A stretch of 64,000 bases of DNA, from the NCBI GenBank assembly GCA_964408485.1, contig CAYOZJ010000001.1:28366-92365 (forward strand). Reading direction: 5' to 3'. This document shows, piece by piece, positions 1-64,000 of the stretch. The stretch is from an uncultured Gammaproteobacteria bacterium (GTDB lineage: Bacteria; Patescibacteriota; Microgenomatia; Levybacterales; UBA12049). The position numbers and the translations under genes are program-made. The notes under the pieces were generated by a model. The model saw only the letters and a program-made list of their open reading frames with translations. It had not been told where the DNA came from and did not search any database. Positions within the stretch are counted from its first letter, which is position 1; the number at the start of each line of letters is the position of its first letter.

Positions 1-1
1 T

Positions 2-337
2 AATCTTATCCTAATACAATCCATGATGGATCTTGGTATTTTGGATTTTACAAATGGAAAATGGCATTTAGACACAGAGGATCCACAAAAATTGGCAGGA
101 TATCATACAAGCACTAAGAATGCTTTTTTGGAATTTGCAAAAATTTATGAAGCAACAGATCCTGAAGTATCCAAGGCAGAAACAGCTGCATTTAAGGCAA
201 AATATCTAGACATTCCTTCACGTAAAATGCTTCAGCTCGTGCGTGATTCAGGAATTCTCTCAGAAAACGAATATCGAGCAGAAATGCAGAAGTATTATCC
301 CACAGATGGAAGAAGAACAGAACCTAATGCTGCATAA
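2..337 (+). CDS. hypothetical protein, 5'-truncated at window edge
   Basis: The reading frame has no stop codon back to position 2, so the start likely lies upstream of the window. A terminator hairpin follows at about 445-468. No recognisable family. Confidence 0.4.
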   Translation, partial: NLILIQSMMDLGILDFTNGKWHLDTEDPQKLAGYHTSTKNAFLEFAKIYEATDPEVSKAETAAFKAKYLDIPSRKMLQLVRDSGILSENEYRAEMQKYYPTDGRRTEPNAA

Positions 338-470
338 GTCTTGTCAAGGAAAATAGTTTTTTGTATAATAAATTCTCTTATGAACAAACAGATTATTGGC
401 ATTATCATTATTACCCGTTAGGGTGGGGATAATGCTGCTGTTGCAACCCCGCCATTGAGCGGGTTTTTTA

Positions 471-704
471 GTGGCTATGACAGAAAACCATACAAGAGAA
501 AAAATTATTAATGAACAGGCTGGTTTAGATAATAAACGAGTTCCAAGAGTTTCTGCACGCGATGCACGATTTTGGCCACGTATAACTGTGGATAGCAAGC
601 ATAGCCTAGGAGGAAAATATGTTCCTAGAGATGTAAACGTTTGGACGGACAGCAAAGGTAATACAATACCAGGAGGAGATCATGCTAATGAGGTTAAATG
701 GTAA
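471..704 (+). CDS. small hypothetical protein (77 aa)
   Basis: ORF with a GTG at 471 or an ATG at 477, directly after the upstream terminator. A plausible basic small protein. The opposite-strand ORF 344..655 is judged spurious. Confidence 0.35.
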   Translation: MAMTENHTREKIINEQAGLDNKRVPRVSARDARFWPRITVDSKHSLGGKYVPRDVNVWTDSKGNTIPGGDHANEVKW

Positions 705-819
705 AAACCTATTGCGTGTATACACTGGCCTCTTGCAATGAGTGAAAAGTTTTGATATTCTAATTATCACAATGACATTCTCAAAAAGATTTAGTTTTTT
801 CTTTTTTAACTCCTTAGAT

Positions 820-898
820 GGGGGAGAATGTAGTTGCTAAACTAATTTAGACAAAAGCACAACAACTCCCCACAGCGGGAGTTTTTTTGTGGGTTATG
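820..898 (+). ncRNA. structured RNA motif ending in an intrinsic terminator (family F, copy 1)
   Basis: GGGGGAG...TGTAGTTGCT...CTCCCC ACAGC GGGAG followed by T7. The same architecture is seen at 2637-2690, 6342-6390 and 13178-13251. Confidence 0.4.
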
Positions 899-914
899 GA
901 AGGAGGTGAAACAT

Positions 915-1064
915 ATGGCAGTAGAAGCAAAAGCAAAAACAGATAAACGGACAGATAGACTTCCAGGACCTGCACCTGTTGATCCTGTTTATCGAAGAGA
1001 AAGGCCAAACGCCAGGGAAGTTTACGAAAATAAAAGAAGGGAAGACAGAAAACCAGGCTTCTAA
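915..1064 (+). CDS. small basic hypothetical protein (49 aa), not in the ORF track
   Basis: ATG at 915 preceded by GGAAGGAGGTGAAACAT, a strong SD. Stop TAA at 1062-1064. The C-terminal ...RKPGF resembles the C-terminal part of ORF 2782. Confidence 0.4.
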   Translation: MAVEAKAKTDKRTDRLPGPAPVDPVYRRERPNAREVYENKRREDRKPGF

Positions 1065-1166
1065 TTTCATTTTTTATGAAACTGACAAGGGTTGTAAAGA
1101 GACGTCTTTATGACCCTTGTTTTTATACTTTTGAACAACAATGAATTTTGTTATAATTGAGCGTAC

Positions 1167-1240
1167 GGAGTTATAGCTCAGTTGGTTAGAGCGTTTCATT
1201 GACATTGAAAAGGTCACTGGTTCGAGTCCAGTTAGCTCCA
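1167..1240 (+). tRNA. tRNA-Val (anticodon GAC)
   Basis: Cloverleaf folds by hand: acceptor GGAGUUA/UAGCUCC, D-stem GCUC/GAGC, anticodon stem UUUCA/UGAAA with loop UUGACAU, T-stem ACUGG/CCAGU with loop UUCGAGU. CCA is not encoded. Confidence 0.8.
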
Positions 1241-1390
1241 CACTTCGGCAAGCTCAGTGCGAGCTAGACGTAATTAAATAAAGATCTAGACAAAAGTTTA
1301 CCCTGAGGGAAGCCGAAGGGAGTCCAGTACCGTCCACAAGAATCCCATACTACTTATATACTTAGCCTCAAAATTATTCTTCTGAACCTA

Positions 1391-1419
1391 TTGACAAATT
1401 ATTAAATTAACCCTATAAT
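1391..1419 (+). promoter_or_regulatory. consensus sigma70-type promoter TTGACA-N17-TATAAT
   Basis: Perfect -35 (1391-1396) and -10 (1414-1419) hexamers with a 17-nt spacer. The ATG of ORF 1426 lies 7 nt downstream, implying a leaderless transcript. Confidence 0.5.
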
Positions 1420-1425
1420 AGTTGT

Positions 1426-1641
1426 ATGTTAATCGCACCAAAACGAATGACGACTCCCAAACGGGGAATAAGTCCAAGACGACTAGCTGATACTGTAGAC
1501 ATAACAGAGCTTCGAGATGATCTTGCTGAAAAGATTGTAGAAAGAAATAAGCGTTTAAAAAGCCTCGAGCTTCAAGGAAAGATGGCACTTGTAGAGGCTG
1601 CTACACTTTTTGTTGAACGAGAAATTCGAAAGCTAAAATAA
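1426..1641 (+). CDS. small hypothetical protein (71 aa), possibly leaderless
   Basis: ORF begins at the predicted transcription start of the consensus promoter. Charged helical protein with no family recognised. Confidence 0.35.
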   Translation: MLIAPKRMTTPKRGISPRRLADTVDITELRDDLAEKIVERNKRLKSLELQGKMALVEAATLFVEREIRKLK

Positions 1642-1695
1642 TCCTTCATCACTTGTTACCTCAAACATACAATAATTTTCTGCTATACTTTTTCT

Positions 1696-2250
1696 GTGAC
1701 CCGAGAAACAGCTCTTCAAATTCTTACCAAACACCTTTCCAATAAAGTACTTCTTAAGCATTCATTAGCAGTTGAGGCTGTAATGCGGTCGTTAGCGCCT
1801 ATGTTTAAGGGAGATATAGAAGAATGGGGCATAGCAGGACTACTTCACGATGCAGACTACGACGAAGCAAAAGGACAGCCAGAAAGGCATGGATTTCTTC
1901 TTTTTCAACTTGAGCCAAATATGATTCCCAGTGTTGTCGAGCACGCAATTAAATCTCATAATTTTGAAGATACGCATATTGCACCAGAATCTCCCATGGA
2001 CTGGGCATTGTATTGCTGCGACGACCTAACGGGAATCATTACCGAGCTTGCCCAAGCACAGAAAGAAAAGGTCCTGTCATCAATCTCTTCCCAACAAATT
2101 GTCCAAGAGCTACTAGAAAAGCATAAAAACAAGAAAAATACACATCTTGCTGCTTTTCTGTCTGAGGAAAAATTAGGCATACCCCTCGAGCAATTTGTTA
2201 TTTTAAACTTAAAAGCAATGCAAGCAGCTCATGAAGAATTGGGATTATAG
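1696..2250 (+). CDS. HD-domain phosphohydrolase
   Basis: H...HD motif (GLLHDADYDE) and later conserved His typical of the HD/HDIG superfamily. GTG start. A TGCTATACT extended -10 lies 6 nt upstream. Confidence 0.65.
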   Translation: MTRETALQILTKHLSNKVLLKHSLAVEAVMRSLAPMFKGDIEEWGIAGLLHDADYDEAKGQPERHGFLLFQLEPNMIPSVVEHAIKSHNFEDTHIAPESPMDWALYCCDDLTGIITELAQAQKEKVLSSISSQQIVQELLEKHKNKKNTHLAAFLSEEKLGIPLEQFVILNLKAMQAAHEELGL

Positions 2251-2287
2251 ATATTGACTTCTTTTTTCTTCTGTTTATACTAAAAAT

Positions 2288-2563
2288 ATGATAAAGAAAA
2301 ACCAACCAGTCACAAAAGAAGAACTTAAAGAGGTGCTAAGAGACTATCCCACAAAAGATTATTTAGAAGACAGATTGGAGCTGTTTGAAAAAGGTATTGT
2401 CGAAGAGTTGGACGAGCGCATGGATAAGAAGTTTAAAATATACTTTAAAACAAACTTTGACGCGTTCTATCAAAGACTTATGAAGGGGATGGGTATTACC
2501 GTTGTAACCCATGAACAGAGAATCACAAAACTTGAAGACACTGTTTTCCCAACCAAAAGTTGA
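2288..2563 (+). CDS. hypothetical protein (91 aa)
   Basis: Intact ORF with a charged helical composition. No family recognised. Confidence 0.4.
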   Translation: MIKKNQPVTKEELKEVLRDYPTKDYLEDRLELFEKGIVEELDERMDKKFKIYFKTNFDAFYQRLMKGMGITVVTHEQRITKLEDTVFPTKS

Positions 2564-2690
2564 CAACATAATTTTCTTTATGATAAACTTATTAGTAATG
2601 AAACGACAAATTGCATTAACAACTACTACAACTCTTAGTTAGGAGGTTGTAGTTGCTGTGCAAAATATGACCTCCGAAAGGAGGTTTTTT
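2560..2690 (+). ncRNA. candidate small RNA: promoter (TTGACA-N18-TAAACT with upstream TG) plus ~100-nt transcript ending in family-F terminator (copy 2)
   Basis: -35 at 2560-2565, TGaTAAACT at 2581-2589. Inside are the stem CTACAAC...GTTGTAG, AGGAGG...CCTCC GAAA GGAGG and T6 (2671-2690). Confidence 0.4.
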
Positions 2691-2781
2691 GATGGAAAAC
2701 GTCCTTTCGAATAAAACGAGAGGCCTATCGAAGAGATTTCTCACTTTGTTCGAAATGACAAAGAGAAGGAGGTGAGAAAAT

Positions 2782-2976
2782 ATGATAGAAGAAGGTGAGG
2801 ATAGGTCTGATATATTAAGACAAAACGATAGAATCCTTATGGAAGTTATGCCAGAAAAAGCCGGCAGACGATGGAAACCGTTAGTTTTGATTAGGCAAGG
2901 AAACCAATGGGAAAAAGGTGAGGTAAGACGGGTTCGTAAACCTGGATTTCTTCAACGACTATTCCATAGGGCCTAG
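2782..2976 (+). CDS. small hypothetical protein (64 aa)
   Basis: ATG preceded by AAGGAGGTGAGAAAAT (strong SD). Contains RKPGF like ORF 915. Confidence 0.35.
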   Translation: MIEEGEDRSDILRQNDRILMEVMPEKAGRRWKPLVLIRQGNQWEKGEVRRVRKPGFLQRLFHRA

Positions 2977-3047
2977 AAATAAGGGAGAAGGGCGAACGTC
3001 GACCTGCCTTACTCCTTTCAAAGCAAAAATGAATTTGATACTATTAT

Positions 3048-3072
3048 GTCATTCTGAACGAAGCGAAGAATC
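3048..3072. repeat. short hairpin repeat unit GTCATTCTGAACGAAGCGAAGAATC (family A)
   Basis: Member of the dispersed GTCATYC...GRATC family, whose copies are listed in the findings. Confidence 0.7.
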
Positions 3073-3080
3073 TAGAAATA

Positions 3081-3131
3081 GGTGAGCAAACCTCACCCCA
3101 ACCCTCTCCTAAAAGGCGAGGGAGATCAAGG
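3081..3131 (+). promoter_or_regulatory. conserved thrS leader: GGTGAG-loop-CTCACC hairpin plus CCCTCTCC-TAAAAGG-CGAGGGAG hairpin (family D)
   Basis: The same two-hairpin arrangement, with the same GTCAT-type element before it, precedes pheS at 6470-6524. A TAAAAGG/TAGAAGG loop sits between complementary CCTCTCC/GGAGAGG arms just 5' of the AAGGA RBS. Confidence 0.45.
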
Positions 3132-3139
3132 AAAAATTT

Positions 3140-4900
3140 ATGAATATGGAAAAATTACAACATCTTAGGCATACGGCAGCACATTTACTTGCTGCAGCTG
3201 TTTTGCGCTTATATCCTGGCGCACATAATGCCATAGGACCATCAATCGAGGAAGGATTTTACCAAGACTTTGATATGGGCGAGCATAAAATTTCTGAGAA
3301 TGATCTTCCAAAAATAGAGGAAGAAATGAGAAAAATTGTTAAAGATTGGCATCACTTTGAAGTAAAAGAAGTAACACCGGATGAAGCAAGAAAAGCATTT
3401 GCTCACAATCCTTATAAATCAGAGCTTATAGAGGAGTTTGCTAAAGAAGGCAAAACAATTACCCTCAATAATCCTGGTGATTTTCTCGATCTTTGTAAAG
3501 GCGGACACTCTGACAACCCAGCAGAAGAGCTGAAGCATTTCAAGCTAATGAAGCTTGCTGGTGCATATTGGAGGGGAAGCGAAAAAAATAAAATGCTTAC
3601 CAGAATTTATGGAACAGCATTTTTCTCTCAAAAAGAATTGGATGACTATCTCCAAATGCTTGAAGAGGCAGAAAAACGAGACCATAAAAAATTAGGCAAA
3701 GAACTTGATCTATTTTTCTTTACAGAAACAGCTCCAGGTATGCCATATTGGTTACCAAAAGGACTTATTGTCTTCAATGAGCTTCTTAATTTTTCAAGAA
3801 GTGTAAGGAAAAGCTACGGCTATACAGAAATCATGACACCCATTATGTCCAAAAAGGAATTGTATGAGACATCAGGACATTGGTTTCATTACAGAGATGA
3901 CATGTTTATTTCCCCAATGAGCTATCTTCGCGGAGATAGTAAGGATCCATACGTTGGAGCAGAGATTTTTGGCATAAAACCAATGAATTGCCCCAATGCA
4001 ATGACTGTTTTTGCATCTATGACACGCTCGTATAGAGATTTGCCAATGAGATTATCCGAAACAACAGCACTTCATAGATTTGAATTATCTGGAACACTGA
4101 ATGGACTTTTCAGGGCGCGAGAATTTCATCAGGATGACTCCCATATTTTTGTGGGCATGAATCAAGTGGGAGAAGAATTTCAGAGAATTATTGAAACAAT
4201 TGAAATTTTCTATAAAGCGTTTGATCTTAAATACAAGCTTCGCTTTGGCACAAGACCAGAAAACTTTATGGGAGAAGCAAAGGACTGGGATATTGCAGAA
4301 AGAGAACTCAAGGTTGTTTTAGACAAATCAGGCCAAGAGTACTTCGAAGCAGCAGGAGAAGGGGCATTTTACGGACCAAAAATAGATATTCTTATGAAAG
4401 ACTCATTGGGCCGTGAATGGCAAACAGGGACAATTCAGCTTGATTTCCAGCAACCGAAAAATTTTAAACTAAAATACACAGATAGTGAAGGGAAGGATGT
4501 CCAACCTGCAGCATTCCATGTAGCGATTTATGGCTCATTTGAGCGCTTCCTTGGCATTCTTATTGAGAATTTTGAAGGAAAGCTTCCAACCTGGCTCGCG
4601 CCTGTCCAAGTTGCCCTTCTTCCTATTGCTGACAGGCACAATGACTATGCACAAAGTGTGGCTAAAGAGCTTGAAAAGATGGGATTTCGTGCAGAAGTTG
4701 ACAGTAGCCCAGAACGTCTCCAGGCTAAAATACGCAATGCAACTTTACAACATGTACCATTTATGGGTATAATAGGGGACAAGGAAATTGAGAATAAGGC
4801 TATCTCTGTAAGGAAACGAAGCAGTGAAGATTTAGGACCAATCTCTTTAGACCAATTTTTAGCCCAACTTAAGGGAGAAGTAGAAAACAAAGTTGTATAA
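3140..4900 (+). CDS. thrS: threonyl-tRNA synthetase
   Basis: Class II aaRS with HLRHTAAHLLAAAV, a tRNA_SAD editing-domain region and an anticodon-binding domain. At 586 aa it lacks the N-terminal TGS domain. Confidence 0.95.
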   Translation: MNMEKLQHLRHTAAHLLAAAVLRLYPGAHNAIGPSIEEGFYQDFDMGEHKISENDLPKIEEEMRKIVKDWHHFEVKEVTPDEARKAFAHNPYKSELIEEFAKEGKTITLNNPGDFLDLCKGGHSDNPAEELKHFKLMKLAGAYWRGSEKNKMLTRIYGTAFFSQKELDDYLQMLEEAEKRDHKKLGKELDLFFFTETAPGMPYWLPKGLIVFNELLNFSRSVRKSYGYTEIMTPIMSKKELYETSGHWFHYRDDMFISPMSYLRGDSKDPYVGAEIFGIKPMNCPNAMTVFASMTRSYRDLPMRLSETTALHRFELSGTLNGLFRAREFHQDDSHIFVGMNQVGEEFQRIIETIEIFYKAFDLKYKLRFGTRPENFMGEAKDWDIAERELKVVLDKSGQEYFEAAGEGAFYGPKIDILMKDSLGREWQTGTIQLDFQQPKNFKLKYTDSEGKDVQPAAFHVAIYGSFERFLGILIENFEGKLPTWLAPVQVALLPIADRHNDYAQSVAKELEKMGFRAEVDSSPERLQAKIRNATLQHVPFMGIIGDKEIENKAISVRKRSSEDLGPISLDQFLAQLKGEVENKVV

Positions 4901-5474
4901 ACGTACATTCAGTCCAAGACAACAATTTCGAATAAATGAGCGAATTTTCGCAAATTCTCTTCGGGTTTTGGACATAGAGGGCAAACAAGTTGGTGTTCTT
5001 TCAAAAACAGAAGCATTAAATAAAGCTCGCGAATTAGGAGTAGACCTGGTCGAAGTCGCACCACAAGCTACCCCTCCTGTTGCTAGACTTATTGATTACA
5101 ATAAGTTTTTGTACCAGGTAGAGAAGAAAAAGCGAGAAGAAAAACGAAAAGCAAAATCAACCGAGACAAAAGAAGTGAGGCTTGGACCCTTTATGGGTGC
5201 AGCCGATCTGGATAACATGACCAATCGGGCGAAAGGCTTTTTGCAGGACGGAAATAAAGTCCGTTTAGTGCTGAAATTCAGGGGAAGACAAATTGTTCAT
5301 CCTGAATTTGGACATGAAACAATTCAGAAGATGGTTGCAGCGTTAGCAGATGTTTCGAAAGTCGAAAAAGAACCTCGACTTGAAGGAAAACAGCTTATTG
5401 CAATTATCTCACCAGAAAGGAAAAAAACAAAAAATGAAGAAGAAAATCAAGAACTCAGTAGCCAGACGGTTTAA
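4893..5474 (+). CDS. infC: translation initiation factor IF-3
   Basis: INERI...LRVLDIEGKQVGVL...ARELGVDLVEV IF3 N- and C-domain signatures in the classic infC-rpmI-rplT order. Lys/Glu-rich C-terminal extension. Confidence 0.9.
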   Translation: MYKRTFSPRQQFRINERIFANSLRVLDIEGKQVGVLSKTEALNKARELGVDLVEVAPQATPPVARLIDYNKFLYQVEKKKREEKRKAKSTETKEVRLGPFMGAADLDNMTNRAKGFLQDGNKVRLVLKFRGRQIVHPEFGHETIQKMVAALADVSKVEKEPRLEGKQLIAIISPERKKTKNEEENQELSSQTV

Positions 5475-5628
5475 AGTTACCAAAACAGGTAAGGTACTTT
5501 TTGCACATCAAAATGCAGGGCATTTAAAAGCAGCAAAGTCTAACCGAAATAAAAGACGTAATAAAGTCCCAGGAGTACTTCCTGAAATGTTTGGAAGAAA
5601 AATAAAGAAGATGCTAGGGTATCTATAA
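5434..5628 (+). CDS. rpmI: 50S ribosomal protein L35
   Basis: MKKKIKNSVARRFKVTKTGKVLFAHQNAGH matches the L35 pattern (KxKTxxxxxKRFKxTxxGKV). The start was chosen at the internal Met, so it overlaps the infC 3' end. The ORF-track start at 5350 is probably too long. Confidence 0.8.
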   Translation: MKKKIKNSVARRFKVTKTGKVLFAHQNAGHLKAAKSNRNKRRNKVPGVLPEMFGRKIKKMLGYL

Positions 5629-5688
5629 AGAAAGGTTTATTCTTCGAGCGAAGCGAGAAGTTCTCACATTCGTTCGAACAATACATAT

Positions 5689-6039
5689 ATGAGAGTTAAA
5701 AGAGGAACAGTATCAAGACGAAAACATAATAAGCTTCTAGAACAAGCAGCGGGTTACCGTGGATCTCGTTCTAAATTAGTCCGCACAGCTAAACAAGCAG
5801 TACTTCAAGCAGGAAGTTATGCCTTTGCGGGTCGAAAGAATAAAAAGCGAGACTTCAGACAACTCTGGATTACCAGAATTTCTGAGGCAGCTAAAGAGCA
5901 GGAATTTTCCTACAGTAAGCTCATGAATAAACTTAAAAATGCCAACATTACCCTTGATAGAAAGATTCTTGCAGATATTGTTAATAGTGACCCAGAAACC
6001 TTTACACACTTGGTTGAAATGGCAAAGAAAGCCAACTAA
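5689..6039 (+). CDS. rplT: 50S ribosomal protein L20
   Basis: MRVKRGTVSRRKHNKLLEQAAGYRG...RDFRQLWITRI, the canonical L20 sequence. Confidence 0.95.
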   Translation: MRVKRGTVSRRKHNKLLEQAAGYRGSRSKLVRTAKQAVLQAGSYAFAGRKNKKRDFRQLWITRISEAAKEQEFSYSKLMNKLKNANITLDRKILADIVNSDPETFTHLVEMAKKAN

Positions 6040-6040
6040 T

Positions 6041-6304
6041 ATGTCAGCGGGTAGAAATCTTCATATAGAACGAGGTAATCTTCTAGAGAAATATAATGCA
6101 GCTACAACACGATTAACAGATGCAAAAAGAGAACATGGACGAAGAGGAAGTGCAGTAGCAGACGATAAACAGGAAGCGGGGCAATTAAGTAGAGCACTGG
6201 CAGCAAATAGAATTGCGCTAAAGGAAGAAAACAATACAGCACACGAAAGATATGTTCTTGGAAAAGCACAAGCGCAAGATCACAACACTCTTAATCAAGG
6301 ATGA
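6041..6304 (+). CDS. small hypothetical protein (87 aa)
   Basis: ATG at 6041 immediately after the rplT stop. The upstream part of ORF-track 5939..6304 overlaps rplT in another frame and was discarded. Low confidence. Confidence 0.3.
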   Translation: MSAGRNLHIERGNLLEKYNAATTRLTDAKREHGRRGSAVADDKQEAGQLSRALAANRIALKEENNTAHERYVLGKAQAQDHNTLNQG

Positions 6305-6341
6305 CAAATAAACTCTTTTTCTTTACATTTATTTCCTTTAA

Positions 6342-6390
6342 TTAGGAGGTTTTGTAGTGAAAAGCAAAAACCTCCGAAGGGAGGTTTTTT
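6342..6390 (+). terminator. family-F motif copy 3: AGGAGG...CCTCC GAAG GGAGG T6
   Basis: Hairpin CCTCC/GGAGG followed by a T-run. The upstream AGGAGG is complementary to the same CCTCC. Confidence 0.55.
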
Positions 6391-6393
6391 AAT

Positions 6394-6450
6394 GTCATCC
6401 CGCACTAGATGCGGGATCCAGAATTAGATTCCTGCTTTCGCAGGAATGAC
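6394..6450. repeat. composite hairpin repeat: GTCATCC-CGCACTAGATGCG-GGATC plus GATTCCTGC-TTTC-GCAGGAATGAC
   Basis: Two hairpin units in opposite orientation give overall terminal inverted repeats GTCAT...ATGAC. The same composite is at 16108-16167 and, in-frame, inside recG and the HhH-GPD gene. Confidence 0.7.
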
Positions 6451-6469
6451 AATCTGTTCTATAATCTAT

Positions 6470-6524
6470 GTGAGGAAATAACCTCACCTCAATCCTCTCC
6501 TAGAAGGAGAGGAAGAATAAAAGG
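6470..6524 (+). promoter_or_regulatory. conserved pheS leader (GTGAGG-loop-CCTCAC hairpin plus CCTCTCC-TAGAAGG-AGAGG hairpin; family D)
   Basis: Paralogous to the thrS leader at 3081-3131, immediately 5' of the pheS RBS. Confidence 0.45.
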
Positions 6525-6536
6525 AGAAAATTATAT

Positions 6537-7598
6537 ATGGAAGAACAATTAATGCAATTAAAAAATGATGCGCTAAGTCTTATCTTGGATGCATCTGACA
6601 AAAAAACGCTTGAGGAAATTAAGCTTCAATTTCTAGGAAAGAGTGGCAAGCTGACTCTGGCATTAAAAGATATTACAAAAGTTCCAATGGAAAAAAGGGC
6701 AGAAGTAGGCAAATTAGCTAATGAAGTAAAGCAGTCAGTTGAGGAAGCAATAGAGCGACAAGGAGAAGGCCTTACCCATAAGAGCCGTGAGACAAAGCGT
6801 CTGTCTTTAGACGTTACCAATCCAGGAATCAAGCCTCCACTTGGCCATTTACATTTAATAACGCAGGCAATTCAAGAAATTACCAGTATCTTTGAAAAAA
6901 TTGGATTTACTCGCGTAAGATATCCTGAAATTGATTGGGATTATTATGCATTTACTGCACTTAATTTTCCGGAAAATCATCCTGCACGAGATGATTGGGA
7001 AACATTTTTTACAAAAGAAGATACCGATAGTAAAAAAGGGCAAATTGTCCTTACGCCACATACATCTAATGGGCAGGTTAGAGAAATGGAGCGAGCTGTT
7101 GCAGAGAGTAAGGTAACAGGGCAACCAGTGAGTATCCGCATGCTCAATATTGCAAAATGCTACAGAAGGCAATCTGATGTCTCCCATACGCAAATGTTTC
7201 ATCAATTCGAAGGGCTTGTTGTTGGAGAAAATATTTCCATTGTCCATTTGAAGGGAGTACTGGATTATTTTGTAAAGTCATACTTCGGAGAAAATCGCAC
7301 ATCTCGAATCCGACCGTATCACTTTCAATTTACCGAACCCTCTTTTGAAATAGATGTTACGTGTGGCGTGTGTCTAGGCAAAGGATGCAAGCTCTGTAAA
7401 GCAGGATGGCTAGAAATGGGCGGAGCAGGTATGGTACATCCAAATGTCCTAAAATATGGCGGTGTTGATACGAAAAAATACACGGGCTTTGCATTTGGCT
7501 GGGGAGTCGAGCGAGTGCTCATGATGAAAGAGGGAATAGAGATAGATGACTTACGTTTACTCTATTCTAATAAATTAGAGTTTCTAGAACAGTTTTAA
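6537..7598 (+). CDS. pheS: phenylalanyl-tRNA synthetase alpha subunit
   Basis: Class II motifs (FQFTEPSFEIDV, GWLEMGGAGMVHPNVL). Confidence 0.95.
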   Translation: MEEQLMQLKNDALSLILDASDKKTLEEIKLQFLGKSGKLTLALKDITKVPMEKRAEVGKLANEVKQSVEEAIERQGEGLTHKSRETKRLSLDVTNPGIKPPLGHLHLITQAIQEITSIFEKIGFTRVRYPEIDWDYYAFTALNFPENHPARDDWETFFTKEDTDSKKGQIVLTPHTSNGQVREMERAVAESKVTGQPVSIRMLNIAKCYRRQSDVSHTQMFHQFEGLVVGENISIVHLKGVLDYFVKSYFGENRTSRIRPYHFQFTEPSFEIDVTCGVCLGKGCKLCKAGWLEMGGAGMVHPNVLKYGGVDTKKYTGFAFGWGVERVLMMKEGIEIDDLRLLYSNKLEFLEQF

Positions 7599-7599
7599 T

Positions 7600-7971
7600 A
7601 TGAAAATTACATCATATGATCAGGCAATTCATGTAACAAAGCCAACAGGACTTAAGGTGAGTTATTATTTATTTGATGAATATGAGGTGCACGTAAATGA
7701 GCAGCCACCACACAGTGTTCAAGATTGGCATCATCATGAAAAGATTTGGGAAAGTCTCATTATTTTAGAAGGGGAGTTAATCGCTAAATGGAAAGAAAAT
7801 GGGGAAGAAAAACAAGCAACCGTTAAAGCAGGAGATATTATTGAAACTGAGCATACACCGCATATTTTTGAGAACCAAACAGATAGTACGGTAAAGTTTA
7901 TTGTTTTAAAACAAGTAACAACAGGGGGGAATAAAAGGGAATTACTTAAAACAGATAAGGTTTTGGATTAA
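7600..7971 (+). CDS. cupin-domain protein
   Basis: Two-His cupin-like motifs (WHHHEKIW...GDIIETEHTPH). Sits between pheS and pheT. Confidence 0.55.
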   Translation: MKITSYDQAIHVTKPTGLKVSYYLFDEYEVHVNEQPPHSVQDWHHHEKIWESLIILEGELIAKWKENGEEKQATVKAGDIIETEHTPHIFENQTDSTVKFIVLKQVTTGGNKRELLKTDKVLD

Positions 7972-7973
7972 CT

Positions 7974-9929
7974 ATGGATATAAAAATACTTGATTCACAC
8001 TTACGAGAATATTTGCATACAGATGCCAAACCTATGGAGATTGCAAAAGCAGTATCCTTGACAAGTGCATCTATTGAACGTGTTGAACAATACGGAAAAG
8101 ATTTTGTGTATTCTGTAGAAATAACAACCAACAGACCGGATATGGTTAGTGTTTACGGCCTAGCAAGAGAAGCAGCTGCTGTTTTACCGTCCTTTGGATT
8201 TAGCGCAAAATTAGTACCTCTCAAACTTCCTGAAGTAAAAGTTGAAACAGATAAAAAAGAAAGTATAAAAGTTGTCAATGACGACACACTAGTAAGACGG
8301 GTTATGGGAGTTATTATAGAAGTTACAAAAGGAGAGTCGCCACAATATATGAAAGACCGACTTGATGCTGCAGGAATAAGAAGTCTTAATAATATTATTG
8401 ATGTCACTAATTATGTAATGCTTGAAATTGGTCATCCAACTCATGCATTTGATTACGATAGACTAACAACTAAGCAACTTATCATTAGACCTTCCAAAAA
8501 AGGAGAAAAGGTTATTACGCTTGATAAGAAAGAACACATACTACAGGGAGGCGATATTGTGGCAGATGATGGAACAGGTGAGATAGTTGACCTTCTCGGC
8601 GTAATGGGAACAGCAAATAGTGTCGTGACAGATAGCACGAAGCGAGTATTTTTCTTTCTCGACAATAATGATCCGTGGAAAATCAGAAAAACATCTATGG
8701 GCCTAGCTATTCGGACCGAGGCAGCAGCGCTCAACGAGAAGGGAGTCGACCCACAACTTGCTGAAGTAGCACTCAAAAGAGGAGTAGAGTTGTATAGACA
8801 GATGGGTGGAAAAGTTGTTAGTGACGTCATTGACATCTATCCGGGGAAAGTAAAACAGACAACAGTACGTGTTACTGTTGAGGAGATTTCCAAAATCATT
8901 GGTGTTGACGTAAAGGGGCGTCAAGCAGTCAAAATCCTGACAGATTTAGGTTTTGAAGTCTCTGAAAATTCTAGCAGTCTTACAGTTAAAGTGCCAAGTT
9001 GGCGGGAAGGGGACGTTGCAATTCCAGAAGATGTTATCGAAGAAGTCGCAAGATTGTATGGGTATCATAATATTCCGGTAAGACTTCCACCCTTCACTAT
9101 TCATAGTTTTTATCATCAAGGACAGAGTCAATTTTTCTGGGAACAGAAAGTAAAAGACGCATTAAAGTATTGGGGACTAACAGAAGTGTACACATACTCT
9201 ATGGTAAGTGAAACGCTTTTTGAAGGACCTCTAGAAGAAGCAGTAACGCTAGCAAATGCATTGGATAGCGAGCATGTCCATATGCGAGCAACACTAACAC
9301 CCAGCTTACTTCAAGTAGTTGCAGAGAATAAAGCACGTGAGAATGTGGCCATTTTTGAAATTGCCAATGTCTACAAGAAAAATAAGAAAGAAAAACTTCC
9401 CGATGAATTGCGAAGTCTCAGCTTTGTCCTAAAAGGAGAAAAGGGAACTTTTGCTAACGCAAAGGGGATTGTAGAGCAACTATTACATGAGCTGGGCATT
9501 CATAATGCTATTTATAGAGACTCCGAACTTGGTGGCATTGGAGCGAGTGTGTATATTGGAAAAGAGTCTATTGGCACAATTGAGGTTATGGAAAGCAGAT
9601 TGGTAACAGCAGAACTTAATTTTGAAAAGCTACTTATGCATGTAACCTTAAAAAAAGTCTATAAGCCACTCAGCAAATATCCTGCAATTACGGAAGACGT
9701 GTCATTCCTACTGCCTGAAGAAGTAAAAACAGGAGATGTTATAGAAGATATTCGTTTAACTGATAAGTTAATTGTAAACATTGAACTTCTTGATGTGTTT
9801 GAGAATAGCCGAACATTCCATGTTGTGTATCAAGATCCAGAAAGAAATCTAACAACAGAAGATGTGAGTGGTATTCATAAGAAAATTATTTCCTCTGTTG
9901 AGAAAAAGTTTAAAGGAAAGGCAAAATAG
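7974..9929 (+). CDS. pheT: phenylalanyl-tRNA synthetase beta subunit (short form)
   Basis: B3/B4 and B5 domains plus the C-terminal catalytic-like and FDX-ACB regions are recognisable. At 651 aa it lacks the N-terminal tRNA-binding domain. Confidence 0.9.
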   Translation: MDIKILDSHLREYLHTDAKPMEIAKAVSLTSASIERVEQYGKDFVYSVEITTNRPDMVSVYGLAREAAAVLPSFGFSAKLVPLKLPEVKVETDKKESIKVVNDDTLVRRVMGVIIEVTKGESPQYMKDRLDAAGIRSLNNIIDVTNYVMLEIGHPTHAFDYDRLTTKQLIIRPSKKGEKVITLDKKEHILQGGDIVADDGTGEIVDLLGVMGTANSVVTDSTKRVFFFLDNNDPWKIRKTSMGLAIRTEAAALNEKGVDPQLAEVALKRGVELYRQMGGKVVSDVIDIYPGKVKQTTVRVTVEEISKIIGVDVKGRQAVKILTDLGFEVSENSSSLTVKVPSWREGDVAIPEDVIEEVARLYGYHNIPVRLPPFTIHSFYHQGQSQFFWEQKVKDALKYWGLTEVYTYSMVSETLFEGPLEEAVTLANALDSEHVHMRATLTPSLLQVVAENKARENVAIFEIANVYKKNKKEKLPDELRSLSFVLKGEKGTFANAKGIVEQLLHELGIHNAIYRDSELGGIGASVYIGKESIGTIEVMESRLVTAELNFEKLLMHVTLKKVYKPLSKYPAITEDVSFLLPEEVKTGDVIEDIRLTDKLIVNIELLDVFENSRTFHVVYQDPERNLTTEDVSGIHKKIISSVEKKFKGKAK

Positions 9930-9930
9930 T

Positions 9931-10209
9931 ATGGTGCATGGAAAAAAAGGCGGAGAATCTTTAGAAGGATTATCGAGAGAACAAAACAAACCCAGAAGAG
10001 TAAGAAGAGTTTCTGTAACAGTAACAGCAGAAGCTGCAGAAAGAATATCAGGACTTCTTGGAACAGAACTTTTTAGAAGAGCTATGAAATGGCATGAAGA
10101 GCCAAATGCTGACCCAGAATTTGAAACTTTCGGAGCAATGACAAGACTTGGCAGCTCTTTAGGAAAAACAGCGCGAAGGATGAGAGAGGAAGAGCTTCAA
10201 GAAGAGTAG
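9931..10209 (+). CDS. small hypothetical basic protein
   Basis: ATG at 9931 just after the pheT stop. The ORF-track start at 9868 overlaps pheT and was not used. Confidence 0.35.
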   Translation: MVHGKKGGESLEGLSREQNKPRRVRRVSVTVTAEAAERISGLLGTELFRRAMKWHEEPNADPEFETFGAMTRLGSSLGKTARRMREEELQEE

Positions 10210-10215
10210 TAACAA

Positions 10216-10246
10216 GATTGCCACGTAGCGAGCTCCTCGCAATGAC
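10216..10246. repeat. hairpin repeat unit GATTGCCACG-TAGCGAGCTCCT-CGCAATGAC (family A/B)
   Basis: GATT...AATGAC flanks around an imperfect inverted repeat, in the spacer between the small ORF and the PBP 3' end. Confidence 0.6.
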
Positions 10247-10280
10247 ACATGATTCTTAATTCATACTTCTTGATTCTACG

Positions 10281-12566
10281 TTACGGTGTAGGCGTTGGGG
10301 TCGTTGGTTGGGTTGGCTGAATGTTAAGTGACTTCAATAAATCATCTGGTGGGTACCACTGATAATCTGCTGCTGAATGATTATCCTTAATCCATTGGTC
10401 TATTCCTGCTTGCCACCTATTTTGTCCATCTGTTGAGACTGGATCGTCTTCTCGGACTATATAGTAGATCTTTCCATCCTTACTTTGATACACAGGACTT
10501 GCTGATGTTGGCTCGGTTCCCTTGATGAAATATTCAGAACGTGTTGGCTGATTATTATAAGGAAGTCCACCAAAAAGCGTATCTACATTTACTGCTACAA
10601 TATTATCCGGCTTTTGCGGTTCTTCATTGGGCTTGCCCTTAAGCACATAGCTCATAATCTTATTCCAAATAGGGGACGCACCTGTTATACCTGATGCAAT
10701 TGCCTGATTCATTGCCGTATTGTCATTATTACCAACCCATACGCCGACAACATAAGACGGCGTGTACCCAACAGTCCAGTTGTCCTTTTTACTATCTGTC
10801 GTACCTGTTTTGACACTCACTGTCTTACCTGACACAACAAGCCAAGAATTTGTTCCGAATTCCAGAGAGCGGGCATTATTATCTAGTAATATATGAGAAA
10901 TTAGATACGTTACTTCTTTCGGCATTACTTGCACACCCGGCTTATCGTGATTTTCAAAAAGCACATTCCCATGACTATCAGTCACCTTAAGTATCGAGAC
11001 CGGGTCATGTCTCTGCCCTTGATCTGCAAATACGCTGTATGCTGTCATTTCATCAAGAAGTGTTGTTTCACGTCCTCCCAGGACAAGAGAGAGTCCTACA
11101 TCTTTCATATTTTCAGCCGTTGGCTCCCAATTCGTAATACCCATGTTGTAGCCTGTTGTCATCGTATCTTTAATACCTACTTTTGCAAGCATCTTTACTG
11201 CTGGAATATTCATAGAATTGCCCAAGGCAAAGCGAAGCTGAATGGGTCCATGATATTTTCCATCATAGTTAACTGGGGTATAGGTCGGATTCGCTGCCTC
11301 TCCTGTTGGAAAATCTGTCTTTACATCCATTATTTCTGTTGCCGGTGTATAACCTTTTTCAAAAGCTGTTGCATACATAATAGGCTTTAGAGACGATCCC
11401 GGCTGTCTATTAGCTAGAGCATCGTTATAATTCCCATCAATTGTTGTATCAAAATAATCTGTATTACCAACCATTGCTAAAATCTGGCCATTTTTTGGAT
11501 CCATTACCATTGCTGCGCCATTTGCAACATGATACCCCTTTAGATTTGCAATTTCTGTCTTCACGATATCTTCTGCATGTTTTTCGTAATCGTAATCGAG
11601 CGTTGTTGTTACTTGCAGTCCACCATTTTCTACAGCTGCTTCCCCAAATTGCTGTGCGAGAAGTTGTTTGACATACATTACCCAGTGGGGCGCTTTAATA
11701 GACCGATCGGTATCGGAGAATTTCATTGCTTGCACTTCTTTGTAGGCACTGTCATCCTCTTTTTGGGAAATATATCCTTCTTGCTGCATTGCATCGAGTA
11801 CTGCCTTTGTTCTGGCTAAATAGTATTTATTACCAGTAAATGGTGAGTACACACTTGGCGCCTGAGGAAGTCCTGCTAAAAATGCAGACTGCGCTAAATC
11901 CAGATCTTTCACATCTTTTCCAAAGTAAGCTTGCGCTGCAGATTCTACACCAATATTTGCTCCCCCATATGGTACGTCGTTAAGATACATTTCCAAAATT
12001 TGATCTTTGGAATATCTTTTATCCACTTGGATTGCCAAGATAAGCTCTTTGAGTTTTCGGACAAAGGTTTGTTGTGTGTCCTGAAGAAGGACATTTTTGA
12101 CTAATTGTTGAGTAAGTGTAGACCCTCCTCCTTCAATTCTTCGATAAACAATAAGATAAACTGCCGAGCGAAGATATCCTGTTACAGAAAATCCTGAATT
12201 AGTATAAAAATTTCTATCCTCGATGGAGATTGTTGCGCGTTGGACATTTTTTGGAATATCTTTTAATTGGACATAGGCTCTATTTTGATCTTTATACACA
12301 GAGTAGAGAAGTACGCCCTTTCTGTCAAAAATACGTGTAGACTCTGCAAGACTACTATTAATGAGTTTTCCCGGAGCGGGAAGATCGCGTCCATACCAAA
12401 TAAAGAGGAAAACAAAAATAACAACACCGATAATAAGCGCAAAAAGTGTAAGTCTGGCAAGACGACTATAGAGCACCATTCGAGACGATCCATTCACTGG
12501 GGGAAAGAGAAATCGCCAAAAACTAACAAGCAAACTCTGACGGCGACGCCTAGAGCGGAATTCCAT
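10281..12566 (-). CDS. class A penicillin-binding protein (transglycosylase/transpeptidase)
   Basis: GT51 motif GGSTLTQQLVKN, transpeptidase SxxK and KTG(T) motifs, N-terminal TM segment, Pro/Thr-rich C-terminus. Start placed at MEFRSRRRR; the ORF-track start at 12641 is also possible. Confidence 0.9.
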   Translation of the reverse strand: MEFRSRRRRQSLLVSFWRFLFPPVNGSSRMVLYSRLARLTLFALIIGVVIFVFLFIWYGRDLPAPGKLINSSLAESTRIFDRKGVLLYSVYKDQNRAYVQLKDIPKNVQRATISIEDRNFYTNSGFSVTGYLRSAVYLIVYRRIEGGGSTLTQQLVKNVLLQDTQQTFVRKLKELILAIQVDKRYSKDQILEMYLNDVPYGGANIGVESAAQAYFGKDVKDLDLAQSAFLAGLPQAPSVYSPFTGNKYYLARTKAVLDAMQQEGYISQKEDDSAYKEVQAMKFSDTDRSIKAPHWVMYVKQLLAQQFGEAAVENGGLQVTTTLDYDYEKHAEDIVKTEIANLKGYHVANGAAMVMDPKNGQILAMVGNTDYFDTTIDGNYNDALANRQPGSSLKPIMYATAFEKGYTPATEIMDVKTDFPTGEAANPTYTPVNYDGKYHGPIQLRFALGNSMNIPAVKMLAKVGIKDTMTTGYNMGITNWEPTAENMKDVGLSLVLGGRETTLLDEMTAYSVFADQGQRHDPVSILKVTDSHGNVLFENHDKPGVQVMPKEVTYLISHILLDNNARSLEFGTNSWLVVSGKTVSVKTGTTDSKKDNWTVGYTPSYVVGVWVGNNDNTAMNQAIASGITGASPIWNKIMSYVLKGKPNEEPQKPDNIVAVNVDTLFGGLPYNNQPTRSEYFIKGTEPTSASPVYQSKDGKIYYIVREDDPVSTDGQNRWQAGIDQWIKDNHSAADYQWYPPDDLLKSLNIQPTQPTTPTPTP

Positions 12567-12689
12567 ATAGCCTATTATGGCAAAGTTTTGGAGCAAAAAC
12601 AACTCAACTTGCAAAACCAGATAAATTATTATAAGATACACCTTATGACTGGCTTTGACTTAGATTATCGATGTGAACACCCTGATCCA

Positions 12690-13085
12690 CGATATAATGG
12701 CTTGCGTTGTTGGGCAGCAAGATGTAGAGCTGCGGGGGCGGGTAATGCCGCGGGAGATGAAGCTGCAAGTCGCCCAGGTAAACCATTACCTGCAGAACAA
12801 ATCGCTCGAGAAACTCAACGTAATGAAGCCCCAAGATTGTGTGGTAGAGTAGGTAGCAAAGGTAGACGTCAAACTTCATAATCTATGGCTGAATGTTCAA
12901 AATTTGAAGGACTACAATGTTTTCGAAAATGCAAAGCAGGCAAGGCTGGTCGAAGCATAGAAGTAAGACAAGGAAGACTGGGAGATCCAGGAGAAGTTCA
13001 GGAAAGATATGGGAAATCCGCTCAACAAGAATCTGCAAATAGAGATGGGTGTCTTAGGCAGGAGCGAAGTAGACCAAAAATATAA
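12690..13085 (+). ncRNA. rnpB: candidate RNase P RNA (GC-rich ORF-free island)
   Basis: GC content is far above the surrounding DNA and no convincing ORF is present. TGGGCAG...GGGTAATGCCGCGGG resembles the CR-II region AGGGCAGG..GGTAACGCCTGGG. GGTAAACC...CTCGAGAAACTCAACG resembles GGUAAACCCCUCGAGCGAGAAACCCAAAU of CR-III/IV. The 5' P4 strand (GGAAAGUCC) was not confidently located, so the boundaries are uncertain. Confidence 0.4.
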
Positions 13086-13088
13086 TTC

Positions 13089-13251
13089 TTGACATACATA
13101 TTCTTTTTTGCTAAACTAATCCTATAACTATGAAGAGTAATTCAGCACAAAACAGTTATTACTACAGTTTCTCTGACGGGGGAGACTGTACTTGTCGTGC
13201 ATAATTAGCAAATTTCAACAAATACACAATCTCCCACCAGGGAGATTTTTT
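13089..13251 (+). ncRNA. candidate small RNA: promoter TTGACA-N17-TAAACT plus ~125-nt transcript ending in family-F terminator (copy 4)
   Basis: -35 at 13089-13094 and -10 at 13112-13117, the same TAAACT -10 as the 2560 copy. Contains ACTACAG...CTGTAC pairing, GGGGGAG...CTCCC ACCAG GGAGA, and T6 at 13229-13251. Confidence 0.4.
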
Positions 13252-13299
13252 GTGTTCTATAGACATTTTTAAAGATAGCACACAATCCATCCGAAGCCT

Positions 13300-14475
13300 T
13301 TGGCGAAGGAGGATATGGAAAATATGAAAATAATAATAAATAACCAAGCACAAAAGTGGCTTGCTCAAAAGGAAAAGACATACACAAAGCCTTTCAAGAC
13401 AGAAGGAGTAATTTCCATGCACCTGGGAGAATGCTCTTTCCCAATCAAAACTCTGGAGAAAATTTTTCTCAGAACAAATTTTTCTGTAGCGCAGAAATAC
13501 CCAAAACAAACTACAGAAATAAAGAAAAAGCTCGCCAAAACATTTTCTATTACAGAAAACATGCTTGTGATGGGAAATGGGTCAGATGAGATTATTGAAA
13601 ATATTCCTCGGGTATTTTTAAACCCAGGAGATACTGTTCTTGTTGTAGTTCCAACGTTTTTCCGATTTCTTGATGCATCGGAAAAAGCAGGAGCAAAGAT
13701 ACACATAATCAAAACAAAGAAATCTGACAACTTTAGCATTACAGATGACATTACAAAAAAGATTATTCAAACAACGAAAGAGAAAAATATAAAACTTATC
13801 TGGCTTTGTAGCCCCAATAATCCAACAGGAATTCCTATTCCAAAGCAACATATAGAAAAGATTGCCAAGAAAACCAAATCTCTTATTGTATTGGATCAGG
13901 TATATGCAGAATTACAGGAAAATTCTTTTCTTAAACCTAAAGAAATTATTAAGAAGTTTCCGAATATTATCATTCTAAAAAGTTTTTCAAAAGTTTTCGG
14001 CCTTGCGGGACTTCGCGTGGGCTTTGCAATTGCAAATAAAAACATTGCTCAAAAACTTGAGAAATGGAATATGCCTTTTCATATTTCTTCATTGTCTCTT
14101 GAAATCGTAAAGAATGTTTTATCTCAAAAAAATGATATTACCTTAGAGGTAAGAAAAGTTGTAGAAAAAGAAAGAAATTTTTTAATTCACAAATTGAGAA
14201 AACAAAAAAATATAGAAGTTATTGAAGGATCACAGACAAATCTTATTCTTCTTCGTCATAAGACGAAAAATATATTTCAAGAACTTTTTAAAAGAAATAT
14301 TCTTGTTGCTGATTTTAATAATGCAAAAGGTATTGAAGGTATGGGTTTTGCAAGAGTAAGTCTTGGAACAAGAAATCAAAGCGCACTTCTTGTTAAAGCA
14401 TTAAACGATATTGATTCAACCTCTTTCTCTGACTCTGAAAGGAATCTTTCAGAGAATCAATATGAAAGGAGGTGA
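13300..14475 (+). CDS. class I/II PLP-dependent aminotransferase (HisC-like)
   Basis: SFSKVFGLAGLRVGFAIAN lysine motif and NPTG motif typical of the HisC/CobD family. Start may lie at a nearby downstream Met. Confidence 0.8.
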   Translation: MAKEDMENMKIIINNQAQKWLAQKEKTYTKPFKTEGVISMHLGECSFPIKTLEKIFLRTNFSVAQKYPKQTTEIKKKLAKTFSITENMLVMGNGSDEIIENIPRVFLNPGDTVLVVVPTFFRFLDASEKAGAKIHIIKTKKSDNFSITDDITKKIIQTTKEKNIKLIWLCSPNNPTGIPIPKQHIEKIAKKTKSLIVLDQVYAELQENSFLKPKEIIKKFPNIIILKSFSKVFGLAGLRVGFAIANKNIAQKLEKWNMPFHISSLSLEIVKNVLSQKNDITLEVRKVVEKERNFLIHKLRKQKNIEVIEGSQTNLILLRHKTKNIFQELFKRNILVADFNNAKGIEGMGFARVSLGTRNQSALLVKALNDIDSTSFSDSERNLSENQYERR

Positions 14476-14480
14476 GAAAT

Positions 14481-14699
14481 ATGACAGAAAGAAAAGCAAA
14501 AGTTTTTCGAACCGTACCTGAAGGAACACCTATTTCTTCAAGGTCTGTAGGCAAATTGAGAAGCCGATTTGCTGTTGTAGATAACATAAAGGCAGATCCT
14601 ACAGAAATAAGTGAGGATGAATGGGCAGCAGCAGGTTCTATAACTCGGCATCAAAGACATGAACGAGGAAAAACTCACCGGGCAAGGGGAGAAGCTTAA
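14481..14699 (+). CDS. small hypothetical protein (72 aa)
   Basis: AAGGAGGTGAGAAAT ATG, the same RBS context as ORFs 915 and 2782. Confidence 0.4.
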   Translation: MTERKAKVFRTVPEGTPISSRSVGKLRSRFAVVDNIKADPTEISEDEWAAAGSITRHQRHERGKTHRARGEA

Positions 14700-14769
14700 A
14701 GCTCTCTTACGGTAAGTGATTAGTCCGCGGCTAGTCACTTAAAAAATTTCATGCTATACTTTTGACGAT

Positions 14770-15990
14770 ATGGATAAAATAGAAGAACTATTAACAAGAG
14801 GAGTCGATACGGTATATCCAACAACAGACGCTTTGGAAAAAGCTTTGCGTGGTGGAAAAAAATTAACACTCTATCAGGGTTTTGATCCAACCGGCATCCA
14901 AATGCATATCGGTCATATGGTTGGATTTAGAAAGCTTGCGCAGTTTCAAAAGTTAGGACATCACGTAATCTTCCTTATTGGTGACGGAACAGGTCTTGCT
15001 GGAGATCCATCAGGTAAGACACGAGCTCGGGAGAAGTTTTTAAGCAGAGACGAACTTCGAGCAAATGCTTTGGATTATGTTAAGCAAGCAAGTAAATTAG
15101 TTAATTTTGAAGGAGAAAATGCCGTTGAAATTAAATACAACGGTGATTGGCTCACAAAACTAACACTCCAAGACATCCTGGAAATTGCAGGTAACTTTAC
15201 CTTGCAGCAATTAGAAGAGCGTGATTTATTCGAAAAGCGCAAACAAAGTGGTGAGCCAATCAACATGCGGGAATTCATGTATCCACTCCTTCAAGGATAT
15301 GATTCAGTTGCAATGAATGTTGATCTTGAACTAGGTGGATCAGATCAAATGTTTAACATGCTTGCTGGAAGAACTCTTGTTCAAAATATGTTGCGCAAAG
15401 AAAAATTTGTTATGACCACACCCCTTCTTACTGATAGTGAGGGAAGAAAAATTGGCAAGACAGAAGGTAATGTGATTGCACTTAATGATACTCCGGAGAA
15501 GATATTTGGAGACATAATGAATTTACCAGATGAAATAGTTATTAAAGGCTTAGAATACTTAACCGACATTCCAATGCAAGAGATTCACTCAATTGATGAA
15601 AGGATAAATAACGGAGCTAATCCTCAAGAGTTCAAAATGCTACTTGCAACAGAGGTCATAAAACAGCTTACAAGCGAAAAGGATGCTCAAAGGGCAAAAG
15701 TGACATTTGAAAACTCAATTAGACCTACAGCAGATATTTTTCAAATTTCCTTCCCAACTACGCTTGTTTCGGGCGCAACAATCATTGATGGACTAACAGA
15801 ACTACAGCTAGCTACAAGTAGATCAGAGGCTAAGAATTTAGTTAATGCTGGCGGAACAGCGATAATTACAAATGAATCAGGTCAAGTAAAAACTTCCACT
15901 ATTAAAAATCCTTCTGATCTTCTTCCAACAGGAGAATATTTTATTCGCGTTGGCAAGAAACCAATCGTGAAAGTGAAAAAGGAAGAATAA
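14770..15990 (+). CDS. tyrS: tyrosyl-tRNA synthetase
   Basis: HIGH motif (MHIGHMVGF), KMSKS-like KIGKTEG, and a C-terminal S4-like domain. TGCTATACT extended -10 lies 9 nt upstream of the ATG. Confidence 0.95.
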   Translation: MDKIEELLTRGVDTVYPTTDALEKALRGGKKLTLYQGFDPTGIQMHIGHMVGFRKLAQFQKLGHHVIFLIGDGTGLAGDPSGKTRAREKFLSRDELRANALDYVKQASKLVNFEGENAVEIKYNGDWLTKLTLQDILEIAGNFTLQQLEERDLFEKRKQSGEPINMREFMYPLLQGYDSVAMNVDLELGGSDQMFNMLAGRTLVQNMLRKEKFVMTTPLLTDSEGRKIGKTEGNVIALNDTPEKIFGDIMNLPDEIVIKGLEYLTDIPMQEIHSIDERINNGANPQEFKMLLATEVIKQLTSEKDAQRAKVTFENSIRPTADIFQISFPTTLVSGATIIDGLTELQLATSRSEAKNLVNAGGTAIITNESGQVKTSTIKNPSDLLPTGEYFIRVGKKPIVKVKKEE

Positions 15991-16107
15991 GCTTATGGAA
16001 TTTTTTAGAAAGCACCAGTGGGTTTTACGAACACTTATTATTATTGGTAGCTTAGCGCTTATTCTTGGCGCAATTGCCCCATATCTTCTTCTTGGACAAC
16101 AATAATC

Positions 16108-16167
16108 GTCATCCTCGACCTGATCGGGGATCCAGGAAATAGATTGCCGCGCTTCGCTCGCAATGAC
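16108..16167. repeat. composite hairpin repeat (GTCATCCTCGACC..GGGGATC plus GATTGCCGCGCTTCGCTCGCAATGAC)
   Basis: Same two-unit architecture as 6394-6450, immediately upstream of the recG promoter. Confidence 0.7.
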
Positions 16168-16189
16168 AGACGTTGTATAATCACATCAC

Positions 16190-18283
16190 ATGAAACTCTC
16201 AACCCCGATTACTAATGCAGGTAAACTGTATGCAAATTACGCAGGCCGCTTGGAAAAACTCGACATTTTTACCTTAAAGGATTTTTTGTATCACTTGCCA
16301 GCTCGCTATGACGACTTCTCTCATATTGTTGCAATTAAAGATTTGGTCGCTGGCGAGTTAGTAACAATACAGGGACAAATTACCGAAATAACAAATAGCT
16401 ATACACGGTCTCGTAAGCAAATTCAAAAAGCAACAATCACCGACGACAGCGGGACACTGCCTGTTATTTGGTTTAATCAACCATACATCACCAAGACGTT
16501 AAAGTTTGGTGATAGCGTGTCTTTATCAGGGAGAGTGCAATCGGATGGATTTATTCCAAGTCTTGTTGCACCTGATTTTGAAATTATTCCAATGAGCGGT
16601 AGGACAATTCATACTGGCAGGCTTGTCCCAGTGTATCCTGAGACAGCAGGGGTCAGCTCCAAATGGCTAAGACGCCAAGTAGATAAGTTACTTGCAACCT
16701 CTTATGAACTTGTTGAATTTCTACCAGATGAAACGCAAAAACGCCTTGACCTCATGCCATTTAATAAGGCCATTGCTCAGATTCATTTTCCCGATGCTCT
16801 AGGAGAATCAGAAAAAGCCCGCGAGCGCTTAGGATTTGATGAAATCTTTTTACTTCAATTAGCAAATATAAAAAGAAAAAGGGAGTGGCAAGAAAAAGTA
16901 TTAGGAAATACATTTGCGATAGAAAAATTCCAAAAGGAAATTGATAAATTTTGGGAAAGCCTACCATTTGAGCCAACAAGCGCGCAAAGACGAGCAATTC
17001 ATGAGATTATGAGTGACCTTGCTAGCCCTCATGCAATGAATAGATTACTCCAGGGAGATGTAGGAAGTGGCAAAACAATCGTCGCTGGTATTGCAATGTA
17101 TATGGCATTTTTAAATGGTTTTCAATCTGTCCTTATGGCACCAACAGAAATTTTAGCCAATCAACATTACGAAACACTAAAAAAATTACTCGAGCCGCTT
17201 GGAGTAAAGGTTGACTTAGCAACTGGTTCTAAAAAAACAGAACGCGTCATTGCGAGCGAAGCGAAGCAATCTAATATTAATAAGGAGAAGATTGCCGCGT
17301 CGTCTTCGACTCCTCGCAATGACAATTCATTTGACATCCTTATTGGTACCCATGCCGTACTTTCTGACAAGATAAATTACGAAAAATTAGGACTTGTTGT
17401 TATTGATGAGCAACATAGGTTTGGAGTAGAGCAACGATCTATTATTCGCTCCAAAGGCACAAATCCCCATGTCCTTACCATGACAGCAACACCAATCCCT
17501 CGTACCGTTGCGCTTACACTTTATGGGGATCTTGAGCTTTCTATTCTTGATGAAATGCCCAAAGGAAGACAAGTTATTAAGACATGGCTTGTCCCTAATC
17601 AAAAGCGTGAAGCAGGATATGAGTGGATAGAAAAACAAATTAAGAAAGGCGATCAGGCATTTATTGTCTGTCCGTTTATTGAAGAGTCTGAATCCCTAAC
17701 TACTATTAAAGCAGCGAGTAGTGAATTTGAACAACTTCAAAAACATGTTTTCCCAAAGCTCAAACTCGGACTTTTGCACGGAAAAATGCGAGCAAAAGAG
17801 AAAGATGAAGTTTTGGAGAAGTTTCGAAAGGGCAGTATAGATATTCTCGTCGCGACACCAGTTGTTGAAGTTGGCATAGACATTCCAAATGCAACAATTA
17901 TCCTTATTGAGGCAGCAGAAAGATTTGGACTATCACAGCTTCATCAACTCAGAGGTAGAGTTGGGAGAGGAGATAAGCAGTCATATTGCCTTCTTTTTAC
18001 CGAGAGTAGCAGCCCTCAAGCAACCCAACGTCTTAAAAGTATGGAACACATTCATAATGGCGCGGAATTAGCAGAGTTAGACTTAAAAATGCGAGGCTCT
18101 GGGGACTTATACGGCACTCTTCAACACGGCAGAAAATGGCTTAAAATAGCCTCATTTTCCGATACCAGACTTTTGGAAATAGCCAAACAAGAGGCAATAC
18201 GAGTTTTTCCAGATCTAAATAAATATCCACTTCTTATTGAGAAAATTGAAGAAACGGCCACAAAACAGGTTAGTCCAGACTGA
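16190..18283 (+). CDS. recG: ATP-dependent DNA helicase RecG
   Basis: Wedge domain, Walker A GDVGSGKT, DEQH box, helicase C motifs. Carries a 78-nt in-frame repeat insertion at 17246-17323. TATAAT lies 8 nt upstream of the ATG. Confidence 0.95.
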   Translation: MKLSTPITNAGKLYANYAGRLEKLDIFTLKDFLYHLPARYDDFSHIVAIKDLVAGELVTIQGQITEITNSYTRSRKQIQKATITDDSGTLPVIWFNQPYITKTLKFGDSVSLSGRVQSDGFIPSLVAPDFEIIPMSGRTIHTGRLVPVYPETAGVSSKWLRRQVDKLLATSYELVEFLPDETQKRLDLMPFNKAIAQIHFPDALGESEKARERLGFDEIFLLQLANIKRKREWQEKVLGNTFAIEKFQKEIDKFWESLPFEPTSAQRRAIHEIMSDLASPHAMNRLLQGDVGSGKTIVAGIAMYMAFLNGFQSVLMAPTEILANQHYETLKKLLEPLGVKVDLATGSKKTERVIASEAKQSNINKEKIAASSSTPRNDNSFDILIGTHAVLSDKINYEKLGLVVIDEQHRFGVEQRSIIRSKGTNPHVLTMTATPIPRTVALTLYGDLELSILDEMPKGRQVIKTWLVPNQKREAGYEWIEKQIKKGDQAFIVCPFIEESESLTTIKAASSEFEQLQKHVFPKLKLGLLHGKMRAKEKDEVLEKFRKGSIDILVATPVVEVGIDIPNATIILIEAAERFGLSQLHQLRGRVGRGDKQSYCLLFTESSSPQATQRLKSMEHIHNGAELAELDLKMRGSGDLYGTLQHGRKWLKIASFSDTRLLEIAKQEAIRVFPDLNKYPLLIEKIEETATKQVSPD
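17246..17323. repeat. composite hairpin repeat inserted in-frame within recG (78 nt, 26 codons)
   Basis: GTCATTGCGAGCGAAGCGAAGCAATC, a spacer, then GATTGCCGCGTCGTCTTCGACTCCTCGCAATGAC. It encodes ...ASEAKQSNINKEKIAASSSTPRNDNS.... A near-identical second half is in the HhH-GPD gene at 38596-38703. Confidence 0.75.
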
Positions 18284-18325
18284 AGTCTTGCGCAGAGGCT
18301 CAGAATCAGGTAAAATAGACTCACT

Positions 18326-18535
18326 ATGCCACACGAGCCAAAACGACGACATTCAACAGGCAGAAAAGGGAAGAGACGAGCATCAATAAAGCTTGCAGTT
18401 TCTAGTCTTGTTGCATGCGCGAATTGTGGAAAAATGACCTATCCTCACAAAGTCTGTAAATTCTGTGGCTACTACAAAGGCCAGGAAATCGTTAAAATGG
18501 TATCTAAAGCAAAAGTGACAAAAACAACCAGTTAA
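18326..18535 (+). CDS. rpmF: 50S ribosomal protein L32
   Basis: PKRRHSTGRKGKRR...ACANCGKMTYPHKVCKFCGYYKG matches the L32 zinc-ribbon pattern (CxxC...CxxC). Confidence 0.8.
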   Translation: MPHEPKRRHSTGRKGKRRASIKLAVSSLVACANCGKMTYPHKVCKFCGYYKGQEIVKMVSKAKVTKTTS

Positions 18536-18544
18536 AACATTTTT

Positions 18545-18569
18545 GTCATACTGAGTAAAACGAAGGATC
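18545..18569. repeat. hairpin repeat unit GTCATACTGAGTAAAACGAAGGATC
   Basis: Family A unit in the rpmF-nusB spacer. Confidence 0.6.
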
Positions 18570-18586
18570 TTATATCATCATATTGA

Positions 18587-18931
18587 ATGAAAAATCCCCT
18601 TGACCCAAGACATACAAATAGACAAAAATTAGTTGAACAACTCTTTAAGGCAGACTTCCACAAACAACCAATTACCAATAAAGCAAAGCAAATCCTAGAA
18701 AAAAAGGAAGCATTGGATGAGTATATCCGAAAAGCAGCACCTGAATTTCCTATAGAAAAGATTAATAAAGTGGATTTGGCAATTTTGCGCTTAGCAGTGT
18801 ACGAGCTTTTTATTGAGAAAAGTACGCCTCCAAAAGTTGTGGTTGATGAGGCAATCGAGCTTGCGAAAGAATACGGAGGCGAGCATAGCAGTGGCTTTAT
18901 TAACGGAGCCCTTGGCAAACTGATACAATAA
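18587..18931 (+). CDS. nusB: transcription antitermination factor NusB
   Basis: VDLAILRLAVYEL...PKVVVDEAIELAKEYGGEHSSGFINGALGK matches the conserved NusB core. Confidence 0.8.
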   Translation: MKNPLDPRHTNRQKLVEQLFKADFHKQPITNKAKQILEKKEALDEYIRKAAPEFPIEKINKVDLAILRLAVYELFIEKSTPPKVVVDEAIELAKEYGGEHSSGFINGALGKLIQ

Positions 18932-18940
18932 ATTAATACA

Positions 18941-19603
18941 ATGACTTTACCAGAATTTAACAATAAAAATCTTTTTGACCAGGCTTTTACTCATCGGTCA
19001 TACTTAAATGAGGCAAAAGAGAAAGTAGAATCCAACGAACGATTGGAATTTTTGGGGGACAGTATCTTGTCGTTTGTTGTTTCACGCGAACTTTTTGTTA
19101 GGTATCCAGAGTACGATGAAGGAATTCTTACTAATATTCGCTCTCTTCTTGTAAATACACGAATTCTGGCGGAAGTTGCCCATTCTCTTGGATTTGGACA
19201 ATTTCTTCTTCTCTCTAAAGGCGAGATTGAGGCAAAGGGAAGGGAAAATCAGAGCCTTCTTGCAGATAGCTTCGAGTCATATATTGGCGCACTTTTTCTT
19301 GACCAAGGACTGGAAGTTGTGTCTAAATTTGTGCTAGACAATCTTCTGCCCAAAATGAAAACAGTTGTTGAAAGTAAGCAGTTTAAAGATCCAAAAAGCC
19401 TCTTTCAAGAACAAACTCAATCTCTTCATCATGCTTCACCTGTCTATAAAGTTACCGGAGAAGCAGGACCTTCTCATGCAAAGATATTTACTGTTGGGGT
19501 ATTTGTGAAAGACATTCTAAAGGGTGAAGGAAAGGGAAAATCCAAGCAAATTGCCGAGGAAATGGCTGCAAAGCAGGCTCTTGAGAAGAAAGCTGAAAAA
19601 TGA
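18941..19603 (+). CDS. rnc: ribonuclease III
   Basis: ERLEFLGDSIL RNase III signature plus a C-terminal dsRBD. Confidence 0.95.
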   Translation: MTLPEFNNKNLFDQAFTHRSYLNEAKEKVESNERLEFLGDSILSFVVSRELFVRYPEYDEGILTNIRSLLVNTRILAEVAHSLGFGQFLLLSKGEIEAKGRENQSLLADSFESYIGALFLDQGLEVVSKFVLDNLLPKMKTVVESKQFKDPKSLFQEQTQSLHHASPVYKVTGEAGPSHAKIFTVGVFVKDILKGEGKGKSKQIAEEMAAKQALEKKAEK

Positions 19604-19614
19604 TAAAATAACAC

Positions 19615-19841
19615 GTATGTTAGTAATTAGACTCACCAAAACAGGTCACAAAGGCGAAGCAAAATATAGACTCGTTGTTACAGAGAGACGTTATCGACGA
19701 GATGGCAAACCAGCAGAGCAGCTTGGTTGGGTTGTCAAAACATCAAAGGGTATCCAAAAAGAGCTCAAAATGGATAGAGTACAATACTGGATATCTCAAG
19801 GCGCACGACCATCCGCAACAGTTAAAAAATTGATTGCGTAA
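19615..19841 (+). CDS. rpsP: 30S ribosomal protein S16
   Basis: MLVIRLTKTGHKGEAKYRLVV...DRVQYWISQGARPSATV. Start at the internal Met; the ORF-track 5' extension overlaps rnc. Confidence 0.9.
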
Positions 19842-19865
19842 ATTATAATTACAAAATTTATGCAA

Positions 19866-19889
19866 TCATCCTGAGCAGTGCGAAGGATC
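19866..19889. repeat. hairpin repeat unit ATCATCCTGAGCAGTGCGAAGGATC
   Basis: Family A unit in the rpsP-KH spacer. Confidence 0.6.
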
Positions 19890-19903
19890 TCATACCTAGA
19901 AAT

Positions 19904-20140
19904 ATGAAAGATATTTTAGAATACATCGTTAAAAATCTTGTAGAAGATCCAACTAGTGTTACTGTTACCGAAGAAGAGCTTGACGGTGTTGTAACACTTA
20001 CCATTACTCCAAGCAAAGAAGACATGGGAAAGCTTATTGGAAAAGGTGGCAAGATAATCCGCGCAATTCGAAATCTTATGAAAATCCCAGCAATGAAGCA
20101 AAACAAAAAAGTTAACGTCCAACTTGCTGAAAACCTCTAA
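19904..20140 (+). CDS. KH-domain RNA-binding protein (YlqC/UPF0109-like)
   Basis: GKLIGKGGKIIRAIRNL KH GXXG motif, in the conserved rpsP-KH-trmD gene neighbourhood. Confidence 0.75.
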   Translation: MKDILEYIVKNLVEDPTSVTVTEEELDGVVTLTITPSKEDMGKLIGKGGKIIRAIRNLMKIPAMKQNKKVNVQLAENL

Positions 20141-20170
20141 AGCATATTTCAAACCTGCTACAATTACCCT

Positions 20171-20968
20171 ATGAAGGTTACTATTCTCACTCTTTTTCCC
20201 GAAATGTTTGATGGACCATTTCGAGAATCTATTCTCAAACATGCCCAGCAAAAGGGATTATTGGAAATTACGTTAGTAAATATCCGAGATTTTGGAGAAG
20301 GACGACATAAAATCGTTGACGACAAACCCTATGGGGGTGGAGTTGGAATGGTAATGAAAGTTGATATTTTAGATAAAGCGATTCAAGCAGTAAAGGATAA
20401 CTCATTAGATACAACCCAACAAAAGGTAATTCTTCTCGATGCCAGAGGAAAAACATTTGTTCAGGAAAAAGCAAAAGAATTTTCAGGACTAAAACATCTT
20501 ATTATTCTTTGTGGACACTATGAGGGTGTGGACGAAAGAATAAGAGATCTTGTCGATGAAACAATTTCCCTTGGGGACTTTATTCTGACAGGGGGAGAAA
20601 TTCCTGCAATGATTATTGTAGATAGCGTTACTAGACTTATCCCTAGTGTGTTAAAAGACGATGCAACCCTTAAGGAATCGTTCAGCATAATCCATAGCAC
20701 TGCATCCCAACCTCACCCTGACCCGGCCAGGCTTGTCAAGCAAGCAGCCTCTCTCACTTCGTTCAGTCCGGCCCTAAAAGGAGAGGGAAATCAAGGAGAT
20801 GTTTCTTTATTAGAATTTCCTCAATATACTACACCAAGAGAATACAATGGAAAAGAAGTTCCTAATGTCTTACTGTCTGGCAATCATAAAGAAATAGAAA
20901 AATGGAGAAAAGAAAAGTCTCTTGAAATAACTCAACAACACAGACCTGATCTTCTTAAAAAGAATTAA
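20171..20968 (+). CDS. trmD: tRNA (guanine37-N1)-methyltransferase
   Basis: MKVTILTLFPEMF...YGGGVGMV SPOUT-fold motifs. Carries an in-frame insertion of about 120 nt (20690-20808) and a C-terminal extension. TACAAT lies 7 nt upstream of the ATG. Confidence 0.95.
   Translation: MKVTILTLFPEMFDGPFRESILKHAQQKGLLEITLVNIRDFGEGRHKIVDDKPYGGGVGMVMKVDILDKAIQAVKDNSLDTTQQKVILLDARGKTFVQEKAKEFSGLKHLIILCGHYEGVDERIRDLVDETISLGDFILTGGEIPAMIIVDSVTRLIPSVLKDDATLKESFSIIHSTASQPHPDPARLVKQAASLTSFSPALKGEGNQGDVSLLEFPQYTTPREYNGKEVPNVLLSGNHKEIEKWRKEKSLEITQQHRPDLLKKN
20690..20808. repeat. repeat-derived in-frame insertion in trmD (about 40 codons)
   Basis: Contains AACCTCACCC ... CCCTAAAAGGAGAGGGAAATCAAGG (family D) interrupted by CCGGCCAGG...CTCTCTCACTTCGTTCAGTCCGG (reverse family-A core ctgaacgaag). 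Encodes IIHSTASQPHPDPARLVKQAASLTSFSPALKGEGNQGDVS between the conserved DSF and LLE.P.YT segments. Confidence 0.6.
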
Positions 20969-20988
20969 CCACAAAAATATTGGAGTTA

Positions 20989-21828
20989 TTACTGCGCGCT
21001 CCCACTTGCAGAACTTGTTGGTGCGACAGTTACGCTTGGTGTTGGCGAAAGACTAACTATTGGACTTGGCGACACAGTTACTGTTGGCCCCGATTTAATC
21101 GGGGTTGGTGTCACTGATGGAATAATAGTTGCCGAAGAACTTGAAATAGTAGCATTTTGCAAATCATTACCACTTGCAAGAGTAGTCAAAAGCGTCTGAT
21201 CCGCTTGCCCTAGGATAGGAAGGGGATTACCGTCTTGAAAGACAATTTTTGGAATTGCTGCATAATAAAAGACAACCGTTACTGTTATTGACTCATTAGC
21301 ATTTACCGCAATTGCAATAGAATCAGACAAGGGAAGCTGTTTTTTTAATTGTGCAGCAAAACGTTGAGCAGAAAGTAAGTCCCCCTTAAGCGTTACATTT
21401 AATTGTACCGGCAACTGTGCTGTGGCTTTTCCTTTTTGATCTAACCCTGTCAAATCTCCCAATGAAAATGAATAATCTCCAAGAAGTGACCCGGATACGG
21501 CAGCGGCATTTTGGAGTGAATTCACAATGCCCGCAAAATCCTTTTCTGCAGGGAGCGCAGAGGTCGCTGTTGTTAATAGTTGATTTAACTTAACATCGTC
21601 AAGAGAGGTGAGGAGAGACAAGTTTTGACGCATAACTGAGACCTTTTGCGTATCAACGGCCAATGCATCTTTCTGCGCAAAGAAAGATTCCATTTGGGCA
21701 AGTACGACAAACCAAAAAAGTAACACGCAGACAAAAATTGTTGCAACAGGTATTATGAATGCACGATACCGATAATACAAACTTTTAAAAACTAATTGAT
21801 CAATAGTTACTCGTTGATTTGTGTTCAT
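20989..21828 (-). CDS. pilO: type IV pilus assembly protein PilO-like
   Basis: Single N-terminal TM segment, coiled coil, periplasmic domain. Position after pilM-pilN. Pro/Thr/Ser-rich C-terminal tail. Confidence 0.6.
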   Translation of the reverse strand: MNTNQRVTIDQLVFKSLYYRYRAFIIPVATIFVCVLLFWFVVLAQMESFFAQKDALAVDTQKVSVMRQNLSLLTSLDDVKLNQLLTTATSALPAEKDFAGIVNSLQNAAAVSGSLLGDYSFSLGDLTGLDQKGKATAQLPVQLNVTLKGDLLSAQRFAAQLKKQLPLSDSIAIAVNANESITVTVVFYYAAIPKIVFQDGNPLPILGQADQTLLTTLASGNDLQNATISSSSATIIPSVTPTPIKSGPTVTVSPSPIVSLSPTPSVTVAPTSSASGSAQ

Positions 21829-22358
21829 AATAAATCCCCACTTATTGTCAGGACATACTTCCCTCCCTTTTCATCGGAAACTAATCCCTCCACGGTGACA
21901 TTTTTTAAAACCTTTTTTGACGAAATGAGTGTAATAAAATTATCCACTGTCTTACCTAAAAGGGAAACATCTGAAGCAGAGACAGCAATAGATACTGTCT
22001 TTTGATCAAGAACAAAATTGGTAATACTTACGCCATCGGGAATTTGCTTTACAAAGGTTGCTATTGATTGGTCAAAATTACTTTTAGTTTTTTGAAGTAT
22101 TTTTATTTTGTTAATCCTATCAACAATAATAAGATACTTTGCTGTTTTACTCTGCAAAAGCGTTAGCTGTGCAATAATTCGCGACTCTTCATTCTTAACT
22201 GCAATAATGCTTGGGTCACGGCTTAGAAGAAAAAAAAGAATAGAAAGGGATAAAACCAATACAACAGAAACAACTGCTCCTATTTTTGAAAAAAGAAGAA
22301 GCCGTTCTTCAGAAAAGAATCCAATGTTTTTTTGTGGCAGTAGGTTAATATCACTCAT
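21825..22358 (-). CDS. pilN: type IV pilus assembly protein PilN
   Basis: N-terminal INLLP motif, single TM segment, fimbrial-assembly domain. Confidence 0.7.
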   Translation of the reverse strand: MSDINLLPQKNIGFFSEERLLLFSKIGAVVSVVLVLSLSILFFLLSRDPSIIAVKNEESRIIAQLTLLQSKTAKYLIIVDRINKIKILQKTKSNFDQSIATFVKQIPDGVSITNFVLDQKTVSIAVSASDVSLLGKTVDNFITLISSKKVLKNVTVEGLVSDEKGGKYVLTISGDLL

Positions 22359-22360
22359 GG

Positions 22361-23389
22361 TCAGTCGCGCATTGCAAGCCCAGCAGCAATTGCATACTCC
22401 GGAGCATTATCAATAATATCTTTTGGCACCTCCTGCGGGACAAGAAGCTTCCATGGATTGATTATTGCTGTCTCAACATTCGTATTTGCTGTAAAATAGG
22501 TTGCAAGACCAGGAAGCTTAGCCGATCCTCCAGCTAAAATAATTTGTTTAATTGGATCATCAGCATATTTTGTATTATAAAAAGCCAATGCCTTTCTGAC
22601 TTCAGTGAGAATACTGGAAAGAATTGGCTCGGTTACTTTACCAATTTTTCCACCTAATGCGCTATCTGCAAGCCCATATGCTTTCTTGTACTCCTCAGCT
22701 TGCTGCATAGCAAAACCTAAATCCGCTGCTATTGCCCGAGAAATTGCCACCCCTCCTGTTGCAAGAGAAAAGGTAAAGACCAAAACACCATTCTTAATAA
22801 TTGCCAACGATGTACTCATTGCGCCAATATTGACAATAAGTGTTGCAGGAAAATGGTCATCGGTAATAACAGCACGTGTTAGGGAAATAATCTCTGTCTC
22901 CACAGCATTAAGGGTAAGTCCTGCGATACCCAAAATTTTTTCATATCTTTCAATAAGTCCTGTTGGTGCACCAACAAGCAAAACCTGCATAAGTGCGCCT
23001 GCTTCTTTTGTTGTCGGGCGAGAAAGCACTTTATAATCAAGGGTTATGGTTGTTAACGGAACAGGAATATATTGCTCTGCCTCCCAATAAATAGCTGATG
23101 CCAACTCTTTATCAGAAAGTGTTGGTATTTCTATAACTTTTGTATAAACCTGATTTTCAGGAAGAGCGACAGTAACATACCTTGTAGAGATTTTTGCTTC
23201 ACTGACTAAGGTCCGTATTGCTTTTGCCATTTCCTCTTGATCAAGAGGGGATTCTGACATAATTCCCCTTTGAGGAGCGGGCATAACAAGCGCAGACGAC
23301 AAGAAAAAACCATTGGTGTCTTTTGCAAGCCAAACTGCTTTTATTGCATGCGTACCGATATCAAGACCGAATGCTTTTTGTTTTGTCAT
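22361..23389 (-). CDS. pilM: type IV pilus assembly ATPase-like protein PilM
   Basis: Actin-like fold (FGLDIGTHAIKAV...). 4-nt overlaps with neighbours indicate an operon. Confidence 0.85.
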   Translation of the reverse strand: MTKQKAFGLDIGTHAIKAVWLAKDTNGFFLSSALVMPAPQRGIMSESPLDQEEMAKAIRTLVSEAKISTRYVTVALPENQVYTKVIEIPTLSDKELASAIYWEAEQYIPVPLTTITLDYKVLSRPTTKEAGALMQVLLVGAPTGLIERYEKILGIAGLTLNAVETEIISLTRAVITDDHFPATLIVNIGAMSTSLAIIKNGVLVFTFSLATGGVAISRAIAADLGFAMQQAEEYKKAYGLADSALGGKIGKVTEPILSSILTEVRKALAFYNTKYADDPIKQIILAGGSAKLPGLATYFTANTNVETAIINPWKLLVPQEVPKDIIDNAPEYAIAAGLAMRD

Positions 23390-24258
23390 TTTGGTGAAAA
23401 AATTGAAAAGAAAAATTCTGAAGGCACACTATCGTATCCCTGAAAGAAGCTTATTTTTCTAACAGTTTGCGTATCGCTTCCTCCTGCCGTACCAGTCGAG
23501 GTAATAATTTTTCCTTGAATAGGTAACCCTGCACCTTTTATGCCAATTGTCCCTGCTTTGTATAAAGGAATTACTCGCGCAAGAAGACCGCTTGTCACAT
23601 CTATTTGCATACGGTAGTTAAATGTCGCACTTCCATTTATTCCATCAACAACAAATGCTCCTGCTGCAGAGGTAGGACACGATCCTCCAGCCCCAACAGC
23701 ACAGAATGAATTAACAGAGCGTCTTGTTGCACACTGGTCAAATGCATACTTTTTAAGCGTTGGGCTAAGCCGTGTACCAGAAATGACTAATACTTCCATT
23801 GCAGGATCACTACATCCATCGGTATTTGTTCCCCAATGAACAGTAAGTGTTCCATTCCAGGCTGTTTGGAAAAGCTGAGAAGGGGTATCTGTGTGAGGGG
23901 AAAGCCATACATCGGTCCCATCATCTTGAAATACAGGATTTCCATTATTAAGGAGAAATTGACTTCCATCGATAAGAGAAATGTCCACATTGCTAATTTG
24001 TGAATTATTTTTATCATGAAGTGATACATCAGAGAGAATAGCCGCACCATTCGTGTCGCCTAATTTTACAGCCTGTTCAACACCAGCTTCTGCTGCAGAA
24101 AATGCAGCCTGCGATGCAGCTTCATCTGTTGAATTACGAAGATTGGTAATACTCCGGGAAGCAAGAGACAATCCAACGGTTAAAACAATCACCATAACAA
24201 GTACGACAATAAGAAGTGCTTGGCCCTTTTCTGATAATCTCTGGGCTTTCTTATCCAT
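23386..24258 (-). CDS. PilX-N-domain minor pilin-like protein
   Basis: N-terminus KGQALLIVVLVMVIVLTVGLSLASRS resembles the PilX N-domain family rather than a class III signal. Confidence 0.5.
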   Translation of the reverse strand: MDKKAQRLSEKGQALLIVVLVMVIVLTVGLSLASRSITNLRNSTDEAASQAAFSAAEAGVEQAVKLGDTNGAAILSDVSLHDKNNSQISNVDISLIDGSQFLLNNGNPVFQDDGTDVWLSPHTDTPSQLFQTAWNGTLTVHWGTNTDGCSDPAMEVLVISGTRLSPTLKKYAFDQCATRRSVNSFCAVGAGGSCPTSAAGAFVVDGINGSATFNYRMQIDVTSGLLARVIPLYKAGTIGIKGAGLPIQGKIITSTGTAGGSDTQTVRKISFFQGYDSVPSEFFFSIFSPK

Positions 24259-24369
24259 ATACTCATGATATATATCTGAAATTGAGGTGTCAACAAAGTG
24301 AATGTAGTACGTATTAGGTAGTATGTTTTACGCAATAAGATACTTTATTTATACAAAACTTTATACATA

Positions 24370-24963
24370 CTACCTATTTATATTTCGTATACCAATTGAT
24401 GTCTGGAAAACAACAGCGCTTTGAGAAGCAAGTTGCTCTGCAAACGTACTGCTTGATGATTGTTGCAGCGAAAAGTTTATTAAAATAACTGGTAAGTCAG
24501 AATTGCTTTCTTGAGAACAAGTGAATGAACATGATTTCAATGAAACCTGTGATGTATCCAGCAGACTTGCACCATTTGATGATATTGTTGAACTTGTACA
24601 CGCGTAGGTTATTTGCTGATTATCAGGCGTAAGAAGAGAAATAGAATTTGCCGTTACCGGTGGACTGCAGGGAAAAGGAGTCACCAAACCTCTCGCATCC
24701 CGAATAGTTTTAGCCATTTGTGAAAGAGTATAATTTCCATTATTTTGCACAAGTGTAACAATATCTGTTTTATGGGATGTTCTAAATGTTGTTACGAGAA
24801 TACTAAATACGATCGATCCAACGACAATAAAAATTGCAATAACGGCAAGCATTTCAACAAGAGTAAACCCACGCGAAGAGCATAGGGCGAAGGGTCTAGG
24901 GCACAGAATGTCCTTATTCTTTTTAACTCTATGCTCTGTGCTATATGCTCTATGCTTTTTCAT
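24370..24963 (-). CDS. prepilin-type N-terminal cleavage/methylation domain protein (pseudopilin)
   Basis: RGFTLVEMLAVIAIFIVVG class III signal motif. Confidence 0.7.
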   Translation of the reverse strand: MKKHRAYSTEHRVKKNKDILCPRPFALCSSRGFTLVEMLAVIAIFIVVGSIVFSILVTTFRTSHKTDIVTLVQNNGNYTLSQMAKTIRDARGLVTPFPCSPPVTANSISLLTPDNQQITYACTSSTISSNGASLLDTSQVSLKSCSFTCSQESNSDLPVILINFSLQQSSSSTFAEQLASQSAVVFQTSIGIRNINR

Positions 24964-25508
24964 GGCGTTGGAAAAACAGTGAAATCAGAAAAACATGTAG
25001 ACAGTGTTACAGAGTGACAAAAAGGATTTAATGTGTCTTGGCATTTTGGATCATACCATGATGTCCTAACAGTTATCTTAACGTTTGCTGATAGCGCATT
25101 TACTTGACCATTTGGCGTAGGACTTACATTACAATCAGCAGAATCATGCTCGACAACAACTTCCCGTACAAATTTATCAACATTTTGACCACAACTTGTG
25201 GTTTTCACCCAACATTGTGCGTTATTACTATCAAGATCAGAGCAGGCTTTTGCCAAACAATATGTATCGTCTGGTAATAATTCTGCCGAGATTGATGCAA
25301 TATTTTCATTGCGCATATCACGAATCAGCTCAATTCCAGCTTGTGTATATTGTGTTGCAATATTTTGGTCTCTCGCAAAGTCACTATTATTTAACGCACT
25401 AAGTGATGCGCTAACAATTGCCCCAATAATAACAACTGCTGCCGTGAGCGCCACTAACACTTCAATAAGTGTCTGTCCTTTCTCATTTGAAATTTTAAAT
25501 TTCATCAC
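24960..25508 (-). CDS. prepilin-type pseudopilin
   Basis: KGQTLIEVLVALTAAVVIIG N-terminal motif. Start overlaps the upstream gene by 4 nt. Confidence 0.65.
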   Translation of the reverse strand: MMKFKISNEKGQTLIEVLVALTAAVVIIGAIVSASLSALNNSDFARDQNIATQYTQAGIELIRDMRNENIASISAELLPDDTYCLAKACSDLDSNNAQCWVKTTSCGQNVDKFVREVVVEHDSADCNVSPTPNGQVNALSANVKITVRTSWYDPKCQDTLNPFCHSVTLSTCFSDFTVFPTP

Positions 25509-26164
25509 TGTATTACTCCTGTTGCAGAAACAGTTGCAATCTTAGTAAACCCATATCCGGTTATACCAATCTGGGGCGTTGCACCTGACGCATTTGTTGT
25601 CACTGCACCAGTAACCGATGAGAAGAAGAAATAGGTTGCTTTTGTTTTACTTGATGTATCAATAGTCACACCCGGATCCTGAATTTTTTTCCCAAGACAA
25701 GTCTGCGTTATTCTTCCTGACCCATCTGAATTCCCATATACTGCTTGTAACTCATAGGTGTTGGTGTTGGTATTACACTGCGCAGATAAACAAAGTGAGC
25801 TAAATGAGCAACAGGCAACTACTTGGTATCCTTCTAATTCGTACCCCTGACCAGTAAATCCATTTGCAAAACAAGTAGTATCGCGAAGTTGGGAAAGCGC
25901 TCGGGATCTGGCAGTAAAAAGGGTTGTCTTAAACTCTTTCATTGCAGTGTCTACCTGCTGAGATCTGCTGTAGCTTACAAATGAGGCAATACCAACAAGG
26001 GAAAGAATTACCATAACAGAAAAAACAATAATAAGCTCTATGAGAGTAAAACCACGCTCATGCTTTGCATGAGAATTTCCAATTTCTAATTTCCAATTTC
26101 TAACAGAAAGTGTTACGGTGTTATTTTTAGAAGAATTTGAAATTTGACATTTGAAATTTGACAT
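25505..26164 (-). CDS. prepilin-type pseudopilin with long leader
   Basis: ERGFTLIELIIVFSVMVIL motif. A ~45-aa leader is encoded by a low-complexity GAAATTTGACATTT tandem repeat. Confidence 0.65.
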   Translation of the reverse strand: MSNFKCQISNSSKNNTVTLSVRNWKLEIGNSHAKHERGFTLIELIIVFSVMVILSLVGIASFVSYSRSQQVDTAMKEFKTTLFTARSRALSQLRDTTCFANGFTGQGYELEGYQVVACCSFSSLCLSAQCNTNTNTYELQAVYGNSDGSGRITQTCLGKKIQDPGVTIDTSSKTKATYFFFSSVTGAVTTNASGATPQIGITGYGFTKIATVSATGVIQ

Positions 26165-26173
26165 TTGAAATTT

Positions 26174-26740
26174 TTATGGGTTATTTTTTGTGTAGTATAC
26201 GCCTGAGGTACATGCACTATCTCCACCTGCAAACGAAGACGTTGAGTCTGTATCTGCTGAATTTTCAAGACATGCAGCAAGAGTATAGGTAGTACCTGTT
26301 GTATCGTAGTAATAACTTCCTACATGGTAATACGTATTACCCAGTGGGTCGCAGGGAATTTTCTGCATATAGGTTGACCCTGAGTAGGTAAAACTAGATG
26401 GAGTAGGGCAGGCAGCACTATTGAGCCTATTTGTCCCACCTTCTGGAGGATAAGTACCAGTATCAGATCTGTATAACTCAAGCGCCGATTGGATTTGTCT
26501 AACGTCAGATTTTCTTTGTGCATCTCTTGCACGCTGTCTAATACCAATAAAATTGGTCATAAGAAGCGTTGAAAGAATACCAATGATCGCAATAACAATA
26601 AGAAGTTCAATAAGAGTAAAGCCAGCGTTGCTGGAAGTTCCAAATCCCAATTTCCAAGAAACAATTAAATTCCAATACCTCAAATTCCACATTGTTTGTA
26701 TCTTGTTTCTTGTTTCTTGTTTCTTGTTCATACAGATCAA
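26174..26740 (-). CDS. type IV major pilin-like protein (paralog 1)
   Basis: NAGFTLIELLIVIAIIGIL followed by ARD..RKSD..QIQSALELYRSDTGTYP, the T4a pilin / GspG-like fold signature. 45-aa leader. Confidence 0.8.
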   Translation of the reverse strand: MICMNKKQETRNKIQTMWNLRYWNLIVSWKLGFGTSSNAGFTLIELLIVIAIIGILSTLLMTNFIGIRQRARDAQRKSDVRQIQSALELYRSDTGTYPPEGGTNRLNSAACPTPSSFTYSGSTYMQKIPCDPLGNTYYHVGSYYYDTTGTTYTLAACLENSADTDSTSSFAGGDSACTSGVYYTKNNP

Positions 26741-26772
26741 TGGTAAATGGTAAATAATAAATCGTCAATGGG

Positions 26773-27416
26773 CTAGGGTGTTGTGTTAGGACTACTAACA
26801 CCATAGTTGCAAGGGTGGTGTTTGCCTGACGCTCCACAATCAACTGCTGCTGGAACGTTACCACATGTGCAGTACGTGAGACTTTCCGGATTATTAATAC
26901 AATTAGAGACCGTGGCTTTGCAAGTTTGTGTGTCATTTGGTCCTTGTTCAATTGACGTATAGAGATAGTATGACTGAGGAGATCCTCCTGGGGCATAGTA
27001 CACATACGTTCTACTAGAATCCGGATCTTTCGGCACAAGATCCATGTATGGCGACCAACCGCCTGATGCTCCCCATCCAAGACTGACACCATTAAAATCT
27101 GTTATGGTGTATGACGAACTGCTTTTTGGATAATTACCATGATCTTGATAATATTGCTCTAATACTCTTTGAATTTGTGCTAAATCAGACTTACGCTCGC
27201 CATCTCGCGCTTTTCTAAATTGCGCAAGGGGATTAAGGGCTGCAAGAGCAAAAACAGCAAGAATTGCTAAGATTCCAATAACGATAATCAATTCTATAAG
27301 AGTAAAGCCAGCGTTGCTGGAAGTTCCAAATCCCAATTTCCAAGAAACAATTAAATTCCAATACCTCAAATTCCAAATTGTTTGTATCTTGTTTCTTGTG
27401 TCTTGTGTCTTCGTCA
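26773..27416 (-). CDS. type IV major pilin-like protein (paralog 2)
   Basis: Leader plus N-terminal helix nearly identical at DNA level to paralog 1. C-terminal domain divergent and Cys-containing. Start placed at MTKTQDTRNK. Confidence 0.8.
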
Positions 27417-27418
27417 TA

Positions 27419-28213
27419 TTAATTAAATGCACAACTTTGACTGCAGTGCTGATCACAATAACAGTGGATATCTCCACCATAGTCTGTACACTGCGTCTTT
27501 GGTGCAATACTATTACATCTATTATCTCCTGTGCATCCATAAAACTGGTCACCAGGGCATGCAAGCGGCGTAGGAGTTGGTGTTATAGTCGGACCACCAC
27601 TGCCACCAGTAACAGTTGGAACTGTATCGCCTTGATTAATAACGTAACTGGCAACTTGGCTACAATCAACACTTCCTGAAATAGTACAGTAATTATAGTT
27701 ATTGGTTCTATACCCATTTGGCACACATGATGTTCGCTGTGCAAGAGGACAAGCATTACTTGGGACAGACGAACTCCGCAGGGCTGAGTACAAGACGTTC
27801 CATTGAGGACAGCTACTCGTTGAGTCAGGCTCATATAAGTAACACTTATCCGAATCACTGCCACAATCAGGATCCTGAGGAACTTTTTCCATATACACAT
27901 GATTATGTACTTTCCAGATCACCCCAAAGGTCAAAGAAGTTGGGTAACATCCAGTATCATTAAAGTAGCTATCAAGTGCCCTTTGAATTTGTCCCAAATC
28001 ATGCTCTCTCTTTCCATCATTTGCTTTATTGTATTGAGCAAGGGGATTAAACGTAGTAATCAGTCCAACAAGAAGAATTCCTAAAATAGCCAAAACAACA
28101 ACTAGCTCAATAAGAGTAAAACCTGATTGATAATGAAACCAACTATACGACTGAGAAAGATTCTTCAAAAACCAAGAATTCTTACTGCGTATTTCCATAA
28201 AAAATCTCCCCAT
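27419..28213 (-). CDS. type IV pilin-like protein with Cys-rich C-terminal domain (paralog 3)
   Basis: QSGFTLIELVVVLAILGIL plus NDGKREHDLGQIQRALDSYFNDTGCYP. About 20 Cys in the C-terminal 120 aa. The start overlaps the pilD 3' end. Confidence 0.8.
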   Translation of the reverse strand: MGRFFMEIRSKNSWFLKNLSQSYSWFHYQSGFTLIELVVVLAILGILLVGLITTFNPLAQYNKANDGKREHDLGQIQRALDSYFNDTGCYPTSLTFGVIWKVHNHVYMEKVPQDPDCGSDSDKCYLYEPDSTSSCPQWNVLYSALRSSSVPSNACPLAQRTSCVPNGYRTNNYNYCTISGSVDCSQVASYVINQGDTVPTVTGGSGGPTITPTPTPLACPGDQFYGCTGDNRCNSIAPKTQCTDYGGDIHCYCDQHCSQSCAFN

Positions 28214-28935
28214 ATTAGTGCTAGTAATGCTCCGAGAAAAAGGAAAGGTCCAAAAGCAATTGTGCTTCCTTTAAATTTCTTTTTCCCTTCTAAAATGAGT
28301 ATGACGCCGCATATACCACCTGTCAAGAAAGCTATATAGTATGCAACAACAATATATGGAAATCCAAGAAGAAATCCTAAAATTGCAACAAGTTTTACAT
28401 CTCCAAACCCCATCCCCCTGCCTTTAGAAAAAAGAAAAATAAGAAAAAGCGGTAAACTAGCCATAATAGCTACAACTAATCGCAAAGGAATCGTTGTGGG
28501 ATCGACAAGGAAAACAGCACACACAACAAGAATTCCAAACACAATAAGCAATGCATCCGACAAGATATGATACTTGATATCCATAATCGCAAGAGCAATC
28601 CCTAGAGAAAACAGTAACGCACTAATTGAATACATACCGAGATGAACCATATCGGTAGGCCACTGAAAAAGAAAAATCCCAATAAAAGCGATGCCAGTGA
28701 GAAGTTCTATGAGAGGGTATTGAAAAGAAAGCTTTTTATGACAATACCTACATTTTCCTCTCAGGAAGGCAAAGGACACAATTGGAATGAGATCAAACGC
28801 AGAAAGAGTATGATGACAAAAATCACAATGTGACCGACCAAAAAGTACTGATTTATTTGCAGGTATTCTATCAATCAAAACATTAAGAAACGAACCCATA
28901 CATAATCCAAAAATAAATAAAAAAAATATTGCCAT
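28165..28935 (-). CDS. pilD: prepilin peptidase (A24 family)
   Basis: N-terminal CxxC...CxxC zinc-binding cytoplasmic domain and polytopic membrane domain (GMGFGDVKL region). Confidence 0.9.
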   Translation of the reverse strand: MAIFFLFIFGLCMGSFLNVLIDRIPANKSVLFGRSHCDFCHHTLSAFDLIPIVSFAFLRGKCRYCHKKLSFQYPLIELLTGIAFIGIFLFQWPTDMVHLGMYSISALLFSLGIALAIMDIKYHILSDALLIVFGILVVCAVFLVDPTTIPLRLVVAIMASLPLFLIFLFSKGRGMGFGDVKLVAILGFLLGFPYIVVAYYIAFLTGGICGVILILEGKKKFKGSTIAFGPFLFLGALLALIWGDFLWKYAVRILGF

Positions 28936-28998
28936 AAAACAACCCTCACCCTTGTATTCCCTCTCCCAAAAGGAGAGGGGGCTTTGTCACGTTACCCA

Positions 28999-30153
28999 TT
29001 ATGCTACCCAATAATTAAGACTATGCATCACAAGAAAAAGTCCTTGTAATAGTAAGCTTATGTAGAGATATGGAAAAGTAATTGTTTCATATTTTTTTTC
29101 ATATGACATAATCGATAAACATACAAATAAAGGAAAAATAATAACCAAATATCTTGTGTATGACATAAAACTACCACCCAAGACGGGCAACAATCCAAAG
29201 CAAAGACTATAAACAAAATATACTGCAGACACTCTTTTTCTCATAAAGAAAAGGGATACAACAAAGGAGAAAAAAAACAGTCTATCAAGCAGGGAATCAG
29301 TAAATCCATGAATATGCAATGGAAAAGTAAACAATGCCTTAAGAAAAAAGAGAGGATTAAAAAGAGAAAAAAATGAATAATGAGAAACAAAATTTTGCTG
29401 TGCGCTAAACTGTGCAAACAAGCTTCCCGCTGTAATATAATAGATGATCATTGCAAGAATAAGCCCAAAAATGGGAAGAAAAAGAAAGAGTGTCTTTTTT
29501 TGTAATACTGTTTTCCCAATAACATGCATTTCGTCATAAAAAGAATGACGAGAATATTCAAGAATATAGGAAAAAAAGAAAGGAATAAGTATCGCAACTC
29601 CAATCAAACGCGTCAACGGAAGGAAGAATGCAACAAGAGATGCTCTGACAAGTTTTTTTTCTTGGAGAAAAAGAAAGAATAAAATAACAAGCAGGAAAAA
29701 CAGACTTTCTGTGTAAATAAGAGAGAAATAAAAACTTGTTGGAAAAGCAAGCAGCAGCAACAGGCTTCTTTTTGCAATTTTTTCGTTGTATTGATTCTTA
29801 ATCAAGAGATAAAACAAGTAAAAGCCGATACAAGAGAAAACATTTGCAAGTACCATCCCTGCAACAAAACTATTTCTTACTATCAACGTTGTGAGAAATA
29901 TAATAAAAGGCAAAAGAGGAGAGAATGCATTAGATTCATCATTTTTATGATATCCTTTCTCGCTTATATAAAGATAGTGCTGTGCATCCCATGTTTTATA
30001 TGAAGTGACAAGTGAAATTTGTTCGCGTATTGGATACGTAAAATTTGCAAAATATGTTGGTGCATTAAATGGTAAAAGAGAAAAACAAAGAAAAATAAAA
30101 ACAACAATACAAATTTTTACTGACAGAATAATAAAAATTATATCTCGTTTCAT
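28999..30153 (-). CDS. polytopic membrane protein, putative GT-C-fold glycosyltransferase
   Basis: About 11 predicted TM segments and a WDAQHYLYISEKGY motif in the first extracytoplasmic loop, reminiscent of GT-C mannosyltransferases. Functional assignment is inferential. Confidence 0.45.
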   Translation of the reverse strand: MKRDIIFIILSVKICIVVFIFLCFSLLPFNAPTYFANFTYPIREQISLVTSYKTWDAQHYLYISEKGYHKNDESNAFSPLLPFIIFLTTLIVRNSFVAGMVLANVFSCIGFYLFYLLIKNQYNEKIAKRSLLLLLAFPTSFYFSLIYTESLFFLLVILFFLFLQEKKLVRASLVAFFLPLTRLIGVAILIPFFFSYILEYSRHSFYDEMHVIGKTVLQKKTLFLFLPIFGLILAMIIYYITAGSLFAQFSAQQNFVSHYSFFSLFNPLFFLKALFTFPLHIHGFTDSLLDRLFFFSFVVSLFFMRKRVSAVYFVYSLCFGLLPVLGGSFMSYTRYLVIIFPLFVCLSIMSYEKKYETITFPYLYISLLLQGLFLVMHSLNYWVA

Positions 30154-30162
30154 ACAATAGGT

Positions 30163-32196
30163 TTATTTACTTGATACTCCAAGCGTATCTTTTGACGCTG
30201 ACAATGCCTTTTGAAAGTCTTTGCGATAGAGTTGGGTATAGGCGATACTTACCTCACTTGCTCTTTTTTTATCTTTAAAACAATTCAGATACATAGTATA
30301 TAAGAGAAAGTATGGTGTTTCTTGATACTGGTTGAGTGCTAGTGATTGAGAAAGATTATCTGCTGCATAGCCACATTTTCCAGCAATTCCAGAATATAAA
30401 ACTCCCAACGCGCTATATGCTTTATCATTATTCGGCTCAATATCGCGGGCTTTTTTATAGAAAGAAAGCGCGCTATCTGTATCTTGATAGCGTGTATAGA
30501 TAAAGGTTCCAGTAGCAATAAGTGAATTACTATACGCATTGGGGATTTCCGCAATTGTTAGGCTATGAGCAACAGGATTTTTTCTTTCTTCAATTGTTGG
30601 AGCATGAAGCGTTGACCAAATAGAACCAACTTGCATTTCGTAACTTTTTTTGTCGGGGAGACGATCTACATCTTGATACATTTCAAAAACAAGTCCGAAA
30701 GGTACCCATATAAGTTTTTCGCCTGTTTTGGGTTGAAATTGAGTTGTTGAAAAAATTCGCCGTGTGCTACTCATCGAACGGACTATCTTTATTAGTGCTT
30801 CTGTTCTATTTTTCGAGCTAACTCCTTTAAGACCATCTGCAATACTATTGTGCGTTACAGGTGTTGCCCCTATATTATAAAGGAGAATGTCTGGCCGGTC
30901 ATGAAGCGCGTAATGCACATACCATGTATTAAAAATTTGTGTATCCCCAGATATAAGAAGTACAGCATTACGCGGCAATGGATCGAGAAAGTCTTTCGCG
31001 TAGGTATCGCCAATCATAAGGGATGCAAGATTTGTCTTAGGGGTATTATAGACAAAAAGCATGAGCGGAATGAAAAGAAAAAGACAGGTAAAAAGAACTT
31101 CATAATGACGTTTGGGTAAAAAGCTTGCAAGACGCACAGTAAATACATAAAGGCCAATTCCAAAAGGAATAAGAAAAATCACCGTTGAAAGTAAGGTAAA
31201 TCGTTCGTATGCACCAATAATAAAACTGCTTGTTAAAGGAAATCCTGCATACATCAAAAAAACTGGACCAGAAAGCAACCACGCAAGAAATAGTGACGTG
31301 AAGAGTATTTTATCCTTTTTGAAAATGTGCCAAAACCCAAGAAAAGTAAGTACTATCGTTGGAATTGTTAACTGAAATAAAAGATACTGTACATAAAGCC
31401 ATAAGGTAACAAGGCGTTGCGCAAAGGAAGGCGTATCAAAAATACCAGCTTGAAAGGTACCATAATCTTTCCGGAGAATTAAATGAAAAAAGGAGGGAAT
31501 ATCATGAACTGAATCCCAATTAATAATTGGGTTATGGGCAGATGCAATAAAAATATATAAGAAAGGTGTTAATCCAAGAACAAATGATAAAAGCAAAAGA
31601 AGAATCAATAACATATTCTTTTTTATCTGAAGAAATAATTGTTTCCCAATTAATAGAAAAAGTGATGGAACGATAAGAATAATTGTTGAATGATGCGTAG
31701 AGGCAAGTCCGAGGCAAAAAAAGAAAAGATACAATACGGGTCCTTTTTTACTTTGACGAAAAAGAAGCGCCAAAAGAAATAGCACAAGCGCAAAGAATGT
31801 ATTTAACATAAATACTTCAGCAACTTCCGCATAAAACCAATAGAGAAAAGAGAATCCAAGAATGAGTGATGCAACAACACTGTTTAATGAATTTTTTGTA
31901 AGTTGCTTGGTAAAAAGATAAAAACATACAACGCCACCTGCTCCCGCAAATGCAGAAATTAACCCAACGGCAAATGCAGGAGAAATACGAGCAAGAATGG
32001 AATGAGTTAGTAAAAATCCTAGAAAGGTGAATAACGGATATCCTGAAGGGTGAGCAACTCCTCCAACGCTTGCTGCTGTTACTAAGTCGCCAACATCTCC
32101 TCCATAAATACTTCTCGAGAGATGACTAACGTAAAGCAGCAAAAATCCACTAAACAAAAATGTGGGCAGGATAATTTTCTTAACTAAAGAGAGCAT
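30163..32196 (-). CDS. DUF2723/TMEM260-like GT-C membrane protein with C-terminal TPR repeats
   Basis: N-terminal polytopic domain with GGDVGDL...HPSGYPLF loop, then a soluble C-terminal TPR region (YKKARDIEPNNDKAYSALGVLY...). Confidence 0.55.
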   Translation of the reverse strand: MLSLVKKIILPTFLFSGFLLLYVSHLSRSIYGGDVGDLVTAASVGGVAHPSGYPLFTFLGFLLTHSILARISPAFAVGLISAFAGAGGVVCFYLFTKQLTKNSLNSVVASLILGFSFLYWFYAEVAEVFMLNTFFALVLFLLALLFRQSKKGPVLYLFFFCLGLASTHHSTIILIVPSLFLLIGKQLFLQIKKNMLLILLLLLSFVLGLTPFLYIFIASAHNPIINWDSVHDIPSFFHLILRKDYGTFQAGIFDTPSFAQRLVTLWLYVQYLLFQLTIPTIVLTFLGFWHIFKKDKILFTSLFLAWLLSGPVFLMYAGFPLTSSFIIGAYERFTLLSTVIFLIPFGIGLYVFTVRLASFLPKRHYEVLFTCLFLFIPLMLFVYNTPKTNLASLMIGDTYAKDFLDPLPRNAVLLISGDTQIFNTWYVHYALHDRPDILLYNIGATPVTHNSIADGLKGVSSKNRTEALIKIVRSMSSTRRIFSTTQFQPKTGEKLIWVPFGLVFEMYQDVDRLPDKKSYEMQVGSIWSTLHAPTIEERKNPVAHSLTIAEIPNAYSNSLIATGTFIYTRYQDTDSALSFYKKARDIEPNNDKAYSALGVLYSGIAGKCGYAADNLSQSLALNQYQETPYFLLYTMYLNCFKDKKRASEVSIAYTQLYRKDFQKALSASKDTLGVSSK

Positions 32197-32202
32197 GAGA
32201 GC

Positions 32203-32763
32203 CTATTGCGAGCACCAATAGCAGGCAGTTGATGTTGGATTACAATCTCCAGTTGGTGAGTGTGGCGAACCATCTCTATTAAATTTAGCATTTGGATCCG
32301 ACCTTTGAGCTTTTGATTGTGGTTGGAAGCAGGCGGTAATATCGGTATCTGTTCCACTGACAATGATACTAGTTAATACACTCGTTACTGTCGTGAAGGC
32401 AGCCTTAATCTCTCCATCTGACACAAGACTACTCAAGCAAGTTACCAAATCAGGATTAAGAGACAATGACGTTGGATTATTATTGCCATTACACCCATTA
32501 TGCCATGGCATACTGTTATGAGTTGTGTAGTAGCGAATATTTGCATCAATAAATTCAACCGCAGTATTTTTAGTGTTCGCATCATTTGCTTTCTTAAGCT
32601 GCTCGAATGGATCAATAGTTGCAACAAGCGCTGCAGCCAAAACACCTAAAATACCAATAACAACAAGGAGTTCGATAAGGGTAAAACCCTTTTGTGAAGA
32701 AATATGAAAACTCCTTAGGAGTTTGGACAGTTTTTTCATGAATCTATACTTTAAGTTAAACAT
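32203..32763 (-). CDS. type IV pilin-like protein
   Basis: KGFTLIELLVVIGILGVLAAALVATI class III signal and N-terminal helix. Start may be the second Met (MKKLSKLL). Confidence 0.75.
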   Translation of the reverse strand: MFNLKYRFMKKLSKLLRSFHISSQKGFTLIELLVVIGILGVLAAALVATIDPFEQLKKANDANTKNTAVEFIDANIRYYTTHNSMPWHNGCNGNNNPTSLSLNPDLVTCLSSLVSDGEIKAAFTTVTSVLTSIIVSGTDTDITACFQPQSKAQRSDPNAKFNRDGSPHSPTGDCNPTSTACYWCSQ

Positions 32764-32885
32764 ACTTTTTTTAACCTTGTCAAGCCCCGTGTTTAGTCTG
32801 TCAATCCCACCACGTAATTACTCTCTTACCTTTCTCTCGCTCCTTTTTGATTTTCTTTTATTTTTAAGAGTAAAAAATAAGTATA

Positions 32886-33397
32886 TGCGTCACCATGATA
32901 CACTTTTTACATATAATAAAAGCAGAGAAAGCAGTTCACCTAACCAACAAGGTCCTCCTTCCACAAATGAAAAGCAAAAACTCCACCATCTCATGAATAG
33001 ATCTCAAACACCACTGCTAGAAGTTACTACGGTTTTTCCTTTTGACTTGTTTCCTGACACGATTGTTATTGATGCAACCAAAGTACATATTATTGATAGG
33101 GAATTTTTCTTCACTGAAGAGATTCACAGTATCCCTATTAAAAATATCGTTGATATTTATGTCGATACAGGACCATTTTTTGCAACTCTTCGAATACTTC
33201 CTCAATTGATATTTCAAAACCAAATTACACAAATTCCAAAACTATGGAAATCAGATGCGATGAAAGCAAGAGATGTCATCCAAGGACTTATTCTTGCAAC
33301 AAAAGAAAATATTAATGTGACAAATCTGCCTGATGAGGTAGATACAGATCAACTGCAGCACGACTTACAATCACTGGGACGACCTCAGCCTCATTGA
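32886..33397 (+). CDS. hypothetical protein (about 170 aa), only plus-strand gene inside the pilus locus
   Basis: ATG at 32886. The ORF-track 5' extension overlaps the pilin on the opposite strand and was discarded. No family recognised. Confidence 0.35.
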
Positions 33398-34593
33398 ATA
33401 CTTGAAGTAAGGTTATAAATTGGAGTAATGATTGAAATAATCAGAAAAGATACGCCAATACCCAACACGATCATAATAAATGGTTCCATTGCCGTTGTTA
33501 ATGTTTTGACTGTCCCATCAACTTCACGCTCAAAGTACTCACTGACTTTAAGGAGCGATTCATCTAATTTTCCTGTTTGCTCGCCAATTTTTACCATTTG
33601 GACAAGAATGGGAGGAAAAATATCAAATGCATTCATAGCGTCCCCAATAGTAACGCCTTTTTCAACGCGCTTGGAAATCTCCTGAATTGCACTTCGATAG
33701 ATAACATTTCCTGTCGTATCAGCTGATTCATTTAATGACTGGACAACAAGCGTCCCTGCACTTATAAGAAGACCAAATGTACGGGTAAATTCAGCCATAA
33801 TGGTCTTTTTGATGAGATTACCAAAAACAGGAAGACGAAGCTTAATTCCATCGGTAATCAGTTTTCCTGAATCAGTTTTTCGCCATCTGTTATATGCAAC
33901 GCCAAACAAAATAACCATGCCCAAGATTAACGGCCAAAATCCAATGGTGAAATCAGAAACACTTACCATAAACTGTGTCGTGGGAGGCAAGGGAATATTG
34001 AGATTTTGGTACAAAACAGTTAATTGAGGAATAACAAAAATCATCATAACAAACATAACAACAACCATAAGGACAACAACAATAACAGGATAGGTAAGAG
34101 CAGACTTAATTGTCGCTTGCAATTTTTGTTGCTTCTCCAAGTTATCAGCAAGCCGCAAAAGTACTTTATCTAAAAATCCAGAAGATTCTGCAGCACGAAT
34201 AAGAGAAATGTAAATCGGATTAAAAATCTTCGGATACTTGGCAATTGCATCGGCAAATGTTTTTCCTTCTTGGACATCTCCTATAAGGCTATTTACCACT
34301 TGCTTCATCGCAGGATTCTGAACTTGTTCTTTTAAAATATTGAGCGCCTGCATAAGTGTTAGACCGGAGGAGAGAATGGATGACAATTGTCTTGTAAATA
34401 AAACCAAATCTTCTGTTGAAGATTTTTGAAAAAGTTGGGAAAAAGAAAAACTATTCGTTGCAATTTGCCTCACAGAAAGTGGCAACATACCTTTCCCTCT
34501 TAGAAATCCCACAGCCTCATTAACATCTCTTGCTTCCAAAACACCCTGGGTTATTTTGCCATCCTTGCTGGTCGCGCGGTACGTTATTTTCAT
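33391..34593 (-). CDS. pilC: type IV pilus platform protein PilC (GspF family)
   Basis: Two GspF-type repeats and three TM segments. Confidence 0.9.
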   Translation of the reverse strand: MKITYRATSKDGKITQGVLEARDVNEAVGFLRGKGMLPLSVRQIATNSFSFSQLFQKSSTEDLVLFTRQLSSILSSGLTLMQALNILKEQVQNPAMKQVVNSLIGDVQEGKTFADAIAKYPKIFNPIYISLIRAAESSGFLDKVLLRLADNLEKQQKLQATIKSALTYPVIVVVLMVVVMFVMMIFVIPQLTVLYQNLNIPLPPTTQFMVSVSDFTIGFWPLILGMVILFGVAYNRWRKTDSGKLITDGIKLRLPVFGNLIKKTIMAEFTRTFGLLISAGTLVVQSLNESADTTGNVIYRSAIQEISKRVEKGVTIGDAMNAFDIFPPILVQMVKIGEQTGKLDESLLKVSEYFEREVDGTVKTLTTAMEPFIMIVLGIGVSFLIISIITPIYNLTSSIQ

Positions 34594-34595
34594 GA

Positions 34596-35675
34596 TTATC
34601 CAACCATTCGAAGTAATTCGTCAGGATGCAAGCTGTAGGATTTTGCTGTATCAAGACTAATTGCTCCTGACAAGACGAGTTGAGAAAGAGAATTGTCTAA
34701 AGCAATCATGCCAACATCTTGTGACGTTTGAATAATTGAGTCTATAAGATGCGTTTTGCCATCTCGTACGTTACTTGCAACTGCTGGTGTCCCAACAAGT
34801 ATCTCAACTGCGGGAATTCGTCCTCCAGAGATTTGAGGAATAAGCCTTTGCGAAATAATGCCCTTTAACGTAAAGGAAAGTTGTGTACGAATTTGAGACT
34901 GTTGGTGCTCTGGAAAACTATCAATTATTCTATCAATTGACTGTGATGCAGAATTTGTATGCAAGGTAGATAAAACCAAATGACCAGTCTCAGCAATTGT
35001 CATTGCAGCAGCCATTGTGTCCGGATCTCGCATTTCTCCAATTAAGACAACGTCTGGATCTTCACGAAGAGCACTTCTGAGAGCCATTGTCCATGAATGA
35101 GTATCTGTCTTCATTTCGCGCTGAGAAATGATACTTTTCCCATTTGGATAAACATATTCAATTGGGTCTTCAATAGTTAATATATGACTACTTCTCGTCA
35201 TATTAATTTCATTAATCATTGAGGCAAGCGTTGTTGATTTTCCTTGTCCTGTTGGGCCAGTTACCAAAATAAATCCTTGACGTAGATTAGCGAAGTTATG
35301 ACAAATTCTTGGTAAATGTAAATCTTCGATTGTTTTGATTGTTTTGGGCAAAAAACGGAAAGCAGCACATAATTGACCTCTTTGGTAATATGCATTCACA
35401 CGAAATCTTCCTAGGTCTCCATAAATTCCTCCACCATATGGCATGGAAAAATCAAGCTCTTTATTTGCTACTAATAAATCTTTTTGCTCAGCAGAGAGCA
35501 AAGTAAAAAGCATACTCGTCACACTTTCCGAACTTAACGCTGCAATCGATGCAACATAGGAAAGGGCACCATCAACACGAATTGCTGGAGGAAGTCCAGG
35601 CAATAAATGCAAATCTGATGCATTACTTTTAACGACTAATTCTAATAATTGTTGTAAATCCATAAGTTCGATCAT
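34596..35675 (-). CDS. pilT: twitching-motility (retraction) ATPase PilT
   Basis: Walker A GPTGQGKSTT, Asp box and His box of PilT/GspE ATPases. Length of about 360 aa is typical of PilT. Confidence 0.9.
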   Translation of the reverse strand: MIELMDLQQLLELVVKSNASDLHLLPGLPPAIRVDGALSYVASIAALSSESVTSMLFTLLSAEQKDLLVANKELDFSMPYGGGIYGDLGRFRVNAYYQRGQLCAAFRFLPKTIKTIEDLHLPRICHNFANLRQGFILVTGPTGQGKSTTLASMINEINMTRSSHILTIEDPIEYVYPNGKSIISQREMKTDTHSWTMALRSALREDPDVVLIGEMRDPDTMAAAMTIAETGHLVLSTLHTNSASQSIDRIIDSFPEHQQSQIRTQLSFTLKGIISQRLIPQISGGRIPAVEILVGTPAVASNVRDGKTHLIDSIIQTSQDVGMIALDNSLSQLVLSGAISLDTAKSYSLHPDELLRMVG

Positions 35676-35752
35676 CGCCTATCGCAAATAGGTAATCGAT
35701 ATAATTTATTAAAACACAAACTATTACCGATAAGCCATATGCGATATGCCCA

Positions 35753-37594
35753 TCATTCCTGCGCAACGCGCAAAACCTCTTCAATTGTTGTTACTCCCGC
35801 GAGTGCTTTAAGATATCCATCTTGTTTCATTGTTATCATTCCTTCTGCAGTTGCTTGCTTTACGATTGTTTCCGCATCTGCTCGCTGCAAAATAAGATGA
35901 GCAATTTTTTCGGTTACTGTAAGGACTTCAAAAATACCAACTCGGCCAATGTATCCTGAGTCACCGCATTGATTACATCCTTTTCCTTTATAGAGCTTTA
36001 CCTCGCCAGTTGGCATAATCGGTCCCAGATTTGTTTTAATCTCCTCAACAAGCTGAGCAGCTGGAATATAGGATTCCTTACAGGTATCACAAATTTTTCT
36101 AACAATTCTTTGTCCCATAACGGCAGTAATTGTTGAAGCAAGTAAAAATGTCTCTGCGCCTAAATCAATAAGACGAGGGAGAGCACCCGATGCATCGGAG
36201 GTATGAAGGGTGGAGAAGACCAAATGGCCAGTGAGTGCCGCTTGGATAGCCAAATCCGTTGTCTCACCGTCTCGGATTTCTCCAACAAGAATAATATTTG
36301 GATCCTGACGAAGAAAACTACGTAATCCGTCAGCAAACGTTAATCCGACAGCTGGATTAATTTGTACTTGATTTACTCCCTGTATTTCATATTCGACCGG
36401 ATCCTCAAGTGACACAATATTTACGCGCGTTGTATTAAGTTTTGCAAGCACAGCATACAGCGTCGTTGTTTTTCCTGATCCCGTAGGTCCGCAAACAAGA
36501 ATAATGCCATGGGGCCGAAGAATTGCTGTCTCCAACGCCTTAAGAGACAATCCGTTAAGTCCGAGTTCTGGCAAAGTTGGGATACCACCTGATTTTCGAA
36601 GAAGTCTCATCACAATTTTTTCACCGTGTACTGTTGGAAGGACAGAAATACGAAGATCAACTTCTTGATTACCAACTTTAAAATTAAACCTGCCGTCTTG
36701 TGGCATGCGATGCTCATCGATTTTCATTTCCGACAAAACCTTAATACGGGAAATAACTGCTTCTTGTACTGTTTTAGGAAGACTCAACCGGTCATACAAA
36801 ATACCATCAATACGGTATCTCACCCGTACCCTGTCATCCATTGGTTCTATGTGCACATCAGATGCGCGGGAATTTACTGCATACTCAAGAATCGTTGCCA
36901 CAATTTTTGCAATTGGCGCTTCTTTAATAATTTGACCAATCTGGCTACTATCAACTGTTTTAGTTGTATTTTCTTGCTTTAGTGCTTCTGTTTCTTTAAC
37001 AGCTCTCCCAACTTCTCCAACTAATTCTTGTCTGTACTGCGCATTAATTGCATTCTTCACGTCTGTTGGTGTTGAGGCAAAAGTTTTTATGGTAAGTCCT
37101 GTTTTTTGTTGAATAAAGGAAAGTGCATCCAAATCTGCTGGGTTACTCATAGCAACCGAGAGAATTTTCGTCTTATCATCGTAAAGAAATGGAATCAGCT
37201 GAAACCGCTCAACAACGGCACGCGGAATAAAACTTAATGCTTCTGGAGAAAAGGATGCTGTTGCTAAATTAATGTAGGGGACACCAAGCATTTGCGCTTT
37301 GGCCTCAGCAATTTTTGCCTCATCCACTATATGCATTTCATCTAATACTTCGTCCGTTGATCTATTCGTTGTTGCGCTTTTTAATTTTATATCGTCATAT
37401 TGCTCTTTGGTAAGCAAATTTTCTCTGAATAATAAATCAGTAACACTCTCTCCAATAGTAGCTGAGACAGGAGGAGCAGGTTGTACCACTACTGAAGGAT
37501 TAAGAACAGGAGCAGCACCTCCGGCAGAAGAGGGAACAACTGGCACATTTGTTCCAACAGGTTGTGCCTGCGGAACGACTTGCTGATCGGGCAT
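35753..37594 (-). CDS. pilB: type IV pilus assembly ATPase PilB (GspE family)
   Basis: Walker A GPTGSGKTTT, N-terminal GspE_N domain, tetracysteine zinc motif CDTC...CNQC. Confidence 0.9.
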   Translation of the reverse strand: MPDQQVVPQAQPVGTNVPVVPSSAGGAAPVLNPSVVVQPAPPVSATIGESVTDLLFRENLLTKEQYDDIKLKSATTNRSTDEVLDEMHIVDEAKIAEAKAQMLGVPYINLATASFSPEALSFIPRAVVERFQLIPFLYDDKTKILSVAMSNPADLDALSFIQQKTGLTIKTFASTPTDVKNAINAQYRQELVGEVGRAVKETEALKQENTTKTVDSSQIGQIIKEAPIAKIVATILEYAVNSRASDVHIEPMDDRVRVRYRIDGILYDRLSLPKTVQEAVISRIKVLSEMKIDEHRMPQDGRFNFKVGNQEVDLRISVLPTVHGEKIVMRLLRKSGGIPTLPELGLNGLSLKALETAILRPHGIILVCGPTGSGKTTTLYAVLAKLNTTRVNIVSLEDPVEYEIQGVNQVQINPAVGLTFADGLRSFLRQDPNIILVGEIRDGETTDLAIQAALTGHLVFSTLHTSDASGALPRLIDLGAETFLLASTITAVMGQRIVRKICDTCKESYIPAAQLVEEIKTNLGPIMPTGEVKLYKGKGCNQCGDSGYIGRVGIFEVLTVTEKIAHLILQRADAETIVKQATAEGMITMKQDGYLKALAGVTTIEEVLRVAQE

Positions 37595-37649
37595 TACTTT
37601 TATAATAGGCGCTCCTGCGTTATACTGTCAAGGAAGGAGTGGAAAAATG

Positions 37650-37765
37650 AGCGAGTGACGAAGACCCCTCGTTATCGCTCTTTGAGCTGACGTACGAATA
37701 GTACTGAAGTCCGATTTAATCGGACTGAAAAGGCGAAAAGGAAGATTAGTGGGGTCAAGGAAGGA
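37650..37765 (+). repeat. about 115-nt conserved intergenic element (family C, copy 1)
   Basis: GAGCGAGTG...CGAATAGTACTGAAGTCCGATTTAATCGGACTGAAAAGGCGAAAAGG...GGGGTCAAGG shares extended similarity with 62768-62900. It contains the hairpin TCCGATTTAATCGGA. Confidence 0.55.
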
Positions 37766-37768
37766 TGT

Positions 37769-38425
37769 ATGCAAAGTTTTATTATTGCTTCCCGCAACAC
37801 AGAAAAAAGAAAAGACTATATAGAAAGTTTTTGCACCAGCAAATCTATTAGCCAATTTGACAAGCACTATATACAACCTGGAGAAAATTCCTTTGGTATT
37901 ACCGAAATCAGAAATGTTCAAAAAACAGCATTCCTTCGTCCACAAAAAGGAAGTGAGAAAGCAATTATTTTGGAGAATGCCCAAAAGCTTACTACAGAGG
38001 CCCAAAACGCATTACTCAAAATGCTGGAAGAACCTCCTACAAATACCTATATTTTCTTGTCTGCAACAACAGAGAATTTCTTTCTTCCAACTATCCTCTC
38101 ACGATGCAAGCTGATTATATTGCCAGAACAAGACACTACGATTTCTGATGAAGAAAAAGAGATACTACACAGTCAGATACAAATTATGACAACAGGTACT
38201 GTTGGCGATAAATTATATCTTGCTGAAAAGGTAGCAGGGGAGAAGGAGAAAATAGGGGAGTGGTTACGAGAAATCGTACTCCTTCTTCGAGACAACATGC
38301 TCGAAGATCCAAAGAATGCTACATATCCTAATTTTATTGTACAAATGCAGGAAGCGAGTAAGTTTTTCCAAACAACAAATGTCGCCCCACGAGTATTACT
38401 TGAGCATACATTTCTTTCTCTATGA
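37769..38425 (+). CDS. holB: DNA polymerase III delta' subunit-like (short)
   Basis: AQNALLKMLEEPP and TILSRC motifs of clamp-loader delta'. Reduced length of 218 aa. Confidence 0.7.
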   Translation: MQSFIIASRNTEKRKDYIESFCTSKSISQFDKHYIQPGENSFGITEIRNVQKTAFLRPQKGSEKAIILENAQKLTTEAQNALLKMLEEPPTNTYIFLSATTENFFLPTILSRCKLIILPEQDTTISDEEKEILHSQIQIMTTGTVGDKLYLAEKVAGEKEKIGEWLREIVLLLRDNMLEDPKNATYPNFIVQMQEASKFFQTTNVAPRVLLEHTFLSL

Positions 38426-39099
38426 AATTTAATGATCCAATACTGCAGGAGTTAGTCAAAAAATATCCTGCGCCAAAATTTGAAGACCGGACAGGAAAAC
38501 TTTATGAAGAATTGGTTGAATCTATTATTTCCCAACAACTATCTGTCAAAGCATCAGATACTATATATAAGCGGTTTAAGGACTTATTTAAACCTGTCAT
38601 TGCGAACAGTGCGCGACCCCTCGGCGAAGATAGTCCCGAGTCGGGAAAGCAATCTAATACAAATAACGAGATTGCCGCGTCGTCTTCGACTCCTCGCAAT
38701 GACGCCTTCCCATCGCCTCAACAAGTTCTTGCCATGTCGGACGAACTTCTTCGAACAGCAGGTATTTCTTTTCAAAAAATTTCCTATATAAAAAGTGTTG
38801 CCGATGCTTTTATTTCCGATTTAATTGATGTTGAAAAAATAAAGAAAATGACTAATGATGAAGTGATTGAGACACTTACCCAAATTCGGGGAGTAGGGAA
38901 GTGGACTGCAGAAATGACTCTTATTTTTACACTCAAAAAACCTGATGTATTTTCTTTGGGAGACTTAGGTCTTCGCAATGCAATTACCAAGCTGTATGGA
39001 ATAACAGATCAAAAGAAAATGCTTGAGTTATCTGAAACCTGGAAACCTTTTAGAAGTTATGCGTGTTGGTATTTGTGGAGAAGTCTGGAGAATAGTTAA
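38422..39099 (+). CDS. HhH-GPD superfamily DNA glycosylase (AlkA/3-methyladenine glycosylase II-like)
   Basis: Helix-hairpin-helix GVGKWTAEM followed by a catalytic Asp. Contains a 108-nt in-frame repeat insertion at 38596-38703. Confidence 0.7.
   Translation: MKFNDPILQELVKKYPAPKFEDRTGKLYEELVESIISQQLSVKASDTIYKRFKDLFKPVIANSARPLGEDSPESGKQSNTNNEIAASSSTPRNDAFPSPQQVLAMSDELLRTAGISFQKISYIKSVADAFISDLIDVEKIKKMTNDEVIETLTQIRGVGKWTAEMTLIFTLKKPDVFSLGDLGLRNAITKLYGITDQKKMLELSETWKPFRSYACWYLWRSLENS
38596..38703. repeat. composite hairpin repeat inserted in-frame within the HhH-GPD glycosylase gene (108 nt, 36 codons)
   Basis: GTCATTGCGAAC...GGGAAAGCAATC plus TAATACAAATAACGA plus GATTGCCGCGTCGTCTTCGACTCCTCGCAATGAC. 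The 33-nt second unit is identical to the recG copy. Encodes ...ARPLGEDSPESGKQSNTNNEIAASSSTPRNDA.... Confidence 0.75.
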
Positions 39100-39446
39100 C
39101 CTTGTTGCTGTGGAGCTTGTGGTTCAGTTGCTAAGCGCGTTGCCCTATTGACTCTCCACCTTGAAGCTGCTTCTTCTGCATTGTTTCCGTGAAGAATTTC
39201 GTCACCCTTAGATTTTGCGGTAGATGCACCAACAATTGCTGCCACCGGAATAAGAGGATGAACAACAACTGAAACAAGACCAATTATTATGGTTGCTCTT
39301 GTTCTTCCTGGAGTCCTACGTCTTGCTGCATCTGATAAAGCTTTTTCTCTACGATATTCTTCTGCTGCAGCATTTTCATCAAGAAGGAGTTGAACTCCTG
39401 CGGGTAACTTTGCTCTTTCGGAAAGTGATGTAGATCCTTTTTTCAT
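39096..39446 (-). CDS. hypothetical membrane-anchored protein (116 aa)
   Basis: ORF with one hydrophobic segment. No family recognised. Confidence 0.4.
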   Translation of the reverse strand: MKKGSTSLSERAKLPAGVQLLLDENAAAEEYRREKALSDAARRRTPGRTRATIIIGLVSVVVHPLIPVAAIVGASTAKSKGDEILHGNNAEEAASRWRVNRATRLATEPQAPQQQG

Positions 39447-39540
39447 CTATTTATTTTTTATCAACTTATAGTGATTTTGTCAAGTAAGAAAAATGCTTAA
39501 AGGGAGTACAAATCTCTGTTACAAAAACAGATTACTATAG

Positions 39541-41526
<1,986 letters not shown>

Positions 41527-41665
41527 GTATCATGTATTAAGTATCACGTAGTGTGTACACATTTTCATAATACGTAATACTTGCTACATACTACATCTTG
41601 ATCATGTAGATAAGCAGTAGGTTGCAAAAGAACTATAATATATATATTATAAGAGGAATAAAACT

Positions 41666-42205
41666 ATGCCAGACTTTAATAAAATATTAACACCAGGAAA
41701 AGTAGATGAGGGAATGGTAAATGCAATTGTTGATATTCCGGAGGGTTCTTCTTTAAAAATTGAATATGACCGCGAGCATGGTATGTTTGTGTTAGACAGA
41801 GTAGAACCAGATATTTTTGCAAAACCAGTTAATTATGGTTTTATCCCGGCGACAAAAGATACAGATGGAGACGAATTAGACGTCTTATTGGTAACAGATG
41901 AACCAATCCCAACAGGGACATTGGTACATAGTAAAGTAGTGGGTATTTTTAACTTTGAAGACGATGGGGAAATGGATTACAAAATTGTCTGTGTCCCAGA
42001 AGACGACAGAAATACTGGAGACAGTATTAATTCCCTTGATGATTTAGGTAAACGCTGGCAGCAAAAAATTGAATTCCACTTTGCACACTACAAAGATCTT
42101 AAAAAACCAGGGACAACCAAAGTCTTAGGATGGGGAGATGTTGAAGAAGCAAAAAAAATTATTCATGAGTGCATAGAGCGCTTCCAGAATGAAGGATTTA
42201 AGTAG
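41666..42205 (+). CDS. ppa: inorganic pyrophosphatase (family I)
   Basis: DGDELDVLL and EYDREHG motifs. Sits between gyrB and gyrA. Confidence 0.95.
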   Translation: MPDFNKILTPGKVDEGMVNAIVDIPEGSSLKIEYDREHGMFVLDRVEPDIFAKPVNYGFIPATKDTDGDELDVLLVTDEPIPTGTLVHSKVVGIFNFEDDGEMDYKIVCVPEDDRNTGDSINSLDDLGKRWQQKIEFHFAHYKDLKKPGTTKVLGWGDVEEAKKIIHECIERFQNEGFK

Positions 42206-42335
42206 TAGACGATAGATGATTGATAATAGAAGATGGGTTTGGAAAATAGAAAATTGTTTGTAGAACTTCTACCTTCAATCTTCTAGCTTCTACCACTACT
42301 TTCTATAATCTATTTTCTATCGTCAAATATTTTAT

Positions 42336-44867
42336 ATGGCAGATATAGGCCAATTACAAAAAGCTGAATTAACATTTGAAATGAAACGGGCGTATTTGGA
42401 TTACGCCATGTCTGTTATTGTTGATCGCGCACTTCCAGACGTGAGAGATGGCCTTAAACCAGTCCATCGTCGCATTTTGTATGCAATGAGCGAGATGGGA
42501 CTGGACCACTCCAGCAAATACAAAAAGTCCGCAACTGTTGTTGGAGAAGTGCTCGGAAAATACCATCCACATGGAGACGTACCAGTGTATGATGCAATGG
42601 TTCGTTTGGCTCAAGAATTTTCACTTCGGTATCCGCTTATTGACGGACAAGGAAACTTTGGATCACTTGACGGCGACCCACCAGCAGCCATGCGTTATAC
42701 TGAGGCACGAATGGCAGCAATTGCATCTGAAATGCTGTGGGATTTAGATAAAGAAACAGTAGACACAAGACCAAATTTTGATTCTTCAAGGCAAGAACCT
42801 ATCTATTTACCAGCAAAATTACCAAATCTCCTTCTTGCCGGTGCAGAAGGTATTGCAGTTGGCATGGCAACCAAAATTCCCCCACATAATTTGTCTGAGG
42901 TAATTGATGCAATTCATGCAATGATTGCCAAAACAAAAATTACAAAAGTGGGATTAAAAGAGGGAGAAAAAGAATCTTCCCAAAACGGCGCAAAAGGAAC
43001 TCATTCTTCAACAGACCAAATAACACTCACCACAGACATTACTATTGAAGAACTCCTCGAACATATTAAAGGCCCTGATTTCCCAACGAGAGGAATGATT
43101 TATGACATTACAGAAATTCGAAATCTTTATACAACGGGTAAGGGTAAAATTATTATTCGCGGCAAGGCAGAAATTGAAGAAATAGGACAGGGAAAAAGTG
43201 CAATTATTATTACCGAGCTGCCATACCAAGTAAATAAAGCGCTTCTTGTTGCAAGAATTGCCGATTTGGCAAAAGAGAAAAAAGTAGAGGGCATTTCAGA
43301 TTTACGAGATGAATCAGATAGACACGGTCTTCGAGTAGTTATTGAGCTTAAGCGAGATGCAGCGCCAAAAAAAGTACTCAATAATCTTTACAAGAATACA
43401 GCACTCCAAACCTCTTTCCCAGGAAATGTCGTAGCACTTGTTAATGGCACACCTCAGACTCTTACCCTTAAAGCAATTTTAGAAGAATACCTTAAGCACC
43501 GATTTATTGTTATTACAAGGCGATCTGAATTTGAGCTTCGCCAAGCAAAAGCAAGGCTTCATATTTTAGAAGGACTCAAAATTGCAGTAGACCATATTGA
43601 TGCAGTCATTAAGACAATTCGTGAATCAAAAGACCAGGAAGAAGCAAAGAAAAACTTAATGGAAAAGTTTAAATTATCAGAGCTTCAATCAACAGCAATC
43701 TTAGATATGCAACTCAGACGCCTCGCAGCACTTGAGCGGCAAAAGATTGAAGATGAGTTGCTTATGATTAAAGAAACAATTGCTTATATAGAAGACTTAC
43801 TCGCACATCCTGAGAAAATTCTTAAAGTAGTTGGAGAAGAATTAACACACCTGAAAGAAAAATATGGAGACGAAAGACGTACCAAAGTGTACAAAGGAAA
43901 AGTCGATGAATTCTCTGAAGAAGATTTAATTCCTAATGAGCCAACCGTAATTACTATTACCAACACAGGATACATAAAACGCCAATCAACCAATTCATTC
44001 CATACACAAAATAGAGGAGGGAAGGGAATTAAAGGCATGACAACAAAAGAAGAAGATGACATTATGAATATTCGCTATGCTCAGACCCATGATAATTTGC
44101 TTTTCTTTACCAATAAAGGAAAGGTATTCCAGCTAAAAGCATATGAAATTGCAGAATCTTCTCGCACCAGTAAGGGTAGTGCAATTGTTAACTTACTTAA
44201 TATAGAAGCAGGGGAGAAGATTGAGTCATTTATTAATTATCAGGGCAAATTAAAAGACACGTATGTATTCCTGACAACTCGAAATGGGACAGTTAAAAAA
44301 TCAAAAGTCAGTGAATTTGAAAATATTAGGAAAAGTGGCATTGTTGCGATAAAATTAGATAAAGGAGACGAATTAGTATGGAGCACCTTAACATCTGATG
44401 ATGATGAGATACTTCTTGTTACAAAAGAAGGAAAGGCAATTCGATTTAATGAAAAACAAGTACGTGCAATGGGAAGAGCAACACAAGGAGTACGGGGAGT
44501 TAAAATAAATGCAACCGATGAAGTGATTAGTATGGATATTGTCCATCACGACGACAAAGATGCAGTACTTTTTACTATTATGGAAAATGGATTAGGCAAG
44601 AAAACACTTGCTAGTGAATTTAGAGGCCAAACACGAGGTGGCATGGGAGTAAAAGTTGCTAATGTTACCGAGAAAACAGGAAAAGTAGCCGTGTCACAGA
44701 TTGTTCCACCAAATTGCACAAGTGTTATTATTACATCCAAAAAGGGACAGGTAGTACAGCTTGAGTTAAAATCTATTCCCAAGCTTTCCCGCGCAACACA
44801 AGGCGTTATCTTAATGCGATTTAGTAAATCCGGCGATCACGTTGCCTCAGCAACCTGCGTAGAATAA
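42336..44867 (+). CDS. gyrA: DNA gyrase subunit A
   Basis: [28 protein letters not shown] catalytic Tyr region and a C-terminal beta-pinwheel repeat domain. Confidence 0.95.
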
Positions 44868-44911
44868 CTACTTGATTTTATTTTATTTGCTCTTTATAAT
44901 CCTTACTTAAT

Positions 44912-45175
44912 ATGTCAGGACAACAAGGATCAAGAAGAAACCCCTCGGGAAGACCAACCCCCGCTCAAGATGAAATCTTAGATATGGCTAGATCAAGAGG
45001 AACGTTTGACTTACGCGTATTAAGAGAAGAAGCAAACCTTCGTGAGTTATCAATTCCTTATGAGGGAGCATTGAGAAGACTTGCAGAAAATCAAGGAGTC
45101 GAGGTCAAGGGTAACAAAAAATGGCGTTCAGATCTAGAGAAAAAACTCCAAAGCAAACCAGCGGAATCTGAATAA
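44912..45175 (+). CDS. small hypothetical protein (87 aa)
   Basis: Intact ORF, basic. No family recognised. Confidence 0.4.
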   Translation: MSGQQGSRRNPSGRPTPAQDEILDMARSRGTFDLRVLREEANLRELSIPYEGALRRLAENQGVEVKGNKKWRSDLEKKLQSKPAESE

Positions 45176-45198
45176 AGAAATTTTGCTATAATAGCCTC

Positions 45199-46053
45199 AT
45201 GTTGTTAGATGGAAAAACAGTTGCCAATTATATTCTTGCTGGACTTATCGAGCGTGTAGATTTGCTGCAAGAGCAAAATATTCAGCCTCACTTGGCTGTT
45301 ATTCAAGTTGGGGAAAATCCCGAATCCACTTCTTATATTGTCCAGAAAGAAAAAAAAGCTAGAGAAATTGGTGTAGTTGTAAGCGTTTATAATCATCCAG
45401 AGGATATATCTCAGGAAAAGTTACAAGAAACAATTGATTTTCTACAAAAAGACGGCACAATTCATGGCATTATCTTGCAGCTACCCATTCCAAAAAGTCT
45501 TGACGCACAAAAACTTATTGATTCAATTCCACCAGAAAAAGATGTTGATGGATTTGTACCCAACTCACCATTTATTGTCCCCATTGCTGCCGCAATTATG
45601 AAGCTCTTGGAGGTGCCAATGATGAAAGAAGCACTAACAACAGGAGAATCCTTTAACGAATGGCTTTTATCCAAGCAGATTGTTGTTATGGGAAAAGGGA
45701 CAACAGGAGGAATGCCAATTATTCAAGAACTTCAAAAAAGAGGAGTCGAGCCTATTGTCATTGATTCAAAGACACAAAACCCAACAGAAGCAACAAAACG
45801 CGCAGATATTATTATAACCGCTGTTGGCAAACCTGGAATTTTAACAAGAGATATGATTAAAGAGGACGCTATCCTTCTAAATGTTGGCATGACAAGGGAA
45901 GGTGACGGCAAGTTTGTTGGAGATTACACTGAAGAAGACATAAAGGATATTGCTGGGTGGTACAGCCCAACTCCAGGCGGCGTTGGACCGGTTAATGTGG
46001 CATGTTTACTCGAAAATGTTGTAATAGCTGCAGAGAAAACATCTTCAAATTGA
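45199..46053 (+). CDS. folD: bifunctional methylene-THF dehydrogenase/methenyl-THF cyclohydrolase
   Basis: N-terminal catalytic and C-terminal NAD(P)-binding domains (GKGTTGGMPI..., PGGVGPVNVACLLEN). Confidence 0.9.
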   Translation: MLLDGKTVANYILAGLIERVDLLQEQNIQPHLAVIQVGENPESTSYIVQKEKKAREIGVVVSVYNHPEDISQEKLQETIDFLQKDGTIHGIILQLPIPKSLDAQKLIDSIPPEKDVDGFVPNSPFIVPIAAAIMKLLEVPMMKEALTTGESFNEWLLSKQIVVMGKGTTGGMPIIQELQKRGVEPIVIDSKTQNPTEATKRADIIITAVGKPGILTRDMIKEDAILLNVGMTREGDGKFVGDYTEEDIKDIAGWYSPTPGGVGPVNVACLLENVVIAAEKTSSN

Positions 46054-46081
46054 CAAAGAAAATACAATTTCCATTTTCTTT

Positions 46082-46106
46082 GTCATCCTGAGCAAAGCGA
46101 AGGATC
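46082..46106. repeat. hairpin repeat unit GTCATCCTGAGCAAAGCGAAGGATC
   Basis: Family A unit just after folD, followed by a promoter-like TTGACA-N18-CATAAT at 46149-46178 and two intrinsic terminators at about 46186-46216 and 46253-46280. Confidence 0.6.
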
Positions 46107-46312
46107 TCTCATCAATTGTAAGAATCTAATGAAGAAAAGGTAAGTACTTGACAGAATTTCCATTGTTGTATCATAATTAAACTCCAGAGACATATGAAAT
46201 ACTCTGGTTTTTTTGAAGCTAAGAAGCTCTTTATTATTAATAAGACGAAGTATCAAACGCCCACACAGGCGTTTTTTTTTGACATTTTTGCAGCCTACCA
46301 GCTGCATTTTTA

Positions 46313-47428
46313 TTGCGTATGAGAAGTGCCAACGAAGTACCAACATTGCTATCCAACTTTGCAGTTAAACGCACCACAGCAAACTCTGAGTCATCTTACG
46401 CAGTACGCCGTTTCCCTCGTCTTGGAGCTATAAGAAGAGGGGGAGGGGGAGAAGATAGACAACCTAATATTAAAGTTCCTCGACCTGATATGGAAAAAAC
46501 GCTTACGCTGTTTCAGCAAAGTGCGGAAAAAACAGGACTGGAAATTGGCCAACATGACCCTGCGGTAAAACTTCTCCGTGTTACAGGAATCGGATTTGGA
46601 GACTCACGCGAAAATCCTAATATGCATCCAGCAGAAGCGCTCATGCAAATCAACGATGGGACAGGAAACTCTCTGAGATTTCGTCTCATTAACCAGGGAT
46701 CATTCACTGACGGAGAAGGACGAGTATGGGACGGAAGAGTTGTCGCATTTGTCGAGCAAGCAAAAATTCATGGACAAAATATCGACTTAACTCATGAAAT
46801 GACTCACGAGGGTTTTGTTTTTCTTACTAAAGGTATGCCTGATATTCTTCAACAAGTAAAAAATGGGGATCAACCTACAGCAACAATCCGCCAAGAAACA
46901 CCAGACGCGGTTTGTTTTATTGACGGTCATCACACATTTATTGGAAGACATGACATGGGATGTTACTGTAAAGAAGAACGAGAAGCATCCCTTGCCGTTA
47001 TTCACGCTACAGGCGGGGTGAGCAGTCTTATGCCAGGCACAGGAAATGGCAATGGAAGAAGAGCACAAGACATGCAAATTGCCGCACGCTATAGCCTTGC
47101 AGAAAACGACAGCTCTCTTGAATTACTTCCTTCCTATCCTGAGGTCTATAACAGAATGGGCAAGAAGGGCGATGATAGGAATAGGACACTAAAAATTTCA
47201 ACCCTCCTTCTTGAACATCTTTTCCAAATAAAAAATGTTCCAAATATCACAACGTTAACTGAAAGCAAAGCAAAGCAAAATGTTTGGAATGAATTTGGTG
47301 CACAACACATGGTAACTGGACAGTCTCTCCATGTAACTCCTGTTGACCACCCTGACTCACGATACAAACAGCAAGTTTTGGGTTACTCACGAGCAGACGA
47401 AGTACCTTTCCCGCTTCAGCGCAGATAA
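46313..47428 (+). CDS. hypothetical protein with HExxH motif (putative metallo-hydrolase)
   Basis: LTHEMTHEGF contains HEMTH, an HExxH zinc-binding motif. No other family signature. Part of the integrase-adjacent cargo. Start may be a downstream Met. Confidence 0.45.
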   Translation: MRMRSANEVPTLLSNFAVKRTTANSESSYAVRRFPRLGAIRRGGGGEDRQPNIKVPRPDMEKTLTLFQQSAEKTGLEIGQHDPAVKLLRVTGIGFGDSRENPNMHPAEALMQINDGTGNSLRFRLINQGSFTDGEGRVWDGRVVAFVEQAKIHGQNIDLTHEMTHEGFVFLTKGMPDILQQVKNGDQPTATIRQETPDAVCFIDGHHTFIGRHDMGCYCKEEREASLAVIHATGGVSSLMPGTGNGNGRRAQDMQIAARYSLAENDSSLELLPSYPEVYNRMGKKGDDRNRTLKISTLLLEHLFQIKNVPNITTLTESKAKQNVWNEFGAQHMVTGQSLHVTPVDHPDSRYKQQVLGYSRADEVPFPLQRR

Positions 47429-47471
47429 AAGAATCTTGTCAATAAGTGGGTTTTCCCATATACTGTCTAAT

Positions 47472-48020
47472 ATGCCTCTTACCAAATCAGATATTGCCAA
47501 GGAGTATCAACCTTTCATAAGTGTCCAGGATTATTCTCCCAAGCAAAAAATTGAAGGCGTAGAAGTTGTTGAAATAAAAGTCTTTACTGGGGAAGACGGC
47601 GACTTTTCCGAATTAGCACGACTCACGCCAAGTGGAAAATTAGAAGGATTTCCTGATTTTCAAGTGCGACAAATGAGTAGATCCAAAGTTATGCCAAAAT
47701 CTGTCAAGGCATGGCATTTTCATTTAAAGCAAGATGAAATCCAGACAGTACTTCCTGAAGATAAATTAATTATTGGTCTGTGGGACCTGAGGGAAAAATC
47801 TAAGACAAAGAGTATGACCATGAGGCTAGCATTTGGGGGAGGAAAGGCTCACTGGCTTTATATCCCTAAAGGAGTTGCACACGGCTACATGAATCCATTC
47901 GAAACACCAGCAACAGTACTCTATATGATGAACGAGCAATTTGATATAAAAAATCCAGATGAAATGCGCATGCCCTGGGACGCAATGGGTAAAGAATTTT
48001 GGGAATTAGCCAAAGAATAG
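47472..48020 (+). CDS. RmlC-like cupin (dTDP-4-dehydrorhamnose 3,5-epimerase family)
   Basis: WHFHLKQDE...IPKGVAHGY resembles RmlC catalytic His and Tyr motifs. Start placed at MPLTKSD. Confidence 0.55.
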   Translation: MPLTKSDIAKEYQPFISVQDYSPKQKIEGVEVVEIKVFTGEDGDFSELARLTPSGKLEGFPDFQVRQMSRSKVMPKSVKAWHFHLKQDEIQTVLPEDKLIIGLWDLREKSKTKSMTMRLAFGGGKAHWLYIPKGVAHGYMNPFETPATVLYMMNEQFDIKNPDEMRMPWDAMGKEFWELAKE

Positions 48021-48085
48021 CCTCAAAGCGTAAGAATTTGTCTTATAGTATTGACATTTCTGAAAGAAATGTTTATAATGCTCAT

Positions 48086-48964
48086 ATGAATCGAGTACCC
48101 GAAGGCTACGTGCCAGGTAATTATTCTCAAACTCCTGATGTAAGTAAAGTTCCACTAGTCGGAGGAGCGGTAAATGTACTATCTCAGGTGAATATGACAA
48201 GAAAGCGAGCATTGGCAGCTTCCCGGGCAGTTGCACAAACACCAGGAAGAGCAATCGAGGCAGGAAGAAACGCTGCACAACATGCAAGAACAGATATAAG
48301 CAGAGGCTTAACTTCTAAAACAAAAGCTATTGAAACAGGAATAGACCAGGCGAGTCAAGCACTTGCTGAACGCGCAGAAAGAGCAAAAGCCGATCTAGGT
48401 AATAGTATTACCTCTACGTTAAAGGCAGCTGAAGCTGCAATCAACACAAGCAACCAAAGACTTGACACTACTGGACAGAGGCTTGCCCAACGATTTGAAA
48501 CTACAATGACAAATCTAGATACCAGACTTAGTCATGTAAAGGCTGCTATTGAAAGCGTAGAAACGAAGATCGATGACGCGATGGGATTGAAAAAAACTCA
48601 AGCATTTTCAGAACCAAAATTACCTACACCCCCGACACACAGACAAACCAAAACTATTAATAGGCGCGAATATACTCCAGATGAAAACGCAGGACAAGAT
48701 GAAAGACCTAAAGTAAGAAATACTACAGAACCGAGCTATGTGGATCTGCGATCTCACGACTTAGGTCAAAATACTCTACGCGAGACTAGAAAACCTACTG
48801 ACCCTAATAGTCGTTCCAATGATCTTGAGCTAGGTGCAGATGGTAAACCATGGGATGTTGCCCTACGTGAGAGACTTGGCGTACCAAAACCAGGAACCTA
48901 TATTTCAAGTCCTGAGCAAAGAAAAGCAGAACTGCAAGAAGTCTTTAGACGTTACCATTTATAA
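48086..48964 (+). CDS. hypothetical helical-repeat protein
   Basis: Long amphipathic, coiled-coil-like repeats (ALAERAERAKADLGNSITSTLKAAEAA...). No family recognised. Confidence 0.45.
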   Translation: MNRVPEGYVPGNYSQTPDVSKVPLVGGAVNVLSQVNMTRKRALAASRAVAQTPGRAIEAGRNAAQHARTDISRGLTSKTKAIETGIDQASQALAERAERAKADLGNSITSTLKAAEAAINTSNQRLDTTGQRLAQRFETTMTNLDTRLSHVKAAIESVETKIDDAMGLKKTQAFSEPKLPTPPTHRQTKTINRREYTPDENAGQDERPKVRNTTEPSYVDLRSHDLGQNTLRETRKPTDPNSRSNDLELGADGKPWDVALRERLGVPKPGTYISSPEQRKAELQEVFRRYHL

Positions 48965-48965
48965 T

Positions 48966-49988
48966 TTATTTCCCCTTATTACCACTGTGAAATTGCTTGT
49001 GAATGTCTCTTAACTGCTTATTTGTGATATGCGTGTAAATTTGGGTTGTGGCAATGTTTTTATGCCCAAGCATTTCTTGTACACTTCTCAAATCCGCCCC
49101 GTTAGACAATAAGTCTGTTGCAAAACTATGTCGCAAGGTATGGACCGTTGCATCAACAGGTATCCGGGCTATCCGCACATACTTTTTTACCATTCGCTCT
49201 ACACTTCGTGGCGTTAGTCGCATTTTCTCTCCACCATTCTCGGGCATTTCCTTACCAGAGTAGCGAATAAAAAGAGGCTTATACACGTCTTCTCTAGCAG
49301 CCATATATTTCTCGATCCAATCTGCAGCTCTATCGGAAATAAAGACCACACGCGCTCGTCCGCCTTTTCCAATAACACCAAACTCGCGTCTTTCTATATT
49401 TATCTGCTGATGATTTAACTTACATAGCTCAGACACACGAAGACCAGTCGAGAAGAGGAGTTCTAGCATTGCTCTATCTCGAATTCCCTCAATTTTGGAC
49501 GTATCGATACTCGTTACCATTCTGTCTATATGATCTCGCTCTAAAAATTTAAGGCTTCTAGATTCTGTTTTGGGTAAATCAATTTTTGTCGGCTCAAGTG
49601 TCTTGACATCATTTTTTAAAAGAAATTTCAAAAAAGACCGAAGACAAATAATGTAGTAATTTTGGGTAACGCGTTTCATCGTCATCCCGTGCAAGTCCAT
49701 TTTGGATGCTAAAAATACTCTAAATCTTCTTACTGTCTGCACGTCTAAATCTTCTATTGTTTTATGTGTCTGCGTTGTCCCAAACCATTCACCAAATACT
49801 TCTAAGTAGTGCCTATAATCTCTAATAGTAAGTTTGGAGCAATTTCGCTCAACAGATAAGTAGTCTAAGAAATCATTTATATGAAGGAGTAGGGAAGGGG
49901 GCATATTATTTTCAGGGGTAGGGATAGGCAAATGTGTTTCTTCGGGAATTACTGAAACAACTGGTGCTAAAACATCTTGGGCAGTCAT
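48966..49988 (-). CDS. tyrosine recombinase (XerC/XerD / phage-integrase family)
   Basis: C-terminal catalytic R...HxxR...Y motifs (HTLRHSFATDLL...LGHKNIATTQIYTHI) and N-terminal SAM-like core-binding domain. Cannot tell whether it is the chromosomal Xer or an element integrase. Confidence 0.85.
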   Translation of the reverse strand: MTAQDVLAPVVSVIPEETHLPIPTPENNMPPSLLLHINDFLDYLSVERNCSKLTIRDYRHYLEVFGEWFGTTQTHKTIEDLDVQTVRRFRVFLASKMDLHGMTMKRVTQNYYIICLRSFLKFLLKNDVKTLEPTKIDLPKTESRSLKFLERDHIDRMVTSIDTSKIEGIRDRAMLELLFSTGLRVSELCKLNHQQINIERREFGVIGKGGRARVVFISDRAADWIEKYMAAREDVYKPLFIRYSGKEMPENGGEKMRLTPRSVERMVKKYVRIARIPVDATVHTLRHSFATDLLSNGADLRSVQEMLGHKNIATTQIYTHITNKQLRDIHKQFHSGNKGK

Positions 49989-50065
49989 AGATATTGATGA
50001 TTTATAATTTATTATTTACCATTGACGAAAACTTTTATGGACATATTAATTAGAATATTTTGCGA

Positions 50066-50126
50066 CGTGAAAACTCATGTCGTAAAATGTAACAACCTCT
50101 TAACTTATTCTGCGACGTGAAAACTC
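50066..50126 (+). promoter_or_regulatory. two direct repeats ATTYTGCGACGTGAAAACTC (40-nt periodicity) in the divergent integrase / ORF50148 spacer
   Basis: Copies at 50066-50086 and 50104-50126. Related GTGCGACGTT at 51501-51510 and CGTGAAAAGT / CGTGAAACCT at 51995-52030. Confidence 0.5.
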
Positions 50127-50147
50127 TTTTGTCAACTCTTCTACTTA

Positions 50148-51005
50148 GTGTACAATTGTTCTATGAATTTAAGGAAAGCAATTGTTCAAGTTCAGCAAAT
50201 TGGTCTTGAGCATGGATTTACCATAGTCATTGTTGGAGGCGCGCTAGTGCGACTTATTGGTAAAAAAACAACAATTACAAAAATAGATGCAGACAAAAAA
50301 AATATTTTTCTTGAAGGAGCAGAAAATCCGACAACCAAAAGGGAAGACGCTAAAACAACAGTAGATATAGATTGTATTGCTTTCTCAAATAACCATGATC
50401 CTTTTGAAAAAGAAGTAAGAAAAGACTTCGAAAATCTGCAGAAAGATCTAAAAAAGCTACAACAATCAGACTTTCCTGCTATATCTCTAGAACCAGTCCT
50501 ATATCATCCATATTTCCCCAAACCAAATAATCTTCTTCAATTTGTCTCATCTGTTGAATCCTACCATGACCATGACTATTTTTTCCGTTTGGGAAGCATT
50601 AAACAGGATGTTAAGAAATCATCTCTTTCATTCTGGACATACACATTTGATAATTCAGACCAACAAATTACAAGCCTTAGTCCTTTGGCAATTCAACTAC
50701 GGTATAAAATCCGCGGATTCTCTATAAAACCTAAAGATAAAGAAAAAATATTTGGAAATAAATCAGCATTTGCTCAATTTACTGCAGGTTTTAATACAAA
50801 AACCAAGGACGCTTATAAAAATGACTATGCTGAGTGGGATAAATTTGCAGAAAGCGTGAGCAATGCCAAACAACCATCTCTACGACTCAAGAAAGCCCTC
50901 TGGGACGCGTATTGGAACACAATTGGCACATACCTCGCTCATGGTACAGGATTTGTTGGGAAATTGCTTTTGCCTCTTGGCAATACCTTCTTTGCGGGAA
51001 AATGA
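50148..51005 (+). CDS. hypothetical protein (285 aa)
   Basis: Intact ORF with no recognisable motifs. Confidence 0.4.
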   Translation: MYNCSMNLRKAIVQVQQIGLEHGFTIVIVGGALVRLIGKKTTITKIDADKKNIFLEGAENPTTKREDAKTTVDIDCIAFSNNHDPFEKEVRKDFENLQKDLKKLQQSDFPAISLEPVLYHPYFPKPNNLLQFVSSVESYHDHDYFFRLGSIKQDVKKSSLSFWTYTFDNSDQQITSLSPLAIQLRYKIRGFSIKPKDKEKIFGNKSAFAQFTAGFNTKTKDAYKNDYAEWDKFAESVSNAKQPSLRLKKALWDAYWNTIGTYLAHGTGFVGKLLLPLGNTFFAGK

Positions 51006-51015
51006 TTGTTACCTT

Positions 51016-51195
51016 TTACCCACGCTCTGTATGAACCGAAGTTTGTTCTCTTGTTCTCTCATCGTGTTCTTTCGCAACTTCATCTGCTTTACTAAATTCT
51101 GCATACTTATTGCTTTTTCTTTCACCACCTTGACCAGGTTTTACATTTTTCCTAGCGTCGCGTTGTGCTTTTTGAAAATTTGACTTTGAAGCCAT
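51016..51195 (-). CDS. small basic hypothetical protein
   Basis: MASKSNFQKAQRDARKNVKPGQGGERK.... Start taken at the internal Met. Confidence 0.3.
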   Translation of the reverse strand: MASKSNFQKAQRDARKNVKPGQGGERKSNKYAEFSKADEVAKEHDERTREQTSVHTERG

Positions 51196-52200
51196 TTGAG
51201 AAAATATAAAATATTTGCAAACCCTTGTCAACAGAGAGTTAATTGTGCATTTATCATTTAATAAAAACTACAGCTTTAATGAAAAAAGTAAATTTACTTT
51301 ATAAACAAGCACTGTTTATAAAACTTTTAAGTCCTGTAGTAGGGGATAGGACAATTTTTAGACCTGTCAAAAAGAGAGAATATTAAGCCGAAGAATGAAA
51401 GGTGTAATGACAAATGTGTCGTTATTTCTACAAAGTAATAAGCAGTAATCAAACCTCCTCCCCAGGACTCCAGCCTGAGTGACGTCGTAAAAGTATTATT
51501 GTGCGACGTTATTACATGAGCTTCCCTTGGGTCTTTACGTGGTATTTTTTGTCTTTTAAGACAAAGGCATTTGTCTATAAGTAACTCTTTATGGTAGGGG
51601 TAATAGACCTCTTCTCTAAGAAGAGAACGATAAATTAATGAACAAGTGTTCGTCCCTTCATGTACCTATTCGTCCTAAGGCATCCTAGGCCACTACTTTC
51701 CCCGAAAGGCCTAAGCAGCATTACGATTTGGTTGCCAATTAAGGCTAAAGTCTCTAAATTAGCTTCAATCTGTAAGAAATATGAGAGCAACTATGATGGT
51801 TTAGATTGATTTATCGACCTAAACTTTCCATTTTAGCCTCGAAATGCGAATAGTCGTTCGACTTTTTTTCATTCATTTCAGTACAGACTGTATCAAGAAG
51901 GAGGTACTCTTTCACATCACAATATGAATATTCACGCTTGTGCTACCCGCATATACTCGCTTTATGGTGAAGCATATATGCTTTCTTGTTTAGAGGGCCG
52001 TGAAAAGTGAGGCTTTAAAACCCGTGAAACCTCTTGAGTTATCCACATTGAGCTTGTCGAAATGTCCTATAATTTTAGATATTTTATTATAGGTCTTATA
52101 GTTTATGTGTATCAAACTATATCATTTGAGGCTATTTTCCTAAAATACCCACTCTCCTCTTCCCTAGTTGATTAAGAAGAAATTTTTATTTTATTCGTAG

Positions 52201-52398
52201 CTAGTTAGCCTCAGAATTATTTGAATCCTGCTCATCCTTCATAAACTCTTCATGATGATTAATTGCTTCCTGAGCATTTTTCCTTCGACCTAGAGGTAAT
52301 GAATCATGCATTTTCTGTAATATTTCCTTTACTGTTTCATCTATCTTTCTTCCCCATTTTCTATGTTTGTATGAAGAATATCTATCATTCATTGCCAA
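52201..52398 (-). CDS. small hypothetical protein (65 aa)
   Basis: Intact ORF overlapping the next gene by 10 nt. Confidence 0.3.
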   Translation of the reverse strand: MAMNDRYSSYKHRKWGRKIDETVKEILQKMHDSLPLGRRKNAQEAINHHEEFMKDEQDSNNSEAN

Positions 52399-53237
52399 TT
52401 ACTAAACCACAATAAAACAAAAACAGCAACAACTGCAACCCAAGAATACTCCCAGAGTACACTTTTAAAAAGCCTTTTATCTAACCAAACATGCGTAAGT
52501 CCGGTAAAAATATAAAATACAGCAGCAATAAAAAGAGCAAAAACAGTTGGTGGCGTTGGCCAAAACCACAAGAGCGCAGCAAACTCCGTCATACAAATAG
52601 TAAGGATACCATTCCACAGTAAATCATCCCGCACGCTCTTCCCTAGTGTATACGTCCAAATACTGTGGAGGAAAAATAAAAAGGTAAATAATGCAAATAA
52701 CCCAAGTGTTGGAAAAATACTAAGTCGAAAAGAAAAAATAGTATTTGTTACAAAAAAGTATGCAACAAGGGTTATGACAAAGGTAACGATTCTCGCACTG
52801 CTTAGTAACGCTATTGTGCGAATACTTCCTACAACAAAGATATTCTCAGAAAGCAAAACTGAGTACATTCCAATTGCAAAAAGTGAGGTAAGGATTAATC
52901 TTGTCAAAAGTCTTGCTGGCGCCAGAAAGTAGAAAAAACCAAAAGACAAACTCCATAAAAAAGGAAGGGTTAATGGATAGATTGAGAAATTTGAAAATAA
53001 GTCGTCACCAAGTGACATGATAACCAACAAATCTGTTACAACAGCAAGAATGCCTGCGAAAAGTACACCGTAGCCACTAAAAAGATACTCTGAAGAAAAA
53101 AGACCAACAGACAAAAGTCCAACAGTAATGACAAATTTTTGCCTTTTGCTCAAAGAAATTCTTGAACCATTTTCTTTTTTATGAGGTTTTGGTTGCAAGT
53201 GTGGCGGAAGCAACCTAATAAATATATTCTGTATCAT
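52389..53237 (-). CDS. polytopic membrane protein, unknown function
   Basis: About 8 predicted TM segments. Confidence 0.5.
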   Translation of the reverse strand: MIQNIFIRLLPPHLQPKPHKKENGSRISLSKRQKFVITVGLLSVGLFSSEYLFSGYGVLFAGILAVVTDLLVIMSLGDDLFSNFSIYPLTLPFLWSLSFGFFYFLAPARLLTRLILTSLFAIGMYSVLLSENIFVVGSIRTIALLSSARIVTFVITLVAYFFVTNTIFSFRLSIFPTLGLFALFTFLFFLHSIWTYTLGKSVRDDLLWNGILTICMTEFAALLWFWPTPPTVFALFIAAVFYIFTGLTHVWLDKRLFKSVLWEYSWVAVVAVFVLLWFSNWQ

Positions 53238-53240
53238 CTG

Positions 53241-53960
53241 CTACACCATGTTTGAGTATGTTTTCTGTACGTCATCCAACTCTTCAATTCTTTCAAGCAA
53301 ATTCATTACTTTCTCGCCTGTTGCATCATCTACTTCCATTGTTACTGTTGGTTTAAAAATCAGTTCCATTTCCTTAACAACTATCCCCTTATCAGAAAGA
53401 CTATCCCTCACCTTTGCTAAATCAGAGGGATTCGTGTAGACAAATGCCAATTCGTCTGCTTCTTCTACATCTTCTGCCCCGCTATCTGCTGCTTCCAAGA
53501 AAAGATCATCAAATGACTTGTTACCCTTTTCTACTACTAATTGCCCCATTTTTTTAAATTGATAACTTACCGATCCCATGGCTCCCATATTTCCCCCATT
53601 TTTATTAAACGCGTTTGCAACTTCACTTGTTGTTCTATTTTTATTATCCGTTGCCGCCTCAACAATAATCCCAACTCCATTTGGACCAAAACCTTCATAC
53701 AGCACCTCTTCCATGACTCCTCCACCTTTCCCTGCTCCCTTTTCAATTGCCCGTTCTATATTTTCTTTGGGCATATTTGCTGCTCTTGCTGCCTCTACAG
53801 CAAGTCGAAGTCGAAAATTTTGTGCAGGATCAGGAACACCGCCTCCGGAAACAACGGCAATAGAAATTGCTTTTGAAAGTTTGGTAAAAATTGCGCCACG
53901 CTTTGCATCGTTGGCACCTTTTTGACGTTTAATTGTTGACCATTTTGAATGTCCAGACAT
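53241..53960 (-). CDS. yebC: YebC/PmpR-family transcriptional regulator
   Basis: MSGHSKWSTIKRQKGANDAKRGAIFTKLSK canonical N-terminus. Confidence 0.9.
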   Translation of the reverse strand: MSGHSKWSTIKRQKGANDAKRGAIFTKLSKAISIAVVSGGGVPDPAQNFRLRLAVEAARAANMPKENIERAIEKGAGKGGGVMEEVLYEGFGPNGVGIIVEAATDNKNRTTSEVANAFNKNGGNMGAMGSVSYQFKKMGQLVVEKGNKSFDDLFLEAADSGAEDVEEADELAFVYTNPSDLAKVRDSLSDKGIVVKEMELIFKPTVTMEVDDATGEKVMNLLERIEELDDVQKTYSNMV

Positions 53961-54003
53961 AAAATGCTTAGGGCATAGTGCCTAGTGCTTAGAGAAAAAC
54001 TCT

Positions 54004-54774
54004 ATGCTCTTTGCCCTATGCTCTTTGCGTAATTATACCTCTTCCACCTTGACTTTTGCAATGAAGACCGTTACAATTTTTCAATTAGAAACTACTAAAT
54101 TCTTCAAAATGACTTCTTTAAAAACACAAGCAATCCAAATAGCCCTCCTTGGTGATTGGCAACAAGCAGCGAGCCTAAATACGCAAATTATTAAAGAAAA
54201 TCCCAAAGATACCGAAGCCCTTAACCGCTTAGCATTTGCCCTGACTGCCTTGGGAAATAATAAAGAGGCAAAAGAAACATATGAGCGCGTTCTCATTCTT
54301 GATCCACTTAATCCAATTGCATCACGTGGACTTAAAAGAATCGCTACACCAGGTAGTCATGCTGCAATTCCAACACATTTGGTAAGTAATATGTTTTTAG
54401 AAGAGTCAGGTAAAACAAAAATTGTGAGCTTACTAAATACCGCTCCGGCAAAGGAAATTCATAGTCTGCAAATTGGTCAAACAGTATTGCTTTGCAAAAA
54501 ACGTAATAAAATTTTTATCCAAGGGGAAAGCAAGGAATATATTGGTGTACTTCCCGATGATTTAGGAAGACGACTTATTAAATTTATTGACGGCGGAAAT
54601 GACTACGAAGCATATATAAAGTCTGCCAACGATCATGGAGTTGTTATTTTCCTTAAGGAAACAAAACGAGCAAATCGTTTTAAAAACCAACCGTCATTTT
54701 TATTCGGTGACAAAACACATCTTTCTTTCAGCAAAACCCCTGCAAAAGTTCCTCAAGAGGAAGTTGAAGAGTGA
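54004..54774 (+). CDS. TPR-repeat hypothetical protein
   Basis: TPR-like helices (EALNRLAFALTALGNNKEAKETYERVLILDPLNP). Start may be the downstream MTSLKTQ. Confidence 0.45.
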   Translation: MLFALCSLRNYTSSTLTFAMKTVTIFQLETTKFFKMTSLKTQAIQIALLGDWQQAASLNTQIIKENPKDTEALNRLAFALTALGNNKEAKETYERVLILDPLNPIASRGLKRIATPGSHAAIPTHLVSNMFLEESGKTKIVSLLNTAPAKEIHSLQIGQTVLLCKKRNKIFIQGESKEYIGVLPDDLGRRLIKFIDGGNDYEAYIKSANDHGVVIFLKETKRANRFKNQPSFLFGDKTHLSFSKTPAKVPQEEVEE

Positions 54775-55021
54775 TTACTACTTTGCCAATAGGCATTTAT
54801 TGAAAATAGTATTAGCGGTGGCCAATTCTTCTGAAGCAAGTTTGCCTGGTGCTAACCAAGTTTATTTTTTCTTGTAGTAGTACAGCACTCTCCCCTTTGC
54901 CAATTTTTCCTTTACTTCTGCTACCTCTCTTTGCTTTTTTGATTCACGAATGAGCGAAGTATACGAAATAACAACAGAAATAATAACTAAAAGGAAAATA
55001 ACAATGGCAAGAATCATAGTC

Positions 55022-55810
55022 TTATTCTACCAGGGAAATACTTTTTTTGCCAAGAATAAGCGTGATGTCCGAAAGTCCAGGCTCTGTTGCATGGATAACT
55101 TGCCCATTAAAGAGCCGTTGTAATCGATTAATCGTATACGAATTTGTCTGCTGTGCTGAAATAGTTGTCCCGTCTTGTACGGAATCTGATGTAATAACAG
55201 AAATAACATTCACACCAATGGTAGTTAACATGTGGGCAAGCTTTGATCCAATACCACTTTCCCCTGTTGCATTCACAATGGTAACGCTTTCATTGTCATT
55301 GTATATAGTGGTATCAACAAAAAGACTGGGAAGCTCTTTTTCCGTCACAGTTGCATCAACTGGCAGTGTTATGGAAGCATGCTGAAAGTCACTGGGCTTA
55401 AGGGAATTTGTAAAAATGAGTAACCTTACTTTGTCGATGATTGTCATACCGCTTTCAGATTTTGTCCCAAAAAGCATTGTCCCAACAAGTTTTGATGTAT
55501 CTTGCATTGTATTCATCTGAATTGTTGCATCTGTGGGAATTCCTAGATATTTTCCAAAACCGTGGTCTGTGCTACCGGTAATAAAAAGTGTTACAACTGA
55601 TTTTTTGTCTGGATTAAATGCAATAATCTCGCCTCTAGCTTTACTTTCATCAACTTCAACAATATATTGATGCGCGCTATCAAATGCGGATGCCCGAAGA
55701 ACTAAAAATAGCTTGAGAAGAATTCCACTAAAAACAAGTAGACCTATGCAGATAAAAAAAATTACTGCAATCTTTAAACTTGCATCATGATGACTGGGCG
55801 AGCGTCTCAT
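55022..55810 (-). CDS. membrane-anchored LytR_C-domain protein
   Basis: N-terminal TM segment. C-terminal VTIVNATGESGIGSKLAHMLTTIGVNV resembles the LytR_C (cell-envelope-related) domain. Confidence 0.45.
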   Translation of the reverse strand: MRRSPSHHDASLKIAVIFFICIGLLVFSGILLKLFLVLRASAFDSAHQYIVEVDESKARGEIIAFNPDKKSVVTLFITGSTDHGFGKYLGIPTDATIQMNTMQDTSKLVGTMLFGTKSESGMTIIDKVRLLIFTNSLKPSDFQHASITLPVDATVTEKELPSLFVDTTIYNDNESVTIVNATGESGIGSKLAHMLTTIGVNVISVITSDSVQDGTTISAQQTNSYTINRLQRLFNGQVIHATEPGLSDITLILGKKSISLVE

Positions 55811-56438
55811 ACTGGGCAGAAATTGAGCCTATTTTTCTCGTTTTTCTTTTTTTATTTGTACTGGTGCAACAAAGACAGGTCTTGTTGAAAGAGAAGACCC
55901 TGTACCACCAGATCCTTGTTTTTTCTTCTTTTTTTCTCTTTTACCAAAGTCTCCAAATGATCCCATTTTTTACACCTCCTTTGTGCTTTAATGGTAGCAA
56001 ATTAAAAATATATGAACAAGACCTTGATTTGATATAAATTAGGTAATAGAATTGCATTCAAATTTGCATAAAACAATAGAGAGTGATAGAATTATAGGCC
56101 ATATGGCAATAAGAGCTGACATAAATCCCGAACCTTTCTGGAATGATGATATTCGAGTTGATAGAAATCCCGAACCTTTGCGATGGGCTGATGTTCGAGA
56201 AGAAGTTTTGAACAATACAGCTGGTGAAGGCGTAGGGCAAGATTTCAAGTAAAAAATGCAGAAGAGGATTCATATCAAACCCTCGAACGATTAGAAAGCG
56301 AGATCCATGACAGACATGCAGTTGCTGCAGCAGAAGAATTAACATGGAGACGACCTAATCAATCAAGAGTACCAAAAAGACGGGATGAACTTGATTTTTT
56401 AAAATTTCTACGTGAGCGAGGAAGACTCAAGTCTTAAG

Positions 56439-57311
56439 TTATTTTTCTTCAAAAGATTTTAGCACTTCACTCAATTCATTCGGCAAAGGTGCCTCAAAGT
56501 CCATTTTCTTTCCATTTATTGGATGGGTAAAGGAAATATGCGCTGCGTGAAGAAAAACGCGAGGAAGTACCCTCCTGTCTTCTCTACTTACTTTCCTCCC
56601 GGCATATAGCTCGTCACCAAAAATTGGATGACCAATGTATTGCAAATGGACTCTAATTTGATGTGTTCTACCTGTTTTGGGGAAAAGCCTAACAAAAGAA
56701 AGGATTTCTTTTGTTTTAGGACTTTCTAAATACCTCTCGACTTCGTAATGCGTAACAGATTCCCTACCTCCAGCCACAACACCAAACCGCTTACGATTAA
56801 ATTCTAACCGTCCAACAGGTACATTTATTTCCCCTTTTGCTGGAAGAATTTTCCCATGGGCAAGAGCAATGTAATTTTTCTCAATTACTCTTTCTTTAAA
56901 TTGTTTTTGCAGCTCAATAAAACTATCCAGTGTTTTGGCAACAAGCATAACTCCTGATGTTTCTTTATCAAGGCGGTGAACAATACCTGCGCGGTTGGCA
57001 AAGGCGTCCTCGGGAGGTTCCCAATTGGGATTCCATTGTTCTGGTAAACGTTGTTCTTTAAGTAAACCCGCGCCGCCTGTCGACACTTCGTGCGCAGGCA
57101 AGCTCCTCACTTCGTTCGTCCGCTCCCATTCTCCTTCTTTTCTTTGCGTAATAAGACGGATAGGATTTTTAGGGATATGGAGGTAATCTTGCACCATCTC
57201 TTGCAAAGTAATGACATGTGCAGTTGTGTCTGAGTTATTTACAATTACTCCCGCAGGCTTATTAACAACGAGCAAATCAGTATCCTCATAGATCACATCA
57301 AGCCTACTCAT
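56439..57311 (-). CDS. RluA-family pseudouridine synthase
   Basis: VVNKPAGV and HRLDKETSG catalytic Asp motif. An in-frame insertion of about 45-50 aa lies between the conserved blocks (57000-57149). Confidence 0.85.
   Translation of the reverse strand: MSRLDVIYEDTDLLVVNKPAGVIVNNSDTTAHVITLQEMVQDYLHIPKNPIRLITQRKEGEWERTNEVRSLPAHEVSTGGAGLLKEQRLPEQWNPNWEPPEDAFANRAGIVHRLDKETSGVMLVAKTLDSFIELQKQFKERVIEKNYIALAHGKILPAKGEINVPVGRLEFNRKRFGVVAGGRESVTHYEVERYLESPKTKEILSFVRLFPKTGRTHQIRVHLQYIGHPIFGDELYAGRKVSREDRRVLPRVFLHAAHISFTHPINGKKMDFEAPLPNELSEVLKSFEEK
57000..57149. repeat. repeat-derived in-frame insertion in the RluA-family gene
   Basis: Plus-strand text contains CAAGCTCCTCACTTCGTTCGTCCGCTCCC, closely matching CAGCCTCTCTCACTTCGTTCAGTCCGGCCC in the trmD insertion. 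Encodes TQRKEGEWERTNEVRSLPAHEVSTGGAGLLKEQRLPEQWNPNWEPPEDAF, which is not found in family homologues. Confidence 0.5.
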
Positions 57312-57979
57312 GCTTTTTGTTGTGTCTTTCTAAATTGTGCAATAAGAAAACATACAAAAAGAAGGAAAAAAAGTGCCACAGAAATACTAATATCTATGGG
57401 TAATGCCTTAAAGCGAATAGTAAGAAAGCTTGATATAAGAAAAGCCACATTAACAACAAAAAGACTAATGAGTGCTGCAGATCCATCTTTCCAAGAAAAT
57501 GTATTAGATAATTTTTGCAGTAAGATAAAAAGAATAAGCAAAACGCATGCTTCTATTCCAAATCCAGCGGCAAGGAAAAAGTCTTTTCTGTAAAGCACCT
57601 CCCCTGCCCTCCCAGCAAAAAACATAACTGTGGATAAAAGAAAAGACAAGGTGAAAATATCAAACAACTTTCCCAAAGGGAATTTTTTTCTCATGGCAAA
57701 AAGATACAACACGCTACATCCTCCGAAAAGAAGACCACTCGCAGTAAGTCCTGGAAAATACGGAATAATAAAAAAAACAAAAGGGTTTAAAAAATTCAAT
57801 GAAAAATGTGTTAGAGCGTAAAAAAGTCGTGAGAAGAAAAGTCCACCAAGTCCAACAAAAAATGCGATATCAAAAATGGTTTGTGGTGTAACATTTCGAC
57901 GAAGCAAAACAAAATCATCTTTTGAAAAAACAAAAAGACAAAATAAAAATACGATGATACAAAGCGCAAGAGTAATCAT
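57308..57979 (-). CDS. polytopic membrane protein, unknown function
   Basis: 6-7 predicted TM segments. Start overlaps the MFS gene stop by 4 nt. Confidence 0.45.
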   Translation of the reverse strand: MITLALCIIVFLFCLFVFSKDDFVLLRRNVTPQTIFDIAFFVGLGGLFFSRLFYALTHFSLNFLNPFVFFIIPYFPGLTASGLLFGGCSVLYLFAMRKKFPLGKLFDIFTLSFLLSTVMFFAGRAGEVLYRKDFFLAAGFGIEACVLLILFILLQKLSNTFSWKDGSAALISLFVVNVAFLISSFLTIRFKALPIDISISVALFFLLFVCFLIAQFRKTQQKA

Positions 57980-59235
57980 GAATGTTTTGTTAGTAAGCGA
58001 ATTATACCAATAATGCCAACACTTATCCCAAGTACCATAAGGACTGCTGCCACACCATAAATATCTGCCAACGATCCAACAATAACAATCGGAAGTAACG
58101 AGAGAAGCGATATGAGCGAGTTAAGCGCACCGTATATTTTCCCCCGTACTTCGTCATTTGTTTCTTCCTGAATAAGCGTATTTGCTGGCACAAACATAAA
58201 TGCATTTGCAAGTCCCGAAAAGAAGGCAAGGATCGCCATAAAGTGAATTTGCGTAAATTGGAGAAATGGTGGAACCTGCGTATTGTATGGTTTTATATGA
58301 GACACCACTTCCCCACCAAAAGGCAAAAGAAAAAGCGCTAAGGCTGTTGTGAAGATACCAACATTAATAATTGTTTCTTTAGAAACGTGATGGAAATAAT
58401 TTGTTAACACAAAGGCGCCAACCCCCATACCTACCGCAGCAGGTAAAACAAATAACAATGGAAAACTACTTACGGGAATTTTAAGAATATGCGTTGCAAA
58501 TCCTGGCCCAATAACCGCAATAACTAACACTAAGATTTGTGAAATTGCTAAAAGCAAAAATGAATGAGATATTTTTCTGCTCGCAAAAATGATATGAATT
58601 GCCGATGTAATTTCTCCCCCAATAGTAAGTGTTTTTGCTTTTTTGGATTGTTTTTTTACTTCTTGAGATCGTTTGATAAGACTGGAAAAAATACTAGCGA
58701 GCAAAAACATTCCTGTTAATGCAAAAAAGACATTACTCTGTCCAAAGAAAATAAGAAGTGGTCCAGACAAAGCATAGGCAATAAGAAGTGATCCATAAAA
58801 TGCAATCCCAAAAAGTGCATTGGCCGATAACAACAATTTTTTATCAACAAGAAGTGGAATCATTGGCGTTTCAGCAGGAATAAAAAATTGCGTTGCTGTT
58901 GCAACGGCAAACGTAAGTATATATACACCGATCAAACTACTGTGCATATACGCAAGGATTAAAAGAATGATTGCGCGTACAATATTCGTTATAGTCAATA
59001 CATGTTTTTTGTCCTGATGGTCAACAAATACTCCTGCAAAAATGCCAAAGAGAATTGCTGGGAGTAAAAAGGCAATCATAATCCCCGACACCGCTGTATT
59101 CGAATTCGTTAAGGAAAAAACAACCAAAAGAAGAATGAAATTTGTCATATTGGAAGCAATTTGTGAGAGAACTTCGGCAAGCCAGAGGAATAAAAATGGT
59201 CTATTCTTAAGAGATGCAAAGAGATGATTTTCCAT
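57976..59235 (-). CDS. MFS transporter
   Basis: 12 TM segments with MFS-like loop motifs. Start placed at MENHLF. Confidence 0.75.
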   Translation of the reverse strand: MENHLFASLKNRPFLFLWLAEVLSQIASNMTNFILLLVVFSLTNSNTAVSGIMIAFLLPAILFGIFAGVFVDHQDKKHVLTITNIVRAIILLILAYMHSSLIGVYILTFAVATATQFFIPAETPMIPLLVDKKLLLSANALFGIAFYGSLLIAYALSGPLLIFFGQSNVFFALTGMFLLASIFSSLIKRSQEVKKQSKKAKTLTIGGEITSAIHIIFASRKISHSFLLLAISQILVLVIAVIGPGFATHILKIPVSSFPLLFVLPAAVGMGVGAFVLTNYFHHVSKETIINVGIFTTALALFLLPFGGEVVSHIKPYNTQVPPFLQFTQIHFMAILAFFSGLANAFMFVPANTLIQEETNDEVRGKIYGALNSLISLLSLLPIVIVGSLADIYGVAAVLMVLGISVGIIGIIRLLTKHS

Positions 59236-59288
59236 GCTGTACAAGTATATCACTGCACACAACGTCTGTCAGCAGATTGTAATAGAAG

Positions 59289-59843
59289 TTATACACGTTC
59301 TGTATAAGCACCTGTCCTTGTATCCACCCTAACTGTATCCCCTACGTTAATGAAGAGGGGTACTTTTGTTGAAAGTCCATTTTCGAGTGTTGCTTCTTTG
59401 AAAACATTCGATGCAGAATTACCCTTAACACCTGGTGCAGTATCGGTAACTTTTAAGTCAACTTTTGGCGGCATAAGCAAAGAAAGTGCTTCCGTATCTC
59501 TAAAAGAAACTGGATAATTTTGTCCTTCTTTGAGGAAAGCTGCTTCAGGCAGAATATTTAGCGCAATAGTAACTTGCTCAAAGCTAACTGGATCCATAAA
59601 GTATGCACTATCTCCATCTTGGTATAAGTATTGCATTTCCCGCTTTAAGACAGATACATCTTGTACTTTTTGGCCATTAACATAGCCTTTCTCTGAAATA
59701 CTTCCTGTGCGAAGATTCTTTACTTTTACTTTAATCGTAGCGCTCCCTCTTCCCATTTTAACGTGCTCAAAGGATACTACCTGGAGTAAATTGCCATATT
59801 CCTCATAAATTGCACCCTGGCGAAGGTCATTTACTGAAATCAT
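59289..59843 (-). CDS. efp: elongation factor P
   Basis: MISVNDLRQGAIYEEYGNLLQVVSFEHVKMGRGSATIKVKVKNLRTGS with three OB/KOW domains. Confidence 0.95.
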   Translation of the reverse strand: MISVNDLRQGAIYEEYGNLLQVVSFEHVKMGRGSATIKVKVKNLRTGSISEKGYVNGQKVQDVSVLKREMQYLYQDGDSAYFMDPVSFEQVTIALNILPEAAFLKEGQNYPVSFRDTEALSLLMPPKVDLKVTDTAPGVKGNSASNVFKEATLENGLSTKVPLFINVGDTVRVDTRTGAYTERV

Positions 59844-59884
59844 AAAGACAATTATACTGTTTTGAACTGAGATTTTCCAGTGGG

Positions 59885-60127
59885 CTATGGTCTTCCATTT
59901 TCTGGATCACTTAACCATATATTTAGTAAGGTTCGTTCAAGGCGCATATCCTCAACATCGCTTGTCAATTCTTCAGGAGTTGAAAAACCTCTATCGCCTC
60001 TTGCCCGCCTCGCTACTGCTCTTTCATGTACTCGATTATGATGCGCAGCTGCAACCTCACCTAATAGCCTTCCGGCATCTCGTGGGGTTATTGCTGATAT
60101 TCCGTGTCGTGTTCGATCCGCTGTCAT
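59885..60127 (-). CDS. GC-rich small ORF of doubtful coding status
   Basis: ORFs are present on both strands in a locally GC-rich, Arg-rich stretch. It could equally be a structured RNA. Confidence 0.2.
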   Translation of the reverse strand: MTADRTRHGISAITPRDAGRLLGEVAAAHHNRVHERAVARRARGDRGFSTPEELTSDVEDMRLERTLLNIWLSDPENGRP

Positions 60128-60148
60128 AGAGGGAGAATACCAAGGGGT

Positions 60149-62692
60149 TTATTGTTTGTCAAGATATTTCTCAATCGCTTCTCTATCCCGCTTTGCCCAA
60201 TCAAGATTTGATTCAATTTGCTCTTTTACTTGTCTCATGGCTTTATCGAGTTTGGGATATGGATGAGAGGTAAAAAATGCAAAAATGTCTTTTGCCAAAG
60301 TCTCATCTACAATGCTTGCTGCACCGTCAATAATCCAATCCATTTCTATTCCTTCCATTCTCTCTAATAATTCGTCCCAATGATCTTTTACAAATTGCCA
60401 TGTTACCTGCCATCCTTTTTTATTTCCAAAACTTATCACTAAAAATCGTCCGATATCCTGTGTCCTGACATGTTCTGACAAAGAAAAATCTAAGGCCTTC
60501 TTAATGATATTTGGATCTTCAAATAAACACATTGCGTTACCAATTCTATTTTTTTCTGAAGATAATTCTTCTTTGATATAGAGATTTTTAAGAATTTCAA
60601 ATTCTTTTTCTCCACTATTCTCTGCTGTAATGACATACACAATACCACGAACATCGGTGTCAACAGTACTTTTATCTTTAACTGCCTTCTCAAATAATTC
60701 TTTTGCTTTTGCTATTGTCTCTTTATCTTTATACATCCCAAGAGATGAAAGAATGGTGCTTCGTAGTAGAATATCTTCATGTAAATCACCAGCTTTTTTC
60801 TCCCACCCAACTCTTTTACCAACTTCTGAAAAAATACTGCACGCATATGACGCAAATTGTTTTTCTGAATTTTCTGTATCTAATATGTTTTCAACTTTCC
60901 CCAATTTTCCAGCTAAACTTGCCCAGACAATGTAGGAAGTTTCATTTTTATATGATTTTGCCAGTTCTAATGCCTTAACGACAGAGGAATATCCACTTTC
61001 TGCAGAGTCAAATGCATCACGAATAATTCCCATTCTATCAACACTAGGAAGAAGTTTTCCTTCAATTGGTTGTTTTAACACCGAGTAGAGCGCTTCATCA
61101 TAAACTGTTCTAGCAAAACTGGTTTCACCCACATTTAGCTTTATCCATGATGGAGTTTTTGCAAACTCTGTTGATTTTTTATCGAGAAGCAATGTCTCTT
61201 CTTTTCCATCCATACTACTTTTTAGAGGTACAGACCACACTGTTGTATCTTTTGACTGTTTACGGGAAATTGCATTGCTAAAGAATCTCTCCTGCGTAAT
61301 ATGCAGTTTTTCACCAAAACTTTTTACAGAAAGAATTGGATAACCAGGCTTTTGTGTAAAGGTACGCATAATATGGGTCACCTGCTTACCAGACACTTTC
61401 TCTAACGCAATCCACAAATCCTCTGTTTCTGCATTGCCATATGAATGCTTTTTTAAATAATGTCGTAGTCCTTCACGAAAATCCTTTTCACCTAAATAGG
61501 TTGCCACCATTTGAATAATGCTTGCTCCTTTTGAGTAGCTTACTTCATCAAAGTTTTCAGAAATCTTCTCTACACTTGTTATTTTTGATTGAATTGGGTG
61601 GGTATTTTCAAGACTATCCAGCCCCATTGCTCTATTATGGTCTAGTACTGCAAACTGCTCCCACACTTTCCATTCAGGGAAGAATTTGTCCATCCCCGCA
61701 TATTCCATGTAGGATGCAAATCCTTCATTAAGCCACAGGTCTTCCCACCACTTCATGGTAACTAAATTACCAAACCACATGTGTGTTAATTCATGCGCAA
61801 TAACTGTTGCAACCCATTGCTTGTTAGCAGCAGAGGTCTGCTCGGAGTCAACAAGAATTGCTACTTCGCGAGCGGTAATTGCTCCCCAATTTTCCATTGC
61901 TCCTGCGTCAAAATCAGGAATAGCAATAAGATCCATAACAGGAAGTGGATATTTAATGTCAAAATATTCCTCATAGAATGGCAACATTTTTACTGTTGTA
62001 CTTAGTGCAAATTGCGCTTGTGATTTTTTCCCAGGAGTTACATATACCCGCACCCTAATTCCACTTGTCGTTGTATCTTCAAGGTATTCAAATTCACCAA
62101 CAATAAATGCCAATGCATAGGTAGCCATTTTGGGAGTTGGGGAAAATGTAACTGTCTTGTATCCATTCTCATGCTCAACAGTATGCGTATCCACTGTATT
62201 AGAAATTGCAGTCAAGTGGCTTGGGATCATAAGGGAAATAGTAAAAATAGCTTTTGCCAATGGATCATCTATAGATGGAAAAACTTCCCGAGCGCCAATT
62301 TCTTCAAATTGTGTTGTTGCTAAATGTCTTGTCTCTCCATTTACAGAATAAGCACTCTTGTACCAACCTTTGAGTTTTTCTCCAATTACTCCTTTGAAAA
62401 CCAGTTGGACTTTGTGTTGACCTTTTTCAATACCTTTTGAAAAATGCAAAACAACTGCCATTTCTTTTTCTTTATAGGAAATTTCTGCTTCTATTTGCTT
62501 CTCCCCTTCCAAAAGCACTGCTTTTGTAACCTCGACATTTTTTGCATGAAGCAAAATGTCTTGTGTAGGTTTTTCTAAAGAAAATGTAATGGTTTCTTCC
62601 CCTGTAAAAGTAAATGCCTGCATATCAGGCTTAAGAAGAATGTCGTATTCTAAGGGTTTTATAATGTGGAGCAATCTGTCTTCTAGATTCAT
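60149..62692 (-). CDS. pepN: M1-family aminopeptidase N
   Basis: GAMEN and HELTHMWFGN...x18...E gluzincin motifs. C-terminal ERAP1-like domain. Confidence 0.9.
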   Translation of the reverse strand: MNLEDRLLHIIKPLEYDILLKPDMQAFTFTGEETITFSLEKPTQDILLHAKNVEVTKAVLLEGEKQIEAEISYKEKEMAVVLHFSKGIEKGQHKVQLVFKGVIGEKLKGWYKSAYSVNGETRHLATTQFEEIGAREVFPSIDDPLAKAIFTISLMIPSHLTAISNTVDTHTVEHENGYKTVTFSPTPKMATYALAFIVGEFEYLEDTTTSGIRVRVYVTPGKKSQAQFALSTTVKMLPFYEEYFDIKYPLPVMDLIAIPDFDAGAMENWGAITAREVAILVDSEQTSAANKQWVATVIAHELTHMWFGNLVTMKWWEDLWLNEGFASYMEYAGMDKFFPEWKVWEQFAVLDHNRAMGLDSLENTHPIQSKITSVEKISENFDEVSYSKGASIIQMVATYLGEKDFREGLRHYLKKHSYGNAETEDLWIALEKVSGKQVTHIMRTFTQKPGYPILSVKSFGEKLHITQERFFSNAISRKQSKDTTVWSVPLKSSMDGKEETLLLDKKSTEFAKTPSWIKLNVGETSFARTVYDEALYSVLKQPIEGKLLPSVDRMGIIRDAFDSAESGYSSVVKALELAKSYKNETSYIVWASLAGKLGKVENILDTENSEKQFASYACSIFSEVGKRVGWEKKAGDLHEDILLRSTILSSLGMYKDKETIAKAKELFEKAVKDKSTVDTDVRGIVYVITAENSGEKEFEILKNLYIKEELSSEKNRIGNAMCLFEDPNIIKKALDFSLSEHVRTQDIGRFLVISFGNKKGWQVTWQFVKDHWDELLERMEGIEMDWIIDGAASIVDETLAKDIFAFFTSHPYPKLDKAMRQVKEQIESNLDWAKRDREAIEKYLDKQ

Positions 62693-62767
62693 AGGAATAA
62701 TTTGTTGAACTGAGTGTAGCTAAAAGTATATAATATGAAAGCTGAAAACGAAAGACTCAGCTTACCC

Positions 62768-62900
62768 GGGCGAGTGGTGGAATGCGAAGTCCGCCGACCA
62801 ATTTTGGCATGAGGCGTATTCGAATAGAATTGAAATCCGATTCAATCGGATTGAAAAGCCGAATGCGAAAATAAGGCGGGGTAGACACGCGGAGCGAAAA
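62768..62900 (+). repeat. family-C intergenic element (copy 2) beginning with a tRNA-Leu-like 5' fragment
   Basis: GGGCGAGTGGTGGAATG resembles the first 17 nt of the adjacent tRNA-Leu (GGGCAAGTGGCGGAATG). Then CGAATAGAATTGAAATCCGATTCAATCGGATTGAAAAGCCGAA... is homologous to 37650-37765. Confidence 0.5.
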
Positions 62901-62947
62901 GGATTTGTTGATCAGATTCAATTAGTAAGTTTAAATAAAGAATATTA

Positions 62948-63034
62948 GGGCAAGTGGCGGAATGGTATACGCGTCAGTCTCAAAAACTGATGGTTATAAT
63001 GACTATGAGGGTTCGAGTCCCTCCTTGCCCACCA
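62948..63034 (+). tRNA. tRNA-Leu (anticodon CAA), CCA encoded
   Basis: Acceptor GGGCAAG/CUUGCCC, anticodon stem UCAGU/ACUGA with loop CUCAAAA, long variable arm, T-stem GAGGG/CCCUC with loop UUCGAGU, 3' ACCA. Confidence 0.85.
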
Positions 63035-63041
63035 GAATAAT

Positions 63042-63635
63042 TTATTTTCCTCCGCCTCCACCCGGAATTGGTCCTGGTCTTTTAACACCCCGTCCAAAAC
63101 CTCTTGGATCTGCCCATCTTGGTGCATTTATTGGTGCATTTGGATCTCCATGTTCATATACACGAGGTCTTCTATCGGCTGGACCAGCTGGTTGGTTTCC
63201 GTTCAGATAATCTGTCCCACCTCCTGGTCCATGACGTAAAGGCTTAAGTCTTCCATGGGTTTGGGCATATTGAGTTGGCGTCATTCCATTATCAACTTGT
63301 GATGGAGAAGGATATCTTGGTTTCCTTAAAAGGAAAGGCAATTTAGAAAAAAATTTCTCCCTGGATTCATTGCCTCTTCTTCTAGAAATTTCTGCTTTTC
63401 TTTCTTCTCTTTCCTCTGGAGTTCGATACCGAACATCATCAATCTGTTGATTCAACGCCTCCTGTTGAACTCTTCTACGATCAGTTGGGCTTAACCTACC
63501 AAGTCGCTTTTCTGCTAAGTGTTTTTCCTCTTGGTAAGGATCATAAAAAAGATAATTCTTATTTTCCCTTTCTAATTGATCCAGATATTCTGTTGCTTCT
63601 CGTTTTACCTGATCTTCTGTTAATCTTTCTACCAC
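63042..63635 (-). CDS. hypothetical protein with Gly/Pro-rich C-terminus
   Basis: Charged N-terminal half followed by a G/P/R-rich low-complexity tail. Confidence 0.45.
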   Translation of the reverse strand: MVERLTEDQVKREATEYLDQLERENKNYLFYDPYQEEKHLAEKRLGRLSPTDRRRVQQEALNQQIDDVRYRTPEEREERKAEISRRRGNESREKFFSKLPFLLRKPRYPSPSQVDNGMTPTQYAQTHGRLKPLRHGPGGGTDYLNGNQPAGPADRRPRVYEHGDPNAPINAPRWADPRGFGRGVKRPGPIPGGGGGK

Positions 63636-63689
63636 AGCACTATTATACTCCTGACCGTCAAATCAGGCTAAATACAATAAATCCCGGAC

Positions 63690-63712
63690 GTGCCGGGATT
63701 TATATAATGCAA
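63690..63712. terminator. bidirectional hairpin AAATCCCGGACGTGCCGGGATTT
   Basis: Perfect 8-bp GC-rich stem flanked by A/T runs, between two convergent-looking minus-strand ORFs. Confidence 0.5.
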
Positions 63713-63721
63713 GAGACTAGC

Positions 63722-64000
63722 TTACGCCTTTTTTCCCATTGCATCGAGTTTTGCTTCTATTCTATCTAGACTATCAAGAATTTCATTCAAAACATCTTCT
63801 GCATAGGAATAGTCATCTTCTCCTGCTGGCTTTTTATGCTCTGGCATAGGAGCAACAGGCATTGGTGCAGATGCTAAATCTGCCATTGGATTAACTGCTG
63901 GTGCAGGCATAGCAGGCTCTGGTGCTACTTGCATAGGTTCTGGCATAACAGGCGCTGGTGGCGGTGGTGTCATTCCTGCAACGTCGCTCATACTATTCAT
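63722..64000 (-). CDS. Pro/Ala/Met-rich small protein with C-terminal coiled coil
   Basis: The ATG is the last codon of the window (63998-64000). The PxxP-rich N-terminal half ends in ...LDSLDRIEAKLDAMGKKA. Confidence 0.4.
   Translation of the reverse strand: MNSMSDVAGMTPPPPAPVMPEPMQVAPEPAMPAPAVNPMADLASAPMPVAPMPEHKKPAGEDDYSYAEDVLNEILDSLDRIEAKLDAMGKKA

Follow-up and report, generated by a model that had tools for sequence, protein, structure and literature searches.

A TMEM260/DUF2723-family GT-C glycosyltransferase gene linked to pilin genes in Patescibacteria, encoding a candidate pilin O-glycosyltransferase

The pilus cluster and its two GT-C genes

The window analyzed in this study, meaning the whole 64-kb stretch of DNA, contains a type IV pilus gene cluster in which two genes for GT-C membrane proteins are embedded. 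All genes of the cluster lie on the minus strand and are listed here from the upstream end:

35753-37594, minus strand: PilB (T2SSE with MshEN)
34596-35675, minus strand: PilT (T2SSE)
33391-34593, minus strand: PilC (T2SSF)
32203-32763, minus strand: pilin with N_methyl motif and GFTLIEL, putative major pilin and proposed acceptor
30163-32196, minus strand: TMEM260/DUF2723-family GT-C glycosyltransferase gene, 677 aa, ATG start
28999-30153, minus strand: second GT-C membrane protein, 384 aa, PIG-V/Gpi18- and PMT_2-related, with an invariant D56 in loop 1
28165-28935, minus strand: prepilin peptidase PilD (PF06750 and PF01478)
24370-28213, minus strand: six further pilin-like genes (27419-28213, 26773-27564, 26174-26740, 25505-26164, 24960-25508 and 24370-24963), with N_methyl and T2SSG matches and the motif G[FQ]TL[IV]E
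23386-24258, minus strand: PilX-like protein, 290 aa, weak PilX_N match
22361-23389, minus strand: PilM, strong PilM_2 match
21825-22358, minus strand: PilN, weak PilN match
20989-21828, minus strand: PilO-like protein with a Ser/Thr/Pro-rich tail, no Pfam match, named from position and conservation

The putative major pilin gene ends 6 nt upstream of the DUF2723 gene, and the second GT-C gene follows 9 nt downstream of it. The true start of this pilin is probably M9 at position 32739 because the public protein is 178 aa long. The gene order of the block 20989-24258 is kept in more than 25 loci. A scan for promoters and terminators between 27.5 and 34 kb returned fewer promoter-like sites than shuffled sequence and no intergenic terminator.

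The initial annotation had placed a 677-aa open reading frame (ORF) at 30163-32196, between pilin genes. Both points were confirmed: the coordinates are exact, one pilin gene is immediately upstream, and more pilin genes start two genes downstream. The two motifs assigned to its first loop were located at residues 31-38 (YGGDVGDL) and 49-56 (HPSGYPLF), and the annotated start is credible because homologues align across 94-100% of the length. In the Pfam scan, residues 34-183 matched the TMEM260-like family PF11028 (6.2e-20, 72.1 bits; cut-off 24.2), which was also present in all 120 homologues among the matches listed. PF11028 was the only glycosyltransferase family reported for the protein and was accompanied by a sub-threshold TPR_11 match; the same scan found no PF02366, PF13231 or MIR domain, and NCBIfam gave no match. 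Human TMEM260 (9rql/9rqm/9rqn) was recovered by phmmer with an E value of 3.5e-34, in an alignment of query residues 15-440 with residues 33-463 of the 9rql chain that covers the membrane core completely and runs into the luminal domain. Family membership is directly established, and the profile assignment is to DUF2723/TMEM260, as initially proposed, and to no transporter family. Public annotation already uses the label "DUF2723 domain-containing protein". Within the searchable literature, the 2023 TMEM260 paper was the only one to use the term DUF2723, and TMEM260 homologues were nowhere connected with pilins, consistent with the earlier statement that a pilin role is not established for bacterial DUF2723 proteins.

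The neighboring protein at 28999-30153, initially described as GT-C-like, proved to be so according to both its homologues and its predicted fold. The window protein matched only PMT_2 in Pfam, with 18.1 bits under a cut-off of 26.1, and 11 of 25 homologues match PF04188 (PIG-V; best E 2.7e-9) and 14 of 25 match PF13231 (PMT_2). Its AF2 model has a pLDDT of 91.7, and all significant Foldseek matches (E<=0.001) are GT-C enzymes; a sequence search of solved structures returned nothing matching. In 17 loci a member of this family separates the DUF2723 gene from pilD, and about one third of the related loci contain one. An apparent fusion of the DUF2723 protein and the second GT-C protein at one locus (L015, 1019-aa ORF) was discarded as evidence: a stretch of N in the contig accounts for it.

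Fold and functional residues of the 677-aa protein

The AF2 model of the 677-aa protein (pLDDT 85.9, pTM 0.84) has its 11 membrane helices within approximately the first 385 residues, followed by a beta/alpha domain at about residues 395-545 and seven helices at residues 550-672. The corresponding features of the gene are as follows:

31042-32196, minus strand: transmembrane GT-C core of 11 helices, residues 1-385
32095-32097, minus strand: codon of D34, counterpart of human D52
32050-32052, minus strand: codon of H49, counterpart of human H67
31471-31473, minus strand: codon of R242, counterpart of human R264
31462-31464, minus strand: codon of Y245, counterpart of human Y267
31201-31203, minus strand: codon of R332, counterpart of human R355
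30562-31014, minus strand: extracytoplasmic Rossmann-like domain, residues ~395-545, carrying D418
30943-30945, minus strand: codon of D418, aligned with human D441
30181-30549, minus strand: C-terminal TPR-like helical repeats, residues ~550-672, with invariant C608 and C639

The beta strands of the Rossmann-like domain are modelled at residues 412-415, 438-441, 481-483, 495-500 and 503-508. With the N-terminus inside and 11 helices, the predicted topology agrees with that of TMEM260 in exposing loop 1 and the C-terminal domains on the outer side. The initial annotation had ascribed the TMEM260 architecture and a GT-C fold to this protein, and the model bears out both, with an 11-helix GT-C core followed by a Rossmann-like and then a TPR-like domain outside and with protein O-mannosyl- and oligosaccharyl-transferases as the best structural matches. 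We regard the fold, like the family, as directly established.

In human TMEM260, residues D52, H67, R264, Y267 and R355 bind the donor sugar and phosphate, D441 is the proposed catalytic base, and mutating any of these six residues abolishes or strongly reduces activity (bioRxiv 10.64898/2026.03.17.711096). D441 activates the peptide Thr and sits in a peptide-clasping domain, and the TPR domain alone suffices for peptide binding (bioRxiv 10.64898/2026.03.17.711096). All six residues are identical in the 677-aa protein, and their conservation is directly established: among 79 bacterial homologues, D34, H49 and R242 are each kept in 78, Y245 and R332 in 76, and D418 in all 79. The first five are invariant in alignment A1. 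D34 thus supplies the acidic first-loop residue whose lack, according to the initial annotation, would have spoken against the assignment. The C-terminal halves of the bacterial and human proteins do not align by phmmer, and the TPR-like region of alignment A1 contains no invariant Asn, the human Asn ladder for acceptor binding being N602, N638, N642 and N680.

Linkage to pilin genes across genomes

Among 54 loci of the Patescibacteria clade, a pilin ORF lies within 200 bp of the DUF2723 gene in 37 and within 3 kb in 45, and some pilus gene is present in the available flank of 50. At loci of other phyla, no pilin was found within 3 kb (0/26). The order PilB-PilT-PilC-pilin-DUF2723-[GT-C2]-PilD-pilins-PilM/N/O is kept down to 31% enzyme identity, and orthologues of the pilin at 32203-32763 adjoin the DUF2723 gene in 33 loci. 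This pilin family has 1011 homologues (protein search, E<=1e-10), and when contigs were looked up from the pilin, a PF11028 gene was directly downstream in eight of eight. The co-occurrence that had been proposed as a check is strong in both directions, from the enzyme (37/54) and from the pilin (8/8), and this two-way linkage is directly established. A metagenome scan seeded with the pilin alignment gave, among the matches listed, only N-terminal matches to unrelated pilins (generic FTLIELL).

DUF2723 genes of a second Patescibacteria clade are located next to a different pilus operon, at the end where its major pilin is encoded. Genes for GT2, GT4 and methyltransferase proteins lie alongside these second-clade loci, three of which contain phosphomannomutase, mannose-6-P isomerase and PGI/PMI genes.

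We compared pairwise distances of the enzyme and the globular domain of the pilin by a mirror-tree approach with partial Mantel correlation, taking PilB and PilC as the phylogeny proxy, a design in which false positives are likely among related sequences. The coefficient r was 0.42 for the C-terminal half of the enzyme, 0.38 for its N-terminal half and 0.15 for PilD. This correlation may lend weak support to enzyme-pilin pairing, weak because the N-terminal half, which is not expected to touch the acceptor, correlates almost as well.

We consider it reasonably likely that the product of 30163-32196 is a catalytically active member of the TMEM260/DUF2723 family of GT-C glycosyltransferases and works specifically for the type IV pilus. 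Gene adjacency is no proof of substrate pairing, and the clientele of the enzyme could be wider. It might be a general protein O-glycosyltransferase similar to actinobacterial Pmt or Neisseria PglL, with many secreted and surface clients including Ser/Thr/Pro-rich linkers, and would then owe its place in the pilus operon merely to the abundance of pilus clients. The homology and catalytic evidence would fit such an enzyme equally, Ser/Thr/Pro-rich segments are present in the PilO-like protein and, as a Thr/Pro-rich linker, in the pilin at 27419-28213, and the DUF2723 proteins of other phyla without pilus linkage indicate that pilus specificity is not a trait of the entire family. However, the gene stays directly behind one highly conserved pilin while enzyme identity falls from 63% to about 31%, every contig looked up from that pilin has the PF11028 gene, and the acceptor-binding C-terminal half is clade-specific, being kept within the pilus-linked clade and mostly unalignable in homologues of other phyla. 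Moreover, where genomes encode two paralogues (L026/L037 and L031/L059), each paralogue lies beside a different pilus operon. Given these patterns, a general enzyme appears unlikely.

Proposed function and comparison with known glycosyltransferases

For an enzyme dedicated to the pilus, the most likely function is that of a pilin O-glycosyltransferase dependent on a polyprenyl-phosphate-hexose, probably mannose. The residues, the fold and the gene linkage support the initial proposal of a candidate pilin O-glycosyl- or mannosyltransferase, within which three points are our inference: that the pilin is the acceptor, which sugar is transferred, and what the second enzyme does. Mannose is suggested indirectly, by the sugar-contacting residues, the PIG-V-like partner and the mannose-pathway genes at three second-clade loci.

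According to this proposal, a polyprenyl-monophosphate-hexose, most likely mannose, would be synthesized at the cytoplasmic side of the membrane and then flipped. The 11-helix core may hold this donor, with D34, H49, Y245 and R332 contacting the sugar and R242 the phosphate, and the extracytoplasmic TPR-like domain may grip an extended stretch of freshly translocated, membrane-anchored pilin. The Rossmann-like domain would set a Ser or Thr beside D418 as general base, and one hexose would be transferred with inversion. The pilin encoded 6 nt upstream would be the preferred substrate, and other pilins or Ser/Thr/Pro-rich pilus proteins may be modified too. Where present, the PIG-V-like GT-C protein encoded 9 nt downstream could attach a second sugar, again taken from a lipid donor of this type, and the prepilin peptidase and the PilB/C/M/N/O machinery would then process and assemble the glycosylated pilin. 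The neighbor has the GT-C fold and an invariant loop-1 Asp, and its homologues match PF04188, the family of PIG-V/Gpi18 (GPI mannosyltransferase II, GT76). PIG-V adds a second mannose from Dol-P-Man, which fits a neighbor extending a first mannose; but bacteria have no GPI anchor, and the acceptor of the neighbor must differ.

No genes for a polyprenyl-phosphate-sugar synthase or a flippase were found within the 64-kb window. Pfam searches covering 30 of the 34 ORFs that lie outside the pilus cluster and encode 130 aa or more found no GT2, flippase or mannose-pathway genes, the sole sugar-related match being a weak RmlC-like cupin. The human acceptor sequon P-x5-P-x3-G-P-x2-[GA]-G-G-x2-[TS] is absent from all ten pilus proteins in the window, and therefore acceptor recognition must differ from that of TMEM260. 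The absence of the sequon bears on substrate specificity and leaves the family membership of the 677-aa protein untouched.

An acceptor other than protein was also considered. In the manner of ArnT, Emb/Aft or teichoic-acid GT-C enzymes, the protein would transfer a sugar from polyprenyl-phosphate to a lipid or cell-wall polymer needed for the pilus to cross or anchor in the envelope. The invariance of the D441 equivalent, a base that in TMEM260 activates a peptide Thr, the retention of the TPR-like domain, whose human counterpart is sufficient for peptide binding, and best structural matches that are protein-modifying enzymes make this role improbable. That the protein is a non-catalytic pilus assembly factor, a scaffold or pilin chaperone acting through its TPR-like domain with a vestigial GT core, is very improbable, since donor-binding and catalytic residues are kept (76-79 of 79) across sequences just 30-60% identical, a pattern predicted only where selection acts on catalysis.

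A stronger form of the pilin O-glycosyltransferase reading, which we regard as rather unlikely, would make pilin O-mannosylation by two extracytoplasmic enzymes obligatory in pilus biogenesis and the ancestral job of the TMEM260 family. Polyprenyl-phosphate-mannose would be the only donor, the TMEM260-type enzyme starting the glycan and the PIG-V-type enzyme elongating it, both on a stretch of nascent pilin in extended conformation. In the globular domain the sole invariant hydroxyl residue is Ser124 (numbering of the mature protein, codon 32314-32316); this residue, or Thr54/Thr55, would be the candidate sites. Metazoans would later have taken the family for O-mannosylation of the plexin, MET and RON receptors. 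If this were true, the TMEM260 structure could be used to read bacterial acceptor rules.

None of the many bacterial DUF2723 proteins has an assigned function, and the conserved two-way link to one pilin would offer this branch a first substrate that can be put to the test. In Patescibacteria, ultra-small bacteria that mostly resist cultivation, type IV pili are believed to serve attachment to hosts and the uptake of DNA, and glycans coating the pilus would influence how hosts are recognized and how phages or immunity are evaded. Loss of human TMEM260 causes a congenital heart and kidney syndrome. With substrate-bound structures of human TMEM260 at hand, a bacterial enzyme and its substrate might offer the family a simple, tractable model system.

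Human TMEM260 (PDB 9RQL/9RQM/9RQN), a protein O-mannosyltransferase, has sequence homology, PF11028, the architecture and the six functional residues in common with the 677-aa protein. In contrast to it, the bacterial host lacks an ER, dolichol must be replaced by a bacterial polyprenol as lipid carrier, and the gene lies in a pilus operon, whose proteins lack the IPT-domain sequon of the human substrates.

Compared by description and motifs, the closest functional analogue appears to be TfpW of P. aeruginosa, a pilin D-arabinofuranosyltransferase (AAM52060.1) of 646 aa in which 11 transmembrane helices and a GT-C core are joined to a TPR domain, and which is encoded immediately 3' of pilA and glycosylates pilin from a polyprenyl-phosphate sugar. 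The 677-aa protein has the same layout, with a GT-C core, about 11 transmembrane helices, a C-terminal extracytoplasmic TPR domain and a gene directly downstream of the major pilin gene. Concerning the motifs, the DDX of TfpW loop 1 has no equivalent, residues 1-70 being free of DD and only 1 of 80 aligned sequences having it, and the loop-4 motif YX6PFX7P is absent from the protein and from all 80 aligned sequences (79 bacterial and the human fragment). The 64-kb window contains no genes for the biosynthesis of D-Araf (decaprenyl-phosphate-arabinose, DPA), and TfpW builds arabinofuranose oligomers. The initial annotation did not mention this known pilin-adjacent GT-C/TPR pilin glycosyltransferase, and because TfpW is already known, the concept of such an enzyme is less new than was implied.

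TfpO/PilO and PglL are membrane enzymes that likewise O-glycosylate type IV pilins at the periplasmic face, tfpO being directly downstream of pilA. They belong to an unrelated family and transfer preassembled undecaprenyl-diphosphate-linked oligosaccharides, and no such domain was found in the 677-aa protein; if the proposed function holds, it would represent a third enzyme family for pilin glycosylation, beside TfpO/PglL and TfpW. Unlike the PMT/POMT enzymes (GT39), including actinobacterial Pmt, the 677-aa protein has a Rossmann-like and TPR C-terminus and no MIR domain, and in TMEM260 the catalytic base sits in the soluble domain. The structural likeness to GT39 consists in the GT-C fold common to both.

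Family membership and genomic setting

The ORF at 30163-32196 (minus strand, ATG start) encodes a 677-aa protein, as the initial annotation had it, and is located within a complete type IV pilus gene cluster whose genes are all on the minus strand. The window outside this cluster carries housekeeping genes.

Genes of the type IV pilus cluster (coordinates, strand, product)
35753-37594, minus strand, PilB
34596-35675, minus strand, PilT
33391-34593, minus strand, PilC
32203-32763, minus strand, pilin (the upstream pilin)
30163-32196, minus strand, target, TMEM260/DUF2723 family
28999-30153, minus strand, 384-aa membrane protein (GT-C2)
28165-28935, minus strand, prepilin peptidase (PilD)
24370-28213, minus strand, six pilin-like genes
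cluster end at 20989, minus strand, PilX-like protein, then PilM, PilN, and a PilO-like protein

The target starts 6 nt after the pilin stop codon and ends 9 nt before the start of GT-C2, beyond which follow the prepilin peptidase and the six pilin-like genes; the position among pilin genes described earlier is thus confirmed. Residues 34-183 match the Pfam family PF11028 (TMEM260-like) with 72.1 bits against a cut-off of 24.2, in agreement with the family assigned in the initial annotation. A search of PDB sequences retrieved human TMEM260 (9rql, 9rqm, and 9rqn; E 3.5e-34), with an alignment over residues 15-440 that covers the whole membrane core and the beginning of the extracytoplasmic domain. 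All testable family features were found except the human-specific acceptor sequon, and the protein belongs to the TMEM260/DUF2723 family. Its nearest relatives are encoded in Patescibacteria MAGs labelled Levybacteria, Roizmanbacteria, Gottesmanbacteria, or Microgenomates, and are publicly annotated as "DUF2723 domain-containing protein". An AlphaFold2 model computed from 20 aligned sequences has high confidence (pLDDT 85.9, pTM 0.84). It contains eleven membrane helices up to approximately residue 385, the number originally proposed, then a beta/alpha domain, with seven more helices at 550-672.

According to a 2026 cryo-EM preprint (10.64898/2026.03.17.711096), D52 and H67 of the TMEM260 sugar-recognition motif, together with Y267 and R355, contact the mannose of Dol-P-Man, R264 binds phosphate, and D441 of the Rossmann-like domain serves as general base beside the acceptor threonine. 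Alanine mutants of D52, H67, R264, Y267, and D441 lost activity, and R355A kept about 20% (10.64898/2026.03.17.711096). In an alignment of 79 bacterial homologues with a human TMEM260 fragment, human D52, H67, R264, Y267, R355, and D441 correspond to D34, H49, R242, Y245, R332, and D418 of the target. The acidic residue sought in the first loop (D34) is retained in 78 of 79 bacterial homologues, as are H49 and R242 (78/79 each), Y245 in 76 (phenylalanine in the other three), R332 in 76, and D418 in all 79. Such invariance among sequences only 25-63% identical argues strongly for a functional enzyme.

Several other features of the window were observed. A 224-aa ORF (32723-33397, plus strand) without a Pfam match lies opposite to the cluster within the 627-bp pilC-pilin gap, a spacing of only ~30-40 nt in most related loci. 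Its C-terminal ~145 aa have homologues (36-47% identical) in loci L049, L004, and L006, likewise between pilC and pilin in L004, so that at least this part represents a real, small, conserved gene. Two adjacent pilin ORFs in 26174-27564 (minus strand) show what look like long N-terminal extensions (pilin motif at residues 86 and 40) and share the leader segment TRNKIQT(I/M)WNLRYWNLIVSWKLGFGTSSNAGFTLIEL, suggesting that the leader region was duplicated recently or that the starts were called too far upstream.

Linkage to pilin genes

Scanning a single genome for each GTDB species yielded 80 loci with DUF2723 homologues, in which ORFs were called, pilins were identified by the class III signal motif, and pilus machinery was identified by BLAST with window proteins. 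Within the Patescibacteria clade (54 loci), a pilin gene is present within 200 bp in 37 loci and within 3 kb in 45, PilB/C/D/T/M within 3 kb in 39, and any pilus gene in the flank in 50; three of the four loci without one have truncated flanks. The corresponding numbers for the 26 loci of other phyla (Elusimicrobia, Acidobacteria, Verrucomicrobia, Myxococcales, Chloroflexi, Firestonebacteria, and others) are 0, 0, 1, and 3, and no ORF with a pilin motif was found in 444 kb of their sequence. The gene order PilB-PilT-PilC-pilin-DUF2723-[GT-C2]-PilD-pilins-PilX-like-PilM-PilN-PilO is kept down to ~31% enzyme identity. In a rough neighbour-joining tree, used for grouping alone, the pilus-linked genes fall into a single Patescibacteria group and the other phyla are basal. 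Many MAG records titled "uncultured Gammaproteobacteria bacterium" (L005, L011, L013, and others) look like Patescibacteria by both gene content and protein identities, and these titles appear to be placeholders or wrong taxonomy.

The linkage also holds with the pilin as starting point. The upstream pilin is a highly conserved protein, with a mature N-terminus FTLIELLVVIGILG..ATIDPFEQLKKANDAN.KNTAVEF..ANIRYYTTHN.MPW and the further motifs DGE[IL]K, C[FY].P.SK, and CYWC, and has 1011 relatives at E<=1e-10. Among the matches listed, 33 relatives are on contigs of at least 10 kb, 22 of them apparently contigs with a known DUF2723 or GT-C2 match. Eight of the remaining 11 were looked up, and a PF11028 gene is directly downstream in all eight (0-20 nt past the stop codon or overlapping by a few bases); two of these genes end at a contig edge, one still annotated as PF11028 and the other reading YGGDVGD...HPSGYPLF. 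The enzyme therefore accompanies this pilin type in every examined case. With PilB+PilC as a proxy for phylogeny, pairwise distances of the enzyme still track those of the pilin globular domain (partial Mantel r: C-terminal half, 0.42; N-terminal half, 0.38; p ~2e-4 in each case; PilD, 0.15 for comparison); this gives weak support, since tests of this kind are permissive when sequences are related and the result does not distinguish the two halves.

A sub-clade of about a dozen Patescibacteria loci (L026-L036, L040, and L042) shows a second arrangement of the link between DUF2723 genes and major pilins. Here, the gene converges on another pilus operon at the end where the major pilin lies. This operon lacks PilT and runs from a response regulator through PilB, PilC, and minor pilins to a 155-aa pilin (in L042, a 158-aa pilin in three near-identical copies). 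Genes for GT2, GT4, a SAM-methyltransferase, and another PMT_2 GT-C lie in between, which places the DUF2723 gene inside a small group of glycosylation genes, and a response-regulator gene is almost always just 5' of it. Both kinds of locus occur in two genomes (L026 with L037, and L031 with L059).

The second GT-C protein

The protein at 28999-30153 alone gives only sub-threshold PMT_2 and NCBIfam matches. Because 11 of its 25 homologues match PF04188 (PIG-V mannosyltransferase) and 14 match PMT_2, its loop-1 Asp (D56, within TWDAQHY) is invariant, and all significant Foldseek matches (E<=0.001) of its model (pLDDT 91.7) are GT-C enzymes, it is a second GT-C, as the earlier description of a GT-C-like neighbour implied. 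In 17 of the loci retrieved, GT-C2 separates the target orthologue from pilD. In a Chloroflexi MAG (L070), a GT-C2 homologue and a DUF2723 gene lie on opposite strands, 1 bp apart, and there are no pilus genes close to them; cooperation of the two enzymes may therefore extend beyond the pilus context. An apparent 1019-aa DUF2723 + GT-C2 fusion (L015, 9950-13009) proved to be an artefact of a run of N translated as X.

Predicted function and related systems

Family membership, intact active-site residues, and the two-sided pilin linkage support the initial proposal of a pilin O-glycosyl/mannosyl-transferase as a hypothesis, and we consider it moderately probable that the target is a pilus-dedicated pilin O-glycosyltransferase. 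By analogy with TMEM260, its membrane core would bind a polyprenyl-monophosphate-hexose. Given the topology (N-terminus inside, 11 helices), the active site would be on the outer face, which pilins traverse as membrane-anchored precursors en route to assembly. Mannose is the best guess for the sugar, based on the conserved sugar-contacting residues, a partner from a Dol-P-Man-using family, and mannose-pathway genes beside some paralogues. In L027, L032, and L042, genes for a phosphomannomutase/phosphoglucomutase and a bifunctional PGI/PMI precede the DUF2723 gene by 0.4-2 kb on its upstream side, and L027 and L042 have a mannose-6-phosphate isomerase cupin in addition; these are hints in this direction. 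No donor-synthesis gene was found within the window.

The acceptor-binding half is conserved across the pilus-linked clade and mostly unalignable with homologues of other phyla, in line with an acceptor specific to the clade. None of the window's pilus proteins contains the human IPT sequon, and acceptor recognition rules therefore differ. Speculative candidate sites are Ser124 of the mature upstream pilin, the sole invariant hydroxyl residue of its globular part; Thr54/Thr55 at the end of its N-terminal helix; the Thr/Pro-rich segment (TVPTVTGGSGGPTITPTPTP linker) of the pilin at 27419-28213 (minus strand); and the Ser/Thr/Pro-rich tail (14 of 20 residues at 237-256) of the PilO-like protein (20989-21828, minus strand). 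Ser/Thr/Pro-rich tails and linkers are typical targets of bacterial O-glycosylation, and the latter two are possible additional substrates.

Compared by description and motifs, the closest system in mode of action is Pseudomonas aeruginosa TfpW, a GT-C of 646 aa that has 11 transmembrane helices plus a TPR domain in the periplasm. The TfpW gene immediately follows pilA, and the enzyme uses a polyprenyl-phosphate sugar to glycosylate the pilin. The two described TfpW motifs are missing from the target, and arabinose pathway genes are missing from the 64-kb window. Human TMEM260 shares the family; its TPR asparagine ladder could not be aligned with the target. PMT/GT39 enzymes differ in that the target has neither a PMT profile match nor a MIR domain, and TfpO/PglL belong to another family with another donor type.

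Neither the DUF2723 label nor the broad concept of a pilin-adjacent gene for a GT-C/TPR glycosyltransferase is new. In the searched literature, of which coverage is incomplete and an earlier mention elsewhere is possible, "DUF2723" occurs only in the 2023 TMEM260 study, which mentions solely "distant homologs in bacteria", and no report joins TMEM260 homologues with pilins; work on Saccharibacteria pili merely predicts possible O-glycosylation and names no enzyme. The new element is that, firmly and across a broad phylogenetic range, a bacterial TMEM260-family enzyme whose active site is intact is linked to a single conserved pilin, in many cases together with a second, PIG-V-like enzyme.

Elsewhere in the window (46313-49988), a weak RmlC-like cupin (47343-48020) lies between two ORFs of 371 and 321 aa without Pfam matches, and this group is followed by a XerC/D-type tyrosine recombinase (48966-49988).

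Follow-up and report, generated by a model that had tools for sequence, protein, structure and literature searches.

Two (C/T)GTC-tagged REP units, arranged as an inverted dimer of 108 nt, interrupt an HhH-GPD DNA glycosylase gene in the window (the whole 64,000-nt stretch of DNA analysed here), and comparison with homologues confirms that these 108 nt are a real insertion in that gene. We propose that a CGTC-type REP dimer entered the DNA encoding a glycosylase surface loop and now forms a tolerated, translated and disordered loop, and we consider this explanation very probable. The initial annotation had already read the element as a shared piece of DNA inserted in frame in two unrelated genes rather than as a product of convergence; the sequences that it quoted lie where it placed them, and its reading is borne out by gaps in homologues, by units in intergenic DNA, by gain and loss between relatives, and by G+C content. 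The features of the two host genes are as follows.

38422-39099, plus strand: host gene, HhH-GPD 3-methyladenine DNA glycosylase (Mag1/AlkA-like), 225 aa; Pfam PF00730, E 2.8e-15; PDB Mag1 3s6i, E 6e-35; Foldseek.
38596-38703, unstranded: inverted dimer of (C/T)GTC-tagged REP units, 108 nt, codons 59-94, translation VIANSARPLGEDSPESGKQSNTNNEIAASSSTPRND.
38596-38655, plus strand: left unit, tag (T)GTC, stem ATTGC...GCAAT, tail CTA, loop longer by 33 nt; delimited by alignment to the recG copy and by folding.
38656-38669, unstranded: AT-rich spacer between the two units of the glycosylase dimer, tails included.
38670-38703, minus strand: right unit, (C)GTC ATTGC GAGGAGTCGAAGACGACGCG GCAAT CTC, identical to the recG right unit.
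16190-18283, plus strand: second host gene, recG helicase, 697 aa; Pfam RecG_wedge, DEAD and Helicase_C; PDB 1gm5.
[quoted passage not shown]

The glycosylase element begins at a codon boundary of the open reading frame 38422-39099 and occupies 36 codons, keeping the frame exactly, and this intact frame suggests that the insert is translated. Its G+C content is 54%, compared with 35% for the remainder of the gene. Alignment with S. pombe Mag1 (3s6i) pairs query residue 55 with chain residue 78 and query residue 91 with chain residue 79, so that about 35 glycosylase residues have no counterpart; the other solved homologues likewise skip residues 56-90. The orthologue alignment proposed in the initial annotation gives the same picture. 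Among the 120 best homologues, 112 could be scored for the length of the loop between the conserved RFKxLF and FPTP motifs, and in 82 of the 112 it is 3-4 residues long. The initial annotation had placed the insert between the N-terminal domain and the HhH motif. It does lie ahead of the HhH hairpin, by about 50 residues, but more exactly the QQLS motif is followed by a helix and this helix by the loop in which the insert sits. The expectation of a surface loop was also upheld by an AlphaFold model built from the 120-sequence alignment: the fold is confident (mean pLDDT 90, pTM 0.80), its core superposes on Mag1 and Mag2 with target-normalised TM scores of 0.78-0.82 (Foldseek), and residues from about 64 to 98 are coil with pLDDT of 57-49. 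On this model, the glycosylase is predicted to keep the Mag1-like fold intact apart from a floppy loop of 36 residues.

The recG copy ties the insert to a specific DNA sequence. The 34-nt right unit GATTGCCGCGTCGTCTTCGACTCCTCGCAATGAC has exactly two copies in the window, at 17290-17323 and 38670-38703, and it occurred in none of 100 shuffles; the run of nucleotides identical between recG and the glycosylase gene (17289-17323 on the recG side) is 35 nt, in agreement with the earlier claim that the second unit is identical in the two genes. The left units of both genes start with GTCATTGCGA and end with AAGCAATC. Pairwise alignment of 17246-17323 with 38596-38703, another suggested check, accordingly finds the two composites similar, with a shared right unit and matching left-unit ends. 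The internal expansion that had been noted in the first glycosylase unit amounts to 33 nt (11 codons) in its loop, which on folding form a small hairpin by themselves; no second case of this expansion was found in 2.18 Mb of fetched loci. Similarly, the 20-nt-loop variant represented by the right unit of recG and the glycosylase gene is confined to its 2 window copies among all fetched loci, and the 34-nt right unit has no match in viral contigs. Both insert lengths, 78 and 108 nt, are indeed multiples of three. The shared peptide, however, is shorter than the 17 identical residues first reported: the longest run identical in RecG and the glycosylase is 11 residues (IAASSSTPRND), with VIA and KQSN matching further upstream.

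Both composites fold as long hairpins beyond shuffled sequences, with z-scores of -4.2 and -6.1 as DNA and of -3.8 and -5.2 as RNA (-39 and -31 kcal/mol). Four of the six frames of each dimer are free of stops, which makes survival within genes likely. The recG site also tolerates changes in length, since the RecG segment between ATGS-KK and FDI-LIGTHA is 10 residues long in many orthologues, which we take as the base state, and about 17 residues long at the corresponding segment of T. maritima RecG.

How old are these insertions? The genome of a relative, GCA_035457005.1 (loci L226 and L227), is syntenic with the window over 9.8-46 kb at 67-80% nucleotide identity. Its recG carries a dimer at the same site with indels of just 6 and 3 nt, and so the recG insertion is older than the split and has been evolving as part of the coding sequence. 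The recG left unit is identical at 25 of 26 positions in the two genomes, the recG genes being about 74% identical, while the right-hand unit of the relative has lost its stem complementarity and the gene has been kept. At the glycosylase locus the relative has a loop of KKQGRQQNDTT, encoded by AAACAAGGGAGGCAACAAAATGAC, and this DNA may be a deletion remnant of the insert. The tyrS-recG spacer differs as well. The 60-nt dimer of the window (16108-16167) is missing in the relative, where the unoccupied site is CAATAATG^TCTGG and shows no target-site duplication, and another dimer, about 130 nt upstream in the spacer of the relative, is missing in the window. Neighbouring copies have been gained and lost between the two relatives. 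No target-site duplication was seen at the glycosylase and recG copies. Although the recG insert predates the split, the 35-nt identity between the two genes contrasts with the divergence of the relative's recG copy, and this points to recent copying or gene conversion between recG and the glycosylase gene within this genome. Conversely, the conservation of the recG left unit could reflect constraint on DNA or RNA rather than conversion.

The two genic dimers belong to a larger population. A census of the window gives about 14 units of one design (GTC, a stem starting with AT, a loop, the complementary stem ending with AT, and C), among them four dimers whose GTCAT ends always point outward with an AT-rich spacer inside. 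The units outside the two genes include the following.

2735-2759, minus strand: single unit, ATTTC/GAAAT stem.
3048-3072, plus strand: single unit, ATTCT/AGAAT stem, same loop core.
6394-6450, unstranded: canonical intergenic dimer, TGTC ATCCCGCA CTAGA TGCGGGAT CCA, then the reverse complement of TGTC ATTCCTGC GAAA GCAGGAAT CTA; the units have 8-bp stems, 5- and 4-nt loops, and tails CCA and CTA.
10216-10246, minus strand: single ATTGC-family unit just past the stop of ORF 9868-10209.
16108-16167, unstranded: intergenic heterodimer upstream of recG, a ATCCTCGACC-type unit with tail CCA and an ATTGC-type unit.
19865-19889, plus strand: degenerate unit ATCATCCTGAGCAGTGCGAAGGATC, intergenic, absent from the relative.
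46082-46106, plus strand: single unit, ATCCT/AGGAT stem, same loop core, downstream of folD.

A further degenerate unit lies at 18545. At gathering thresholds, Rfam finds two tRNAs in the window and nothing else.

To which family does the element belong? Every unit is built from an unpaired (C/T)GTC tag, a stem that starts with A-T and T-A pairs, a loop based on GAGCGAAGCGA, and a short tail that begins with C. Because the units stand tail to tail across the AT-rich spacer, a whole dimer can fold as one long hairpin. The tags are TGTC (left) and CGTC (right, minus strand) in the glycosylase gene and CGTC and TGTC in recG. We collected 541 ATTGC...GCAAT units from the fetched loci (2.18 Mb); 61% carry a CGTC tag and 33% a TGTC tag, while 43% have a CCA tail and 28% a CTC tail. 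Stem positions 1 and 2 are A-T and T-A throughout: all four genic units have ATTGC...GCAAT, and ATCC, ATTC and ATTT stems occur elsewhere in the window. The genic tails are CTA, CTC and CTT, with CCA at 16108 and 6394. In each genic unit, 5 perfect base pairs of stem are continued by a mismatched or bulged extension, which encloses GCGAAGC or a GTCG/CGAC mini-hairpin.

This anatomy fits the CGTC-tagged REP superfamily defined by Di Nocera, De Gregorio and Rocco (2013, BMC Genomics 14:522; PMC3733652), in which an unpaired CGTC tag, often TGTC, precedes a stem of 8-9 bp that almost always starts with A-T pairs, loops are 4-5 nt, the 3-nt tail has the consensus CCA, inverted dimers predominate, and association with a transposase is absent. 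The same study described members inside genes, with dimers coding for 20-30 residues and with many replication and repair genes among the hosts, and it identified RPE-4 and RPE-6 of Rickettsia and the dRS3 repeats of Neisseria as CGTC families. Our units share with these families the CGTC or TGTC tag, the A-T/T-A stem start, the 3-nt tail (CCA or CTN), inverted dimers with spacers of 20-100 nt or shorter, heterodimers, and a mainly extragenic location with some in-frame copies of 20-30 aa, often in repair genes, with no transposase nearby. They differ in that the ATTGC type has a 5-bp perfect stem and a 12-20-nt 'loop' instead of 8-9 bp and 4-5 nt, and in that Patescibacteria lie outside the five phyla listed in PMC3733652. 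Because the ATTGC type departs from the canon in this way, and because PMC3733652 acknowledges members with bulges or short stems and says that they were under-detected, we file the element as a probable member of the superfamily with a non-canonical stem type. None of the four genic units matches the strict published pattern of the Ssn-related motif (SRM), HGTCWYN(0-2)YYVSBRHN(0-5)WNVSBRGN(0-2)RNCYNB, which in the window finds 6393-6421 (the left unit of the 6394-6450 dimer) and one chance-like site. Covariation of the stems is weak, with 6 of 12 distinct pairs paired against a permutation maximum of 7, in loci preselected for one stem type. A separate MAFFT alignment of the units placed its gap in the stem.

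Several other identities were considered and rejected. The insert is too short for an intron or intein, lacks catalytic features and keeps the frame; the irregular spacing of the units does not suit a CRISPR repeat; and an intrinsic terminator would have a T-run, which is absent, no terminator-like signal being found within the glycosylase gene. A classical MITE would share the inverted termini, but the empty and filled intergenic site and the two genic copies have no target-site duplication. REPIN/RAYT and BIME elements (Bertels and Rainey 2011, PMC3116915; Nunvar et al. 2010, PMC2817692) resemble our dimers in having two inverted REP units that form one long hairpin, in lacking target duplications, and in forming within-genome populations of copies. 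They carry a GTAG-type tag, however, and are served by a single-copy RAYT related to IS200/IS605, whereas the tag here is CGTC/TGTC, no RAYT was found, and no Y1 transposase is present among the annotated genes. More broadly, neither the window, nor the 38 kb of the relative, nor any fetched locus yielded a transposase, RAYT or Ssn-like GIY-YIG gene, and a GIY-YIG motif scan of six-frame translations of the window and the 2.18 Mb of loci was negative. A search for unit-ORF-unit arrangements that might reveal a mobilising gene returned just a glycosylase flanked by units on both sides and an unrelated viral ORF.

Two further systems provide instructive parallels. Chenal et al. (2025, Nat Commun 16:2388; PMC11893778) showed that the GIY-YIG nuclease SsnA binds the Neisseria NTS as single-stranded hairpin DNA and cuts a few nucleotides upstream of the hairpin, that the ssnA gene is often flanked by NTS-like motifs, and that NTS/Ssn modulates transformation in Neisseria. 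The NTS sequence CGTCATTCCCGCGMAVGCGGGAATCYRG, from the dRS3/NTS repeats of Neisseria, nearly equals the window unit at 6427-6450, with the same tag, an AT-initiated stem, and C after the palindrome. Extension of the NTS loop leaves cleavage intact, a tolerance that parallels the expanded loop of the glycosylase left unit. The Ssn/SRM system differs from ours in that the genic units fail the strict SRM pattern and no ssn gene, which would encode a GIY-YIG nuclease of type cd10448, was seen in the available sequence; in-frame copies are not treated in PMC11893778. The Rickettsia palindromic elements (Ogata et al. 2000, Science 290:347; 2002, Genome Res 12:808), as represented in PMC10969869 and PMC3733652, are palindromes inserted in frame in unrelated housekeeping genes at fold-compatible sites, and by those accounts RPE-4 and RPE-6 are CGTC REPs. 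As far as these accounts go, RPE-1 is about 100-150 bp long and specific to Rickettsia, whereas our units are of the generic CGTC type, their host belongs to a CPR lineage that is free-living or episymbiotic, and many different families recur here at the same loops.

Related dimers are widespread in other genomes. Those with both ATTGCGAG termini occupy at least 120 loci among species-representative genomes; among the matches listed, the hosts are Alpha- and Gammaproteobacteria, Bacteroidota, Chloroflexota, Planctomycetota, Cyanobacteria and Patescibacteria, including Bradyrhizobium, Sphingomonas, Mucilaginibacter, Pedobacter, Flavobacterium, Microcoleus and Rickettsiales. The exact 26-mer GTCATTGCGAGCGAAGCGAAGCAATC is found on 105 IMG/VR viral contigs. 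Most dimers are extragenic, with stops nearby in every open frame in 102 of 125, and most of the dimer-spanning ORFs tested had no Pfam match; the long ones are probably, for the most part, chance open frames in GC-rich DNA. Three such ORFs are real genes: a gammaproteobacterial UvrA (VIASKAKQS...IATSPLAPRND) and the GMP synthase GuaA (VIARPRSG...APRND), both read in the same frame as in the glycosylase and recG, and a PBP of Patescibacteria read in another frame (SSLRGPRA...SLAMT).

The same loops are also interrupted repeatedly among orthologues. About 30 of the 112 glycosylase orthologues carry inserts of 8-55 residues in the loop that holds the dimer, and these belong to several unrelated peptide families. 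For example, two orthologue loops (L237 and L248) contain single CGTC-tagged ATTGC units, a third (L236) contains a CGTC/TGTC dimer with ATTCTGG stems, and a fourth (L228) contains a G-rich palindromic dimer of another kind. Entry at slightly different nucleotides indicates that the glycosylase-loop inserts are independent events. Likewise, many RecG orthologues carry different palindromic inserts, AT-rich palindromes included, at the loop that is interrupted in the window.

We propose the following course of events. The dimer, or its units stepwise, would have entered the DNA encoding the 3-4-residue glycosylase loop without target-site duplication, and the insert would have survived by virtue of a length that is a multiple of three, a stop-free frame, a hydrophilic and disordered peptide, and a loop that tolerates changes in length. 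The recG copy would share this history, starting from a 10-aa loop. If neutrality is assumed, the insert is best regarded as a tolerated passenger and not an adaptation. Copying or gene conversion within the genome may keep the copies alike, and by analogy with the Neisseria members the element might spread as single-stranded hairpin DNA handled by an Ssn-type GIY-YIG nuclease.

Is an insertion needed at all? Loop length does vary across the glycosylase family, so a long loop might be ancestral, or low complexity might have converged in the two genes. We give this almost no credence, given the 35 nt identical in two unrelated genes, against none in 100 shuffles, the presence of the units in intergenic DNA and in other phyla, the jump in G+C at the element, and the short loops of the great majority of orthologues and of all solved homologues. 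An assembly artefact, in which a repeat was mis-joined into the gene, is equally hard to credit. A single contig is the only recorded source of the window protein and assemblers can be misled by repeats, and the initial annotation had itself named such an artefact as a potential refutation; this challenge failed, since the independent assembly GCA_035457005.1 has the recG insert at the same site. Exact preservation of the frame and independent metagenome contigs with related units at the same glycosylase loop likewise speak against an artefact.

Two other readings accept the insertion and assign it a role. The element could act as a nucleic acid, either as a hairpin in the mRNA, slowing translation or making the transcript more stable, or as a single-stranded DNA site at which an Ssn-type nuclease modulates recombination or transformation of the surrounding repair genes, the peptide being a by-product. 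The RNA hairpins, whose stability was reached by 0 of 200 shuffles, the outer 10-11-bp stems that are intact in both genes, the recG left unit that is more conserved than the flanking coding sequence, the four stem variants of the window that are each self-complementary around one loop core, and the effect of NTS/Ssn on transformation in Neisseria (PMC11893778) are all consistent with such a role. We nonetheless judge it unlikely, because the available sequence holds no Ssn gene, the recG of the relative persists with a right unit that no longer pairs, covariation does not exceed its permutation maximum, and most orthologues have no insert. It is somewhat more doubtful still that the insert is adaptive at the protein level, with loops selected for altering the activity or partners of repair enzymes and thereby, for example, rates of mutation or recombination. 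Both in-frame CGTC dimers of the window are in DNA-repair genes, as is the same-family dimer of the gammaproteobacterial UvrA, a bias that was first noted in 2013 in other phyla, together with speculation on mutator effects (PMC3733652), and the recG insert has stayed in frame since before the split from the relative. Yet the bias within the window consists of two genes and was noticed post hoc, disorder is predicted for the insert, orthologues carry wholly different peptides in this loop or, in most cases, none, and the relative seems to have deleted most of its glycosylase insert without harm. The passenger reading, a REP dimer tolerated in a length-permissive loop, remains the one that we favour.

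How much of this is new? The phenomenon was described between 2000 and 2013 in other phyla, the element falls within a catalogued superfamily, and the window offers an ordinary example; neither the element nor the mechanism is of a new kind. Novelty lies in the phylum, in the identity of the two host genes, in the non-canonical stem type, and in the striking recurrence at the same loops across orthologues. In PMC3733652 and the supplementary tables searched, neither recG, nor an AlkA/Mag-type glycosylase, nor the insert peptides appear among the listed hosts and entries. Literature searches by unit sequence and by peptide returned chance primer matches only, and our search found no report of such repeats in the Candidate Phyla Radiation. 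The translation of selfish hairpin repeats in housekeeping proteins, which is on record but has received little study, is hereby extended to that group, whose genomes have little intergenic space. Such inserts lengthen proteins and yield spurious peptides common to unrelated proteins, and in metagenome-derived genomes homology searches and annotation can be misled by them.

Finally, the recurrent loops provide a natural map of insertion-tolerant sites in RecG and in Mag/AlkA-type glycosylases. We tentatively suggest a broader reading, which is possible but on balance doubtful: several hairpin-repeat families may repeatedly colonise the same few surface loops in Patescibacteria, with conversion keeping copies alike, and the bias toward genes for repair and RNA modification may reflect a mechanistic link and not loop tolerance alone. 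If this is true, the acquisition of REP-derived peptides would systematically diversify protein lengths in the reduced genomes of Patescibacteria. The trmD gene of the window was counted with the glycosylase and RecG orthologues in this reading.

The trmD gene carries the third in-frame insert in the window, and the 3' part of this insert resembles a conserved two-hairpin motif that lies immediately upstream of thrS and of pheS. The features concerned are as follows.

20687-20800, within trmD (20171-20968): in-frame insert of 38 codons
3078-3128 and 6468-6518: conserved two-hairpin motif, GGTGAG..CTCACC followed by CCTCTCC..GGAGAGG
2735-2759, minus strand, and 3048-3072, plus strand: inverted REP units, tags toward the ORF between them
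2782-2976: ORF of 64 aa, no Pfam match, within 2735-3072
9868-10209: ORF of 113 aa, no Pfam match, with a REP unit after it (region 9868-10280)

The trmD insert (IIHSTASQPHPDPARLVKQAASLTSFSPALKGEGNQGD) breaks the TrmD Pfam match into two, and the relative genome GCA_035457005.1 lacks it. The insert is not of the CGTC type, the (C/T)GTC-tagged small hairpin repeat found in recG and the HhH-GPD glycosylase gene, and it folds no better than shuffled controls. The copies of the two-hairpin motif upstream of thrS and pheS gave DNA fold z-scores of -4.4 and -5.2, and at both sites a CGTC REP is located immediately upstream of the motif. The motif may represent a further repeat family, or it may be a leader common to aminoacyl-tRNA synthetase genes.

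The placement of the 64-aa ORF between inverted REP units recalls the layout of repeat-flanked genes. Neither the 113-aa ORF nor the REP unit that follows it is matched at the syntenic position in the relative, where other small genes are found instead.

Many RecG orthologues (P0156, P0170, P0181, P0191-P0193, P0201, P0223 and P0230, among others) contain AT-rich inserts at the RecG loop that holds the insert in the window. These encode palindromic peptides, among them YKVSSIKY...HNTKYxIxNT and ESRIKN...HNSxFIIHNS, and suggest that Microgenomates have a distinct family of AT-rich hairpin repeats. At one fetched locus (L241:82-822), CGTC-type units at 82-107 and at 797-822 flank a glycosylase orthologue whose own loop is empty. 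Internal dimers of the glycosylase/recG family, read in the same frame (VIAS...PRND), were also observed in a gammaproteobacterial UvrA (L150:1761-4490) and in a GMP synthase (L144:4073-5743). On a viral contig (L065:442-943), the 26-nt unit occurs as three exact copies with a spacing of 238 nt, a tandem layout that differs from that of the dimers.

Finally, we note a run of pilin-like genes at 24800-32700 that have in common a conserved N-terminal coding segment, seen as a 57-nt repeat present six times on the minus strand. The run is located in a type IV pilus cluster (PilB/PilT/PilC and prepilin peptidase), and the relative shows synteny with this cluster.

Follow-up and report, generated by a model that had tools for sequence, protein, structure and literature searches.

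A gene-linked candidate dif site and its Xer recombinase in Candidatus Levybacteria: probably a chromosomal dimer-resolution module and not an integrated element

A tyrosine recombinase in the midst of genes that come and go might be the integrase of an element that carried those genes in, or it might be the chromosome's own. The question is raised by a locus just downstream of gyrA-folD, in a window of 64 kb (the whole stretch of DNA that was analysed) whose source is a Candidatus Levybacteria (Patescibacteria/CPR) genome. The initial annotation of this DNA favored an integrated element or a cassette regulated by the recombinase. I propose that the locus is probably the chromosome's own Xer/dif dimer-resolution module, lying within a zone of gene flux. 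The comparison set consisted of these 64 kb of the source genome and 20-kb loci from its relatives. The features on which the argument draws are collected in Table 1.

Table 1. Features of the xer locus (positions counted from the first nucleotide of the window)
Feature	Position	Strand	Basis
Two terminator-like hairpins closing the gyrA-folD unit	46255..46306 (46255-46274, 46289-46306)	+	
371-aa protein, GTP cyclohydrolase II-like predicted fold, lineage-restricted	46313..47428	+	Model and Foldseek match to 4rl4, 2bz0
RmlC-like cupin	47343..48020	+	PF00908, 4.9e-10; present in L002, L003, L010, L086, L088
321-aa coiled-coil-like hypothetical protein	47999..48964	+	Weak coiled-coil-type hits
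xer, Xer-type tyrosine recombinase	48966..49988	-	Pfam and NCBIfam scores, synteny, orthologue lengths, structure matches
Second copy of dif left half-site, ACGTCGCAAAAT (repeat 1 of the initial annotation)	50057..50068	-	Local 50-bp operator duplication
Inverted arm ATGTCGTAAAA, between the half-site copies and similar to the right arm of dif	50077..50087	+	
Copy of dif left half-site, ACGTCGCAGAAT (repeat 2 of the initial annotation)	50107..50118	-	Promoter scan; recurs in relatives
285-aa hypothetical protein, divergent from xer	50148..51005	+	29 homologues; promoter TTGTCA-16-TACAAT at 50129-50156 (promoter scan)
Small basic protein	51016..51231	-	59 aa in annotation of same-organism contig
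Candidate dif, ACGTCGCACAA-TAATAC-TTTTACGACGT	51482..51509	-	28-bp 11-6-11 imperfect palindrome, conserved
Conserved hairpin unit (TTTAGATTG..CTAAA, TTTTAGCCTC), then short hairpin and T-run	51798..51870	+	
Conserved non-coding module	51998..52124	-	Alignment of 54 loci; counts in 68 loci

The recombinase was recognized correctly from the start. Its gene, xer, encodes matches to the Pfam families Phage_integrase (PF00589, 2.4e-42) and SAM-like N-domain (PF02899, 1.6e-12), and by eye, unaligned to any reference, the translation contains GLRVSE, GKGGR, HTLRHS, and LGH..IYTH, which resemble the context of catalytic residues. The best-scoring NCBIfam families are XerD, XerC, and XerA, each falling below its equivalog cut-off (250.5 vs 329.6, 249.2 vs 335.2, and 217.5 vs 220 bits, respectively), so that on these scores the protein is a divergent branch of the Xer type (XerC/XerD/XerA). 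The nearest solved structures are XerA (4a8e) and XerD (1a0p), with the XerA of P. abyssi as the top match in the PDB. The ORF extends over 340 codons. Since orthologues are mostly 310-316 aa in length, translation probably begins at Met29 (49904).

Is it the integrase of an element? The gene order o262-o256-yebC-DUF5656 ... xer ... folD-gyrA-ppa is kept in nearly all of 80 related genome loci, and the order yebC-DUF5656 ... xer ... folD-gyrA is common to about 70 other species. Throughout the 80 loci the orthologues of xer are 59-82% identical and have the same neighbours, as they do in metagenome loci. Judged by gene order, xer is a core chromosomal gene, vertically inherited, and not the integrase of an element. 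Conserved synteny and a nearby dif site were the very findings that the initial annotation had named as telling against its own proposal. Synteny is conserved and a dif-like site lies 1.5 kb from xer, so the integrated element is not supported. Nor does the block come and go as a unit: close relatives differ by gains and losses of single genes, and in two of them, L086 and L088, the backbone is common and the differences are again single genes. Att-like repeats had been anticipated at the ends of the block, but no pair of repeats connects the two ends, at 46.3 kb and 52.2 kb.

The neighbourhood is, as first described, an accessory one, and it is variable: the content of the flanking intervals differs among relatives, where one finds pyr genes, an ABC transporter, a trehalase-like gene, and a transaldolase. 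With the exception of xer, no gene in the block matched a family associated with mobility, phage, replication, or transfer in Pfam, NCBIfam, or PHROGs; the suspicion that its hypothetical proteins were mobile cargo met with no mobility or phage families in the Pfam and PHROGs searches, and searches by fold with the cargo proteins returned GTP cyclohydrolase II or nothing. The genes on either side of xer are, as far as comparison with relatives can tell, ordinary lineage-variable chromosomal genes, gained and lost singly.

Some of these genes look different from how they were first described. The 371-aa protein, for which just 7 homologues were found, does contain the HExxH motif that had drawn attention to it, but the motif is not conserved in 6 homologues, and identity as an HExxH metalloprotease was rejected; the predicted model resembles GTP cyclohydrolase II in fold. 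The call of an RmlC-like cupin holds, with a start that is probably at 47472, since the cupin of relatives is annotated at 182 aa. The 321-aa protein had been labeled a helical-repeat protein; what the searches returned were weak coiled-coil-type hits. It is restricted to the source organism, no relative having one except the same-organism contig L001. There is indeed a gene for the 285-aa hypothetical protein, but it more likely begins at 50163 and encodes 280 aa, and searches with its model (pLDDT 89) gave no significant match, PDB or viral. A gene for the small basic protein is likewise present, but the protein is probably shorter than first described, 59 aa, with a leaderless gene that starts at 51195. 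At the left end of the block, the two stacked terminators correspond to the hairpins of Table 1, and a TTGACA-N18-CATAAT promoter, also noted earlier, has its match at 46148-46177.

The case for a chromosomal role rests on what lies upstream of xer. The 28-mer called candidate dif in Table 1 has arms that are complementary at 9 of 11 positions, about a 6-bp centre that is asymmetric. It is intergenic and occurs once in the 64-kb window. Allowing up to 6 mismatches, it is found in 67 of the 80 genome loci, one per locus, identically oriented relative to xer in all 67 and 0.4-5.4 kb upstream of it, and it was recovered in 72 of 93 metagenome loci as well. Conservation falls steeply beyond the 28 bp, and the genes that flank the site are variable. 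Its GC content, 0.39, is not lower than that of the genome (0.385). Where the outer positions of the arms change, they change symmetrically: ACGTCG..CGACGT, ATGTCG..CGACAT, ACTTCG..CGAAGT, and GCGTCG..CGACGC. The 28-mer is likely a dif site, and the near identity of its arms suggests that a single recombinase is used.

It is very improbable, in my estimation, that the 28-mer and the half-sites described below are instead the operators of an unrelated regulator, or an RNA hairpin, with no part in recombination. A palindrome with covarying outer positions would suit a dimeric regulator or a stem just as well, and the 28-mer is not at a skew switch; but isolated 12-nt half-sites suit binding by a monomeric recombinase over binding by a dimeric regulator. 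As an RNA, the structure would have a nearly invariant 16-nt 'loop' and a weak predicted stem: RNAalifold gave no larger structure around dif, just a 5-bp stem at -3.8 kcal/mol. Furthermore, the 28-mer is tied to xer in all lineages, even where the sequence has changed. L108, from a distant lineage that shares the synteny, has a different 11-6-11 site, and this full 28-bp palindrome, ATCGAGTATAA-TATCCC-TTATGCTCGAT, lies over the -10 box and start codon of its Xer gene.

Then there is the promoter of xer. The paired direct repeats described between the recombinase and the divergent gene are real (50056-50076 and 50106-50126, 21 nt, 95% identical), and the exact 16-mer they share has no other occurrence in the window. 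The repeats reproduce the left half-site of dif, AYGTCGYANAAT, in a position that overlaps the xer -10 box. The copy at 50107..50118 overlaps the -10 sequence CAGAAT, and the promoter scan places the corresponding -35 sequence, TTGACA, at 50130-50135. The half-site's final six bases form the -10 box itself (TTGACA-N17-..GTCG-YANAAT). The motif GTCGYANAWT precedes xer in 64 of 76 loci (expected number, 0.005 per 300 nt), and in the 64 kb it occurs just 4 times, each time either in dif or at the promoter of xer. Half-site and dif arm covary within genomes, at position 2 with an odds ratio of 22 (p=4e-6) and at position 7 with an odds ratio of 11 (p=7e-4), both from statistics that ignore phylogeny. 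In most relatives the ATG of xer comes 5-8 nt after the -10 box, so the mRNA is, on this spacing, leaderless. The source genome has a duplicated operator and a longer xer leader; in its closest relative, L088, the half-site copy is present once. With half-site copies over the -10 box in most relatives, the arrangement points to repression by Xer of its own gene, and the first description of the repeats as operator candidates connected with the recombinase fits well with their recurrence over the xer -10 box in those 64 relatives.

Half-sites could also be scars. Suppose that the genes in the dif-xer interval (in the window, those for the 285-aa and small basic proteins) were inserted at dif by Xer, as a cassette or IMEX, with dif remaining on one side of them and degenerate half-sites on the other. 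The interval does range from 0.4 to 5.4 kb, with content that differs among species, but its genes are metabolic or unknown, and none is for replication, phage, or transfer. It is flanked by dif and by dif-like arms (by eye there is a degenerate dif-like stretch near 50030-50068), and in five loci the left arm recurs within it as an additional 12-nt copy, yet dif-like sites do not subdivide those intervals that hold multiple genes, and xer-folD, the other variable interval, has no such sites. The full site at the xer promoter of L108 fits a later separation of site and gene; against this, the half-site is fixed at the -10 box in 64 of 76 loci, as expected of an operator more than of a scar. 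I consider insertion of this kind improbable.

Taking the locus as a dimer-resolution module, its parts would work together as follows. Xer monomers would occupy both 11-bp arms of the 28-mer, two sister copies of dif would come together in synapsis, and strand exchange across the asymmetric TAATAC centre would convert a chromosome dimer to monomers. The same Xer would bind the left half-site copies at its own promoter. Because the half-site ends in the -10 box, Xer in excess would switch off transcription of xer. This would be an autoregulatory design in which half a recombination site doubles as the -10 box of the gene for the recombinase.

Where, then, is the terminus? Raw cumulative GC skew has its maximum at 46-50 kb, but the raw skew tracks gene orientation only. 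It was set aside as a signal of the terminus, and 4-fold sites were used in its place. At these sites the skew has the same sign on either side of the locus, so that no switch of the sort associated with a replication terminus is seen at dif within the 51 kb to the left and the 12.5 kb to the right. The sign is unchanged at the locus in 65 other genomes too.

A different sort of signal lies beyond dif. The region 51232-52200 had been described as ORF-free, and it contains no conserved ORF, but it is highly conserved, the best conserved non-coding DNA in the neighbourhood. The conservation is without codon periodicity, and a reading of the conserved islands as small ORFs was dropped. The module at its right end contains tandem TGATATAGT-like repeats (52106-52124), ATTATAGGAC, a perfect DnaA box, TTATCCACA, at 52039-52047 (+), and two TTTTCACRG-type boxes at 52022-52030 and 51998-52006. 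CGTGAAA motifs had been noted here and taken as related to the direct repeats; they are present, in the latter two boxes, but they belong to the TTTTCACRG element, a different one from the repeats. In 42 of 68 loci the perfect DnaA box has the same fixed position, compared with 9 boxes elsewhere in 1.34 Mb, and the spacing of the TTTTCACRG boxes is mostly 22-23 bp. The cluster is 250-650 bp from dif, and the module is kept also in distant lineages. In L183, TTTTCACAG is found as a box within the intergenic region between dnaA and dnaN, a region filled with the same box type.

These boxes raise a possibility that would add to the Xer/dif module without replacing it: that they constitute the chromosomal origin, that replication is mostly unidirectional and ends where it began, and that dif-xer marks the junction. 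Kadnikov et al. (2020) reported that the cumulative GC skew of closed Microgenomates genomes is monotonic and proposed that origin and terminus are close to each other or that replication is unidirectional (PMC7143001). Their skew, taken with the unchanged sign at this locus, allows an adjacent origin and terminus, and the constancy of the DnaA box, the regular spacing, the retention of the module in distant lineages, and the resemblance to a true dnaA-dnaN region all lean the same way. Nevertheless, there is no dnaA in the 64-kb window, and none of the 80 loci has one within 10 kb; an AT-rich unwinding element is not clearly visible; and the window does not have a large overall disparity of G and C between strands as the UBA1400 genomes do. 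Moreover, 64 kb with no skew switch would be expected in mid-replichore as well. I therefore regard as unlikely the idea that origin and terminus are juxtaposed in a chromosome replicated mainly one way, and the same may be said of a weaker version, in which the module is a dif-linked site for DnaA titration or timing. A juxtaposed origin and terminus would be an arrangement hypothesized, and never mapped, for Microgenomates with monotonic skew. In any event, a DnaA-box cluster beside dif with no switch in bias makes the published hypothesis directly testable.

The UBA1400 Microgenomates belong to the same superphylum as the Levybacteria and likewise do not have the expected change in sign of strand bias (PMC7143001). 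The evidence from those genomes is of whole-genome skew, with no origin or dif mapped, while that from Levybacteria is local (64 kb, and loci of 20 kb), with a much weaker bias. One homologue search matched Levybacteria alone, with no UBA1400 genome among its matches.

How does the proposed module compare with systems already known? Classical dif has the sequence GGTGCGCATAA-TGTATA-TTATGTTAAAT. The Levybacteria site is unlike it in sequence but has the 11-6-11 geometry, the single intergenic copy, and the Xer-type catalytic domain of classical XerCD/dif; it differs in having arms alike at 9 of 11 positions, linkage to the gene, and no detectable skew switch. XerA functions independently of FtsK, and XerA/dif is more loosely tied to termination zones. 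Archaeal XerA also acts on a conserved dif of 28 bp (PMC5357621), and it is the closest structural match of the Levybacteria protein, whose host, however, is bacterial and whose score is just under the threshold of the family.

Linkage of site and gene has precedents. In streptococci and lactococci, XerS and difSL form one module (PMC1914069, PMC5357621), and autoregulation of XerS through a site in or near its promoter has been proposed (PMC1914069). The Levybacteria locus shares the modular pairing and the candidate autoregulation at the promoter. Its recombinase, however, is like XerC, XerD, and XerA, scoring 132 bits to the XerS model vs 250 to XerD; its site has 28 bp and a 6-bp centre vs 31 bp and an 11-bp centre in difSL; and, unlike difSL, the full site is 0.4-5.4 kb from xer, with a half-site alone on the promoter. 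In Campylobacter and Helicobacter, XerH acts as the one recombinase, and in most species a palindromic difH is linked to its gene (PMC2731167). There, too, the resemblance lies in the genetic linkage of a palindromic dif: XerH is a distant relative only (49 bits to 5jjv), and difH, ..ATTGAAAACTATAATTTTCAAAT.., is unrelated to the Levybacteria site. What the locus offers is a concrete candidate dif for a large uncultivated bacterial lineage, gene-linked and paired with an Xer of canonical type. The literature that was searched contained no paper that names Patescibacteria alongside dif/Xer, nor chromosome dimers or XerD alongside CPR terms.

The conserved non-coding DNA holds more than DnaA boxes. 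A likeness to RNase P RNA in 51380-51710 (-), perceived by eye, was dropped, as its P4 helix cannot pair and there is no Rfam hit; Rfam searches of the window and 11 relatives, at gathering and at permissive thresholds, gave nothing except two tRNAs. The conserved hairpin unit between dif and the DnaA-box module may be a small RNA or else a terminator. In distant lineages this unit is repeated 4-6 times.

The gene for the recombinase (xer) keeps its place from genome to genome. A scan for relatives, limited to one genome per species, gave 80 loci with identities of 59-82%, nearly all labelled Levybacteria or Patescibacteria, and tblastn of the window's proteins against them returned a single shared order: o262-o256-yebC-DUF5656, a gap, xer, a second gap, then folD-gyrA-ppa. 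It follows from this conserved order that the recombinase is a core, syntenic gene, not part of the integrated mobile element suspected here by the initial annotation. In a domain profile search its protein matches Phage_integrase (2.4e-42), with a SAM-like domain at the N-terminus. The best NCBIfam models are XerD (250.5 bits), XerC (249.2) and XerA (217.5), and the protein scores under the equivalog cut-offs of all three. Among solved structures, XerA of P. abyssi and XerD of E. coli come nearest; XerH is distant. Some contigs with clear Levybacteria synteny carry the public titles 'uncultured Gammaproteobacteria' or 'Candidatus Eisenbacteria' (L002, L006, L010, P0011, P0037 and many CAY and CAZ contigs), which are probably taxonomic mislabels.

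Features of the xer region and their positions (window coordinates except for L183, a scan match; fractions are of loci)
Feature	Position	Strand	Remarks
Type IV pilus-like block	20989-37594	-	
371-aa protein	46313-47428		
xer	48966-49988	-	
Direct repeats	50056-50076, 50106-50126		
Half-site copies	50057-50068, 50107-50118		
xer promoter	50135-50107	-	TTGACA-17-CAGAAT, promoter scan
285-aa protein	50163-51005		as 280 aa
Short -10-to-ATG spacing	50107-50163, 51195-51231		285-aa and small basic genes
Candidate dif	51482-51509	-	
DNA adjoining dif	51440-51481, 51510-51550		moderately conserved (alignment A4)
Hairpin unit	51798-51870		module part
DnaA-box module	51998-52124		between DUF5656 and dif
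Tandem TGATATAGT repeats			63/68
Perfect DnaA box			42/68, vs 9 boxes elsewhere in 1.34 Mb
Two TTTTCACRG boxes			58/68, spacing mostly 22-23 bp
GAAAAAAATACGAA			61/68
L183 boxes	4651-4906 (L183)		AT-rich organism; TGTGGATAA, TGTGGAAAA x3, TTTTCACAG x3, TTTTACACA x3

What varies is the content of the gaps. The distance from DUF5656 to dif is mostly 0.44-0.9 kb, that from dif to xer 0.4-5.4 kb and that from xer to folD 0.5-10 kb. Gap genes of relatives, named from their sequences, include carbamoyl-phosphate synthase and other pyrimidine genes, an ABC transporter, a protein found at 57 loci, a trehalase-like enzyme and a transaldolase, each absent from the window's gaps, which hold other genes. 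In many Levybacteria the xer-folD gap holds genes read as carA, carB, pyrB, pyrC, pyrD, pyrE and pyrF (L004, L006, L009, L013, L031, L049, L055 and others); the window's genome and several others have no pyrimidine biosynthesis genes there. The backbone is shared by two close relatives, whose Xer is 86% and 92% identical, with differences of single genes: the 371-aa gene is missing from one, a 321-aa gene from both, and one has two additional genes, one encoding a TPR protein. No pair of repeats bounding the 46.3-52.2 kb block was found, att-like ends having been a suggested check, and Pfam, NCBIfam and PHROGs searches of the block's genes returned no phage or mobility family other than that of the recombinase. 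GC content at 46313-48964 is slightly higher than that of the window (0.42 vs 0.385). The neighbourhood and its repeats are confirmed, but the block reflects gene flux piece by piece around a core xer, not a single inserted element.

Two of its proteins can be described further. The HExxH motif reported for the 371-aa protein is present but is not kept among its homologues, only 7 of which turned up among 5.8 billion clusters; a structure search with its model (pLDDT 74) found a match to GTP cyclohydrolase II (E=7e-5, probability 1.0), a predicted likeness of fold. Its conserved motifs are RQET..CF.DGH..GC.C.EER, GNGNG and EHLF. For the 285-aa protein there are 29 homologues; its structure was modelled with confidence (pLDDT 89, pTM 0.87), but neither PDB nor viral structures match it significantly. 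A GG...DID motif, together with weak nucleotidyltransferase-like matches, hints at an NTase fold. The RmlC-like cupin was rightly named (PF00908).

DNA taken to be free of ORFs contains short islands of very high identity (blastn against the loci). The strongest is a 28-mer that reads, in xer orientation, ACGTCGCACAA-TAATAC-TTTTACGACGT. It occurs once in the 64-kb window. With up to 6 mismatches allowed, 67 of the 80 loci have it (in most of the others the upstream DNA is missing), in every case between DUF5656 and xer and in constant orientation. Information content drops steeply beyond the 28 bp, the outer arm positions vary symmetrically among loci, and the centre is asymmetric and almost invariant. 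As RNA it would form only an outer 5-bp stem (-3.8 kcal/mol, RNAalifold). These features correspond to the listed hallmarks of dif (PMC2731167, PMC9765430), and the 28-mer is likely a dif site. Linkage of site to recombinase gene is known from XerS/difSL and XerH/difH (PMC5357621, PMC2731167, PMC1914069), and a candidate dif so close to xer is a further point against an inserted element. Upstream of it lies purine-rich GGAAAGAGAAAnTGATT; downstream is a small covarying hairpin, AGGCT..AGCCT, then GGGAGAAGTGG.

The direct repeats are real, and in xer orientation both hold ACGTCGCA[A/G]AAT, the left arm of dif plus the first base of its centre. The window has four matches to GTCGYANAWT: one lies within dif, the other three at the xer promoter. 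Among relatives, 64 of 76 loci show this motif directly before xer, where 0.005 would be expected per 300 nt. A single copy is present in the closest relative, so the window's two repeats are a local duplication. Half-site and dif arm of the same genome covary at their variable positions (odds ratio 22 at position 2, p=4e-6; 11 at position 7, p=7e-4; phylogeny ignored). In relatives the motif's last six bases, YANAAT, lie 17-18 nt past a TTGACA-like box and in most are followed within 5-8 nt by ATG, which implies that their xer mRNA would be leaderless. The distant lineage L108 shares the synteny and a Xer-type recombinase; there, a 28-bp 11-6-11 palindrome of other sequence overlies the gene's -10 box and start codon. 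I propose that Xer may bind its own promoter at the half-sites and so repress xer, an idea raised earlier for XerS (PMC1914069); that the repeats might be operators had been suggested, and a half-site of dif within the promoter supports it. The sequences are best read as a core Xer/dif module, linked to its gene and carrying a half-site in the promoter, within a zone of gene turnover. The short -10-to-ATG spacing of 5-8 nt is seen upstream of xer in L006, L013, L033, L051 and L052, for example, and before two other window genes, which suggests that leaderless mRNAs are common at the locus. The window's xer is an exception: its promoter stands some 115-200 nt ahead of the gene.

The conserved cluster of DnaA boxes beside this module is not accounted for by the Xer/dif reading. 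When metagenomes were scanned for this arrangement of boxes, 120 loci were returned, 93 with enough downstream DNA, and 72 of these 93 contain the 28-mer, including lineages whose Xer is just 52-61% identical. Kadnikov et al. described closed Microgenomates genomes with monotonic cumulative GC skew; they suggested either unidirectional replication or an origin and terminus close to each other (PMC7143001). The DnaA-box module, dif and xer together are a candidate for the physical site of such a junction, since the module adjoins dif and the strand bias does not change sign (local evidence only), but dnaA is absent from the window and from all 80 loci, and I consider the idea unlikely.

The raw cumulative GC skew peaks at 46-50 kb; this maximum tracks gene orientation and was set aside. 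GC skew at 4-fold degenerate sites, which parts strand from coding effects, is -0.23 for + strand genes left of dif (n=21) and +0.04 for - strand genes there (n=19), a difference with p=6e-5. To the right of dif, - strand genes have a value of +0.07 (n=9) and do not differ from those on the left (p=0.26). The strand term likewise keeps its sign in 65 other genomes, at +0.17 upstream and +0.09 downstream. Within the DNA examined, the 64-kb window and the relatives' loci, the locus is not a terminus of the classical kind, nor is it a classical bidirectional origin. Across the 64 kb, + strand genes are C-rich at 4-fold sites and - strand genes neutral to G-rich; genes of at least 150 aa divide almost evenly by strand (22 vs 28), thus with little co-orientation with the biased strand.

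The dnaA-dnaN intergenic region is the usual place of oriC. In L183, an unrelated scan match, this region is dense in TGTGGAAAA, TTTTCACAG and TTTTACACA boxes; TTTTCACAG is therefore found among the boxes of a dnaA-dnaN region. For variants of the DnaA box in AT-rich genomes, L183 is a useful point of comparison. The hairpin unit between the DnaA boxes and dif consists of AGCCTC/GAGGCT plus AAAA, a spacer of 8-10 nt and a TTTAG..CTAAA hairpin, with one copy in the window and 4-6 in distant lineages (L136, L182, L108). Levybacteria have a short hairpin and a T-run after it, on the other strand. The unit could act as a small RNA or as an array bound by protein. Elsewhere in the window, a long block resembles a type IV pilus cluster, with pilin-like N-termini, ATPases and a prepilin-peptidase-like ORF, as judged by translations only.

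Follow-up and report, generated by a model that had tools for sequence, protein, structure and literature searches.

An in-frame insertion around a two-hairpin repeat in an RluA-family pseudouridine synthase gene of a CPR bacterium

Results

The pseudouridine synthase gene rluA of an uncultured bacterium of the Patescibacteria (CPR) probably carries a tolerated in-frame insertion of DNA around one copy of R1, a selfish or recombination-spread repeat. The gene occupies positions 56439-57311 (minus strand) of the window, by which we mean the whole 64-kb stretch of DNA that was analyzed, and its intact open reading frame encodes an RluA-family enzyme of 290 amino acids. R1 itself, as defined by comparison of its copies, is a conserved two-hairpin element of about 50-65 nt.

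The host gene and its private insertion

The product of rluA matches the PF00849 profile with an E value of 4.6e-28 (98.8 bits, with the curated threshold at 26.8), and its matches in the PDB are RluD, RluC and RluA. The AlphaFold model, with a mean pLDDT of 79.5, retrieved 11wx, 2ist and 2i82 in Foldseek searches (TMt 0.54-0.77), and comparison of the model with the RluD, RluA and RluC structures gave E values of 1e-18 to 3e-20. The modeled product has the pseudouridine synthase fold. Its VVNKPAG block (residues 15-21) and its catalytic HRLD block (residues 112-115) are both invariant in the ortholog alignment, in which all family-invariant residues are retained.

The spacing from NKPAG to HRLD is about 55 residues above that of solved structures (26 to 100, against 40 to 58 in 11wx and 32 to 52 in RluD). 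The original prediction had placed 45-50 extra residues in this interval. Set against its nearest relatives among the orthologs (P0002-P0014, each of about 255 aa), the private part comes down to exactly 35 residues, 64-98 (RTNEVRSLPAHEVSTGGAGLLKEQRLPEQWNPNWE), encoded by 105 nt at 57018-57122 (minus strand); the other 20 or so residues that are extra relative to solved RluD/RluA structures are common to the rluA lineage. The private segment is not typical of that lineage, in agreement with the original prediction. The closest orthologs, found in conserved synteny and 66-75% identical to rluA, lack the 105 nt, and comparison at the DNA level revealed an empty site in three syntenic loci (L001, L002 and L004), relative to which the window is longer by those 105 nt. 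The insertion point is a loop, upstream of HRLD, that is specific to the lineage and was variable beforehand. Residues 62-94 have pLDDT values below 50 and no secondary structure in a fold that is otherwise confident, and the model predicts that the inserted residues form a disordered surface loop. As its length is divisible by three and no stop occurs in frame, we infer that the insert is translated as a disordered loop of 35 residues; the peptide SLPAHEVSTGGAGLLK is one example within this predicted translation.

The insert is composite. Its first ~57 nt, the R1 part, have a GC content of about 66%, compared to 38.5% across the window, and are followed by an AT-rich tail (57018-57065, minus strand; about 35% GC over 57021-57066), the 46 nt of which read TTTACTTAAAGAACAACGTTTACCAGAACAATGGAATCCCAATTGG. 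Nothing significantly similar to the tail was detected in adjacent gene sequence or elsewhere in the window, and no donor copy with the same 46 nt was found in the DNA searched, with the 64-kb window as the part of the source genome covered. Local duplication was considered as the source of the tail and rejected for lack of significance, as scores just as good came up in 575 and 357 of 2000 shuffles.

The 5' junction, GAATGGGAG (57123-57131, minus strand), reads both as native codons (E-W-E) and as the 5' terminus that R1 copies usually have. Orthologs read GAGTGGGAG at this position, which matches the usual R1 5' end at 8 of 9 nt. The junction sequence recurs as AATTGGGAA at 57018-57026, and GAATGG(G)AGCGGAC is also read at three R1 loci of other genomes (L013, L026 and L038). 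The insert is flanked by AATGGGA and AATTGGGA, a short and imperfect pair of which AATGGGA is also the normal R1 5' end. Neither the ends of the insert nor the R1 consensus carry inverted repeats, and neither ARAGORN nor the tRNA covariance model made a call on the insert. An 'ERRTN' peptide in the relative P0020 was examined as a possible R1 remnant and set aside, as it corresponds to a (CGAACGA)3 microsatellite ahead of the TGGGAG site.

Structure of the R1 element

The R1 copy in rluA spans 57066-57131 on the minus strand, in sense orientation with respect to the gene. A covariance model that was trained without this copy, and with the trmD copy described below in its training set, gave it a score of 48.6 bits over model positions 1-56, with an E value of 4.6e-10 when the window was searched. 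Full copies in the window were limited to rluA and trmD, no other full-length match having an E value below 3. Its score, 48.6 compared to about 80 bits, places the rluA copy with the more degenerate of the full-length matches; by eye, this copy is about 90% identical to an intergenic copy in a Levyibacteriota genome (L026, 6149-6214).

Hairpin 1 (57100-57125, minus strand) has the stem GAGC/GCUU around GGAC-GA-AC-GAA-GU-GA-GGA. When copies are compared, the pairs of this stem covary (AU/GC/UA and GC/CG/AU), and where GGAC is followed by an additional U or C, an additional G is present on the opposite side. The hairpin would be a series of tandem G.A pairs with a GAA triloop at its tip. Hairpin 2 (57075-57099, minus strand) is formed by GCCUG/CAGGC and holds within its loop an inner CAC-GAA-GUG mini-hairpin. 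It is predicted in both RNA and DNA folds, its stem covaries from CG to UA in 4 copies, and the inner hairpin covaries relative to L026, where it reads CAU-GAA-AUG. Overall, 95.9% of the cells in R1 stems are paired, and 3 pairs, in 15 cells, changed on both sides. This covariation, which includes G-U pairs, was equaled in none of 500 shuffles and slid controls were far lower; note however that the copies had been aligned by fitting them to the model. Thermodynamic folding yielded z-scores of -2.0 to +0.5 that were unremarkable and uninformative, and nearest-neighbor models may undervalue G.A tandems.

A second R1 copy in trmD and a distinct hairpin family

The other copy of the window resides in trmD (20171-20968, plus strand; 265 aa; PF01746 E 1.5e-52), within an insert at 20687-20806 (plus strand) that encodes residues 173-212 of the product, in the inter-domain linker. 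In the closest trmD orthologs, at 78-80% identity, this stretch amounts to only 2 residues, and the locus L046 provides an empty site. The R1 copy (20722-20779, minus strand) is antisense to trmD, scores 65.4 bits as a member of the training set, and is nested in an outer 'PHPNP..GEGDQG' hairpin repeat. Two loci, L045 and L047, carry the outer repeat only, at the same site, and the outer repeat is older than the nested R1 copy. The copies in rluA and trmD have opposite orientations with respect to their host genes and belong to different sub-types.

That the DNA of the two inserts matches had been the core of the original prediction, and both of its quoted strings were recovered, CAAGCTCCTCACTTCGTTCGTCCGCTCCC at 57099-57127 and CAGCCTCTCTCACTTCGTTCAGTCCGGCCC at 20745-20774. 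The best local alignment of the inserts has 26 of 31 positions identical with a score of 33, a value that none of 2000 shuffles reached and that compares with a best score of 25 among 1051 other segments of the window. The 12-mer CTCACTTCGTTC occurs at the rluA and trmD sites only; allowing up to one mismatch, it has 3 matches against 0.15 expected. With structure considered, similarity extends beyond the ~30-nt core, as the prediction required: the covariance model covers 56 of 56 positions at both sites. Because the trmD copy is a second, divergent R1, oppositely oriented and nested, R1 enters genes repeatedly and independently of strand.

The prediction had grouped these two genes with recG and an HhH-GPD glycosylase gene as four housekeeping genes with in-frame segments derived from repeats. 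All four indeed harbor such segments, but those of recG and the glycosylase gene come from a different hairpin family. The recG segment (17246-17323, plus strand; VIASEAKQS...AASSSTPRNDN) contains the repeats I4 and D15 and adds about 16 residues relative to 1GM5. The insert in the gene for the AlkA-like HhH-GPD glycosylase (38587-38703, plus strand; PF00730 match), which corresponds to a gap of about 35 aa relative to 3S6I, contains a 35-nt repeat also present in recG: the D15 copies at 17289-17323 and 38669-38703 are 100% identical. This family has only the 11-nt motif GARCRAAGYGA in common with R1.

R1 in other genomes

In 37 sources, R1 had 20 matches over its full length and 15 limited to hairpin 1; the metagenome scan contributed 7 loci in all. 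Other CPR phyla and gammaproteobacterial MAGs contain copies with identities of up to ~90%, and weaker matches, full-length as well as restricted to the first hairpin, are present in DPANN archaea. Eight loci are intergenic (L006, L013, L015, L026, L035, L038, L039 and L042), none of them in the window. Many copies adjoin tRNA genes, and intergenic copies in bacteria lie mostly on the same strand as the neighboring tRNA genes. ARAGORN and the tRNA model did not call the intergenic copies, and only flanking tRNA fragments were seen; adjacent tRNA genes and fragments are the sole basis of the connection between R1 and tRNA.

A few copies are in-frame within other genes, namely those of an exonuclease/GIY-YIG-like protein (L034), the linker of RadA (L041) and the C-terminal tail of a GT2 protein (L037). 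The copy in L034 is read in a different frame and those in trmD and RadA are antisense, and the resulting peptides are unrelated. An exact-pattern search returned one match per CPR genome, and there are 2 copies in the 64-kb window; the copy number of R1 looks low, unlike that of classic high-copy REP or MITE families. There was no exact match in viral contigs and no match in PLSDB plasmids at E values up to 1. A single 19-nt match in phage records (SP6-like coliphages, E 0.9) was treated as due to chance. Literature searched by sequence returned unrelated primers only, and no description was found in the literature on CPR and in-frame repeats.

Discussion

Origin of the insertion

We propose that a piece of DNA with one R1 copy entered rluA in-frame, within the variable loop upstream of HRLD, where the added residues would be tolerated rather than useful. 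R1 insertions that break the frame would have been purged by selection. The 8 of 9 nt match between the target and the R1 5' end, together with GGGAG-like sequence at the trmD site, suggests insertion through short homology or a target motif, and the two or three cases at hand suggest GGGAG as that motif. As possible mechanisms we consider templated repair, gene conversion with another copy as donor, and a single-strand transposition like that of IS200/IS605-REP elements. In the ORFs scanned, R1 could be linked to no transposase.

It is possible, though rather doubtful, that R1 represents a kind of structured element not described before, be it a small RNA or a signal in single-stranded DNA, that is at home in tRNA gene clusters. 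Under such a reading hairpin 1 would be a rod of G.A pairs preserved nearly base for base across several CPR phyla and gammaproteobacterial MAGs and more weakly in DPANN, and this rod would recur in the loop of RF01691 of Firmicutes. The element would lie mostly on the tRNA strand in bacteria, at times fused to tRNA fragments, and would spread next to GGGAG or GAATGG-like sequence such as that at tRNA D-arm/anticodon-stem junctions. Off-target insertion would then account for the copies in rluA, trmD, RadA and the exonuclease gene.

Alternatives to a tolerated insertion

The segment that hosts the insert, upstream of the catalytic Asp, is the one in which the RNA-binding forefinger loop of RluA-family enzymes lies (PMC3753934), and the insert may affect enzyme function through this segment. 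The inserted loop could have been recruited, for example as an extended RNA-binding forefinger region or in altering the choice of substrate; the site was already expanded in the lineage and the inserted peptide is charged (R, E, K). Such exaptation is nevertheless improbable, given that the insert is present in one genome only, with the closest orthologs lacking it, and is predicted to be disordered. The same element moreover yields unrelated peptides where its frame or strand differs (L034, trmD and RadA), and in relatives many unrelated repeats accumulate at the trmD and RluA sites. Function could instead reside in the transcript, with the hairpins kept in rluA mRNA for stability, protein binding or translational pausing and their coding capacity incidental. 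The sense orientation of R1 in rluA, the covariation of its hairpins with G-U pairs included, and the preference of bacterial intergenic copies for the strand of adjacent tRNA genes are compatible with an RNA-level cis element. We regard this as quite unlikely, however, as the copies in trmD and RadA are antisense to their hosts, the rluA copy is relatively degenerate and the feature is not conserved in orthologs.

The segment might also be removed as an intron-like element or skipped by the ribosome in the manner of the 'byps' GC clusters of Magnusiomyces mitochondria, bypass of gene-inserted GC clusters being documented in one yeast mitochondrion (PMC8811140). This is hardly credible for an insert of exactly 105 nt with an open frame: the other genic R1 copies seen are also open in the frame of their hosts, a pattern expected only if the segment is translated, and an Rfam scan of the insert at E values up to 10 gave nothing relevant and no intron or ribozyme match. 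The short internal repeats of the AT-rich tail and the microsatellite at the same site in P0020 could hint at local slippage or mis-assembly, with a coincidental match to trmD. The likelihood of chance or artefact is negligible, and within the reach of the methods used it is refuted by the shuffling results, by the E value of about 5e-10 obtained with the R1 model and by the near-identical copies of R1 in unrelated genomes. In addition, two assemblies made independently (SRR9179560 and SRR9179563) agree over rluA with 100% identity, and the insert is therefore not an assembly artefact.

Comparison with known systems

The insertion in rluA belongs with the events that placed palindromic repeats within genes of Rickettsia. 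RPEs and REPs are small palindromes, both intergenic and in-frame within genes, that are translated as extra loops; intragenic copies are known in DNA-repair and pseudouridine-synthase genes and also in tRNA synthetase genes (PMC3733652, PMC10969869). As with RPEs and REPs of the GTAG/CGTC super-families, the rluA insert is in-frame, leaves the host open reading frame and motifs intact, has an empty site in relatives and has intergenic copies elsewhere, and the classes of host genes (rluA, trmD, recG, glycosylase, RadA) match. R1 is set apart by its description as two different hairpins instead of one palindrome and by its apparently low copy number, and it has no apparent sequence relation to the RPE or REP families. 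Furthermore, RPEs and REPs are usually genus-specific, whereas R1 copies differ little between several CPR phyla and gammaproteobacterial MAGs, with weaker matches in DPANN, and the element is linked to tRNA genes.

The GC clusters of yeast mitochondria, which occur in-frame in var1, resemble R1 in being GC-rich hairpins of an AT-rich genome that are mostly intergenic and sometimes in-frame, in having short terminal repeats at junctions, and in merging and nesting (PMC8811140). They differ in being organellar and unrelated in sequence; they are bypassed in one yeast, and nothing suggests bypass here. The terminal loop of RF01691 (Bacillus-plasmid RNA) contains nearly the sequence of hairpin 1, CGGAC.GAgCgaAGgGaGGGAG, and two loci with hairpin 1 only (L025 and L033) pass the RF01691 gathering score. 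In the alignment as published, that inner segment is present in some members and absent in others. None of the R1 copies of the window reached the gathering score, and no match was obtained at E values up to 10 over 56900-57250. RF01691 consists of one hairpin, located upstream of rep/mob genes in plasmids of Bacillus and Lactobacillus (PMC2864571 supplement), and has no second one.

MITEs, such as QMITE of Coxiella, Correia and ERIC, are small non-autonomous repeats able to fuse in-frame with host open reading frames (PMC10969869). Their defining features are terminal inverted repeats and a duplicated target site; R1 lacks the former and has an ambiguous junction repeat of 5-7 nt. Elements derived from IS200/IS605, including REP/RAYT, have a hairpin near each end, lack terminal inverted repeats, generate no target duplication, insert beside a short specific target and are found in bacteria and archaea. 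The likeness of R1 to these elements is a mechanistic analogy only.

Implications

The insertion in rluA extends the invasion of essential genes by selfish DNA to CPR bacteria with small genomes, as in Rickettsia and the mitochondria of yeast. Surface loops and linkers of enzymes of RNA modification and DNA repair are the hot spots of this invasion. Inserts of this sort lengthen proteins, give them low-complexity stretches that are spurious and can lead alignments astray, with consequences for annotation and phylogeny; at the same time, R1-type insertions constitute datable presence/absence markers for lineages. The degree to which R1 is conserved between phyla is unusual and, together with its ties to tRNA genes, makes the element a candidate for a novel structured signal in RNA or DNA, or for a novel mode of mobility.

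A private insertion in the rluA gene

The rluA open reading frame (ORF) at 56439-57311 (minus strand) encodes a protein of 290 aa that matches PF00849 with 98.8 bits (Pfam) and to which the solved structures of RluD, RluC and RluA can be aligned. Its closest relatives bear names that indicate the Patescibacteria, or CPR. The protein keeps the VVNKPAG block (residues 15-21) and the catalytic HRLD block (112-115), and its AlphaFold model (mean pLDDT 79.5, built on 19 homologs) was grouped by Foldseek with RluD, RluA and RluC at E values of 1e-18 to 3e-20. The original prediction placed about 45-50 extra residues between these blocks. The stretch from the NKPAG strand to HRLD is indeed longer than in solved structures, by ~55 residues, but only 35 of these (64-98) are private and ~20 are lineage-typical, because the alignment of orthologs lacks the RTNEVRSLPAHEVSTGGAGLLKEQRLPEQWNPNWE segment.

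Among 5.8 billion proteins searched there was a single identical one, followed by orthologs of ~255 aa and 66-67% identity. Where these orthologs read RKEGEWE-xPEDAF, the window protein reads RKEGEWE-RTNEVRSLPAHEVSTGGAGLLKEQRLPEQWNPNWE-PPEDAF. Gene order around rluA (MFS transporter, 221-aa membrane protein, rluA, LytR_C, TPR, YebC) is preserved in the two orthologs with genomic context, and the DNA of both presents an empty site in which GAGTGGGAG runs directly into AATCCGGAAGACGCG. The segment is therefore not typical of the family. The insertion (57018-57122, minus strand) comprises 105 additional nt between GAATGGGAG and CCTCCCGAGGACGCC, in a gene that is 100% identical between contigs of two separate sequencing runs.

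Repeat-derived insertions also occur in other RluA orthologs (P0020, P0023 and P0094), but in a different loop, following residue ~196 (VILEGAKRPIES..DPIASLQDD; VIPAKAGIQKNPGSPIRSGMT; a long low-complexity segment). At the site of the rluA insert, P0020 has the microsatellite (CGAACGA)3.

The rluA and trmD inserts share an element

The two DNA strings quoted for the match between rluA and trmD were both located, one at 57099-57127 and the other at 20745-20774. Each insert contains a single copy of the 12-mer CTCACTTCGTTC, which the window has nowhere else; with one mismatch allowed, 0.15 hits were expected and 3 were observed. Aligned locally, the inserts reach a best score of 33 (26/31 identical, two gaps), which none of 2000 shuffles attained and which exceeds the maximum of 25 among 1051 other segments of the window. 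Like that of rluA, the trmD insert is private, with 40 residues (173-212) where the closest TrmD orthologs (78-80% identity) have 2 and their DNA is an empty site.

What the inserts have in common is R1, an element of two hairpins. Scanning one genome per prokaryotic species for the exact pattern CGGAC-N0-1-GAACGAAGTGAG-N0-1-GAG returned 31 loci, with ~4 expected by chance according to our own estimate. Most belong to bacteria of the CPR (Levyibacteriota, Kerfeldbacteria, Paceibacterota and others), DPANN archaea, gammaproteobacterial MAGs, Pontibacillus and a cyanobacterium; a few, inside genes of high-GC genomes, look like chance. A metagenome scan added 7 loci. Flanking sequences in CPR genomes revealed a longer unit, WGG(G)AGC-GGAC(U)GAACGAAGUGAG(G)GA-GCUC-GCCUG-[CUUGA or small inner hairpin]-CAGGC-GUGG. 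A covariance model was built from 8 short-loop copies, leaving out the rluA copy. With filters off it gave exactly two full-length significant matches in the window, one in trmD (20722-20779, minus strand, 65.4 bits, a member of the training set) and one in rluA (57066-57131, minus strand, 48.6 bits, E 4.6e-10, outside the training set). The similarity of the two inserts thus extends to the full length of the model. R1 lies in opposite orientations relative to the two host genes.

Over 37 sources the model returned 20 full-length and 15 hairpin-1-only matches. Copies from Micrarchaeota were among the weaker full-length matches (34-36 bits), and those from Pacearchaeota and Woesearchaeota matched hairpin 1 only.

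Base pairing in R1 is supported by covariation. The share of paired cells in the alignment is 95.9% and drops to 22-46% if the 3' partners are slid. Three pairs have changed on both sides, in 15 cells, and none of 500 shuffles reached this covariation, with the caveat that the alignment had been fitted to the model. Wherever the optional U or C follows GGAC, an extra G is present on the 3' side, which is what a base pair would require. We infer that hairpin 1 is a rod made of a stem, a G.A/A.G tandem, a C-G pair, a second G.A/A.G tandem, AC/GU and a GAA triloop. Exceptional stability is known for the GAA mini-hairpin motif (PMC13037366).

Anatomy of the inserts and consequences for the proteins

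The R1 copy in rluA (57066/57067-57131 overall, 66% GC) is composed of the first ~57 nt of the insert and the native GAATGGGAG codons just upstream. An R1 copy from a Levyibacteriota genome (L026, 6149-6214), which lies shortly before a tRNA-Leu gene and reads GGAGCGGACGAACGAAGTGAGGAGCTCGCCTGCGCATGAAATGTCGACAGGCGTGG, is ~90% identical to these 57 nt, and their inner hairpins differ by a compensated change (CAU-GAA-AUG in L026, CAC-GAA-GUG in rluA). The rest of the insert (~46 nt, 57021-57066) has 35% GC, near the window average of 38.5%, and no significant match to neighbouring gene sequence or elsewhere in the 64-kb window. The 5' junction is ambiguous, since GAATGGGAG represents the native E-W-E codons and also the 5' end on other R1 copies; orthologs read GAGTGGGAG there, and GAATGG(G)AGCGGAC is the 5' end of R1 in L013, L026 and L038. 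The insert is closed by AATTGGGAA, which is related to GAATGGGAG.

The short-loop consensus of R1 is open in four of six frames. The frame used in rluA would meet a stop there (TGA in CUUGA), which the rluA copy avoids because its hairpin-2 loop is of the longer type. AlphaFold assigned residues 62-94 pLDDT values below 50 and no secondary structure, and the catalytic domain was modelled with confidence. The insert falls upstream of the catalytic Asp, in the segment where the RluA family carries the forefinger loop, which binds the RNA minor groove (PMC3753934). The insert may affect substrate binding, though nothing points to such an effect.

The R1 copy in trmD is nested in a hairpin repeat of greater age, 'PHPNP...GEGDQG'. 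This repeat alone occupies the same site in two further orthologs of TrmD (L045 and L047), which read AGGGAGAGGG (R1 sense strand) around the point of R1 insertion. The inter-domain linker of TrmD (20687-20806) is a repeat hot spot, the window copy being a nested double insertion; relatives carry differing repeat-derived peptides at one point (PHPNPLP..GEGDQG, VIPAKAGIQ.., GVARxGDP..). The same loops in RluA and TrmD relatives gather unrelated peptides of this origin, including VIPAKAGIQ..., VILEGAKRPIES... and PHPNPLP..GEGDQG.

R1 is also spanned by ORFs at loci of three further kinds: an RNase_T exonuclease protein of a gammaproteobacterium (L034, sense; ...GVYIFY followed by GADERSEEPACERSETGADQT), a CPR RadA (L041, antisense, in the linker after the zinc ribbon) and a family-2 glycosyltransferase in which R1 forms the C-terminal tail (L037/L040). 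The encoded peptides vary with frame and strand, and this speaks against a function at the protein level. Compared with 5LKM, the same RadA contains a further insert, ~48 aa long (SGSPRALNNSTLARGPVASFPPASTPSSLASLRTKVRAVGSPSTGATPRSP), that separates Walker A from the remainder of the ATPase.

A different repeat family in recG and the glycosylase gene

The original prediction grouped rluA and trmD with recG and an HhH-GPD glycosylase gene as four genes with in-frame repeat-derived segments. All four do carry such segments, but those of the latter two belong to a different family, AGAT-stem-TCRCTTYGYTC-stem-ATGAC. Two in-frame hairpin repeats in recG (17246-17323) add ~16 residues relative to 1GM5, and the AlkA-like glycosylase has a ~35-aa insert that includes a 35-nt repeat identical to that of recG. 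This family has ~10 copies in the window (2741, 3056, 5646, 16147, 17254, 17289, 18542, 19862, 38669 and 46090), mostly intergenic and twice in-frame, and its stems covary (ATTTC/GAAAT, ATCCT/AGGAT, ATTCT/AGAAT, ATTGC/GCAAT). Its loop has only an 11-nt motif in common with hairpin 1, and partial hits of the R1 model on its copies had E values of 1-5. With these corrections, the observation is confirmed and its interpretation supported. Separately, a GC-rich island (at least 58% GC) occupies 12693-12796, in an apparent intergenic gap between ORFs 10281-12641 and 13300-14475.

Association of R1 with tRNA genes and its relation to known elements

For about half of the non-genic R1 copies a tRNA gene is no more than 100 nt away, and 8 of the 9 bacterial copies near tRNAs are on the tRNA's strand. 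At L013, R1 is joined to a 5' half that resembles tRNA-Arg (26/31 identical to the adjacent tRNA-Arg), with hairpin 1 in the place of the anticodon loop, and at L042 the 3' half of a tRNA with a long variable arm comes after R1. Hairpin-1-only copies lie just downstream of tRNA genes at L007, L028 and L010. The last (398-505), directly after the tRNA gene, includes a second hairpin with a GCGAAGC loop, and after it come 23 nt that duplicate the 3' end of the preceding tRNA, an arrangement resembling the scar left by a very small integrated element. In the window (62768-62945, plus strand), just upstream of tRNA-Leu(CAA), an apparent tRNA-Leu 5' fragment, GGGCGAGTGGTGGAATG, breaks after GGAATG and is followed by ~110 nt and then GGTAGACACGCGGAGC; Rfam and ARAGORN made no call in this stretch. 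The break point is the same in L026, where R1 then follows.

Hairpin 1 also occurs by itself as the tip of longer, unrelated hairpins (L008, L009 and Pontibacillus repeats). The Pontibacillus repeat, of at least ~70 nt, has five copies, four in P. chungwhensis (L016, L017, L022, L024) and one in P. salipaludis (L031). Three form a long hairpin of ~110 nt (CTGGGGAACGG...CGTTCCCCAG) with the hairpin-1 sequence at its tip, and two diverge past the tip; the five look like a separate repeat family sharing the hairpin-1 module. Near the left genome end of the SP6-like coliphages K1-5 and ACG-C91 (positions ~246-300), 19 nt are identical to hairpin 1 (GACGAACGAAGTGAGGAGC, E 0.9), probably by chance.

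Despite the company it keeps, R1 is not itself a tRNA, a reading rejected because neither ARAGORN nor Rfam called one at the tRNA-adjacent loci. The Bacillus-plasmid RNA motif RF01691 has the loop consensus CGGAC.GAgCgaAGgGaGGGAG (PMC2864571 supplement) and hairpin 1 passes its threshold at two loci, but the window copies gave no match to it and membership was rejected. R1 also falls outside the definition of a MITE because it is without terminal inverted repeats. Its logic is that of in-frame palindromic repeats (RPEs) inside functional genes of Rickettsia (PMC10969869), of REP super-families of several bacteria, whose recurrent hosts are DNA-repair genes, tRNA synthetases and pseudouridine synthases (PMC3733652), and of GC clusters within var1 of yeast mitochondria (PMC8811140); R1 differs in being a new element in a new lineage. 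The literature yielded no description of R1, or of in-frame repeat insertion in the CPR. The nature of R1 itself is potentially of greater interest, given that it is conserved across phyla, is tied to tRNA genes and repeatedly has GGGAG/GAATGG at its junctions.
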